Shown here piece after piece: positions 1 through 32,000 of a DNA stretch of 32,000 nt. Source of the stretch: Candidatus Saccharimonadota bacterium (lineage in GTDB: Bacteria > Patescibacteriota > Gracilibacteria > BD1-5 > UBA6164). The stretch covers positions 1,050,001 to 1,082,000 of the forward strand of contig OZ245768.1 in assembly GCA_965227835.1 (NCBI GenBank), written 5' to 3'. The notes beneath the pieces are model-generated. The model was not told the DNA's origin, did no database searches, and saw nothing but the letters and a program-made list of their open reading frames with translations. Positions within the stretch are counted from its first letter, which is position 1. The number at the start of each line of letters is the position of its first letter. The position numbers and the translations under genes were made by a program.

Positions 1-65
1 ACTGGCTTTTTTTATATTTTTCAATTTTCAAAATGGTTTAAATAAAATAAACTTTATAAAGATAA

Positions 66-689
66 CTAAAAATTAAAAACTATTTTTTCTATTTTCAAGT
101 TTCAAAGAACAGAGTATTTTTCTCAGTTTGTTTCTTTCTCATAATCAATATTTGAATATATAATTACTTCAATTATCTTTCATCAATTATATATATTTAA
201 TTGGAAATCTTTTAATATCATATCTTCAAATATTTCATCTCTGTTAAAGCTATATTCATAGATTTTATCTGGGCTTGTATTTAGCTCTCAAAGTTCAGAA
301 GAGCTTATTTTTCTATGGGCTAGTACTTTTTCTGAAATATTATCAATGTTGCCGTTTGGATCTACTTTTAAGGTATCTTTATCTATGAGAGCAAATATAT
401 ATCATCACTGTTCTGGTTCTCCTGGGTCTGTTTTTAAAATCAATATATCACTTCAATCTCACTCTAAGTTATCTTTTAAAATATCACTTAATAAATATTT
501 TTGCCTTAGAGTTCTTATTTTATACTCTACCTCATATAGAGATATAATCAATTTGGTTTTTTTATTTGTATATGATATTTCATCAAAAATACTTGCTAAG
601 TAATTCATCAAAAACAAAAGTACTATTGCACTTATAGTTATAGCTAATATGAGTTCTACGAGTGTAAAAGCTTTTTTAGATTTAATCAT
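66..689 (-). CDS. type IV pilin-like (pseudopilin) protein, 207 aa under code 25
   Basis: ATG at 689. N-terminus MIKSKKAFTLVELILAITISAIVLL is a prepilin-type cleavage/methylation motif followed by a hydrophobic helix. The frame stays open through about 9 in-frame TGA to TAG at 66-68. Length is divisible by 3. Confidence 0.7.
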
Positions 690-764
690 ATTTTTGATTT
701 TTTATTATCATTTTTTATAATTATTATAATAAAAATAGGGTTAATTTAAAAATTTATTTCGTGG

Positions 765-1199
765 ATGATGAATTCAATAAAAAAAGCAGAATCTCTAGCT
801 TGAATAATTATAGGGGTTTTTATTTTGTCTTTTGTTTTATTGGGTATTTGAGCTCTTGTTTGAAGTTCTAGGGATATAATTGATAATTTTGATAAAAAAA
901 TAGATTTAGATCTCTTAATTTATAGTTCTAATTCTGTAGTTGGTAGTATGGATCTTTCAAATTTATCTGATGGTGATGAGTTTTATTTACACAGAGACAC
1001 TGTTAATTGAAATTTTGATATCTATACATGATCAAATAATTCAAACTATCAGTATATAGATAGGCATTGATATAAAGTAGATGATATAAATAGTTTTGAA
1101 GGAGATATATATAGTAGGATTTTTAATGCTACAAAGGTTGAACATAATGGTGAAGAGAAAATGTCTATAAAAACTGTAATAGATAGAATATCAAAATAA
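765..1199 (+). CDS. hypothetical protein with an N-terminal hydrophobic, pilin-like anchor, 144 aa
   Basis: ATG 765, TAA 1197-1199, several in-frame TGA. N-terminus MMNSIKKAESLAGIIIGVFILSFVLLGIGALV. Divergent from the pilin-like gene at 66-689. No family recognised. Confidence 0.5.
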
Positions 1200-1414
1200 A
1201 TTTTTTGACTAAAAAATTAGGAAAAAAGGGATTATTTTTTATTTAAATAACTCTTTTCAGAGTGCTCAGCAAAATTACTTCGTTCAAAATAAAGGTAAAG
1301 GTTTTTTAGATAATTTTTTGTTTAGTTATTCTAAGACAAAAAATCTCGGTGAAAATTGGTAAAAAACTACTTTTTAATATATGCTAATTTTGGAAATCTT
1401 CTTTCAATATATAA

Positions 1415-1984
1415 TTAAGAAATTTCTACTAAAACAATGTTTTGTTCAGATTTTTTCTTTTTTAGTAAACTAATAAGGTTTTTTATTTCAGTATAAATAA
1501 ATTCCACAGACATATCTTTATTTAGATACAATATTTCTTCTCTTTTGGATAATTTTTTATCTAACATAATGGAAGATATTTTCAATTTATCTTTATTTTT
1601 TCATATAAATTGTTTAATTAAATATATCCCTTTGGGGCTAAATACTTGGCTTTTCTCTGATATATTAATAGTTTCTTCTGGATATGTTGGAAACTTAGAT
1701 GATATAAATTCTGGAATTAATCATAAAGGGGTGTCTAATTCTTCCATAGCATATTTTACTTGGTAATAAACTTCTGAATTAGTATTTAAATTATCGTTTG
1801 AGTTTTGAGATAATTTATCTCAAAATTCATCCAGATCACTACCAATTAAGATCTTTTCATAAGCATATAAAACTTCTTGTTTAGTACAGTTTGATTTTTC
1901 AATAAAGCTGTTTAGCTCTTGAAGTCAAGAAAAGTAATCTGCATCTGATACTGGTATATCTGTAAATCTTTTTAGTGTTTTCAT
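1415..1984 (-). CDS. hypothetical protein, 189 aa (orf189), immediately downstream of the AAA+ ATPase gene
   Basis: Checked codon by codon: ATG 1984-1982, TAA 1417-1415, 5 in-frame TGA, no TAA/TAG. Starts 10 nt after the AAA+ stop codon. No recognisable motif. Confidence 0.55.
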
Positions 1985-1993
1985 AATTTTTAA

Positions 1994-3433
1994 TTAGCTA
2001 GTAAATCAAATACTTTGTTGTTGGTTTTTTCAAGTAACTTGTGAAATCCAGTCTTTTGTAATTTTTATAGTTTTTTCTATATCCTGAGTTGGTATATTAA
2101 TGTTTTGGGCTATTTGTAATATTTCTTCATCTGTAAGAATATAATCACCTTCTAAAAATAACTCTTCTGTTTTCTTTTTTGAATATATTTGCTGTACAAA
2201 TTCAGCTATATGGCTTGCTGTCCCTTTTTTAAAAAGTAAAGTATCTTGTATAGATAACATTGCTTTTTCTGAGATTTTTAGACCTTTTTCTTGTAAGTGT
2301 ATTTTTAGTATACCTACTTTTTCTTCTTTGTTTGGTAAATAAAATTCAATTATATTATAAATTCTATTTGGTCTTATTAATCTTTCTGAGAGTTTTGAAG
2401 GGTCGTTTGCAGTAGCAATAACACTGACAGGCACAGATCCTATTCATTCAAAAAATACTGTCATAGCTTGAGCTATTTCATCATTTGTTCCATGAATTTT
2501 TTCGTTTATTATTGTGTCTATATCTTCTATAACCATTATTACAGGTACTCAGGTATTTTGATATATTTCATCAATCCTAGTTCTAAATCATCAAAATCAG
2601 TTTATAAGCATACTTTTGAAAGATTGCAAATCTATTGATATAACATTTGCATTTAGTTTAAAATTTTTACCCTTGTATAGGAAATCTCTATTTTTTAGTA
2701 TTTTTAGCAAAAATTGAGATTTTCAACTACCATATATTCAAGATAATAATACATTACTTGGTTTTATACCTAGTTTATTTCACTCTAAACTATGAGGGAT
2801 TATAAGCTTTTCCATCAAAGTAGAATACTGATGGGAGAAAAAAGATATATCATAATCTCTGTTACCTTCATAGGTTTTTTGATTGTATTTATAGTAAATA
2901 TTAAAATATAGTTGTTTTCTATCAATAAAGGTCTTAGTCTTAAGATAATGTGATATTTGAGATATTAAAAAAATATATATATCCTGTCAGAAATAATTTA
3001 GAGTTAGTCTAAGTCTTTTTTCCTTGGTTTCTGGGTTTTGAATTGAAATAAGGCTGTCTCATAAAAATCCAATTCAAGAGTTTTCAAAATGTCATCTATA
3101 TTCCAAGGTTCATTCAAGTGTCCTTATTGGATGGTTAAAATTTTTTGGTTTAGCTTTTGAATCCGAATTAAGATTTAGATCAAATCACTGCTTATTTAAA
3201 AACTTTAAAAGGTTTATAAAGTCCTCTTCATCTAAATCATTTTTTAATTCCCATTCCAATATATATTGATAAATACCTGTATTATTTGAATTATTTTCTT
3301 TAGATTCCTCCGAACTGTTTTCTTTACCTGACTTGTTTAATTTTTTTAATTTATGGATCTGTTGCGTTTTGATTTTAAAAAGAGTTTTAATTAAGAAATG
3401 TACTAAAATAGATGAAAGATTTATAAAATTCAT
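1994..3433 (-). CDS. classic-clade AAA+ ATPase with an uncharacterised ~215-aa N-terminal region, 479 aa
   Basis: ATG 3433-3431, TAA 1996-1994. Walker A LLSGIYGSGKSQFL (the Gly before Lys is TGA 2723-2725), Walker B VPVIMVIEDID, sensor-1 VIATAND, SERLIRPNRI. The two track ORFs 3185-3433 and 2030-2434 are in the same frame and are joined by TGA codons. Confidence 0.8.
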
Positions 3434-4541
3434 CTATTTTTTGTTAAATTATAGCCATTTTTATATATAATTTAGGATTTTAGACGCAATCCACCTAAGG
3501 AAACTAATCTAAACTATTGGGACTTCCTCTAAAACAACTAATCTTTTGAGATTAAAAGATATAGCTTCCATAAATGCAGTAAACTGATTTTTTACTACAG
3601 ACTTATACCTCACTCTATGATTCATTTTTGAAAATACCCTCTCATAAGGAGATCTAAGTTTAGAATAAAACTTATCTTTATCCTTGTTCTTATCTTTCAT
3701 ATTATTTTTCTTTATTGCACATAGATGTAATCACTTCTTTTTTGTTGATATTACAGCCGGTCAAATACAATATCACTTATCAGCATATACTGCTCATGAA
3801 CTTGGTAATACATGCTTCATTCACTTTGCATCTGTTACATTAGCTTGAGTTATAGCTATCTTGTTTATCATTCAAGATTGCATATCAACACTAGTATGTT
3901 TTTTATATCCATACCAAAATTTATTTTTTCATTTAGATCAAATTTTAGCTTCCTTATCATTAGCAACTTTTGGAAGAGTTTCATTATTCATTTTTTCATA
4001 TCATTCTTTTATTCATTTATCTCTTTCTTCCCATAAATTAGCTTTAGTAACTAAATGAGAAGCATCTACAAATGTAAACACTTCACTCATATACCCCTTA
4101 TTTGATAATTGATTTTTTAAATCTTCAAATATCTTTGATAGTTCATTTGTTCATATCTTTTTTCTTGCTCTTGAGAATATACTATAATCTGGAGTTTTAT
4201 CTGTTAATTTAAATCAGCAAAACCATTTACCAGCTAGATTTTCTGCAAGATATTTCTCTAACTCTCTATCTGATAAATCTTCCATAAACTGGATTAGTAA
4301 ACATAGAAATAATTTTTTTACTCAATATCATACATGAGTTTTTCATAGATCTATATTTTTTAGTATTTTATTTACTCAATCAAAGTTCCACAATTTCTTA
4401 AATTTACGATATTGATGATTTTCTGGAATTAGCTCGTTTAGGATAACAAAACTTATTTGATTTGATTCTCACATAGGTATTTTCTTAGAATATAATTACT
4501 ATCTAATTATATCTCTTTTTTCTCTTTTTAATAGTCAAAGT
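3434..4541 (-). mobile_element. IS5-family insertion sequence; ends not determined, so the interval is the maximal intergenic-bounded span
   Basis: Single DDE transposase gene between two intact unrelated genes. Only a weak AT-rich inverted match was seen (about 3463-3478 versus 4501-4514), so the boundaries are uncertain. Confidence 0.45.
3509..4474 (-). CDS. IS5/IS4-superfamily DDE transposase, 321 aa
   Basis: ATG 4474-4472, TAG 3511-3509. N-terminal InsH/DUF772-like LCLLIQFMEDLSDRELEKYLAENLAGKWFCGF..TPDYSIFSRARKKIG. DDE signatures VDASHL, AVYADKGY and RSPYERVFSKMN..RVRYKS. About 17 of about 20 Gly codons are TGA. Confidence 0.85.
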
Positions 4542-5543
4542 TTAATTTACAACAGGCTCTTTATTTGTTTCTGAAAAAATAATTTGATCAAAAATAGGCA
4601 TAGTTCATGAAAATTTTTGGACAATTTCTCCAGATATTACTCTGAAAAAATTTCTGTATATTTCTTTGAGTCTATCTAGACCAAAAAGTTTCATACCTGT
4701 TTCTAAATCTAAATCTAAAAGTATAGGATTAAAGTCAGAGATTCCTATTCTTTCAGTAGAAGATATTTTTTCAAGATATTCAAGTTGTTTTATGTTATCT
4801 GAAGATCATGCTTCTCAGTCTTTAATTATAGCTATTCCAGAATCATTACTTATTCATTTTTCAAACATAGATATTATTTCTTGGGGAGAGTTTCATAATT
4901 TTAGTAATTTTATAAATCTTTCTTGATATTCAGGTGCTAAACTGTTCAAAAAAGAATTATATATTCTTGCAATATTTTCATCAGAAATATCAGTGTAAGT
5001 ATCTATTATGTTGATAAGACTTTGATCTACAAAAGCACCATGAATATGATCAAATATATCATCATCTATAGAATTAATATTTAATATATCAGATATTAAT
5101 TCTTTTATTTCATCTTTACTGTATCATTTTTTCTTTAAATGATACAAAATAGCTTTTTTCTTGGAATAATGAGTAAGTGTATCAAAGTCTATGGATTCTA
5201 TATTAAACTCTTCTATAGAAAAGGAACTTTCTGATAGTCTAGATATATAATTAAAAATTTTGGAAATAAGTTCTTTATTTTTTGATTTATGAATAATATC
5301 TATGATTTTTCTCAATTTTTTTATCTGTTCAGAAGTACTTTCAATATCATCTAAGCAAAGTAGGTGATAATTATCTCATAAATCAAGAGAACTATATAAT
5401 TTGATAGGTGTTTGTCTTGAGTTTATAGGTTTTTCATCATCTAAATGTTTAGCATTACCATTTACTGCAATAAATTTTTGACCTAGGTCTTTAACAGAAG
5501 CACCATTTCAATTTTTAAAGGGTGTAGTTGTAGGGGTTTGCAT
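4542..5543 (-). CDS. hypothetical protein, 333 aa (orf333)
   Basis: ATG 5543-5541, TAA 4544-4542. Translated in full with TGA=Gly, with no internal TAA/TAG. Contains track ORF 5124-5315 in the same frame. No family recognised. Confidence 0.6.
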
Positions 5544-5620
5544 AAATAAAAATAATTCTTTTTTAAAATAAAATTAATTTTATTTAATGATAGCTTTGTG
5601 TCAAATTTTTTGTATAAGTA

Positions 5621-5666
5621 AAGTTGGGAAGTTAAAAGTTGAAAGTTGGAAAGTTGGAAGTTGAAA
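5621..5666. repeat. purine-rich degenerate tandem repeat, about 7 units of AAGTTGR
   Basis: aagttggg aagttaa aagttga aagttgga aagttgg aagttga aatt, directly abutting the palindrome at 5670-5693. Confidence 0.7.
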
Positions 5667-5669
5667 TTA

Positions 5670-5693
5670 GCAAGGGGTCAAGACCCCTTGTCT
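5670..5693. repeat. 24-nt palindromic element gcaaggggtcaagaccccttgtct (copy 1 of 2); possible terminator hairpin after hsdR
   Basis: Perfect 9-bp stem caaggggtc/gaccccttg with a 2-nt loop, 3 nt from the hsdR stop. An identical 24-mer is present at 26959-26982. Confidence 0.8.
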
Positions 5694-5695
5694 TT

Positions 5696-8600
5696 TTAAT
5701 TGTATGATTCTTTTTTTGATATATCAAAAAATCTCTCAAAAAAATTATTGAGTTTATCGATAACTGATTCTTTTTTTTGTGTTCTTGCATTGTCTTTTGA
5801 AAAACGGGAAATTGGTGGTAGGATTTCTGCTATTTGTGTTCATGTTTTTTGTATGTATCCATCTCTGAAAGCATTTTCTATGAAAGTATAGGTTTTTTCT
5901 TGATCAAGGTTTTCACTTTTGATGATTTTTTCTAGTTCTTCTCTTTTCTTTTCTTCTACAAATTTCATCCAATCTTCATCAACGGATGAATACATATCAA
6001 GTGACTCAATAAACTGATCTATCAGATCTTTTTTATTACGAAGCTCAATACTTGCATTGATTGCTTTGTTAATATCAATTAAAATTTCTTTATCTTTGGT
6101 ATTGTTTAGATGATATTTTTTTATGAGCTCAATAATATAATCAATATTAATTTCTATTTGTTTTATGAGTTCCATTTCAAAAACGAGATCATCGTTTATA
6201 TTTTCTTTTTCCCCTTTTTCTCATTTTCTAAATTGAGTATAAAGGTCTATGTATAAACCATGATAGTCTTGCAAATTTCTTTCCGTTAAAATTTGTTTGT
6301 CATGAAACTCATCAAATGTTTTTAAAATATTGAGAAGTTTTAAGACTCAACTATAGAGTTTCACGAATTCTTTTTGTTTGCTTTCTGAGATTATTGGTTC
6401 TCAGAGTGGGAATTGGTGTTTTAATTCGGATATTAATTTTTTGTATCATTTGATTTCTTTCTCTTCATCCATATATCCGTTGTAGTAATCTTCAAAATCT
6501 TTTAAAAGCACCATACCACTTGCATTTTTATCACCAAAAAGAGAAATAGCATCGTCTGTAGCTTTTTCTAGTTTTCTAAAACATATGACATTTCCAAAGG
6601 TTTTGATACTGTTTAGTATACGATTTGTTCTTGAAAAAGCTTGAATAAGTCCATGGTGTTTTAGGTTTTTGTCTACCCATAGGGTATTGAGAGTTTTTGC
6701 ATCAAATCAAGTTAAAAACATATTTACGACTATAAGTATGTCTATTTCTCTATCTTTTACCCTCTGACTGACATCTTTATAATAATTTTGAAATTTATCT
6801 GAGCTGGTATCATAAGATGTGCCAAACATTTCGTTGTAATCTCAAATTGCACTTTCTAAAAAGTCTCTGGATGTCTTGTCTAGGTTACTTGTGTCTTCTA
6901 GATTTTCAGATGTAGTACCATCTAATTCTTCTTCATTTGTAGCATAGCTAAATATGGTAGCTATTTTCAATTTTTTATCACTTGGAAGTCAATCCATTTG
7001 TTTTTTAAACTCTTCATAGTAGATCTTTGCCATTGAGATAGAAGAAACTGCAAATAGAGAGTTGAATCCTGCGAGTCTTTTTTCATCGAGTTTGTAAAAA
7101 CTGTTTCTTTTGGTTTTTTGATCAAAGTGTTCGAGGATGTATGCAACAATATTTGAAATTCTTTTGCTTGAAGATAGAGCTTTTTCTCTGTCAATATCTG
7201 TAATAGATTTGTCTTCTATATTTTCTTGTTTCTTAAATGTAGAGATATAGTCGAGTTTAAATGGTAGCACATTTTTATCAGCAATAGCATCAACAATAGT
7301 GTATGTGTGAAGTTTTTCTCAAAATGCTTGTTTTGTAGTTTTTAGGTCTAGGTGTTTTCAGGATGATGAGTTTATAGCAAATATGGGTGTTCAGGTAAAA
7401 CCAAAGAGATAGTACTTTTTAAATGCTTCGGTAATTGATTTATGCATATCACCAAATTGCGAGCGATGGCATTCATCAAATATCAATACGATTTCTCCAT
7501 CAAATATAGAGTGTCATTTGTTTTTTTTGATAAATGTATCGAGTTTTTGAATCGTTGTGATGATAATTTTTGCTTTTGGATTTTCTAATTGTTTTTGGAG
7601 CTTAGCCGTACTCGTATTACTATTCGCTGCTCATTTTTCAAATTTCTCATATTCTTTCATGGTTTGATAATCCAAGTCTTTTCTATCAACTACGAATAAT
7701 ACTTTTTTTATATGTGGTAGTTTACTGGCTATTTGTGCTGTTTTGAAACTTGTAAGTGTTTTTCATGAACCTGTCGTATGCCATATATATCAGCCTGCTT
7801 CTATGCTCCCATATTTTTTATGGTTTGAGCTTGTTTGTATTTTTTCAATTATTTTTTCGGTGGCTATGATTTGGTATGGTCTCATCACTAAGAGTTGTCT
7901 TTGGGAGTCAAAGACACAGTATTTGGTCAGGGTTTTTAAGAGTGTGTTTTTAGCAAAAAATGTTTTGGTGAAATCAACTAGATCAGTAATTGGTTTGTTT
8001 GTATAATCAGCCCACCAGCTGGTAAACTCAAAACTGTTACTTGTTTTTTTTGATTTTACGGATTGTTTTTTTGTTTGTTCTTTTACATGTGAGTATCGAG
8101 TTGTATTGCTATAATATTTTGTGTGTGTTCCGTTTGAGATGACAAATAGTTGGATGTATTCAAAGAGTCCACTATCTGCCCAAAAGCTTTCTCTTGAATA
8201 TCTGTTTATTTGATTAAATGCTTCTCTTATGGCTACTCATCTTCTTTTGAGCTCTACATGTACTAGCGGGAATCCATTTACGAGTATTGTTACATCATAA
8301 CGGTTTGCTCTTGTTCATGTATCTGTTTTGTATTGGTTTATGACTTGTAGGTGGTTTTTGTGGATGTCTTTTTTATCTAGCAAGTAGATATTTTTAGTTT
8401 CTCAGTTATCACGAGTTAAGATTTTTATGTAGTCTTCTTGGATTGTGGCTGTTTTGTCTTCTATGTTTTGGTTTGGGTTTGATATTTCGGTTTTGAAAAA
8501 GGTGTTCCATTCATTGTCACTAAAAGTGTAGTTGTTGAGTTTTTCTAGGTTGTTTTTTAGGTTTTTTACCAAATCATCATTGTTACTAATATTTATATAT

Positions 8601-8752
8601 TGGTATTCTTGGGACTCTAGTTGTTTTATAAACTCTTTTTCAAGTTCATCTTCGCTTTGATAGTTTTCTGCTTTTTTTGCAGATGGTGTGTATTTTGATA
8701 ATATGGTTGGTTGAGTTTTTGGAGTGTTTGGGTTTATATTTTCGTTTGTCAT
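5696..8752 (-). CDS. hsdR: type I restriction enzyme R subunit, 1018 aa
   Basis: ATG 8752-8750, 14 nt after the hsdS stop. TAA 5698-5696. Motif I TTGSGKT (Gly = TGA 7763-7765), motif [13 protein letters not shown]-terminus [14 protein letters not shown]...[13 protein letters not shown] typical of HsdR. Track fragments 8402-8809, 6989-7270 and 5840-6175 share one frame. Confidence 0.95.
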
Positions 8753-8765
8753 GATGATGTATAAT

Positions 8766-10139
8766 TTAGTAATATTTATAAGCAATTGTATAGTTGGGGA
8801 GTCTGGCAATAATTCCGTATTTTACGGCTTTTTCTATTTTTTTTGATAGTCTATATCTTTTTGATTTTCCTTGGTATTTTAGTGGTACTCCCATTGGGAC
8901 AGTTGGAGCATTATTGTCGGGAGTGTAGTTTGAATTTTCTGAGTTTTTACTTTCAGGGGGATTGATATTTTTAAAACTCAAAAGCTTTTCTCTATAGTAC
9001 TCATATTGTTTTCTTCTGGCTTCTATTTCAGCTGGGAGACCTATGGATATATCGTTTACGAGGGCATCAAATGTATCAAGTATTTTTACTATCTCCTGCT
9101 GTCTTTCTAAATCAGGTTTTCAGTTTTTGTATGGGATAGGCATAGTAAAACTCGAATACTGCTTAGCATTAATGTTTGGTTGTGATCATGTACTCTTATT
9201 TTTTTCTACAAATGTATTATAATAAGTAGTCTTAGTATAGTGATATACAAAACTAGATAATACTTGAGTGTTATCTGCAATGAAACGAATCAAATAACCA
9301 GCGAATATTGATTTTCAATAACTGCTAACATACCTGCATGTTTTTCATACGGTAGCACCACTACGGGCAAATAGTATATCTCATTGGTTTAAAAGATATT
9401 TATCTTCATAATAGCTAGGTGATTTTCCTTTATTATTCAACAATCCATCATCTGATATATCTGTTATTCTAACATACCTAACATCCCCATCAAATTCTAC
9501 TGCAGATGCTCAAGATCAATACTCTAGAGGTTTCACAGTAAGACTTCACAATTCCTTCCACTCAACCTCCTCATCTTCAAAACTCAACAACTCATCCCTA
9601 TAATACTCATACTGCTTCTTCCTCGCTTCTAGCTCCGCTTCTAGCTCCGCTTCTAGCTGGGTGAATGTATCAAGTATTTTGACTATTTCTTGTTGTACTG
9701 GAAGGGGTGGGATGGGGATTTGGATTTTTTCAACATCTTTTGTATAAACATGAGGAACCCCACCTCCCTTTTTGAGGTCGTGAATTTTATACTGAATACT
9801 CAAAAGAAAATGATAAATAAACTTGATAGATATATCACTTTTCGCTTTGATTGAGAATGCATCTGAAACATAAATTGGCTTATTCCAATACATCACAAAA
9901 CCAGCATAAGCACCAGAACCAGCAACCGTAATAGTTTCTCCGATTCTATTACTTTTATTATGGAAATAAGCAGGTTTTTGTCCTCAAGCAATAACAGGTA
10001 TTCCCCCAACAATAATATCTTTCTTTGTAATCGATTGACCTCTTTTTAGTTCACAAACCTCCCCAAACTCTTTAAACTCCACCCCATCTGGACACAGCTC
10101 TTCAATAAGTTTTTCAATACTTGTTTGATTGTTACTCAT
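8766..10139 (-). CDS. hsdS: type I restriction enzyme S (specificity) subunit, 457 aa, with an extra 68-aa C-terminal tail
   Basis: ATG 10139-10137, TAA 8768-8766. Two target-recognition halves, each followed by a conserved helix: [39 protein letters not shown] and [36 protein letters not shown]. 9 in-frame TGA. Confidence 0.9.
9624..9659. repeat. 12-bp tandem repeat x3 (cgcttctagctc) inside the hsdS central conserved region
   Basis: Units at 9624-9635, 9636-9647 and 9648-9659 (last base differs). Encodes (LEAE)x3 on the minus strand. Confidence 0.9.
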
Positions 10140-10159
10140 AGTTTTATTTTCTTATTTTT

Positions 10160-10636
10160 TTATGAACTTTTTTCTGTAAATCCTTCAAAGAATCCAAATA
10201 GCTTTTCACTACTACGAATATCTCGTATACGATCAAGAAGCTCTTTCCAATAATTCCTTCATCATATTCACTTCAATTTTTCATCATCCATCGTAAAACC
10301 TTTGATCATATATTTTTTGAGTCTTTGAGTTGCCCATTGACGGAAATGAGTTCATTGAAGAGAACGAACTCTATATCCTACGGATATTATAACATCGAGA
10401 TTATAATAATTTGTGAGTTTTTGCTGAAATTCGGAATTTCCGAATTTCTGTAATGTTTCACTTTCTAACAATTCTCATTCACTATAAATATTTTTTATAT
10501 GTTCATTTATTGTGGATTTTGCTTTACCAAAAAGAGCACTCATTTGATCTTGTGTTAGCCAGACTGTTTCGTTATCTAACTCCACCTGAAGTTTCAAATC
10601 TCAGTCATTTCATTTATATATAATTATTTCACTCAT
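10160..10636 (-). CDS. RhuM-family protein, N-terminal half only (158 aa; truncated relative to the roughly 330-aa family norm as I recall it)
   Basis: ATG 10636-10634, TAA 10162-10160. IIIYKGNDGDLKLQVELDNETVWLTQDQMSALFGK...YNLDVIISVGYRVRSLQGTHFRQWATQRLKKYMIKGFTMDDEKLKG..RIRDIRSSEK matches the RhuM N-terminal region. The ORF ends soon after DIRSSE. 7 of 13 Gly codons are TGA. Confidence 0.8.
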
Positions 10637-10654
10637 ACTCTTATTTTTAAAATA

Positions 10655-12904
10655 CTAAGCTCTTTCTATCTCTCCAACGTTCTGATTGCATAGGTCACAA
10701 ATTTTTGAATATAAATTTTTCAATTCATCTATTCCCATATCTAAAATAGGTTCATACATAAAAGAATTGAGATGAATATTCTCGGGAGTCATAATATTAA
10801 CGCTCTCCAACGTTCTGATTGCATTGGTGTGTAATTCGTATTCTTTAAATTCATCTTTATATCTTTGAAAGAGTTTTCCTGTTTGATTTCCAATAATTTC
10901 TTTTTTTTCAGTAACTTGCCACCACATGTATTGTTCTGCCTTTAGTCTAATTGCTATTGCGAGAATTATTTTATTTTCAAGATTAAAATCTGTGTCAGAA
11001 ATGTCATTGGCTATTTCTTCTATCTTAGAAAATACAATATCACTATCCCCAATAGATGAATCAAAATCATCTTTGTCTAAATACTGTTTATAAACTTTCT
11101 TTAAATGCCCAAAGTTTACTTTTTCTGTTCCAGACTTTTTGTGCAAAAGTTTCGTTAGCAGGTCAAAGTCCCCACTTGCCCAATCAAGCCCACTTACATT
11201 GTGATCAACTCCATATTCAATTAAGTTTCTCACAAAAGGGACAAGCGCAATTATATGCTTTATTGCATCTGCACTTGAATAATTTTTATCATAATATATG
11301 CCAACTGACATGCATTCTTTCCACGTTTTAAATGGTGCATTTTGGTATACCTCTTGGTTGAGTATTATCTCATCCTTATTTTTCATAGCATGAAGTCTGT
11401 TTTTTCGCTTAGTATTTAGTCGACTGCAAATTGTGCGATAAAAATCAAAGTTATGGGTGAAAATAATTGAATAAAAGCTTTCTTCTTTAGACAAATCACT
11501 TAGATATTCCACAATCGCATACTTATTCTTATAATCAAAAGAATCGGCAATATCGTCGATAATAAATAGTGTTTCTTTATCCTGTAATTTTCTAGATTTA
11601 ATTCCAAAAATGACATTCAAAAGATAAAAAGCTCTCTTTTCTCCTTGGCTTAGTATATTTTCAACCATATCTTGCCTATCAATAGTTTTTCCCATATATG
11701 AAAACTCTAGTGTTGGAGTTTCGTTTTTGAGCACAGCATCTGGTATATTTTTGATATGCATTTCAAATGGCATATCAACAAATCTGTTTTTGAACTCTGC
11801 AATGGCATCTTGCCATGCTCCTTTATTTTTATTTGCTTCATCTATTAGCTTTTTTAGCTCATCTTTTTTACTGTTGTAAGATTTAATTAATTCTTCAACT
11901 CCTGGCTGTATTTCCTTCAAAAAAGAATACCAAACAACTTTCCTAAACCCTTCGTAGTCCTTGAGTCGAGTGAGTAGTTCTGGATTTTTGTTAATAGCTA
12001 TTTTTAATCTTCGCAATTCCTTATTTCCGTCCAATGCTTTGTCTAATTTATCAAATGTCTTTTTTAAATCAGGGTTAGAAAAAATGCTTGAAATTTCTTT
12101 TTCGATAGTTTCTTCTAACTTACTTTGATTAGTAATTGATTCTCTATCATTTAATGATAGACCATGCCCAACAGAGAAATATTCTCCACCTTCTAGGCTC
12201 TTGTTAAGAGATTTTGCTTCAGCTGTTCCAAATGTGGTTCCATCCTTAGTGCTAAAAAAACTAGACTTTTCAATAAGGCTTTTATATTGCTGAAAATATT
12301 CTTCCAAAGTTTCCGAGTGATTTTCTAAAAATCCTTTAACTTTTCCATTTGCGTCAAAAACATCATTATATGCAAATTCAAATTTTTCTTTAGAGGCTTT
12401 TATTGATTCAATAATTCCCTCTAAAATCTCATAAATATTTTCCTTTTTTAGGTCAGCAAATGCTCCAAGAATTTCTTCTCCAAAATTTGAACTTCCAGAA
12501 ATCTTTTTTAGACCAGAGAAAGCCTTTGCTTTCTCGCCTTCAATCTCCTTATATATTTTTAAGTAGCGTTCTCTTTGGTTATCATCTGCTAGCAATATCA
12601 AAATATTTTTTTCAGAGTCTAGGACTTTTTCGTTATATGGCTCAATTACACAAAATTGCTTAGGATCTATTTTTGTGCCTTGTTCACTATCAATCAAAAA
12701 ATTATATTGAGATTCTAAATCAGGATTGACTTGATCACAGGGGTTTTTCCCATCAAATAAGGTTTTAGCTGTTTTAGCAAAAGACGTTTTCATCACCCCG
12801 TTTGGAGCATAGATCACAAAGGTTTTGCACTCTGAAAAATCAAACTCATGCTCAAGTTTTTTTATTCCATAACAATGCTCTAGTTCAATTTTTAACTTTT
12901 TCAC
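10655..12904 (-). CDS. PrrC/RloC-like ABC-type (AAA_13-like) ATPase with a long coiled-coil insert and a C-terminal putative anticodon-nuclease/HEPN-like region, 749 aa
   Basis: Uninterrupted ORF even under the standard code; GTG start 12904, TAG 10657-10655. Walker A-like VIYAPNGVMKTSF, ABC signature-like LSQGEKRAFY, Walker B LFIIDDIADSFD, H-loop IIFTHNFDFY. Then VPFVRNLIEY...LLHKKSG, an R-N-L-x-E...H pattern like the PrrC triad context as I recall it. Sits between hsdM and hsdS. Confidence 0.75.
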   Translation of the reverse strand: MKKLKIELEHCYGIKKLEHEFDFSECKTFVIYAPNGVMKTSFAKTAKTLFDGKNPCDQVNPDLESQYNFLIDSEQGTKIDPKQFCVIEPYNEKVLDSEKNILILLADDNQRERYLKIYKEIEGEKAKAFSGLKKISGSSNFGEEILGAFADLKKENIYEILEGIIESIKASKEKFEFAYNDVFDANGKVKGFLENHSETLEEYFQQYKSLIEKSSFFSTKDGTTFGTAEAKSLNKSLEGGEYFSVGHGLSLNDRESITNQSKLEETIEKEISSIFSNPDLKKTFDKLDKALDGNKELRRLKIAINKNPELLTRLKDYEGFRKVVWYSFLKEIQPGVEELIKSYNSKKDELKKLIDEANKNKGAWQDAIAEFKNRFVDMPFEMHIKNIPDAVLKNETPTLEFSYMGKTIDRQDMVENILSQGEKRAFYLLNVIFGIKSRKLQDKETLFIIDDIADSFDYKNKYAIVEYLSDLSKEESFYSIIFTHNFDFYRTICSRLNTKRKNRLHAMKNKDEIILNQEVYQNAPFKTWKECMSVGIYYDKNYSSADAIKHIIALVPFVRNLIEYGVDHNVSGLDWASGDFDLLTKLLHKKSGTEKVNFGHLKKVYKQYLDKDDFDSSIGDSDIVFSKIEEIANDISDTDFNLENKIILAIAIRLKAEQYMWWQVTEKKEIIGNQTGKLFQRYKDEFKEYELHTNAIRTLESVNIMTPENIHLNSFMYEPILDMGIDELKNLYSKICDLCNQNVGEIERA

Positions 12905-12922
12905 TTAGTTAGTAATAAAAAA

Positions 12923-13234
12923 TTAAGAATATATACCCCAATCTCTCGGTACATCCCAATCATATGGAGGATCCCAACTTATATAATCAGCTGGATCAAA
13001 ATGTTCATCTAAGATCTCTATATTTATAATATCTTCGCTCTTTGCTGACGAGGGATGCCCTGTTTCAATGTGCCAAGACCAATATCTCTTTATATTATCT
13101 TTAAATTTTTTTCAAACAGCATAATCATGGGGAATACATTTTCTTTCAATTATACCCTTTTCTTTGGAATTTCTTTCCATTAAGATAACTTTTTTTTCCT
13201 TGATTGCTTGTAAAAATTTGTCATGATTTGTCAT
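12923..13234 (-). CDS. hypothetical protein, 103 aa (orf103), between hsdM and the ATPase gene
   Basis: ATG 13234-13232, TAA 12925-12923, one in-frame TGA. Sequence MTNHDKFLQAIKEKKVILMERNSKEKGIIERKCIPHDYAVGKKFKDNIKRYWSWHIETGHP...WDVPRDWGIYS. Its stop is 18 nt upstream of the ATPase start. Confidence 0.6.
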
Positions 13235-13270
13235 AGTTTATTGTAGTTAAATTATAAAATATATACTAAA

Positions 13271-14818
13271 TTACTTAGCTTCTATCTCTGCAACTATCTC
13301 ATCTATTGATGACCTGAGAACACTCTGCTTTTCTACGATTTCTGCTATATCTTTATTGAGTTTTACTATATCAATAACTTCTCTTGTATCTTCCTGCTCC
13401 ACATAACTAGAAACAGCTATATTATAATCATTTGATTCTATTTCTGAGTTTTCTACAAGCCTAGAAATATAGTCTTTATCTTCCCTTTTTGTAAAACAAT
13501 CAAGTATATTTTTGATATTGTTTTCACTGAGTTTATTTTTGTTTCATCATCTAGTGCATTCATTTGTCGCATCAATAAAAAGAGTTTTGTTGTCTTTTTT
13601 AGATTTCTTTAAAACAATTATACAAGTAGCAATTGGGGTTCAGAAGAATAAATCAGATGGTAGCTGAATAACACTATCTATATAATTGTTATCAACTAAA
13701 TATTTTCTGATCTTTTGTTCTGCTCATCATCTATATAAAACTCATGGAAACTCTACTATAGCACAAGTCCCCGTCGTAGAAAGAAAAGACAACATATGCA
13801 TAGTAAAAGCTAGATCAGCCTTACTCTTTGGAGCAAGTACTCATGCTGGAGAAAAACGGGGATCATTTATCAAAATAGGACTAGAATCTCATTCCCATTT
13901 AATTGAATAAGGAGGGTTTGAAACAATTGCATCAAAAGGTCCACTATCCCAGTGATTGGGCTCTAAGAGAGTATCTCCATGAGTGATATCAAATTTCTCG
14001 TAGCTAATATCATGGAGAAACATATTGATACGACAAAGGTTGTAGGTAGTGAGATTTATTTCTTGTCAATAAAATCCCTGTCTTACATTTTCTTTTCATA
14101 GAACTTTAGCAAATTTTAGAAGTAAAGAACCAGAACCACAACACGGATCATATACTTTGTCTACTTCTTTTTTTCAAACAGTAGTTATTTTAGCCAAAAG
14201 TTCACTTACTTCTTGGGGAGTAAAAAACTCTCATCAAGATTTACCTGCATTTGAAGCATACATCGTCATGAGATACTCATAAGCATCTCCAAAAGCATCA
14301 ATACTATTATCAGCATAATTCCCTAGTTTTAAGTCTGCTATTGCTTCTAATAAGTCTGTAAGTTTTTTATTTCTTTGTTCTACTGTTGCACCGAGTTTAT
14401 TTGAGTTTACATCTAAATCATCAAATAATCCTTTTATATCATCTTCACTATCCGTCCCGCTTGCTGAAGCTTCTATATTTTTAAAAATTTGTGAAAGTGT
14501 TTCGTTTAAATTGGGATCATTTTTAGCTTTTTTCAAAACATTTACAAAAAGTTCACTTGGTAATATATAAAAACCTTTTTCTTTTACTGTTTCATCTCTT
14601 CAATATTCAGCATCATCATCAGATAGTTTTGCATAATCAAAATCAAACTCATCTTCGTCTTCATTTATGTATTTTATAAGATTTTCACTTATAAAACGAT
14701 AAAAAAGCATCCCTAAAACATATTGTTTAAAATCCCAACCATCAACACTTCCTCTAAGTTGGTTTGCTATCTGCCAAATAGATTTATGCAGCTCTGCTCT
14801 TTCTTGTTCTTTTGTCAT
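13271..14818 (-). CDS. hsdM: type I restriction enzyme M subunit (N6-adenine DNA methyltransferase), 515 aa
   Basis: ATG 14818-14816, TAA 13273-13271. HsdM N-terminal domain [36 protein letters not shown], AdoMet motif [12 protein letters not shown], catalytic [13 protein letters not shown]. About 13 in-frame TGA. Track fragments 14600-14818 and 14234-14536 are in the same frame. Confidence 0.95.
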
Positions 14819-15015
14819 ATACCTTTATTTTAGAAATTTATAAAACTTTTTAGTCTATCCTTAATATAAAAATAATGAAAAAAAAGTCTACTTGAAAATA
14901 GAATTTTAGGAACTCTGAAAGATTCACATCTAAAAAATAATCCCTATTGAAAATAATAAAAAATACATTAAATTGTAAACATAAATTTATATATTTTATA
15001 ATTTAAGAAATATTT

Positions 15016-16065
15016 ATGGAAAAGAAAAATCTAGGAAATACTGATATAAAAGTATCAAAAATATGTCTTTGAACTATGACATGGTGACATCAAAACACTG
15101 AAGAAGAAGCATATGAACAGCTTGATTATGCTTTAAATAATGGTGTGAACTTTGTAGATACAGCTGAACTTTATAGTGTTCCCCCTTCCAAAGAAACATA
15201 TGGTAAAACAGAAGAGTTTATATGAAATTGGTTTGAAAAAACTTGAAATAGAAAAAATATTATACTAGCTTCAAAAGTAGCTTGACCTTCTTTTTTTAGA
15301 CATATAAGAGGTTGATCAGGTTTTAGTAGAGAAGGAATTTTAAGTGCACTTGAAGATAGTTTAAAAAGATTAAAAACCGATTATATAGATTTATATCAGC
15401 TTCACTGGCCTGAAAGAAGTGTGCAGTTATGGTGAAAACTAAACTATGATGAAAAAAGTCATAGTGAATGAAATAGTGAGAAAATAGAAGAAATACTTAG
15501 TGTTTTAAAAGAAATACAAGATTCTTGAAAAGTTAGGTATTTTGGTTTATCAAACGAAACTCCTTGGGGACTTATGAAATTTTTGGAAATAGCTAAAAAT
15601 AAAAACTACCCTGAAATGGTAAGTATTCAAAATTGTTATAATGTCATAAGAAGAGATTATGAAGTAGGTTTATCAGAAATATCGATGGAAGAATGAGTTT
15701 GACTTTTGGCATATAGTCCACTAGCTTGATGAATATTAAGCTGAAAATACAATGATTGAAAATTTCCACCAAAAGCTCGTTTTTCCACATGGTGAAAGGG
15801 TAGAATGGGATATTATTTAAATGATAAAACATTTAGTTGTATAAAAGAATTGGAAAAACTAGCTTTGGAGCTTTGAATAAGTCTAACCGAGCTTTCTTTG
15901 GCTTTTGTAAATGATAGGAAATTTGTAAGTTCAAATATAATATGAGCAACTTCTATGGAACAGCTAAAAGAGTGTATTTGATCTGCAAAAATATCACTAA
16001 GTGATGAAGCTAGAAATAAAATAGATGAGATTTTTACAGCTTATCCTAATCCAGCTTGTTTTTAG
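15016..16065 (+). CDS. tas: NADP(H)-dependent aldo-keto reductase, Tas/YajO-like, 349 aa
   Basis: ATG 15016, TAG 16063-16065. [43 protein letters not shown]...DLYQLHWP...[10 protein letters not shown]...[16 protein letters not shown] is colinear with E. coli Tas as I recall it. Many conserved Gly are TGA (for example 15070-15072). Confidence 0.95.
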
Positions 16066-16138
16066 TTTGAGAGAGCGATAAGAATTTGGAATATATAGTT
16101 TTGTGTTATATGGAATGCAAAGGCAAACTAGAAAAAAT

Positions 16139-16170
16139 TCCCCAGTTTACACTGGGGAGTTTTCTTTTTT
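16139..16170 (+). terminator. intrinsic terminator downstream of tas
   Basis: Stem tccccagt/actgggga (16139-16146 / 16151-16158), loop ttac, then a T-rich tract gttttctttttt. Confidence 0.6.
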
Positions 16171-16280
16171 CAAAAAAACAAATTTCCTACAAAAGCAAAG
16201 AGCTAAAGCTCTCTGCCAGAAAAATCAAACTAAATATAAAAATTAGAGATATACTAAATTTGGGGTAACTTTTAATAAAA

Positions 16281-16340
16281 TCTATTTTCTATCTCTGTTC
16301 TACTCCCCTCTCCTACAAAGGAGAGGGGCTGGGGGTGAGG
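16281..16340. repeat. G/C-rich hairpin repeat family, copy A (3' of the 16368-17522 gene)
   Basis: tctattttctatctctgttctactCCCCTCTCCtacaaaGGAGAGGGGctgggggtgagg. 9-bp stem 16305-16313 / 16320-16328. Related copies at 20404-20487, 23216-23341, 27061-27202 and 31415-31580. Confidence 0.85.
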
Positions 16341-16367
16341 ATTATAAAAAAAACATCAATCCCCCTT

Positions 16368-17522
16368 CTAATAATTACCCATAGAATAATCAAAAAATCA
16401 TGTATCTTCATTATATTCATATATTATTCAATAATCTTCATATTGCTGATAATCTACAGGCAAATAATCAATATATTTCTCATCATACAAAACTTTGGCA
16501 CTACTTGCCGAAACTCAATCATTATCAAATTTATACTTCTCATTTGCATCTTCTACATAATACAAATTTAACTCACGAATAGCTTTATTTAAGAAATTGG
16601 AACACTGATTATCATTTTTAGGATCAAGATCTTTTTCTTCATCAAATTTACCAAAAATCTCATCTCTAGAATCACTAACATATTTTATCACAGAAGATGA
16701 AATTTTATCCTGCCTAAAAATTTGAAATCAAAGACTTTCTAATGTTTGACCATAAATACTACATACCTTATCTTCAGATTGATCAAGACTTTTTCACATA
16801 TTTAAAAACATCAAAAAAGATTTTTCTCTATCTCATCATTTTCATTTCATTATAGCAGCTAAAAGTTTAGCTCACTCTAGTCAGTCCTCATTGGCTGAAG
16901 CTATCTTGTAATAATCAGAAGATGTCTTTGGATCTTTTAAATGAAAATAATATATGTAGGCTAGATAATATGGAATTTCATAACTTCTACATGGATTTTT
17001 ATATTTATCTTGAGACCATATCTTCTGTAAATCATCTTGTTTTTTTATGAGTTCTATCTTTTGTAAATCGCAAAAGTTTTTTATTCATTTTAGTCAAATA
17101 CTTTCAGCTTGTTTTATATATTTTAATTGATTCTGACTATTTACATTTTCATATCTAGGATTGTAGTCTGGGAGTAACAACATTCACAATTTATAAGGTG
17201 CATCAAAATATGGGTTTAAATGTGTTGTAATATCAATTATTGAAAACAAGTATTTTTTATAAGCTGAACTTACTGCATTTCATCATATATATTGTATAGT
17301 TTCAAGCCATAACATATCAGCTCTTATATTCTCAAATCAAAAAGAACTAGCTTTGACAAATTCCTTTTTAGGGAGCTTTTCAGGATGATCTATGATTTTA
17401 CTTTTTATTTCTTTTAGCTGTATATAATTTGATTTATTGACCTCCAAAAAAAAATTGGACACAAAAAAAAGAAGTAAAAACAAAAAGAGTATTTTTGATA
17501 TTTTTCTAAAATTTTTGCTCAT
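16368..17522 (-). CDS. hypothetical secreted or membrane-anchored protein, 384 aa
   Basis: ATG 17522, TAG 16370-16368. Translated in full with TGA=Gly, with no internal TAA/TAG. N-terminal hydrophobic segment ILFLFLLLFFVSNFFL. No family recognised. Confidence 0.7.
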
Positions 17523-17543
17523 TTTTACAATCTTTGCTTGTAT

Positions 17544-18074
17544 TTAAATATCTTCTCAATCAATATCTATTTCAAGTTTTGAATCATTTTTATAAGTATG
17601 ACGAGGTCTATCAACATTATTTCTTGAAAGGATTATAAAAAGTCTTCTTTCTCTTCATTCTCATCTACTTTGGGTAAATATTTCTGGATCTTTTAAATCT
17701 GATATATAGCCATGTACTTTTTTTCTCTCGTAAGAGTTTAAGACAGGTAGTTTCATATTTCTTCCTGTTTCTTTGGCTTTATTTATTTCTTTGTCTATAA
17801 AAGAGAAAAGTTTCTGGTCTTTATTTTGAGCATAATCGTTTATTTCTAAACGAAGTTTGGTTTCTTCTCAAAATTTGCTTTTAAATAATTTTCTAAGCAA
17901 GGTTTGTAGAGACTGGAAAGTTACTCAATGTGTTCATATCATAATCCCTGAATCAGGAGTATCAATTTTTAGAAAAAATATGTTTTCTTCTTGCTTTGTA
18001 ACTTCTATTTTTTCTATATCAAGACCTAGTTTATCGAAAAAAGTGTGACTAAAATCTTTTATTTCTGCTACCAT
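17544..18074 (-). CDS. khpB: KH + R3H RNA-binding protein (KhpB/Jag/EloR-like), 176 aa
   Basis: ATG 18074 (an in-frame GTG at 18119 is an alternative start), TAA 17546-17544. KH-like GIMIGTHGVTFQSLQTLL and R3H motif LPVLNSYERKKVHGYIS. Confidence 0.8.
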
Positions 18075-18303
18075 AAAAATTGTTTGTTTATTTTTTAAAT
18101 TGAAAAGAATTTTAATCACAAATCCCCTTTTTACAAATTTTTGAAAATATTTTAATTTCTTTTTTTATCTAAAACAGCATTTTTGCAAAATTGTAATAAA
18201 TATATTAATATAATAATATAAATAAGTGAAAACTTGTTTTTCTTGATAGAAATAGCAGGTTTTACTATTTGTAAGATTTGCTGTTTTTTAACTTAAACCT
18301 TAC

Positions 18304-18308
18304 AGGAG
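18304..18308 (+). promoter_or_regulatory. Shine-Dalgarno-like AGGAG, 6 nt upstream of ATG 18315
   Basis: acAGGAGaaagtcATG. Confidence 0.5.
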
Positions 18309-18314
18309 AAAGTC

Positions 18315-18482
18315 ATGACACAATCTGAAGTTGTAAAACTTATGGAAAATAGCACATCAGAAGAAAACTGGCTCAAAAATGCCGACCAAGTAAAAAAAGC
18401 TTGTGGAGGATTTCCCAGCTTCTGGAATGATGCTATCGTCGAATCAGGATTGATGAAGAGGGTTACAACATCAAACTGGTAG
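18315..18482 (+). CDS. small hypothetical protein, 55 aa (below the ORF-track length cutoff)
   Basis: SD-like AGGAG, then ATG 18315 and TAG 18480-18482, followed directly by a strong terminator. MTQSEVVKLMENSTSEENWLKNADQVKKACGGFPSFWNDAIVESGLMKRVTTSNW. Visibly less AT-rich than its flanks. No TGA codon. Confidence 0.5.
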   Translation: MTQSEVVKLMENSTSEENWLKNADQVKKACGGFPSFWNDAIVESGLMKRVTTSNW

Positions 18483-18494
18483 ACAGCAAATCCC

Positions 18495-18533
18495 TAGGGC
18501 TATTGGTTTTAACCAATAGCCCTAAATTTTTTT
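18495..18533 (+). terminator. intrinsic terminator (12-bp perfect stem plus T-run) between convergent genes
   Basis: tagggctattgg (18495-18506) / ccaatagcccta (18513-18524), loop ttttaa, T-run 18527-18533. Confidence 0.8.
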
Positions 18534-18568
18534 ATAAATTTAGATATAATAAAGATTGTGCTAATATT

Positions 18569-19801
18569 TTAATTTTTAGATTTTTTGTAAGGGAAGGTAT
18601 CACTATATATACATCAACAATAATTTTGTCTGTATATATTGTGCTTCTTAGTGTATTCTACACTTCTCCCAAAACCTCCATTTTTCCTAAAAGCTATTTT
18701 TAAAAACTCAAGATTATCCTTCTCAATATTGGGATTATTCTCCTGCAAATTAGATATACTATATTTATCTCACAGTTTAAACATTTTTTCTAAATCTTTG
18801 TGAGGAGAAGTATTTAGTGTGGAAGTCCAGTATTTTATTCAAAGCTTTCTTGCTTCCAAAGCTGATCTTCTAAGTCTCATATCATAACATTTCTCACATT
18901 TTTCTCATCTTTCAGGAGTATGCTCTAAACCTTTTATTTCTTTAAAAAAATTAACTACATCATATTCTCATTTTATATATGATACTCCCTCAATTTTACA
19001 AACTTTCACAAACTCTTCATATCTTTTTTCATATTCTTTTTTTGGTTGTATGTTTGGATCATACCAAAAACAAACAACTTCAAATTTATCTTTTAAATCC
19101 ATTATAGGCACAGTAGCATCAGGTCAGCAACATATATGAAGTAATAGTTTTTCTTTTTTTTCTAAAGCTTCTTTCACAGGTTTATATGATAATCTATGAA
19201 TTCAAACTATATCTCTTTTATTAGATAAACTTTCTTTATGTTTTTTAGTTCAATATCATTTATGGTTTTCTATTCAAAGATTTGGGTATAGACTTGAATA
19301 TGTAGTTAGTAGCTTATCTCTAAATACTTTGGCAACAATTGAAGCTGCACTTATTTCTTTTATTTTGCTATCTCCAGATATTACATAGATAGGTTTTTTC
19401 TCTAATTCTTCAAATTCATAGTTATCATTTCAATCTATAAAAACTCAAGATATATATTCTGCTTGCCCATTTTCACTAAATTCTGGCTTTATTTTTCTCA
19501 ATAGTTCTACAAGTGATCTCCTCATAGCTTCTTTGTTAGCTTGTTTTACATTTATTTCGTCAATTAAGTAATTGTCTACAATTCAAACACCAAAAAAAAC
19601 TTTTGGATTTTTTAAACTAGACATTTTTATTATTTCTTTATATAGACTTTCTCTTTGAGTTTTTGATAGCTTTTTAGAATCATTTAATTTCTCCAAAAAA
19701 TCATTTTGTGGTAGATTTGATGGATTGAAGGCAAGACTACAAGCTACAATTCATCAAAGCCAAGGTCATCTTCATGCTTCATCTATTCATATTTTATACA
19801 T
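18569..19801 (-). CDS. fusion protein: RNase HII (N-terminal) + epoxyqueuosine reductase QueH/DUF208 (C-terminal), 410 aa
   Basis: ATG 19801-19799, TAA 18571-18569. N-terminal MYKIGIDEAGRGPWLGGIVA...DSKKLS...[22 protein letters not shown]...GYGT = RNase HII. C-terminal LLLHICCGPDATVP...[13 protein letters not shown]...[18 protein letters not shown]...STLNTSPHK...YRQNYCGCIYS = QueH. One continuous frame. Confidence 0.85.
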
Positions 19802-19865
19802 TGAAATTTTGTTATTTTTTAATAAGATTCAAATTGATTATAATAAACTAAAATATTTTTCCAAA

Positions 19866-20150
19866 ATGAAAATAACTCAAAACTTAAGAAATAAGAATAT
19901 AGATTATACTGTTATAAAATCCATTATTTTTAAAGTTTTAGTAGATGTATTTTTGGAGAAAAAAAATATAGATATTAAAGATAATATAATATCTATCAAA
20001 GAAATTTGAAATATATTTTTAGTTAAAACAAATAAACCCATAATTTCAGGAGAACTTTATTTGATAAATGAAGAGATAAAGGAAAAAGCTTTAAAAAAAC
20101 TAGAACATATATGATTCATTTTTAAGGATTTTGATATAAAGTATAAGTAG
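19866..20150 (+). CDS. small protein, tentatively DUF721/DciA-like, 94 aa
   Basis: ATG 19866, TAG 20148-20150, two in-frame TGA. Size and the ...IGNIFLVKTNKPIISGELYLINEEIKEKALKKLEHIG...DIKY pattern resemble DUF721. Weak call. Confidence 0.45.
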
Positions 20151-20244
20151 ATTTTTAAAATTTTGAAAACCATATCAATAGGCAAAATTGAAATTTTTAG
20201 AAATATAAATACTATAAATACCTAATAATTTTTAATAAAAAAAT

Positions 20245-20892
20245 ATGAGATATATAATGTTTATAACTATTCTTAGTCTTTTTTTGTCCTCTTGTTATAA
20301 GCAAGAAAAGAAAGAGGTAGTTAATTTAAAAGAAAGTATAAATATAGAGATTTCAAAAGATTCACAGGAACTTTCTATAGAAAAATCTGAAAATAACTCG
20401 AAACCTAACCCTCTCAATACAGACCTCAACCTCTCCTTAGATGAGAGGGAACAGAACAAAGAGGGTATAACAGAGTGAGTAGAACAGTACTCATCTAAAC
20501 TTGATCAAACCTCAAATATAGCAAACTCTGATAAAATCAAAGCTGAAGAAATAGAATCTATAATCACAAATGAAGAAGAAAAGGAAATTATTAGTGAATT
20601 AGAAGAAGCTATTAATGATATATGAAATGGTAACTGAGAGAATGAGTTGAAAAAGATAAATGCTTTTTACAAAAATCCAAAAACACAGGTTGATATGATT
20701 ATAGAGTATAGTTTGGATGAAGAGGGTAAGATAGAAAAAATAAATGCAAATGCTACAACCTATGATCTAACTAAATTTGACGAAAACATACAAATTTTAG
20801 TTTGAAAAACTATTGATGAGGCAAAAGAAACATATATATCATGAGGTTCTCTTACTACAAAAGCTTTCAAAGAAGCTATAAAAGATTTATAA
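20245..20892 (+). CDS. lipoprotein with a C-terminal FMN-binding (FMN_bind-like) domain, 215 aa
   Basis: ATG 20245, TAA 20890-20892. Signal peptide plus lipobox ILSLFLSSC. C-terminus ...ILVGKTIDEAKETYISGGSLTTKAFKEAIKDL resembles the SGAT/S flavinylation motif of FMN_bind domains. ApbE gene is adjacent. Confidence 0.7.
20404..20487. repeat. G/C-rich hairpin repeat family, copy B (reverse orientation on the plus strand, inside the lipoprotein CDS)
   Basis: cctaaccctctc...cctcaaCCTCTCcttagatGAGAGGgaacagaacaaagagggtataacagagtgagtagaacag. In frame it encodes ..KPNPLNTDLNLSLDEREQNKEGITEGVEQ. Confidence 0.75.
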
Positions 20893-20893
20893 A

Positions 20894-21745
20894 ATGTTTT
20901 TCTCAAAAGAATTATTTTGATCTAGACTTGATATAAAAATAGAGGAAGAAAATGATGATTTACCAGATTTGATAGAAGAAGTATTTGAAGAAATATATAG
21001 CTTTGAGATGAAGTATTCTAGATTTATCAAATGAAATTTTCTCTATAATTTAAATAAAAATAAAAAAGCTTTAATAAATAGAGAATTTTTTTCTATACTA
21101 AAATTATGCCTAGAGGTATCAAGAATAAGTGGATGATTTTTTGATATAACAGTATTGCCTTTGCTAGAAAATATGTGATATGGGATAGAAAAATGAAAAG
21201 TTGATAATTCTTTTTGATATAAAAATGTAGTTTTAAAAGAGAAAGAGGTAATTTTAAAAAATAATGTTTGCATAGATATATGATCTGTATGAAAGTGATA
21301 TATGGTAGATAAAACATACAATAAGCTAAAAAAACATTGTGATAGTTTTGTTATAAATTTTTGATGAGATATAAAAATAAAATGAAAAGAAAGAATTTTT
21401 CTGGAAGATCCGAAAAATGAGAATAAACATATTTGAAGTATAGATATAAAAAATATGTCTATATCTTGATCAAGTTCAAATAAAAGAAGGACTAAAAAAT
21501 GACATCATTTGATAGATATGTGAGAAAAAACTTCAAAAAATGATAAACTATCCGTTTATGTATCACATAAACTTTGTGCATTTTCTGATATATTTGCAAC
21601 AGCTGTTTTTGTTAGCCCTTTGGAAAAGTGATTAGAAATGATAAAAAAAGTAGACTGACTAGAAGCTCTTATTATTTGTTCTAATTGAGATATAATAAAA
21701 TCTAACGGTTTTAATTGTAATTTAAATATAAAATGAAAGCAATAA
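20894..21745 (+). CDS. apbE: FAD:protein FMN transferase (ApbE family), 283 aa
   Basis: ATG 20894, TAA 21743-21745. FDITVLPLLENMGYG, IDIGSVGKGYMVDK, NFGGDI, ISGSSSNKRR..GHHLID, FSDIFATAVFV. The ancestral-looking TGA at 21734-21736 is read through as Gly. Confidence 0.9.
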
Positions 21746-22308
21746 AACTACAAATAACACTATCCCGGATTATAATAATTTTTTCTCTTTTTATAATACC
21801 TATATTATGGCATTTTTACCCAGAAAAACACTTACTTTTTTGGGATATAAGTCTTTTTAGTGTTTTTATAGTTATGTCTTGTAGGCCTCTTAGTATTATA
21901 TTTCCCAAAGTAAAAATTTTAAAAAAATTAATATTTTTCAGAAAGGCTTTTGGTATATTATCTTCAGCTATAGTTGTAAATGCTTTGGTTTACAAATTTG
22001 TAGTTGACATAAACGAGTTAAAGTATTATTTTTCTTTGGTAAACTGGGATTTATACTATCCTTTTTTATCTAGAATAACTGAAGTAACTTGAATAATACT
22101 TCTTGCTACTTCAAATACTTTTTCTCAAAAAAAGCTATGAAAAATGTGGAAAAAGATACACAGGCTAAGCTATATTTATTTTGTAAGTTGAGCCCTTATA
22201 GCTTGAATATACTCTCCTATAAAATCATACAGCCTTTTATGAATAGTTGTTCTTTTGTGGTTGTATTTGTTTGTGAGAAAACTAGAATTTTTTTCCAAAA
22301 AGAAATAA
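21733..22308 (+). CDS. ferric-reductase-like/MsrQ-like polytopic membrane protein, 191 aa
   Basis: ATG 21733 (ATGA overlap with apbE), TAA 22306-22308. Several TM segments. WKKIHRLSYIYF resembles the heme-ligand helix of the Ferric_reduct domain. Function is tentative. Confidence 0.65.
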
Positions 22309-22372
22309 GTTTGATATATTTGGGGAAAGTATTATAAATTATATTATTCTAACTAAAATTATTCATTTAAAA

Positions 22373-22378
22373 AGGAGG
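22373..22378 (+). promoter_or_regulatory. strong Shine-Dalgarno AGGAGG, 6 nt upstream of ATG 22385
   Basis: aaAGGAGGgatattATG. Confidence 0.6.
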
Positions 22379-22384
22379 GATATT

Positions 22385-22810
22385 ATGTTTAGTAGAATTT
22401 TGGCACTATGTTTCTTCTTACCTGCAATTCTTTTATGGGGTGGGCCTATGTTGTTAAATAACCCTAAAATATCTTTATTTAGTACCTTAATGGCAATAGG
22501 TTTATTATCTGTAGACTACTTAGTAAAACAAAATACTAAGTTTAGTTTTCAGGTAATTTTTAGTACTGTGGTAGTAGTGATTGGATTTAGCAGTCTTTCT
22601 ATTGCTATAGTTGATATCTTAGCAGGAGATATTTATGGATTAGATTTTGTAATTACTATGAGTTTAACCATATTTATATTATTGCTTATGTCAGAAGAAA
22701 TATATGAAAATGTTTTCATGTATTATGCTGAAAAGCAATATTTACCTCTATATTCTTCCTTAGTAATATCCTTGGGAATTATTGCTTTGGTATCATTTTT
22801 GCCTGTATAA
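22385..22810 (+). CDS. hypothetical polytopic membrane protein, 141 aa
   Basis: Intact ORF in the track. Strong SD, four hydrophobic segments, terminator immediately downstream. None of its 7 Gly codons is TGA. Confidence 0.7.
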   Translation: MFSRILALCFFLPAILLWGGPMLLNNPKISLFSTLMAIGLLSVDYLVKQNTKFSFQVIFSTVVVVIGFSSLSIAIVDILAGDIYGLDFVITMSLTIFILLLMSEEIYENVFMYYAEKQYLPLYSSLVISLGIIALVSFLPV

Positions 22811-22835
22811 GAAAGTATGTGCTTACTAAAAATTA

Positions 22836-22872
22836 ATCCCTTTTCACTTATTTAATTGAAAAGGGATTTTTT
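22836..22872 (+). terminator. intrinsic terminator after 22385-22810
   Basis: atcccttttc (22836-22845) / gaaaagggat (22858-22867), 12-nt loop, T-run 22868-22872. Confidence 0.7.
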
Positions 22873-22937
22873 AATCTAAATTTAGACATAATTGTAAAAA
22901 ATGTGTGGCTAAAAATGAAAGTATTTGGTATAATATC

Positions 22938-23849
22938 CTACCAATCTTTCTCCTCTCAACTTTCAAGTATAGAATTATCAAAAAATGGATTATCAAAAAA
23001 ACCATTAAAAAAATCTGTATTTTGATTAAAATCTTTGTTATAAAAGTTTCATATATTTCTTTGTTCTTGCTCCAAATCTCTAAGTTTCTCTTCCAAAGCA
23101 TTTTTCAAACCTTCATTCAATCTTTCATCTAAATTGTCATTTTCTTCAAATTTACTATCAGATGTGGGCTGTCCAGATTGTGATGAATCTTGTTCTTGAG
23201 AATTTCAAAATCCATCCTGTTCTCCTCCCCTCTCCTCTAAGGAGAGAGGTTGGGGGTTAGGTTCGTTTGGAGATAACTGGGGGTGAGGTTCCCCTGGAGA
23301 TGGGCTGGGAGTGAGGTCTGGTTGAGGGGACTGGGTGTTGGATTCATCCGAAGATGACTGGGTTTTTTCTTGAGAGTTTTGAGTATTATTTTGTGATTCA
23401 GAAGAATTAGAATTTTCATTTGAAGATGATTTAGATCATTCTTGACTAGAATTTTTTGAAGAAGAATTTTGTCTTTCTCTCAATTTCTCACTCACAAATT
23501 CTAAATTCTTGCTAGTTTCTAAATCAGATTTTAAAAGCAAAACATTTTGATAACTTTCTATAGACTTTTCTAAATCATAAGCTTTGTAGTAGGAATTTCA
23601 TAAATTATGAAGAGTTCTAAAATTTAGCTCTAAAGAGTTATCCTCCTCTAAAATTCAAGAAAAACTAGAAATAGCTTTTTCATATAATCCATCTTCGTAA
23701 TATCTATTTCATAGATTATACCAACCTTCTAAATTTTTTGATTTTTGGTAATTTCAAGAAACATTGTAAAAAAAGTTTGATATATTTGAATAATTTAAAA
23801 ATATGAAAAATAAAAAAATAACAAAAAAGTATATATTTATTCTTTTCAT
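22938..23849 (-). CDS. TPR-repeat membrane-anchored protein (BatC-like), 303 aa
   Basis: Translated in full: ATG 23849-23847, TAG 22940-22938. N-terminal TM, then TPR-like GWYNLGNRYYEDGLYEKAISSF...LHNLGNSYYKAYDLEKSIESYQNVL, a long S/N/Q/P-rich linker and an acidic C-terminus. Track ORFs 23237-23419 and 22871-23101 are in a different frame. Confidence 0.75.
23216..23341. repeat. G/C-rich hairpin repeat family, copy C (inside the TPR-protein CDS)
   Basis: cctgttctcctcccCTCTCCtctaaGGAGAGaggttgggggttagg..ggagataactgggggtgagg..ggagatgggctgggagtgagg..ttgaggggactgggtgttgg. In frame it encodes ..SPQPDLTPSPSPGEPHPQLSPNEPNPQPLSLEERGGEQDG. Confidence 0.8.
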
Positions 23850-24838
23850 TTCTTTATAAAGTTAAAAAATAAATAAAAAAGGAAGAAAAACATAGAAACT
23901 ATAGATAATATCCTTCAAATATCTAAGGCATTTTCTCAAATCTTTTTCTTTGTAGAATTTTTTTCTAGATTTCAAAAGCTTTTTTCTAATATGGAGTAAA
24001 TATCTTTTGAGCTAGCATTTAAATAATCAAAACCTAGAAAAGAAGAAATATCTTTCAATTTTTTCTCATTGAGTCTGGTAACTACGTATTCTCATTTATA
24101 CTTTTGATAAACCAAATTTCAAAAAATATCTCTGTCTAAAGGAATTCTAGAACCCTTTTTATTTCATACTCAAACTATAAGTCAGCTTATAGACTCACCT
24201 TTTAGTTTTTCTATAATGCTAAAATTATTTTCCTCATCTCATCAATCACTTATGAGTATTATTGCTTTGGGATTATCTTCATCTAGTTTAAATCTATTAT
24301 AAGCTAAAGATAAAGATTTTTCTATCTCACTTCACTGACCTCATATATTTTTATAATCTATGGAGTCTAGGAAATTTAATAGTATTTCATGATAATCTGT
24401 AAGTGGAAGTAAAGAATTTGCATCTCAAGCAAAAATTACAAGACCATATCTATTTTTTGGATTTTTTTCTACATAACTAGCTATAATATTTTTTGAAAAA
24501 CTAAGCCTTGAAACAAGCATATTTCAATCTTTATAGTCAAGAGAATTCATTGATTTACTTACATCCAAGATAAAAATAATATCTATTCATTGAGGAGTAT
24601 AATCAAGTTTTTTTTGATTAATTTTTATTCAAAAGAAATAAAAAAGCAGTACAAACAAACTCAAAAATAAAAATATATATTTAATGTAAAAATATTTACC
24701 CTGATCAAACAAAAGAAAATATTTCTTCTTGAGTCTTTCTCTTTTGAAATAAAATAAGGCTAAAAAAAAGATACAAGATAAACTTATAGCAAGAAATAAT
24801 CCAAAAGAAGAGGGAAAATTTGAACTTTCTATTATCAT
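23837..24838 (-). CDS. von Willebrand factor A domain membrane protein (BatB-like), 333 aa
   Basis: ATG 24838, TAA 23839-23837. Translated in full. Two N-terminal TM segments, MIDAS IDIIFILDVSKSM, ILISDGGDEE. Overlaps the next start by 13 nt because TGA 23848-23846 is read as Gly. Confidence 0.85.
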
Positions 24839-24842
24839 ATTT

Positions 24843-25835
24843 TTAATTTTTAACCTTTCTCGTTTCTAATAAAAATAAAGTAAATATAAGAATTATAAGT
24901 AAGTATATAAAGTATTTATAATACTTTGTGAACATCTTGTTTATACTAACTTCTATATCATTTTTTTCTAATTCTTCTAGTTTTTTAAATATATTTTCAA
25001 GACTTTCATCGTCTCAAGCCCTGAAAAAATATCAATCTGTTATTTTAGATATTTTTTTTAGTTCTTGTGTTTTAAGTGGAGGGACAATAAGTCTTTGAGG
25101 AAAAAATGGGTTTCATCAACCTATCATTCATCATTTATCACTTCCTATTCATATGCTAAAAACTTTTATCCCTTCTTCTTTTAAAATTCTAGAAACAAGT
25201 ACAGGATCAACTCATTTATTTGCATCTCAGTCAGTGATTAAAATTATTACCTTTTCTCTATCCTGCTCTTTAAATAGTCCTTTTGACAATAAAATAGCAT
25301 CTCAAATAGCTGTTCATTCAAATCAAGATATATTTTGATTAAGACTTTGGGTTGAAGTATTTTCTAAAATTTCAAGCAAAATATCATAATCAAATGTAAG
25401 AGGTATTCAAGATAGTGGTTTTCAAGCATATATTACCAATCACAATCTATTTGTTTTTTGTTTTTCTATAAAATCAATTAATACTTCTTTGGCTTTTTCT
25501 ATCCTACTAGGACTTAAATCATTTGCATCCATTGACTTAGATACATCAAAAGCAATTACTATGTCTATTCAGTTTTTATTAATCTTTTCTTTTATATTTG
25601 TTTTTTGTGGATCTGCTAGAATAATAATATATAAAAACAAAATTAAAAAAATTAGAAAAAGCTTTATATAGAAATAAATATTTGTGGTTTTACAGGTAGT
25701 TTTTATATCATTTAAGAAATCAATTTTTGTCTTATGTCTTTTTTTAACCATTAAAAGAATATACAAAAAAAAGGGTAGCAAAAAAATTAAGTATAAATAA
25801 ATTTTTTCAGCAAAATATATATCGTTTATTTGCAT
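24843..25835 (-). CDS. von Willebrand factor A domain membrane protein (BatA-like), 330 aa
   Basis: ATG 25835-25833, TAA 24845-24843. Translated in full. MIDAS IDIVIAFDVSKSM, GTAIGDAILL, VIILITDGDAN, C-terminal TM. Confidence 0.85.
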
Positions 25836-25848
25836 AACTATATAAGTT

Positions 25849-26820
25849 TTATTTTAATTTCTGTTTCAATTGGGTTAAGATTTTAGTTCTTTCTTCTATT
25901 GAATCAGATAAATTGTTGTATTCTGGAAAATATATTTTTTCATAGATGTTTAGTAAGTCTTTTTTTATTTTTTTATTTTCTTTTAGCTCTGAAAAGCTCT
26001 TGTTTGAAAGTCAATTTTCTATTTTTTCATCTAAATATTCTCTAAAAATTTGAGATAGCTTTGAATAAAATATTTCTTTTTTAGATTCTAAATACTTCTT
26101 TTCAAAATAGTTTATCATAGATAAATAATTTACAGGTTTTTTTGGAGTTTTTATTTCTAAAGATTTTTGAGTATATAAATATTTATTTAAAATTTTTTGA
26201 TATAGTAAGTATAAAAGTAAAGCAAGTAAAGATATAAATAAAAAATAAATAGACTCTTTGCTTACAATTTTTCAATACATATTTCATTTCAATCAATATA
26301 TATCTTTCATTTCTTCTCAATCTATTCAAAAAATAGTTCTTGAAGTAATATCCTTTTTTTTAAGTCATAAATCTACATCATCTAAATTTTGTTCTTCATC
26401 TTGAAGGTTTCAACTATTTATATTGTCAGTATTTTTCCTAAGCATAATACTATCTCCTGAAACTTTTATTTTTAAAATTTCTGATTTAATTTCACTATCT
26501 CTTAAGTATGCAGGTCAGATAGTATATTCTCCTGACTTAAGAGCTTGTAAATAAAAGCTAAATTTTTGGCTAATATTTTTTTTTGAATTGATAATACTTA
26601 TATTCTGGGATTGTCTTTTTGATACAATATTGAAGTTTGAAAGTCAATCCACAAGTATTTCTCATCCTTGATCTGTATTTCATAATATATCTATATCCAA
26701 TATTATATTTTCATCAATATTGTAGTTTTGTTTGTCTGTTGATAAATTTATTTCCAGAGAAGAGAAACAATTGTTTATAGATAAATATAAAAAGATAAAT
26801 GTGATAAATATTTTTTTCAT
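25849..26820 (-). CDS. BatD-like N-terminal domain + TM + DUF4381-like C-terminal region, 323 aa
   Basis: ATG 26820-26818, TAA 25851-25849. Translated in full. Signal-like MKKIFITFIFLYLSINNCF, mid TM IYFLFISLLALLLYLLY, C-terminal ..FYSKLSQIFREYLDEKI..SFSEL. Domain names are assigned from memory of the Bat operon architecture. Confidence 0.65.
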
Positions 26821-26958
26821 ATTTTTATTTTTTGGATAAAGAAAAATTAGGTAAGAAATAAAGATTGATAGAGAAGTAAATATTTGGTAAGGGATAAAAG
26901 TCAAACAAGGGGTCAAAAACGAGCAAGGGGTTAAGGATTAGCGAGAATTTAAGTATGA

Positions 26959-26982
26959 GCAAGGGGTCAAGACCCCTTGTCT
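26959..26982. repeat. 24-nt palindromic element gcaaggggtcaagaccccttgtct (copy 2 of 2), preceded by two half-site copies
   Basis: Identical to 5670-5693. Half sites caaggggtcaa at 26906-26916 and caaggggttaa at 26924-26934. Confidence 0.8.
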
Positions 26983-27060
26983 TATTCAGATAACCAATAA
27001 GTCTTAAAGTTAAACTTATTATATTTTCTATAATATTTTACATTCTGATCTATTCTAATT

Positions 27061-27202
27061 CCTCTGTTTTCTCCATTTTGTTTTCTCCATTTTGTTCTCT
27101 CCTCTCTGTTCTCTATCTCTTCTGTTCTATTCCCTATGTTCTTTTCCCTCTCCTTTAAGGAGAGGGTTAGGGTGAAGGTAAGTTGGAGAGGGCTAAGGCA
27201 AG
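27061..27202. repeat. G/C-rich hairpin repeat family, copy D (inside the Bat operon spacer)
   Basis: Pyrimidine-rich CTGTTCT-type units 27061-27145, hairpin CCCTCTCC (27146-27153) tttaa GGAGAGGG (27159-27166), then ttagggtgaaggt..ggagagggctaaggcaag. Confidence 0.85.
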
Positions 27203-27262
27203 ATTTTTCTCGGGTCTCAAAATAAAATTTAGCATTGTAAAATATTTATCTCAAAAAAATTC

Positions 27263-28062
27263 CTAAGTTTTCTTATATTCTGACAAAAATTTATAAGTTT
27301 TGAGAAACAAATCATCTCTATTATCTATATGCAAATATTTTGTGTTGTGTTTTTTTAAATTCATATCCAAGAATTTAATTCTATCCTTTCTAAATTCCCT
27401 ATATTTGGTCTTCTTTTTTTTAAAAAAGAAAGAAAAAATATTTTGAGAACTAAATTCAAAATCATCTTCACTCAAAAAATTTTCAAAATGGTCAAATATA
27501 TTGATATAAACAACCTCATTTTTTATATTCAAGTATTTAATTTCATCTATATTTGGTTCCAAACTATCAGATAAAAAGAAAATTAAAGTATTTTTTAAAT
27601 TTAGTTTTTTTAAATCTTTGTTTGAAATAAATTCTTTGCCGTCAAGATTTTTAAGTGTTTTTATAATATTTTTTTCATCTTTTCTAAAATCTAAAAAACA
27701 GTTGTTTATGAATACTCAAATCTCATATCAATTAGAAATAGATGAATATGAAAGCAGGAAAAAAAATTGTTTTAATATATCTTTTTTATTTTTATACTCA
27801 CTTCAAAAATCAAGGCTAGGGGAGTTTTCTATTACAAAAAGAATTTTTAAATTTTTTTCTGCTTCATAATTTTTGATAAAAACATCTCCTAGTTTAGCTG
27901 TTGTTTTCCAGTCTATACTTTTTATACTATCTCAAGGTTCATATTCTCTTATAGAATCAAACTCTATTCAGCTTCATTTCAAAAAACTAGAAAAAGCAGA
28001 TAAAAAATCTGATGTAATCTTTTTTTTTGTCTGAATTTCAAGTAATTTATAATTTTTATACA
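27263..28062 (-). CDS. DUF58 protein (Bat operon); conserved N-terminus and body are in different frames (apparent -1 shift in an A8 run)
   Basis: Body frame is open 28045-27263 (TAG 27265-27263): ..KKITSDFLSAFSSFLKGSGIEFDSIREYEPGDSIKSIDWKTTAKLGDVFIKNYEAE. The first canonical start in that frame is TTG 27982. ATG 28062 ([14 protein letters not shown]) lies in the +1 frame and joins only by slippage at the plus-strand T8 run 28020-28027. Confidence 0.7.
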
Positions 28063-29011
28063 TAGCTTAAGTTATTTTCACATTTTCTAATACATCTTTT
28101 ATTATTTCTTCTGGTTTTATTTCATCTGCTATAGCTTCATAGTTTAAAACCAGTCTATGAGCCAAGGTTGGGATTGCCATTTCTTTGATATCTTCAGGAG
28201 TTACAAAATCTCTAGAGTTTAGAAATGCCAGAGTTTTTGATGCTTTTAAAAGTGCTATACTTCATCTAGGAGAAACTCAATAAGAAAGGTATTTATGATT
28301 ATTTCTTGTTTGAGTTATAATATTTGTTATATAGTCTATAATATTTTCAGAAACATGTAGCTTTTGTATTTCTTTTTTTATGTTATCAAGCTCTCTTTTA
28401 GAAAGTATTTTTTTTGTTTTAGAGTTTTCTATATTTTCTATATTTTTTAAAATAGTTATTTCATCTTGTTTACTGGGGTATCAAACATAACTTTTCATCA
28501 TAAACCTATCTAGTTCTGCTTCTGGAAGTTTGTATGTTCCTGATTGCTCTATAGGGTTTTGAGTTGCCAAAACTATAAAAGGTTCTTGTATTTTAAAACT
28601 TGTTTCTCAAATAGTTACTTGTTTTTCTGCCATAGCTTCAAGTAGGGCTGATTGAACTTTACTTGGAGCTCTGTTTATTTCATCTGCTAGAAGAAAATTA
28701 GTAAATATTGGTCATTTTTTTGTTTTAAATTCTTGGGAGTTTGGACTGTATATTTCTGTCCCTATAAGGTCACTTGGTAGTAGATCAGGAGTAAATTGTA
28801 TTCTTGAAAAATCCATGTTTAATGTTTTGCTAAGTGTGTCTGCTGTAAGGGTTTTTGCTACACCTGGTACCCCTTCGATTAATATATGTCATCCAGAAAA
28901 AAGTGATATTATTATATCTCTTATAAGATTTTCTTGTCATATAATTTTTTTATGTATTTCAGAGGTTATTTCTAGTATTAAGCCATTTTTTTCTTGTATT
29001 TCTTTTTTCAT
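28055..29011 (-). CDS. moxR: MoxR-family AAA+ ATPase; literal ORF 318 aa, but the conserved C-terminus is in the +1 frame and ends at 28066
   Basis: ATG 29011-29009, checked codon by codon. [96 protein letters not shown]. The literal frame ends at TAA 28057-28055. The +1 frame from 28140 reads [27 protein letters not shown] (28068-28066). Confidence 0.85.
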
Positions 29012-29195
29012 AATTTTTTATTTAGATGTTTAAGTTTTATTATTATATATTTTTTAAATTTTTTTAAAGTGGAATTTGTGAGGTTTTAGTGGTGTAAATT
29101 AAATATGAGGAAAGTCCAAACACACAATCCAAATCTTTTTTGTATTCCACAAAAAACAAATATAATTTTTCAAAAATAAATTTAAATACATAAAA

Positions 29196-30356
29196 ATGAA
29201 ATTAATAATACTAGCAGCTTGAAAAGGTTCAAGGTTATATCCATTGACAAACACAATTCCAAAACCATTAATAAAAATACTAGGAAAACCTATAATAGAA
29301 CACAATCTGGAAAATATAATAAACGATAAAACTAAGTTTGATGAAATAATATTTGTAATAAAATACAAAGGAAAAGAAGTAATGGATTATTTTTGAGACT
29401 CTTACAAATGAATAAAAATATCATATAAAAACCAATGAGAAGAAGATTGAACTTGAGCAACATTAAAATGAATGAATATCAAAGATGACATATTAATAAT
29501 CAATTGAGATAGTATATTTGATAAAAAAGATTTAGATGAAGTCATAAAATATCAAGGATATTGTGTTTTGGCAAAAAAAGTTGAAGAAACTGAAAAGTAT
29601 TGAATTTTTAAAACAAACAAAGATTATTTTATAGAAAAAGTTATAGAAAAACCAAACACATTTGTGTGAAATCTAGCAAATTTATGAATATACAAATTTA
29701 GTTCAAAAATTTTTGAATATGTAGAAAATATAAAAATCTCCCCTAGATGAGAATATGAACTCACAGATGCTTTGAATGAATTTGCACTACATCATCCCTT
29801 AAAAGCAATAGAATCTAAATGATATTTTATAGATATAAGCTACCCATGGCAAATACTTAGTGCTAATGAAATTCTTTTATCAAAATTAGAAAAAACTCTA
29901 ATAAAATGAAAAATAGAAGAAAATGTATTTATAAAATGAAATATAATATTGGAAGAGTGATCTTTATTAAAGTCATGAATCTACATAGAATGAAACTGTT
30001 ATATAGGAAAAAATACTTCAATATGACCAAATACATATATAAATTGAACAAATTCTATTTGAAATAATTGTGAAATATGATCAAATAATGAAATTAAAAA
30101 TAGCTATATATGAAATAATACCAAAATATCTAGTTCAAGCCATATATCAGATTCTATAGTATGAAACAATATAGAAATAAAATGAGGATTTATAACAGGA
30201 AATACTAGAAATGATGACGGAAATATATCAGTATATATAAAATGAGAATTTAAAGATACTTGATTAAAAAATTTTTGATGTATTATTTGAGATAATTATA
30301 AAAACTGAGTTAATTTCAGCTCTCAACCAGGAGAGATTTTAGAAATAAAAAAATAA
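29196..30356 (+). CDS. sugar-1-phosphate nucleotidyltransferase with a C-terminal left-handed beta-helix (GlmU / G1P-thymidylyltransferase-like), 386 aa
   Basis: ATG 29196, TAA 30354-30356. Translated in full. [42 protein letters not shown], then hexapeptide-like repeats (IGKNTSIGPNTYINGTNSIGNNCEIGSNNEI..). Very many TGA-Gly codons. Confidence 0.85.
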
Positions 30357-30366
30357 ATATTTTTTT

Positions 30367-31281
30367 CTACTCCAACTCTTTTTCAATATCATCTAGTTTT
30401 TCTTTACCCCTTTTATAAGCATAATACCATATAGCTACTTTTAATGCCTCAAGAACTCAAGTTAAATAACCCAAAAATAATATAAAACCTATAAAAACAA
30501 CAACTATTATTATAAGAGTAAGAGTCTTTAGGATTTGAGTTGTTACAAATCATATAGCAATCATCATAATAATAGGAAATATAAGAAAAACTATAAAATT
30601 AAATATAACCCTTATATTTAAAATAAACATCAAAAAATAAAGCTTAAAAGTATTAACCAAATTTATAGTAGCAATCTTTGAAGATTTTCATATAGAATCA
30701 AAAACCTTACCATTTTCAAGCATTATTATATATTTACTATAAGAAAGAAACACATTTATAAATACTGAAAATAAAAATATAGCTAAAAATATATAGCTTA
30801 TTTCTTTTATATACTGAAAATCAAAAAACCTCAAAATAAATAAATATCAATTCAAAATAGATAAAAATTTAAATTCTGAAAATAAGTTATTATATTTAAA
30901 AAGTGGTAAAAATTTATACAGACCTATACTAACTGATTCTGATACTTCTAAATCTCAATCAACATCCTTTTTTGATATATATTTTATCAAAGCACCTTCA
31001 AAAATAGGTATAATTATTATATACAGTAGTATAAAAGCAAGAGCAAAAGCTATGGACTCTATAACATAAGTAGAATGTATAAAATTTATTAATTTATCAA
31101 GGATTTCTTCTCTTCTATCTGTTAATATTAAATATGTATATAAAGACTGGTATACAAGTATAGTAGTCAAAAGAATTATAGATAAAATCCCCGGAATAAA
31201 CTGCATTTTCTTTATTCTACCATCATCTTTTACTAGGTTCCAAGCAGGTATTACAATATCTTTTTTTATGTCTATTTTCAT
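30367..31281 (-). CDS. hypothetical polytopic membrane protein, 304 aa
   Basis: ATG 31281, TAG 30369-30367. Translated in full. Multiple hydrophobic segments. No family recognised. Confidence 0.7.
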
Positions 31282-31414
31282 AAATCTGTTGTATAACTTA
31301 TTGAGAAATATATCACCATTTTATGAGAAATTATAATATTTTTATAAAAATAACAACTATCACTATGCCTAATATTTAATATTTTTTAATTATATAATTC
31401 CTATCTTGTATATA

Positions 31415-31580
31415 CCCGTGTTCTATCCTTTCTGTTCTGTCCTTTCTCCTCTAAAAAGGAGAGGGTTAGGGTTTACTCAGAGAGGGTTAGAGTAAGTTTT
31501 TGCTAAGGTGAGATTAAGTTGTAGAGGGTTAAGGTGAGTTATAGAGAGTTAGAGTAAAATTTTATTTGATAAGGTGAGGT
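31415..31580. repeat. G/C-rich hairpin repeat family, copy E (largest; degenerate hairpin plus 4-6 tandem RGAGGGTTARRGT / TAAGGTGAG units)
   Basis: cccgtgttctatcctttctgttctgtcctttCTCCTctaaaaAGGAGagggttagggt..gagagggttagagt..taaggtgag..agagggttaaggtgag..agagagttagagt..taaggtgagg. Confidence 0.8.
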
Positions 31581-31783
31581 ATATTTGGAAAAATTTAGAA
31601 TAAGCTATATTAATCATTAAGATGATATATATATAAAGACATCTATAGTAAAATCTATTCAAAAAAACAAAACCTTTAAGGAAAGACAGAAGAATTCTTT
31701 AATTCCTATAAAATAAAAAATTTTTTAGTAAAAATTAGCAAAAAAGAATTGTTTTTATTTTAAATGAATTTTTCAGGGTTTCC

Positions 31784-32000
31784 TTAAAATAAATTACCAA
31801 CCAAGAATTTAAAAAAACCTAAAAAGCTCTTAGTATCTTTATCAACTATTTTCTCTTTTAAAATATATGATTTTGATAATGGATCAAATCTATAAGAGTC
31901 AGAAGGGATTAATTCTTCCAACTCATATCATTCTATATTTTTTATCACTAAATTTGAATAATAAGGAGAATATAAAGGCTTAAAAACAGCTTCCTTTTGA
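31784..32000 (-). CDS. 3' end of a hypothetical protein (5' part lies outside the window)
   Basis: Open frame from the window edge to TAA 31786-31784: ..QKEAVFKPLYSPYYSNLVIKNIEGYELEELIPSDSYRFDPLSKSYILKEKIVDKDTKSFLGFFKFLVGNLF. Confidence 0.5.

Follow-up and report, generated by a model that had tools for sequence, protein, structure and literature searches.

The window, a stretch of 32,000 nucleotides, contains a type IC-like hsdM-hsdS-hsdR operon of a bacterium using genetic code 25, and this operon probably carries, in the ABC-type ATPase encoded between hsdM and hsdS, a single-polypeptide candidate defence protein of the family PDC-S46, in which an ABC head and an insert are joined to a putative C-terminal effector domain. 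Translated with table 11 the hsd genes are broken up, and reading TGA as a sense codon gives intact minus-strand genes. TGA is proven to encode glycine in this host, since the TGA sites of hsdM and hsdR align with invariant glycines of their standard-code homologues (13 of 14 and 12 of 18 sites, respectively). The minus strand then reads hsdM, orf103, a gene for a 749-aa ATPase, a truncated rhuM, hsdS and hsdR, with intergenic gaps in this order of 36, 18, 18, 20 and 13 nt, which bears out the single operon and the gene order that had been predicted from the letters of the DNA.

HsdM (13271..14818, minus strand; 515 aa, 14 in-frame TGA codons read as glycine) matches Pfam N6_Mtase (2.8e-113) and HsdM_N (1.5e-19) and is 73-78% identical to the HsdM proteins of eight standard-code loci. 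The specificity subunit HsdS (8766..10139, minus strand; 457 aa) has two target recognition domains (TRDs; Methylase_S, 4.5e-44) and an unusual C-terminal extension of ∼63 aa (approximately 8766-8960), which six close homologues, ending 3-6 aa past the sequence LLTFK, do not have. HsdR (5696..8752, minus strand; 1018 aa from the ATG at 8752, 18 TGA codons) comprises HSDR_N, SWI2_SNF2/ResIII and T1R_D3-like domains and an EcoR124-type C-terminal domain (EcoR124_C, 2.7e-65), and it is this last domain, found together with HsdM and a two-TRD HsdS, that makes the system type IC-like. The rhuM gene (10160..10636, minus strand; 158 aa, seven TGA codons) is indeed a fragment, as had been proposed: only its N-terminal half is present, spanning positions 11-94 of 252 of the Virulence_RhuM profile (8.5e-36) and 6-153 of 330 of the PADLOC profile PDC-S05, and a full-length RhuM (∼340 aa) is found in the loci L016-L018. 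A GC-rich hairpin just past the hsdR stop codon (5670..5691, no strand assigned; 9-bp stem with five GC pairs), picked up by a scan for terminator-like structures, has a T-run 3′ of the stem on the plus strand only, and as a pattern match is a possible operon terminator. The hsd island as a whole is foreign in composition, with an IS5-like transposase in the vicinity.

The ATPase (10655..12904, minus strand; GTG start, no in-frame TGA) matched the PADLOC model for PDC-S46 (HMM PDLC05023) with an E-value of 3e-227 and 754.7 bits, residues 1-738 aligning with profile positions 1-718 of 719. In sequence terms it is thus a full-length member of PDC-S46 from which nothing sets it apart, and the combination of features that the original prediction could match to no described system corresponds to an existing PADLOC candidate. 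The family is widespread, with more than 7,000 homologues of constant length (∼735 aa) in at least 568 species from several bacterial phyla and in one archaeal MAG; it is catalogued as a candidate defence family of putative function, and in the literature searched PDC-S46 is not mentioned in any paper.

All four motif strings pointed out beforehand are present and are those of an ABC ATPase: Walker A (VIYAPNGVMKT), signature (LSQGEK), Walker B/D-loop (FIIDD) and H-loop (IIFTHNFDFY). The N-lobe (aa 1-95; 12620..12904, minus strand), with beta-strands between residues 3 and 87 of the AlphaFold model (pLDDT 83 for the full protein), carries a deviant Walker A, APNGVMKT, at aa 33-40. The replacement of the glycine before the Walker lysine, already noted in the prediction, is real and is a methionine throughout the family: N35, G36, M38 and K39 do not vary among 48 sequences. 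In the C-lobe (aa 377-500; 11405..11776, minus strand), with the signature LSQGEKR, the Walker B/D-loop FIIDDIADSFDYKNKY and the H-loop THN, the residues S419, G421, E422, R424, D450, D451 and H484 are invariant or almost so, and there are sub-threshold matches to RecF, ABC and SMC_N. The protein therefore belongs to the ABC/SMC-type ATPase superfamily in all respects save the invariant methionine, and with this substitution and the DD Walker B it may or may not hydrolyse NTP. Foldseek searches with the AlphaFold model returned as best matches the heads of SMC, Rad50 and RecN (E-values of 2e-6 to 1e-4) and also retron Ec83 (chain 9e8z_C) and AriA, the chains listed being 8v46_C and 9e8z_C. Between the lobes lies a helical insert (aa ∼96-376; 11777..12619, minus strand; aa ∼92-375 in the AlphaFold model). 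The sequence has no cysteine between residues 86 and 491 and hence no CxxC zinc hook, as predicted, but the insert is not the coiled coil of ∼370 aa that had been described: it measures ∼285 aa and is modelled as many helices of 10-27 residues.

The ATPase is followed by one family-specific all-alpha domain of ∼250 aa (aa 501-749; 10658..11404, minus strand; pLDDT 85 when modelled separately), a putative effector, rather than by a nuclease-like region and a further ∼160 aa. The CDLC at its end had been listed as a feature, but the tail is not conserved and a 91%-identical homologue ends in CQLS. Across 84 sequences the conserved positions of the domain are R559-x3-E563 with H588, K645, R653-x3-E657 and the stretch TPENIHLNSFMYEPxxD (aa 706-722); a profile of the domain retrieved 1,220 representatives, and the best 150 of the 1,220 have one and the same architecture. 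Foldseek found no significant fold match for the domain in PDB or BFVD (best E-value against PDB 0.6, with the HepT toxin 6m6w_B at rank 38 and a probability of 0.14), and sequence searches likewise gave nothing significant for HEPN or for nucleases of any kind. The 84 sequences contain no conserved Rx4-6H motif and there is no Pfam HEPN match, divergent HEPN domains being hard to detect.

The original prediction regarded the protein as a PrrC/RloC-like ATPase. The Pfam family AAA_13 (PF13166, gathering cut-off 36 bits) is one that we take, from its Pfam description, to include PrrC. The window ATPase did not match it at E ≤ 0.01, and all 48 relatives scored below the gathering cut-off, the one that matched at all (32.1 bits) doing so over profile positions 499-600 of 713, i.e., the ATPase C-lobe only. 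PrrC is detected by PADLOC according to the legend of Fig. 6C in Payne et al. (2024), and at E ≤ 10 no PADLOC model for PrrC or RloC matched the ATPase, which was hit by PDC-S46 and weakly by PDC-S06 only. The catalytic triad of the anticodon nucleases PrrC and RloC has the form R-x3-E-x31-52-H (PMC2610378), and both candidate triads of the window protein fall outside this spacing: R559-x3-E563-x24-H588, with E563 conserved in 70-90% of sequences, and R653-x3-E657-x53-H711, with R653 and H711 invariant and E657 conserved in at least 90%. Membership of the PrrC/RloC family was thus rejected on the sub-threshold AAA_13 scores, the PADLOC result and the lack of CxxC; what stands of the proposed likeness is a resemblance in layout, with an ABC head, a helical C-terminal domain and an R-x3-E…H signature.

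Like PrrC, the tRNA-Lys anticodon nuclease linked to EcoprrI, the window protein has an ABC-ATPase N-terminal domain followed by a helical one, bears the R-x3-E…His signature, lies inside a type IC hsd operon and would presumably act as a second line behind restriction. PrrC, however, has 396 aa and no large insert, a canonical P-loop and a triad spacing of x31; its gene lies between hsdS and hsdR and is almost always embedded in hsd loci, unlike most PDC-S46 genes. With RloC (658-897 aa) the protein shares its size class, an ABC head divided by a long helical insert and a helical C-terminal domain, and RloC too is only now and then linked to RM, with RhuM or Doc genes sometimes nearby. Unlike the window protein, with its Cys-free bundle of short helices, the Rad50-like RloC bears a CxxC zinc hook within an antiparallel coiled coil, and its triad spacing is x36-52 (x24, or x53 for R653/E657/H711, in the window protein, which is moreover below the AAA_13 threshold). 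AriA of PARIS, PtuA of Septu and retrons, GajA and LmuB have a similar ABC head with helical inserts and a sensor-plus-effector logic, but their effectors, separate or fused, are Toprim, HNH or other known nucleases, whereas the effector domain in the window has no recognisable fold.

A link to AAA_13 is provided by PDC-S06, a candidate ABC ATPase of that family. An hhalign comparison of PDC-S46 with PDC-S06 gave 94% probability (E-value 9e-8) over a stretch running from the end of the insert through the ATPase C-lobe into the beginning of the C-terminal domain, and paired R559/E563/H588 with R550/E554/H571 of PDC-S06; the C-terminal domain alone aligned weakly (probability 10%, E-value 0.003). 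By profile comparison the ATPase is therefore distantly related to a bona fide AAA_13 family. PDC-S06 proteins (e.g., P0279 of locus L091) have ∼700 aa, adjoin RM genes, can come after an orf103 homologue and have the D-loop DDxxSSFDKNKKY and an R-x3-E…LxxLxH motif in common with PDC-S46, but they score above the AAA_13 threshold (62.6 bits), their P-loop is canonical (GxNGxGKS) and they contain an invariant CPYC; over the C-terminal ∼130 aa the two families diverge, the motif TPENIHLNSFMYEP being unique to PDC-S46.

Candidate families of this kind (PDCs) derive from genes lying inside BREX, DISARM or type I RM systems (Payne et al. 2024, bioRxiv 10.1101/2024.01.29.577857), and when nine Hma-embedded candidates (HECs) chosen by the same guilt-by-embedding approach were tested, seven conferred defence. 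The window copy, between hsdM and hsdS, is embedded in this sense. The supposed tie of the ATPase to hsd genes holds in that the family recurs in or near RM loci, and fails in that ∼84% of homologues lie outside hsd loci: ∼16% are found between hsdM and hsdS/hsdR, ∼15% more downstream of other RM genes, and the rest are not RM-adjacent. Among 80 species loci, 13 are within type I systems, eight with the same hsd subfamily and the order hsdM-ATPase-hsdS-hsdR, and five in distant type I systems. Within the two genes upstream, N6_Mtase was found for 14 proteins, N6_N4_Mtase for five and a C5 methylase for three; within the two genes downstream, Methylase_S for ten, HsdR domains for five to seven and Mrr-nSTAND3 for four. 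Other members are joined directly to the 3′ end of HpaII and DpnII RM operons. Copies were also seen on 27 plasmids, one beside T4SS genes and one in a leading-region-like context adjoining an antirestriction gene; in such transfer or leading-region contexts the gene could conceivably counter defences or help to maintain the plasmid.

The window copy itself was imported recently, together with orf103: the donor used the standard code, and the hsd operon that received the pair had been resident for longer. A cassette of orf103 and 98% of the ATPase gene (10698..13246, minus strand) is 93.7% identical at the DNA level over 2,552 nt to locus L001 (9656-12207), in a genome of standard code and 44-45% GC, and none of the 36 glycine codons of the ATPase gene is TGA (P about 1e-15 to 2e-9), as against 43-61% in the neighbouring genes. 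The closest relative of the ATPase (91% aa identity) is flanked by rpsB and an AAA_15 gene, outside any hsd operon. Given this recent arrival and this position of its closest relative, functional coupling to the resident Hsd is doubtful and co-adaptation with it unlikely; of the proposed RM-coupled abortive-infection module, the placement within the hsd operon stands and the coupling is in doubt.

This bears on the alternative that the ATPase is an anticodon nuclease of PrrC/RloC type, silenced by binding HsdMSR and freed when a phage anti-restriction factor inhibits that complex. In its favour are the type IC-like operon (EcoprrI is given as type Ic in PMC1484252), the hsdM-ATPase-hsdS-hsdR unit kept in eight other genomes, the AAA_13-like D-loop (DDxxxSFDxKNKY), the hhalign result, the triad-like signature and the linkage to RhuM, the hsd operon beside a RhuM gene being a context reported for PrrC/RloC-like ABC-HEPN proteins (Anantharaman et al., 2013, PMC3710099). 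We nevertheless consider it unlikely, in view of the AAA_13 and PADLOC results, the C-terminal domain, for which neither a HEPN fold match nor an Rx4-6H motif was seen, and the many homologues that are attached to type II RM systems or do not adjoin RM genes, besides the recent acquisition. The original prediction had named a missing AAA_13 match, an unrelated C-terminal fold and homologues away from hsd genes as findings that would speak against it, and this is largely what was found.

The small gene orf103 (12923..13234, minus strand; 103 aa, one TGA at codon 41) had been taken as dedicated to the ATPase, and an obligate two-component module, with orf103 controlling the ATPase as sensor/adaptor or antitoxin, would be consistent with the 18-nt same-strand gap, the joint transfer of the pair, the apparent purifying selection on orf103 and the recurrence of homologues beside PDC-S46 (L074) and upstream of the ABC ATPase PDC-S06 (L091-93). 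The gene is genuine and conserved: it shares 91% identity with the copy in L001 (whose GGG aligns with the TGA), shows nine synonymous and nine non-synonymous codon changes, and has no match in Pfam, NCBIfam or PADLOC. Yet its homologues (102-107 aa) form only 11 clusters, compared with the thousands of ATPase homologues, and are missing from 79 of the 80 species loci; near PDC-S46 a homologue recurs in L074, but downstream and with another ORF in between, and elsewhere homologues precede two unrelated defence candidates, the ABC ATPase PDC-S06 directly (L091-93) and the non-ABC module PDC-M43A/B (L087-90). Obligate pairing is accordingly improbable, and we infer that orf103 is an optional accessory gene rather than a core component. 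Least likely is that the ATPase has no role in immunity, being an SMC/RecN-like DNA-maintenance factor or selfish or anti-defence mobile cargo hitch-hiking with RM in variable islands: the structural matches, the plasmid copies and the foreign island would fit, but the family is joined operonically (0-15 nt, same strand) to methyltransferase or REase genes of many unrelated RM types, is nearly absent from phage genomes, was selected as a defence candidate by embedding, and shows the patchy distribution and fast evolution typical of defence genes (at loci with HsdM 73-83% identical, the ATPase is at 45-61%).

If a PDC-S46 defence protein works like PrrC, RloC and further defence proteins built on ABC ATPases, its head and insert would sense or switch in an NTP-dependent manner, triggered perhaps by a phage factor, by DNA ends or by a failure of RM. 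The effector would then be the C-terminal domain, most plausibly with a metal-independent RNase-like activity relying on the conserved Arg, Glu and His residues, and its action would arrest growth or abort the infection, backing up restriction with a second line. Since most relatives are found outside hsd operons, the ATPase probably works autonomously, and its embedding would provide mainly co-transfer and co-expression rather than an obligatory silencing by Hsd.

When the region is translated with a table-11-type standard bacterial code it falls apart into short ORFs, and reading TGA as sense restores a compact minus-strand operon with the gene order of the original prediction. From hsdM to hsdR it comprises hsdM (13271–14818; Pfam N6_Mtase, 2.8e-113), the 103-aa orf103 (12923–13234), an ATPase gene encoding 749 aa (10655–12904), a rhuM fragment of 158 aa (10160–10636), hsdS (8766–10139; Pfam Methylase_S, two TRDs) and hsdR (5696–8752), separated by gaps of 36, 18, 18, 20 and 13 nt. 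The domain content of HsdR (Pfam HSDR_N, SWI2_SNF2, T1R_D3-like and EcoR124_C) identifies the restriction-modification (RM) system as type IC-like. The assumed use of code 25 by the host was borne out, since 13 of the 14 in-frame TGAs of hsdM and 12 of the 18 in hsdR stand opposite invariant glycines of standard-code homologues (64–78% identical).

Several features of the RM genes themselves deserve mention. The rhuM fragment matches only positions 11–94 of the 252 in the Pfam RhuM profile and retains the N-terminal ∼147 homologous residues of the usual ∼330–340 aa, stopping 20 nt before hsdS; its C-terminal half has been deleted, and its seven TGA codons mark it as an old resident. HsdS carries a C-terminal extension of ∼63 aa (8766–8960) without counterpart in six close homologues, all of which end 3–6 aa past “LLTFK.” This extension occupies the ∼200 nt separating the hsdS core from the hsdR start and resembled nothing in the fetched homologue loci. 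Directly after the hsdR stop, in DNA of ∼25% GC, lies a hairpin (5670–5691) with a GC-rich 9-bp stem (GCAAGGGGTC...GACCCCTTGT), likely the operon terminator; a scan for promoters and terminators returned 48 sites against 47 expected and is uninformative in such AT-rich DNA. Elsewhere in the window (18569–19801), a single 410-aa ORF joins RNase HII (aa 4–208) to the epoxyqueuosine reductase QueH (aa 219–401), an unusual fusion.

The ATPase matches the PADLOC phage defence candidate PDC-S46 end to end (E 3e-227, residues 1–738 against profile positions 1–718 of 719). It had been thought to match no described system; it belongs instead to a family that is already catalogued, though uncharacterised. 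PDC-S46 comprises more than 7,000 protein clusters at E ≤ 1e-3, nearly all of 730–750 aa, and occurs in at least 568 species genomes, with carriers among Patescibacteria, Bacteroidota, Pseudomonadota, Cyanobacteria and Bacillota, in one Micrarchaeota MAG, on 27 plasmids and in one metagenomic “phage” record. Homologues are annotated as “hypothetical protein,” “AAA family ATPase” or “phage infection protein,” and our literature searches found no mention by name of PDC-S46 or a renamed equivalent.

An AlphaFold model of the ATPase (pLDDT 83) resolves into four parts: an ABC N-lobe (aa 1–95), an insert (aa ∼96–376), an ABC C-lobe (aa ∼377–500) and a C-terminal region in which two beta-hairpins lead into an all-alpha domain (aa ∼501–749). 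In alignments of 48 and 84 sequences the Walker A motif APNGVMKT (N35, G36, M38, K39), the signature LSQGEKR, the Walker B/D-loop FIIDDIADSFDYKNKY and the H-loop THN are invariant or near-invariant, so that the replaced Walker A glycine, noticed at the outset, is confirmed as a Gly-to-Met trait of the family and not a local oddity. The insert had been described as a ∼370-aa coiled-coil-like stretch of RloC size without a zinc hook. The absence of CxxC holds, the insert being Cys-free, but the model shows ∼285 aa folded into many short helices. By Foldseek the ATPase head groups with those of SMC, Rad50 and RecN (E 2e-6 to 1e-4), with further matches to the retron Ec83 chain 9e8z_C and to AriA; when the full-length sequence was searched against Pfam, NCBIfam and PDB sequences, the sole matches were to ABC, RecF and SMC_N, all below threshold.

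The ATPase had been likened to the anticodon nucleases PrrC and RloC, with a C-terminal domain of HEPN or anticodon-nuclease type. It has no match to the Pfam family AAA_13; one of 48 relatives matches, at 32.1 bits against a cut-off of 36 and over the ATPase C-lobe only. No PADLOC match to PrrC or RloC was obtained even at E ≤ 10, and the CxxC hook of RloC is lacking. Kinship is nevertheless visible through PDC-S06, a PADLOC candidate family of ABC ATPases that truly belongs to AAA_13 (62.6 bits): the PDC-S46 alignment matches it with an hhalign probability of 94% (E 9e-8). The match begins at the insert's end, spans the ATPase C-lobe and extends over the first ∼100 C-domain residues, and R559/E563/H588 of the ATPase fall on R550/E554/H571 of PDC-S06. 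Restricting the comparison to the C-domains leaves only a weak signal (probability 10%, E 0.003), and PDC-S06 differs in having a canonical P-loop and an invariant CPYC. PDC-S46 is genuinely, if remotely, related to the AAA_13 clade. The published nuclease triad, on which our comparison rests, is R-x3-E-x31-H in PrrC and R-x3-E-x36-52-H in RloC (PMC2610378); the candidate triads of the ATPase, R559-x3-E563-x24-H588 and R653-x3-E657-x53-H711, are suggestive but fall outside these ranges. Given the failed membership tests and the distant kinship, we regard the ATPase as having a PrrC/RloC-type layout without being a member of the family. It may work, by analogy, like an enzyme of this type, and a specific PrrC/RloC reading is only loosely supported.

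The C-domain has no Pfam, NCBIfam or PDB-sequence match. Modelled separately (pLDDT 85) it found no significant Foldseek neighbour (best E 0.6 in PDB, 0.9 in BFVD), which speaks neither for nor against a HEPN-like fold. Its profile matched 1,220 representative proteins in a library of 1.84 billion, and the best 150 of these all had the one PDC-S46 architecture or were fragments of it; against every ORF of the fetched loci, its HMM gave only a 10.9-bit match to PDC-S06. Conserved polar residues are R559, N560, E563 (70–90% conserved), H588, K645, R653 and E657, and the strongest motif of the whole ATPase, TPENIHLNSFMYEPxxD (aa 706–722), forms a low-confidence loop in both the whole-protein and the C-domain model. 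An RNase-type C-domain is plausible, and an RNase function of the ATPase putative.

The genomic context of homologues was surveyed in 80 species loci, taking two genes upstream and two downstream. In eight loci, all with the same hsd subfamily (HsdM 73–78% identical), the ATPase gene separates hsdM from hsdS; three of these include rhuM as well, in the order hsdM-rhuM-ATPase-hsdS. Five more copies are flanked by the hsdM and hsdR genes of only distantly related type I systems. Upstream genes encode N6_Mtase (14 proteins), N6_N4_Mtase (5), C5 methylase (3) and, in several cases, Eco57I/MmeI-type enzymes, while those downstream include Methylase_S (10), HsdR domains (5–7) and Mrr-nSTAND3 (4); RhuM adjoins the ATPase gene in seven loci. 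Individual look-ups also placed a PDC-S46 gene 7 nt behind HpaII and DpnII type II RM operons. All told, ∼16% of copies are hsd-embedded and roughly a third are RM-linked, the rest not adjoining RM genes, and plasmid copies lie, for example, beside T4SS genes or an antirestriction gene. This context speaks against any need for silencing by one particular Hsd enzyme. PDC-S46 is most likely an autonomous, NTP-switched defence effector, which would often be co-transferred and co-expressed with RM systems. On the Providencia plasmid pPROV188-1 (NZ_CP097292.1, 125740–127926) a homologue lies near umuD, an antirestriction gene and tra genes, and also near a short HsdM-like fragment; the setting resembles a conjugative leading region, so that the homologue may serve the establishment of the plasmid and not the defence of the host. 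The original observation was largely correct, and its interpretation stands in part for layout and context, not for family membership or a demonstrated coupling to Hsd.

The codon usage of the ATPase gene sets it apart from its surroundings. None of its 36 glycine codons is TGA, against 61% in the other window genes and 43% in hsdM, hsdS, hsdR and rhuM (chance ∼1e-15 and ∼2e-9, respectively). Positions 10698–13246, that is orf103 and the ATPase gene minus its last 43 nt, share 93.7% DNA identity with a cassette in two contigs (L001, 9656–12207, and L002) of a genome with 44–45% GC in which TGA is a stop codon; that copy is flanked by rpsB and an AAA_15 gene and is not part of any hsd operon. 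The cassette has ∼31% GC in both hosts, and the only TGA of orf103 (codon 41) is GGG in L001. Together, the lack of TGA, the DNA identity and codon 41 point to a recent import from a standard-code donor. We conclude from these sequence comparisons that orf103 and the ATPase gene were imported recently into an older, partly ameliorated hsd island, and that the cassette represents a horizontal transfer across codes with amelioration just beginning. The island (∼6–15 kb) has 29–35% GC against 21–27% in its flanks, consistent with a mobile origin; an IS5-like DDE transposase (DUF772 and DDE_Tnp_1; 3509–4474) lies two genes beyond hsdR. We also asked whether the arriving cassette displaced an earlier ATPase embedded among the hsd genes; its 45–54% identity to hsd-linked copies says nothing either way, since the ATPase as a rule evolves much more quickly than HsdM.

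The companion gene orf103 has 11 homologue clusters of 102–107 aa in 5.8 billion proteins, differs from the L001 copy by nine synonymous and nine non-synonymous codon changes, and is a real gene. It is not the dedicated partner it was taken for: 79 of the 80 species loci lack it, and homologues precede other candidates elsewhere. In a genome that is also TGA-recoded (L091–L093; 6001–8446 in L091) a homologue of 76% identity lies directly upstream of PDC-S06, beside an AlwI RM system. In L087–L090 (6001–8086) one of 47% identity comes directly before the candidate gene pair PDC-M43A/B, with a Dam-type methylase and MmeI on either side.

It is tempting to join these elements into a single scheme, in which PDC-S46 would form a third restriction-linked branch of ABC-ATPase ribotoxins, structurally distinct from PrrC and RloC. 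With its invariant Gly-to-Met P-loop, the ATPase would then act as an RNase gated by NTP; its helical insert, devoid of a hook, would be the sensor, and the effector would have a new fold, with R559/E563/H588 and/or the invariant TPENIHLNSFMYEP loop forming the catalytic centre. As a promiscuous small adaptor or regulator, orf103 would plug at least three unrelated defence modules (PDC-S46, PDC-S06 and PDC-M43) into neighbouring RM systems, and the cassette, lacking TGA codons, could move back and forth between hosts of the standard code and of code 25. Taken jointly, we consider this scheme unlikely.

The cassette offers a clean natural example of defence genes crossing a genetic-code boundary, and is relevant to the ways in which recoded Patescibacteria come by their immunity genes. 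PDC-S46 itself is widespread, shows strong conservation and has been built into RM operons time and again, with an effector fold that is not recognisable; work on its function could uncover a new chemistry of effectors and clarify the control of defence genes that lie within RM systems.

Follow-up and report, generated by a model that had tools for sequence, protein, structure and literature searches.

The PDC families comprise 145 untested candidate defence systems, defined through their embedding in BREX, DISARM or Type I restriction-modification (R-M) loci (Payne et al., bioRxiv 10.1101/2024.01.29.577857). The ATPase gene considered here lies at 10655..12904 of the window, i.e. the whole 32-kb stretch of DNA that was analysed, on the minus strand, as do all features given by coordinates below. 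Its 749-residue product, read from a GTG start to a TAA stop, is a full-length member of one of these candidate defence families, PDC-S46, on the basis of a PADLOC HMM match of 754.7 bits (E=3e-227) in which residues 1-738 align with positions 1-718 of the 719 in the profile. As the family definition leads one to expect, the gene sits inside a Type I R-M operon, with hsdM on one side and hsdS on the other, and no fewer than 12 related loci (for example L004, L005, L010, L011, L084-L086 and L090) share this arrangement. The window copy is distinguished by a 103-residue ORF upstream, by a scar-derived tail of about 17 codons and by its TGA-free state in a code-25 genome. A search of the literature found no paper that names PDC-S46.

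The AlphaFold model of the protein (pLDDT 83.4) predicts an SMC/Rad50-like ABC head with a helical insert between its lobes and an all-α C-terminal domain. Foldseek comparison of the structure yielded the heads of SMC, Rad50 and RecN (probability 1.00, E 2e-6 to 1e-4, the best being 2.4e-6), followed by PtuA, LmuB and AriA (E 6e-4 to 8e-3). With Septu PtuA, Lamassu LmuB and PARIS AriA the protein shares the SMC/Rad50/RecN-type head, the helical insert, the signature and Walker B; it differs from them in a family-wide Met in Walker A (APNGVMKT) and in its fused C-terminal domain, and the locus is without a partner nuclease gene. The Met occupies the second Gly position of the canonical GxxxxGK[ST], so that the Walker A sequence, YAPNGVMKTS, departs from the canonical motif; across 55 homologues, K39 does not vary and M38 hardly does. 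The signature-like LSQGEKR (418-424) and the Walker B sequence LFIIDDIADSFD (446-457) are likewise invariant or nearly so, and residues 412-523 give weak NCBIfam matches to RecF and ABC transporters.

A second resemblance is to the anticodon nucleases PrrC and RloC, ABC-ATPase effectors of Type I R-M loci, which the protein recalls in its ABC-type N-terminal part, its all-α C-terminal domain and its location in an hsd operon. Its P-loop context, YAxNGxxKT, is similar to that of a PrrC-like AAA_13 protein, and in one related locus (L086) a separate PrrC-like gene stands beside the PDC-S46 orthologue. Pfam AAA_13 (PF13166) gave no match in the window protein at E<=0.01, and a relative, P0111, reaches 32.1 bits where the cut-off is 36. 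No PrrC-like C-terminal homology emerged when the family profile was compared with the L086 AAA_13 protein using hhalign, which aligned only 39 P-loop columns (probability 16%). The modelled C-terminal domain (pLDDT 86) had no Foldseek match in PDB or BFVD at E<0.3, and sequence profile searches of Pfam and PDB gave it no name. R653 and H711 are invariant and E657 nearly so, and the conserved R653-x3-E657 plus H711 is, going by spacing, presumably reminiscent of the Arg-Glu-His triad of PrrC. The cassette may act as an anti-phage or abortive-infection system, in which an ABC-ATPase sensor would be fused to an all-α effector.

With respect to its codons, the closest described parallel lies in the TGA-free, code-11-compatible phages predicted to infect Gracilibacteria and Absconditabacteria (mBio 2023, PMC10746230). 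Like those phages, the cassette to which the ATPase gene belongs is mobile DNA of code-25 hosts, devoid of in-frame TGA in that gene and readable there under both codes. Unlike them, it spans 2.6 kb of chromosome, carries no phage genes and has a dated counterpart in a standard-code bacterial chromosome; no vector came to light, there being no phage match, no relative among viral contigs, and on plasmids only distant family members at no more than 15% coverage. The literature yielded no paper describing imported genes that lack TGA in code-25 genomes.

Glycine codons in the window

Opposite the TGA codons of the window, standard-code homologues of HsdM have Gly in 133 of 195 instances and those of HsdR in 110 of 153, with Trp almost never present. 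At the level of sequence, these alignments verify the predicted reading of TGA as glycine in the window genome and rule out code 4 (TGA=Trp), the aligned residue being Gly rather than Trp. No tRNA genes were found within the 32-kb window. The closest named proteins to its MoxR, at 58-69%, are from Gracilibacteria; a 98% MoxR match that might have been taken for a close relative without the cassette was discarded, as it is actually the window protein itself, rendered with TGA read as Trp.

The share of TGA among glycine codons differs strongly along the window. It is 66.6% (251/377) in the native genes outside the R-M island, a baseline describing 22 genes within 32 kb rather than the whole genome, 42.9% (48/112) in the four genes of the island and 2.5% (1/40) in the cassette made up of the small gene and the ATPase gene. 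Within the island, 14 of 30 glycine codons are TGA in hsdM, the Type I R-M methylase (13271..14818; Pfam N6_Mtase 2.8e-113 plus HsdM_N), 9 of 31 in the specificity subunit hsdS (8766..10139), 18 of 38 in the restriction subunit hsdR (5696..8752) and 7 of 13 in a RhuM/PDC-S05 N-terminal fragment comprising about 150 of some 330 residues (10160..10636). The aldo/keto reductase has 19 TGA among 30 glycine codons and the IS5-type transposase 17 among 20. The first-pass annotation had given similar numbers for hsdM, hsdS, RhuM and the transposase and had called hsdR TGA-rich, all of which the recount reproduces; its description of the operon partners as fully adapted to code 25 does not hold, the island share being below that of the native genes (Fisher p = 9e-6). 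The first target-recognition domain of hsdS is TGA-poor (1/14), and the TGA share hints at mosaic recombination within hsdM and hsdS.

The codon count bears out the earlier observation that the ATPase gene has no TGA among its 36 glycine codons, which are 22 GGA, 3 GGT, 3 GGC and 8 GGG. That it is the only long gene intact under the standard code is equally correct, no other such ORF in the window exceeding 141 residues. Chance had been thought a very improbable cause and indeed, even at the island rate, the probability of finding no TGA in 36 codons is 1.8e-9, falling to 7e-18 at the native rate. The difference in TGA share between the ATPase gene and the island (Fisher p = 7e-8) survives correction for about 28 genes. 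The step at the cassette edges is sharp: the last glycine codons of hsdM (426, 427) and the first of rhuM (15, 18) are all TGA.

Base composition tells a different story. The ATPase gene (31.3% GC) is indistinguishable from hsdM (31.3%) and hsdR (30.4%), against a native background of 22-27%, so that GC was ruled out as a discriminator within the operon: it sets the whole R-M island apart from the native background, not the ATPase gene from its operon partners. The suggestion that the gene is less AT-rich in places holds for a single 100-nt stretch, 11100-11199, the only one to reach 40% GC. Because the cassette and its operon partners have the same GC, composition by itself gives no sign that the cassette is younger than the island.

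A cassette shared with a standard-code genome

The segment at 10698..13246 corresponds to a recently transferred cassette, matching L001/L002 by blastn with 93.7% identity over 2552 nt. L001 and L002 are contigs of one standard-code genome, of 45-52% GC, in which 20 genes contain no in-frame TGA and four of these end in TGA with 4-nt ATGA overlaps. The closest named proteins to the V-ATPase subunit A of L002 are from Gracilibacteria and Peregrinibacteria (66-70%). There the cassette (31-34% GC) is positioned between rpsB and an AAA_15 gene, with no R-M operon, and it is thus found in a different genomic context in the second genome. In a sister genome, L092, which is 95-97% identical to L001/L002, homology ends about 115 nt upstream of the cassette, and no copy of at least 90% identity is recorded on its 1.06-Mb contig. 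The cassette is therefore foreign in the L001/L002 host as well.

Transferred along with the ATPase gene is the 103-residue ORF (12923..13234), which carries the cassette's single TGA at codon 42. This TGA aligns with GGG in the L002 copy, from which it follows that the window copy is evolving under code 25. The encoded protein had no match in Pfam, NCBIfam or PADLOC, and among the related loci the ORF recurs in L001/L002 and, with 41% identity, in L080, and in no others. Comparison of the small gene with its L002 copy gives a dN/dS of 0.17 (0.038/0.220), the corresponding value for the ATPase gene being 0.32, and such ratios mean that both genes are functional. Their stop codons are TAA or TAG in both hosts.

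The ATPase cassette and its nearest copy are separated by a dS of about 0.14. When substitutions are polarised, the window branch receives 58 changes, of which just two are G>T; these figures lead to an expectation of about 0.2 GGN>TGA events across 36 codons since divergence. Amelioration towards AT is not seen on that branch (20 GC>AT against 35 AT>GC changes), which is compatible with recency but provides no positive clock.

The right junction of the cassette bears a scar in two parts. The first (10670..10695) is an out-of-frame copy, identical at 25 of 26 nt, of an internal ATPase segment (10803..10828, encoding TNAIRTLES) that is present in L001/L002 too. The second (10655..10678) resembles the 3' end of hsdM including its stop, and gives the ATPase its tail, ...VGEIERA*. 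An imperfect direct repeat thus flanks the cassette, its left copy being the present hsdM 3' end (13271..13302, ...IVAEIEAK*). Neither the diverged hsdM duplicate nor, at the matching position, the 26-nt templated copy is present in L002. The core GTTGSAGAG occurs only three times on the minus strand of the 32 kb. A simple target-site duplication or att-site model was rejected, the repeat copies being only about 80% alike and a 26-nt templated insert being present, and the junction would be better explained by a microhomology-mediated illegitimate join.

Origin of the missing TGA codons

We put at roughly 85% the probability that the absence of TGA results from recent horizontal import of this two-gene cassette of about 2.6 kb from a standard-code lineage, rather than from code-neutral adaptation. 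A source with the standard code would have delivered the gene with glycine encoded solely by GGN codons, GGA for the most part. The cassette would then have entered the hsdM-hsdS slot of the Type I R-M operon very recently, in a Gracilibacteria-type genome where TGA means glycine, probably through illegitimate recombination mediated by microhomology at the 3' end of hsdM and accompanied by a short templated insertion. Since a dS of about 0.14 leaves too little time for GGA>TGA drift in the host, the lack of TGA would be a signature of residence time. Acquisition from a standard-code donor was one of two readings offered in the first-pass annotation, and it is strongly favoured by the 93.7% copy elsewhere, the standard-code hosts of the nearest relatives, the scar derived from the hsdM end and the expectation of only about 0.2 TGA. 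The transfer probably ran from the standard-code source to the code-25 host, possibly via a third party; the donor was not found and the best non-self copy, 6% diverged, is itself an import, so that the direction is set by parsimony and a neighbour-joining tree without support values.

In that tree, the nearest clade members (L003, P0016) lack TGA, as do P0003 and P0004 of the sister clade, and all are surrounded by TGA-free neighbours, some of which have TGA stops. Wherever the context of the nearest relatives is readable, the host uses the standard code. The code-25 copies of the PDC-S46 family are polyphyletic, consistent with recurrent import and a gradual build-up of TGA afterwards. In an allele-replacement test based on HsdM against ATPase identities, the window pairs fell inside a broad scatter.

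These same data bear on a quite unlikely alternative, that lineage-level selection keeps the cassette free of TGA, as sense codon and as stop, through frequent moves between code-25 and standard-code CPR hosts. Gain of TGA-Gly would then end function in standard-code hosts, and transfer could even have run from code 25 to the standard code. The sharing of one cassette, at 94% identity, by a code-25 and a standard-code genome would fit, as would the TAA or TAG stops of both genes in both hosts, a polyphyly implying that crossings recur, and the documented TGA-free, code-11-compatible phages of Gracilibacteria and Absconditabacteria (PMC10746230). The GC of the cassette (31%) is also much nearer to that of the code-25 host than to the 45-52% of L002, but the gene has a lower GC than its flanks in nearly all 80 family loci, whatever the host, and its composition is thus no pointer to a code-25 donor. 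The standard-code hosts of all the nearest relatives with readable context, and the TGA already present in the small gene of the window, also tell against such selection. Moreover, only one crossing is documented for the clade, and zero TGA is already what neutral recency predicts.

The other reading in the first-pass annotation, selection within the host for an effector that is translated correctly even if an invader alters UGA decoding, appears very improbable and is contradicted by orthologues in other TGA-sense genomes. TGA supplies 19 of 25 glycine codons in L050, 10 of 24 in L085, 6 of 26 in L086 and 4 of 22 in L084; these four, in the same kind of R-M operon, use it at the rate of their operon partners. 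Nearer at hand, the partner small gene has a TGA, the embedded defence-candidate fragment RhuM has 7 among 13 glycine codons, and the TGA-free tract coincides exactly with the transferred segment, leaving in favour of such selection the anomaly itself and the defence-candidate status of the gene. Of the refuting combination named in the first-pass annotation, TGA-using orthologues together with a vertical phylogeny, the first half is found and tells against this selection, since the four orthologues do use TGA-Gly; the tree is not vertical. Finally, an assembly chimera or standard-code contamination, to which the sharp compositional and codon boundaries and the probable metagenomic derivation of the genome might point, is barely conceivable. 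The small gene has an in-frame TGA at a glycine position, which the standard code would read as a premature stop; the tract is spaced from hsdM and rhuM as tightly as in an operon; the junction includes an in-frame fusion to a diverged second copy of the 3' end of the resident hsdM; and the same 749-residue protein is recorded in a 1.49-Mb contig.

Residence time and exchange across genetic codes

Recent import makes this locus a clean example of horizontal gene transfer across genetic codes, and a mechanistically ordinary one; specialists would anticipate a recent swap of defence genes in a Type I R-M slot. Its value lies in being datable (dS about 0.14, 94% DNA identity) across the boundary between a Gracilibacteria-type genome with TGA=Gly and a standard-code relative. 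At least as far as import is concerned, recoding would therefore not cut these lineages off from a common pool of defence genes.

Only TGA-free genes stay intact under standard-code gene calling, which urges caution in annotation. A public protein collection carries the window genome translated with TGA=Trp.

According to the amelioration concept of Lawrence and Ochman, foreign DNA reportedly keeps the codon usage of its donor and drifts towards that of its host with residence time. The window likewise contains three strata, but they are told apart by a qualitative marker, which works as a clock running one way and not as an average of composition: since a functional standard-code gene has no in-frame TGA, the TGA share of glycine codons is a one-way marker of residence time in code-25 genomes. 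As a practical tool, it splits the window into native genes (67%), R-M island (43%) and cassette (2.5%). A bolder proposal, which we regard as unlikely, is that the small ORF and PDC-S46 form a code-agnostic mobile module circulating among recoded and standard-code CPR bacteria, inserting without a recombinase through GTTGSAGAG microhomology at hsdM 3' ends and kept TGA-free by selection for portability. Were such a cross-code module real, TGA-Gly density would be a one-way clock by which every import into code-25 genomes could be dated.

Glycine codon usage across the window

The window is very AT-rich (GC 22-34%). Under the standard code TGA interrupts nearly all of its long frames, which stay open once it is read through. 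TGA encodes Gly here: in standard-code homologues, Gly occupies 133 of the 195 positions facing window TGA codons in HsdM and 110 of 153 in HsdR; a reading as Trp was rejected on the same comparison. The exception among the long frames is the 749-residue ATPase gene at 10655-12904 (-). It opens with GTG and closes with TAA, and its 36 Gly codons comprise 22 GGA, 3 GGT, 3 GGC and 8 GGG and not one TGA. Among genes identified by Pfam, TGA supplies 14 of 30 Gly codons in hsdM, 9 of 31 in hsdS, 7 of 13 in the RhuM fragment, 18 of 38 in hsdR, 19 of 30 in the aldo/keto reductase and 17 of 20 in the IS5-type DDE transposase (3509-4495 (-); DUF772 and DDE_Tnp_1). This last is a mobile element fully adapted to code 25, unlike the cassette composed of the ATPase and a 103-residue gene (12923-13234 (-)).

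Pooled, TGA accounts for 66.6% of Gly codons (251/377) in native genes, a baseline taken from 32 kb of the genome only, for 42.9% (48/112) in the four genes of the restriction-modification (R-M) island and for 2.5% (1/40) in the cassette. The ATPase deficit is a real anomaly: the probability of 0/36 is 1.8e-9 at the island rate, and the ATPase differs from the island with a Fisher p of 7e-8. The neighbouring counts in the first-pass annotation for hsdM, hsdS, rhuM and the transposase were essentially correct, as was its judgement that zero in 36 is improbable by chance. The TGA-free tract is sharply bounded, the last two Gly codons of hsdM and the first two of rhuM all being TGA.

The operon partners, earlier described as fully adapted to code 25, do use TGA for Gly, but at 43% significantly less often than the native genes at 67% (p = 9e-6). 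Their usage is also patchy within genes: TGA forms 1 of 14 Gly codons in hsdS codons 1-131 (9750-10139, the first target-recognition domain) against 8 of 17 in the rest of the gene, and 1 of 11 in hsdM codons 1-194 (14240-14818, the N-terminal third) against 13 of 19. Such a pattern suggests mosaic recombination, for example swapping of target-recognition domains, with standard-code alleles. Identity of the window HsdM and HsdR to their counterparts is 73-80% both in standard-code operons of the candidate phyla radiation (CPR) and in other code-25 operons. With the island intermediate in TGA share, the window therefore contains three strata of residence time.

A second TGA-free gene (22385-22810 (+); 0 of 7 Gly codons) encodes a 141-residue predicted membrane protein matching no Pfam family. 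Its probability at the native 66.6% rate, 4.7e-4, is borderline after correction for some 28 genes; either chance or a further recent import could account for it. The public protein collection includes the 1,489,121-bp contig from which the window derives, with its proteins translated with TGA as Trp: P0241 is identical to the window MoxR (28067-29017) save that each of the 7 TGA-Gly codons is rendered as W, and the W at conserved Gly columns in P0005, P0028 and P0076 has the same cause.

A near-identical cassette in a standard-code host

The segment 10698-13246 (-), holding the 103-residue ORF and nearly the entire ATPase gene, matches contigs L001 and L002 (439 kb, ENA assembly) at 93.7% over 2552 nt by blastn. 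Their genome uses the standard code: none of 20 genes has an in-frame TGA, and four end in TGA, ATGA start/stop overlaps included. Its GC is 45-52%, compared with 31-34% for the cassette there, and the cassette, lying between rpsB and an AAA_15 gene, has a context unrelated to that in the window. A sister assembly contains L092, a contig of 1.06 Mb that matches the L002 flank at 95-97% identity. Homology is lost about 115 nt upstream of the cassette (L092:1-544 against L002:9553), the gene adjoining rpsB differs from that of L002, and no cassette copy of at least 90% identity is on record for this contig; the cassette in the standard-code host lies at a strain-variable breakpoint. Together these comparisons indicate that the cassette entered both hosts recently. 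Judged by single markers, L002 is related to Gracilibacteria and Peregrinibacteria (V-ATPase similarity) and the window organism is Gracilibacteria-like (MoxR similarity).

When substitutions were polarised with L003 (72% identical) as outgroup, the window branch carried 58, of which just 2 were G>T. Only about 0.2 GGN>TGA events are therefore expected over 36 codons, and neutral drift predicts the absence of TGA. These figures and the 93.7% identical copy bear out the first of the two readings in the first-pass annotation, recent acquisition from a standard-code donor. The dS between the window and L002 copies is 0.14, and dN/dS values of 0.32 (ATPase) and 0.17 (small gene) indicate purifying selection on both genes. 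The cassette's sole TGA, in the small gene, faces GGG in L002, showing that evolution of the window copy now follows code 25; this position also argues against an assembly chimera. In a neighbour-joining tree, without support values, the window and L002 copies cluster with L003, where TGA is the stop of the upstream gene, and with P0016, whose neighbour genes are TGA-free, as are those of P0003 and P0004 in the sister clade. On the parsimonious reading of these sequences, with no actual donor found, the cassette most likely originated in a standard-code lineage.

The right junction is a recombination scar, where the ATPase ORF, following ...LYSKIC, runs into a 26-nt out-of-frame copy of its own segment 10803-10828 (25/26 identical) and then into about 22 nt resembling the hsdM 3' end, stop codon included. 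The latter stretch yields the tail ...VGEIERA*, which mimics the HsdM C-terminal consensus IVxEIExx*. Over the 32 kb, this strand carries the shared core GTTGSAGAG just three times, exactly at the three scar-related sites, and L002 has it only as the internal ATPase copy. An illegitimate join through microhomology, accompanied by a short templated insertion, is the proposed origin of the scar; it would have pushed the resident hsdM 3' end downstream. The adjacent RhuM (PDC-S05) gene, 10160-10636 (-), is cut off after about 150 of some 330 residues, homology stopping at residue ~147, and is followed directly by hsdS; RhuM also adjoins PDC-S46 in loci L013-L015, L022, L027, L035 and L079.

The PDC-S46 family and its passage between codes

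PADLOC model PDC-S46 is matched by the ATPase over its full length (E=3e-227), and no Pfam family scores above threshold. In the AlphaFold model (pLDDT 83), the head, residues ~1-520, is an ABC ATPase of the SMC/Rad50/RecN type and carries a helical insert. Foldseek E values for it go down to 2e-6, with PtuA, LmuB and AriA also among the matches. Residues ~511-749 form a confident all-alpha C-terminal domain (pLDDT 86) for which neither the PDB nor viral models supplied a structural match. The Walker A motif is unusual and reads YAPNGVMKT; in the family it is APNGVMKT (residues 33-41 of the ATPase, 12779-12805), a nearly invariant Met replacing the canonical Gly, which raises the question of whether ATP hydrolysis follows the usual mode. 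The signature-like LSQGEKR is intact, as is the Walker B LFIIDDIADSFD. Relatives are encoded by at least 549 species genomes from many phyla, and in CPR bacteria the typical slot is between hsdM and hsdS, exactly as in the window. The protein is most likely an ATPase sensor fused to an effector, which would serve as second-line defence within the R-M locus. It would resemble PrrC/RloC in logic, but falls short in the sequence tests for membership of that family. In another code-25 genome, a PDC-S46 orthologue shares this R-M operon with a 372-residue PrrC-like AAA_13 gene, which lies between hsdS and hsdR (L086:4829-5947, L087:4802-5920); these are separate modules able to occur side by side. 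Across 80 loci (L004-L083), gene GC is below flank GC in almost every host (0.39 against 0.66 in L024, 0.30 against 0.48 in L007); low GC, as a family trait, is therefore of no use for donor inference.

A weaker, 'shuttle' reading is possible, in which lineage-level selection holds actively spreading copies TGA-free; the data do not require it. The TGA-free phages of these code-25 hosts provide a precedent (PMC10746230). The stronger proposal of the first-pass annotation, selection for a code-neutral gene, predicts TGA avoidance wherever PDC-S46 lives in a recoded host and is refuted by the comparison of orthologues which that annotation itself suggested. In four other TGA-sense genomes, where the gene is again embedded as hsdM-ATPase-hsdS-hsdR, its TGA-Gly use is about equal to that of its neighbours: 19/25 in L050 (Ca. 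Absconditabacterales; hsdM 66%, hsdR 77%), 10/24 in L085 (23-45%), 6/26 in L086/L087 (15-53%) and 4/22 in L084 (hsdM 6%). Code-25 copies are polyphyletic in the neighbour-joining tree without support values, implying that PDC-S46 has crossed the code boundary several times and that older imports gained TGA.

The ATPase is a member of the known candidate defence family PDC-S46, seen soon after it was imported horizontally from one genetic code into another. The case is a tidy, well-documented import across genetic codes; its mechanism is ordinary, and it suggests a useful clock.

Follow-up and report, generated by a model that had tools for sequence, protein, structure and literature searches.

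A probable BoxC/PIT/TMECO-type repeat family in a Gracilibacteria chromosome and the association of its motif with DUF559 endonuclease genes

The BoxC repeat of E. coli was rediscovered as the PIT element and later renamed TM/TMECO (PMC4666352). It was described by Bachellier et al. in the 1990s, by Hoyne and Maher in 2000, and surveyed by Holder et al. in 2015 (PMC4666352). Its consensus is CCCTCNCCC-N3-6-GGGNGAGGG-N3-GGGNGAGGG (Holder et al., 2015; PMC4666352). The isolated strand forms a triplex in vitro, but none was detected in duplex DNA or in vivo (PMC4666352). According to Holder et al., a purine-motif triplex cannot form in RNA, and their NMR data argue against a quadruplex (PMC4666352). 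The E. coli copies are always intergenic, show no strand bias and have neither promoter nor terminator activity. Motif-bearing loci are more variable than controls, copy numbers differ hugely between close strains, and no link to mobile elements was reported (PMC4666352). The function of these motifs and the way they spread have been a question since the 1990s.

Conspicuous mini-elements of this kind are known from other settings. In AT-rich yeast mitochondrial genomes, mobile G/C clusters can sit inside genes, although hosts and sequences are different. The small dispersed repeats of cyanobacteria, associated with Elhai et al. 2008, are reportedly G/C-rich mini-elements that can also sit inside genes. 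Rickettsia palindromic elements, which measure 100-150 bp and are confined to Rickettsia, are not known to be related in sequence or to have a triplex-type third block. The element with the triplex motif is about 35 nt long and pan-bacterial. The likeness is one of behaviour only: in both cases structured repeats are found in frame in unrelated, often essential genes, where they are tolerated as surface loops or linkers (PMC10969869). REP/REPIN sequences with their RAYT partner offer another parallel, being short structured repeats that occur solo or as inverted pairs and avoid promoters (PMC3116915). REPs are nevertheless extragenic and lack a mirror-image third block, and the family described here differs on both counts. 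The REP/RAYT system also comprises a single small enzyme gene flanked by inverted repeat copies (PMC3116915). The DUF559 genes discussed below match that logic, except that the flanked gene encodes a PD-(D/E)XK, Vsr-like DUF559 endonuclease and not a Y1 HUH transposase.

The window and its five copies

The window, that is the whole stretch of 32,000 nucleotides analysed here, belongs to a Gracilibacteria chromosome of about 25% GC using genetic code 25 (TGA = Gly). Almost no long ORFs are found under table 11, and a dense gene map appears once TGA is read as sense. Code 25 was assigned because, in an alignment of the MoxR ATPase to its homologue 2r44, five of the seven in-frame TGA codons stand opposite Gly and none opposite Trp. 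Among named organisms, the nearest relatives of this MoxR come from Candidatus Gracilibacteria and show about 73% identity or less. Gene content is that of an ordinary chromosome: a type I restriction-modification system, an IS5-type transposase, a pilin-like protein, an aldo/keto reductase, an RNase HII-QueH fusion, ApbE and a Bat/MoxR operon.

An earlier note on this DNA had described five G/C-rich repeats, here called A to E, standing out as islands in AT-rich DNA. Both the islands and the described motifs are indeed present at all five sites, far above chance. Baselines were dinucleotide-preserving or simple shuffles of the window. CCTCTCC-N4-8-GGAGAGG has two matches in the window (0.00 expected) and CCCTCTCC at one mismatch or less has 19, grouped around the five sites, where 4.75 are expected and none of the shuffles attains 19. 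GGAGAGGGTTAGGGT at three mismatches or less occurs six times (0.12 expected), and YTRGGGTGAGG-like units 15 times (6.1 expected). Six of the eight CTGTTCT heptamers of the window lie inside the copies, and an unbiased repeat search finds the B/D pair unaided (51 nt, 80% complementary). In the general plan, a loop separates a pyrimidine arm from its complementary purine arm, and 2-3 nt further on lies a G-rich mirror of the purine arm, with T opposite A. The features are as follows.

3509-4495: IS5-type element; its ends are AT-rich and unrelated to the repeat
16134-16163: bidirectional terminator-like hairpin found by the terminator scan between the convergent genes on either side of copy A; not part of the repeat
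16295..16341, plus strand: copy A, intact; 10 of 10 triplets, no mismatch
16295-16301, plus strand: CTGTTCT of copy A
16305-16314, plus strand: pyrimidine stem CCCCTCTCCT of copy A, followed by the loop 16315-16318
16319-16328, plus strand: purine stem AGGAGAGGGG of copy A, followed by the loop CTG
16332-16341, plus strand: third (reverse-Hoogsteen-type) stem GGGGTGAGGA of copy A
20402..20487, minus strand: copy B, decayed and reversed; 7 mismatches to the consensus
20402-20416, minus strand: third-block-like GAGAGGGTTAGG of copy B
20430-20449, minus strand: hairpin remnant of copy B
20453-20487, minus strand: 14-nt lead-in array of copy B
23217..23341, plus strand: copy C, partly decayed; 5 mismatches to the consensus
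23217-23223, plus strand: CTGTTCT of copy C
23227-23235, 23241-23249 and 23252-23261, plus strand: blocks CCCCTCTCC, GGAGAGAGG and GGGGGTTAGG of copy C
23251-23317: third-block tandem array of copy C, period 27 nt (9 codons), 2.4 copies, fading by about 23341
27062..27199, plus strand: copy D, intact; 8-nt stems, 1 mismatch; set in a 325-442-nt gap between DUF58 (27263-28066) and BatD (25849-26937)
27062-27149, plus strand: 14-nt lead-in array of copy D, up to 4.6 copies
27146-27153, 27159-27166 and 27170-27177, plus strand: blocks CCCTCTCC (then loop TTTAA), GGAGAGGG (then TTA) and GGGTGAAG of copy D
27185-27199, plus strand: extra GGAGAGGGCTAAGGC unit of copy D
31419..31579, plus strand: copy E, decayed; 9 mismatches to the consensus
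31419-31447, plus strand: lead-in array of copy E
31441-31465, plus strand: degenerate hairpin CCTTTCTCC...GGAGAGGG of copy E
31458-31472, plus strand: GGAGAGGGTTAGGGT of copy E
31479-31493, 31521-31535 and 31569-31579, plus strand: further purine-stem/third-block-like units of copy E

The hairpin proposed as common to all copies is intact in A and D and, as judged from folding, decayed in B, C and E. Folded as DNA, it reaches -11.6 kcal/mol in copy A (z -3.0) and -9.4 kcal/mol in copy D (z -2.0). The pyrimidine-rich lead-in is present as described; in fact, it is a 14-nt tandem unit, CTCTGTTCTCTCCT, repeated 2-4.6 times at B, D and E. This lead-in is common to the five copies of the window and absent from the copies of other genomes among the matches listed.

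With TGA read as sense, the strand assignment of the earlier note is correct, four plus-oriented copies lying in minus-strand units and the reversed copy B in a plus-strand ORF. Placing the copies merely within transcription units, however, understates the case for B and C, which lie inside coding sequence. Copy B is in frame in the plus-strand ORF 20239-20892 (lipoprotein-like, no Pfam match), where it encodes ...KPNPLNTDLNLSLDEREQNKEG... in the linker following the signal peptide. Copy C is in frame inside the minus-strand TPR/BatC-like ORF 22938-23861, and the 27-nt period of its array preserves the reading frame. Copy A, between convergent genes, follows the stop of the minus-strand ORF 16368-17543 at a distance of 27 nt and is in the same frame, as had been said of its position after a TAG. 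The prior for such a coincidence is about one in three, and the element is without stop codons. Copy A is upstream of the separate hairpin at 16134-16163, which would serve the same minus-strand gene. Thus, copy A is in the 3′ UTR of that gene and would be dispensable as a terminator. Finally, copy E is intergenic, upstream of the minus-strand ORF 30367-31320, and has stops in every frame.

Relationship to the BoxC/PIT/TMECO motif

Copies were searched with the class II purine-motif rule, i.e. a pyrimidine stem, a Watson-Crick purine stem and an antiparallel third stem with G·G, A·A or T·A, the stems being at least 7 nt long with at most one mismatch and short loops. Copies A (10-nt stems, no mismatch) and D (8-nt stems, one mismatch) follow this rule, for which shuffled windows give 0.02 motifs per window. 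The other three, B, C and E, do not pass at one mismatch or less and are placed in the family as decayed copies by the flanking units and sequence that they share. Compared with the TMECO consensus, A and D each deviate at three of 24 positions, one at each stem end, and shuffles yield no match at four mismatches or less. On this comparison of sequences, A and D belong to the family as near variants of the E. coli subtype and not as exact members.

The resemblance can be followed block by block. E. coli copy 17, CCCTCTCCC-TGA-GGGAGAGGG-TTA-GGGTGAGGGG, is almost superimposable on window copy D, CCCTCTCC-TTTAA-GGAGAGGG-TTA-GGGTGAAGG. Each family consists of multiple G/C-rich copies at dispersed sites, some of them solo and some in inverted pairs. 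On the other hand, the stems of the window are one position shorter and the host is a 25%-GC, code-25 CPR bacterium. Moreover, two of the copies lie in frame inside ORFs, unlike those of E. coli, and the window has a genome-specific 14-nt lead-in array as well as tandem amplification of the third block, unlike E. coli TMECO. The link to DUF559 is absent from the description of TMECO by Holder et al. (PMC4666352).

The motif is spread across bacteria. With one genome scanned per species, the 21-nt core was found in at least 120 loci, where about two would be expected by arithmetic. The matches listed come from Chloroflexota, Cyanobacteria, Bacteroidota, Planctomycetota, Proteobacteria, Armatimonadota and CPR lineages, and in nearly all of them the left arm, which lay outside the query, is conserved. 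A Gracilibacteria relative (L001, 71% MoxR identity) carries CCCCTCTCC-tccaaa-GGAGAGGGGCTGGGGGTGAGG inside its EPSP synthase gene. A conspicuous repeat that seemed new in a candidate-phylum genome corresponds to the BoxC/PIT motif, which was first described about 30 years ago and occurs in many bacterial phyla. What is new is the Gracilibacteria lineage, the copies inside ORFs and the local arrays, together with the link to DUF559, which is novel and association-based.

The third block obeys a mirror rule. Compared with asymmetric purine arms (n = 182), it matches perfectly as a mirror in 50 cases and as a direct repeat in three. This rule fits the geometry of a DNA triplex, whereas a simple RNA hairpin model leaves no room for it. 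Covariation across variants (38.5% versus 20.5%) is no more than suggestive; the commonest stem is itself mirror-symmetric, and registers overlap. Readings of the G-runs as a G-quadruplex, as telomere-like TTAGGG or as DNA-uptake sequences were dropped, the three-block mirror geometry accounting for them. The earlier note had named membership in a known annotated RNA family as something that would refute its reading. In spirit this applies, since the motif belongs to a known and named family, BoxC/PIT/TMECO, although one of DNA repeats: the element is a DNA-level repeat and not a known RNA.

Insertion sites, in-frame copies and possible roles

Comparison with relatives bears on how the copies arrived. 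DUF58 and BatD abut in three relatives (L001, L002 and L003), whereas they are 325-442 nt apart around copy D in the window. In the orthologues from L001 and L002, the region of copy C is gapped or unalignable. As judged from these alignments, copies C and D are insertions.

In-frame copies are not restricted to the window. In other CPR bacteria they are found in Dus (Nomurabacteria), in LigA (Peribacteria), within the adenylation domain just before KxDG, and in the EPSP synthase already mentioned. Aligned with homologues of solved structure, the motif-encoded residues stand opposite gaps, of 4 aa in Dus, 8 aa in LigA and 13 aa in EPSP synthase. Outside CPR, in-ORF hosts are MnmE (Pseudanabaena), RarA, carbamoyl-phosphate synthase (Prevotella), an FAD oxidase, an MmeI enzyme and a STAND NTPase. 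Such in-ORF, in-frame copies go beyond what had been described for E. coli. In CPR genomes, annotators should expect the motif inside genes such as those of DNA ligase, Dus and EPSP synthase, adding 4-13 residues or more to loops and linkers. Across hosts, all three frames are in use (TSPPTPLL, LTPNPSP, PHPQPLS), in both orientations. Thus, the conserved entity is the DNA and not the peptide.

Considering these properties, the five loci probably represent a BoxC/PIT/TMECO intrastrand-triplex repeat acting as selfish or neutral DNA, with A and D intact and B, C and E decayed. On one strand, a C/T arm, a complementary G/A arm and a G-rich mirror block would form a predicted hairpin plus third strand. 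The element would be copied within the genome as a unit including the genome-specific, CTGTTCT-containing 14-nt extension; the fact that the window copies share this lead-in supports intragenomic copying. Later, local expansion by slippage would have produced the 14-nt lead-in arrays and the 27-nt in-frame array. Copies would persist in the Gracilibacteria chromosome only where they are harmless, in a 3′ UTR, in intergenic spacers or in frame in disordered protein linkers, where the element is translated because it is without stop codons. The MITE/REP-like mobile repeat, one of the candidate roles in the earlier note, is in keeping with a dispersed family of this class, but a classical IS-derived MITE is not supported. 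The IS5-type element at 3509-4495 was rejected as a parent, its ends being AT-rich and unrelated.

Several other roles may be envisaged. The hairpins could work at the RNA level, in mRNA stability or processing or as a Shine-Dalgarno/anti-SD ribosome decoy, as had been suggested, since the hairpin holds AAGGAGAGG and its complement and all five copies of the window share one orientation relative to local transcription. The latter bias, statistically weak (5 of 5, two-sided p = 0.06), does not carry over to the family: among the matches listed, with heuristic gene calls, in-ORF copies have the motif 15 times on the coding strand and 17 times on the template strand, and copies between co-directional genes are distributed 5 versus 12 (p = 0.14). 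The near-identical copy in the EPSP synthase gene of L001 even has the opposite orientation. Intergenic copies among the matches listed, again with heuristic gene calls, do prefer convergent over divergent gene pairs (11 versus 1, p = 0.006), so that they would often fall in 3′ UTRs; the same preference means that they avoid promoters, as REP-type repeats do. The orientation rule of the earlier note was therefore not retained. Neither were its RNA roles: the Rfam covariance models have no match in the window at gathering score, and in 18 motif-bearing loci they recover only tRNA and NsiR4, both unrelated. The GGAGG core is lost in stem variants such as GGGAGAAGGG and GGGGGGAG, the Shine-Dalgarno resemblance arising because the arm is polypurine. 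With three of the five hairpins decayed, a third block that would be idle in a simple RNA hairpin and yet is mirror-ruled, and PIT elements devoid of promoter or terminator activity in E. coli (PMC4666352), an RNA-level cis element appears quite improbable. Intrinsic terminators or attenuators made from the G/C hairpin are more improbable still. Copy A does lie between convergent genes and the family prefers convergent ends, but the terminator scan calls none of the five copies and no T-run follows any of them. In addition, a separate terminator-like hairpin serves the convergent pair at 16134-16163, two copies are inside ORFs, and PIT is inactive as a terminator in E. coli (PMC4666352).

At the protein level, the repeat might be viewed as a coding linker, Pro/Ser-rich then Glu/Arg/Gly-rich, of which A, D and E would be remnants. 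The frame in which B is translated is also that of C, and one frame stays open across the hairpin in all five copies. By composition alone, however, the element is free of stops in almost every frame, and copy E as a whole has stops in all of them. Since other hosts use all three frames and both orientations in unrelated proteins, and since it is the nucleotide sequence and not the peptide that is conserved across phyla, there is very little to recommend a conserved protein motif. A structure beneficial to the host deserves somewhat more attention; the cell might keep it to make replication or repair pause, as a hotspot of recombination or to generate local variability. Holder et al. put this idea forward as "adaptive instability" (PMC4666352). 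The mirror geometry is kept across sequence variants, E. coli motif loci are more variable than controls (PMC4666352), ycjD and TMECO copy 9 are at the edge of a presence/absence block (see below), and slippage arrays have grown locally at C, D and E. Instability may equally be a side effect of a selfish structured repeat, though, and the huge copy-number variation between close strains is as expected for selfish DNA (PMC4666352). Together with the failure to detect a triplex in double-stranded DNA or in vivo (PMC4666352) and with the decay of three of the five copies, which argues against selection on each, this makes a host-beneficial role unlikely, if less so than the roles at the RNA or protein level.

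DUF559 genes next to the motif

For a repeat of the selfish or neutral kind, the mechanism of copying has to be considered. Among motif-neighbouring genes, only one kind stands out. All-versus-all BLAST of 385 motif-neighbour ORFs among the matches listed gives clusters of two at most and no recurrent family. A Pfam census of 150 ORFs overlapping or beside a motif, also among the matches listed, contains only singletons and no Y1 transposase. A connection of four-helix-bundle (23S rRNA IVS) or GxxExxY genes to such repeats found no support among the neighbour ORFs. Among the motif-selected matches listed, on the other hand, all five DUF559 homologues adjoin a motif.

In L001, a DUF559 domain inside RecQ is flanked by two inverted motif copies. 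In a member of the Chitinophagaceae (L032), LeuRS contains a DUF559 segment that is bounded by CCTCACCCCTAACCCCTCTCC-aaa-GGAGAGGGG on one side and by CCCCTCTCC-ttg-GGAGAGGGGTTGGGGGTGAGG on the other. In both RecQ and LeuRS, the complete motif-DUF559-motif unit forms a clean insertion in frame. Compared with a solved structure, this LeuRS has 158 inserted residues (474 nt) in place of about six, and the first and last residues of the insertion are motif-encoded peptides. At a third locus (L031), the motif-DUF559-motif unit stands alone and brings its own start and stop codons. Target-site duplications are not evident at the ends of the LeuRS or L031 cassettes. Within the 32-kb window, no DUF559 homologue was found.

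An independent sample of 80 metagenomic loci was picked by DUF559 similarity alone, via an alignment of three sequences; these queries are themselves motif-associated, so that the results apply to that DUF559 clade. The formal motif occurs within 150 nt of DUF559 in 57 of the 80 loci, and on both sides in 30. Its density reaches 4.5 per kb in DUF559 flanks, as compared with 0.13 per kb in the background. When only genes with full flanks are counted, a motif lies within 150 nt of 56 of the 74 DUF559 genes, versus one of 56 other genes from these loci (p = 2e-19). Of 33 flanking pairs, 27 are inverted (p = 0.0003); the pairs span 415-615 bp, and paired motifs share their purine stem in 39% of cases, as against 15.5% for motifs of other loci. 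Inverted motif pairs are thus strongly and specifically associated with DUF559 genes, and the association includes insertions of whole cassettes.

It may be hypothesized that a pan-bacterial mobile cassette, about 0.42-0.62 kb long and carrying DUF559, has the motifs as its terminal inverted repeats and is accompanied by gene-less, MITE-like derivatives. We hold this possible, though rather less than even on the basis of sequence comparisons. In such a model, the PD-(D/E)XK, Vsr-like endonuclease would recognise the hairpin- or triplex-forming end, and the whole unit would insert in frame into essential genes, e.g. those of LeuRS and RecQ. The five copies of the window and the 23 of E. coli K-12, like other motifs that occur solo or in pairs, would then be progeny or scars. 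Homing of DUF559 genes into pre-existing inverted motif pairs would fit equally well. In either case, motif and DUF559 would form one selfish system, and of the ways in which the motif might be copied, a small DUF559 endonuclease cassette acting on DNA seems the most likely. In literature of which our coverage is incomplete, no link of DUF559 to repeats or mobility was found. The bracketing of DUF559 genes, the insertions in LeuRS and RecQ and the position of ycjD beside a TMECO copy lead to a concrete enzyme-plus-substrate hypothesis, testable in E. coli with existing tools. If true, it would assign a role to DUF559, a large domain family of unknown function, and the bracketing observed in many bacteria may explain the spread of the repeat.

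The DUF559 gene of E. coli K-12, ycjD, has a degenerate motif at its end. After this motif come a partial duplicate of the 3′ end of ycjD and, next, TMECO copy 9. The chance of such proximity is about 0.4%. A clean "empty site" was not found in E. coli O157:H7, where the interval holds other genes, so that only the position of the breakpoint is informative. Of the 5,426 complete E. coli genomes, 62% carry the gene; in strains lacking it, homology fades just before TMECO copy 9.

DUF559 endonuclease genes and the triplex motif

The association between the triplex motif (the BoxC/PIT/TMECO repeat) and the DUF559 endonuclease domain was assessed in 80 metagenomic loci, L124-L203, picked by similarity to DUF559. 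A formal triplex motif was found within 150 nt of 56 of the 74 DUF559 genes, versus 1 of 56 other genes of the same loci (p=2e-19). Motif pairs flanking DUF559 genes were inverted in 27 of 33 cases, and these inverted pairs fall into two polarity classes, having the third block either inside (n=18) or outside (n=9). In three further loci, two inverted motifs bracket a DUF559 coding segment, either within a host gene or outside any:

L032 6924-7408, in-frame insertion in a Chitinophagaceae LeuRS gene, 474 nt in place of about 6 residues
L001 7587-8022, in-frame insertion in a Gracilibacteria RecQ gene
L031 434-894, free-standing unit

The motif-bracketed DUF559 segment has the appearance of a selfish cassette of very small size. 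A related arrangement is observed in E. coli K-12, in the region of the DUF559 gene ycjD (L204; NC_000913.3 1,351,160-1,351,830). There, ycjD terminates in a degenerate motif; next comes a stretch that partly duplicates the ycjD 3′ end, and after it the triplex motif TMECO copy 9. ycjD is restricted to 3,378 complete E. coli genomes out of 5,426, and in the strains devoid of it homology ends just before the motif.

Motifs within and between genes

Triplex motifs of E. coli have been pictured as "always intergenic". This picture is contradicted by copies of other phyla, since conserved housekeeping genes of several phyla contain triplex motifs in frame:

L018 5258-5303, Dus
L116 4306-4351, LigA
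L001 2565-2605, EPSP synthase
L069, MnmE
L088, RarA
L119, CPSase
L050, L051 and L072, further loci

The motifs located in ORFs encode short loop or linker insertions, Pro/Ser/Thr-rich and then Gly/Glu/Arg-rich, and all three frames as well as both orientations are used. Among the 120 motif-selected loci listed (L004-L123), 11 intergenic motifs lie between convergent genes versus 1 between divergent genes; intergenic motifs therefore avoid promoter regions.

In the window, the intact copy A adjoins an ORF on the minus strand (16368-17543). Past the TAG stop of this ORF, the frame stays open for 31 further codons (16272-16367), running through copy A and giving the peptide KGDGCFFYNPHPQPLSFVGEGSRTEIENRFY*. 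Copy A could once have been part of this ORF as an in-frame insertion, until a nonsense mutation separated the two. The open frame may also be a coincidence, in view of the one-in-three chance of frame agreement and of an element without stop codons. The window also has two strong terminator-like hairpins that are bidirectional, each strand carrying a T-run:

16134-16163, in the interval between ORF 16368-17543 and the aldo/keto reductase gene, which converge
18493-18526

Genetic code and other genes of the window

The source contig, 1,489,121 bp in length, is apparently a complete Gracilibacteria genome. It uses code 25, in which TGA is read as Gly. The assignment for the whole window was tested on MoxR (28067-29017): in the alignment with the homologue 2r44, Gly stands opposite 5 of the 7 in-frame TGA codons, and Trp opposite none. 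The public protein database entry for MoxR renders TGA as Trp and is 98% identical to the Gly translation.

The window also carries a transposase and a type I restriction-modification locus, which adjoin each other:

3509-4495 (-), IS5-type DDE transposase (DUF772 + DDE_Tnp_1)
5696-14824 (-), type I restriction-modification locus
5696-8821 (-), HsdR
8766-10151 (-), HsdS
13271-14824 (-), HsdM

The ends of the transposase element are AT-rich and bear no relation to the triplex repeat; clear terminal inverted repeats were sought there and not found. hsdS contains a 67-nt direct repeat (8967-9033 and 9573-9639, 75% identical), putatively the conserved region that S subunits usually carry in duplicate. 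Three extra ORFs interrupt the locus between HsdS and HsdM. One of them, ORF 10655-12904 (712-749 aa), gave no match in a Pfam search; it has zero in-frame TGA codons, which is unusual in this genome. Elsewhere, RNase HII (residues 4-208) and the epoxyqueuosine reductase QueH (residues 219-401) are fused in a single ORF at 18569-19837 (-).
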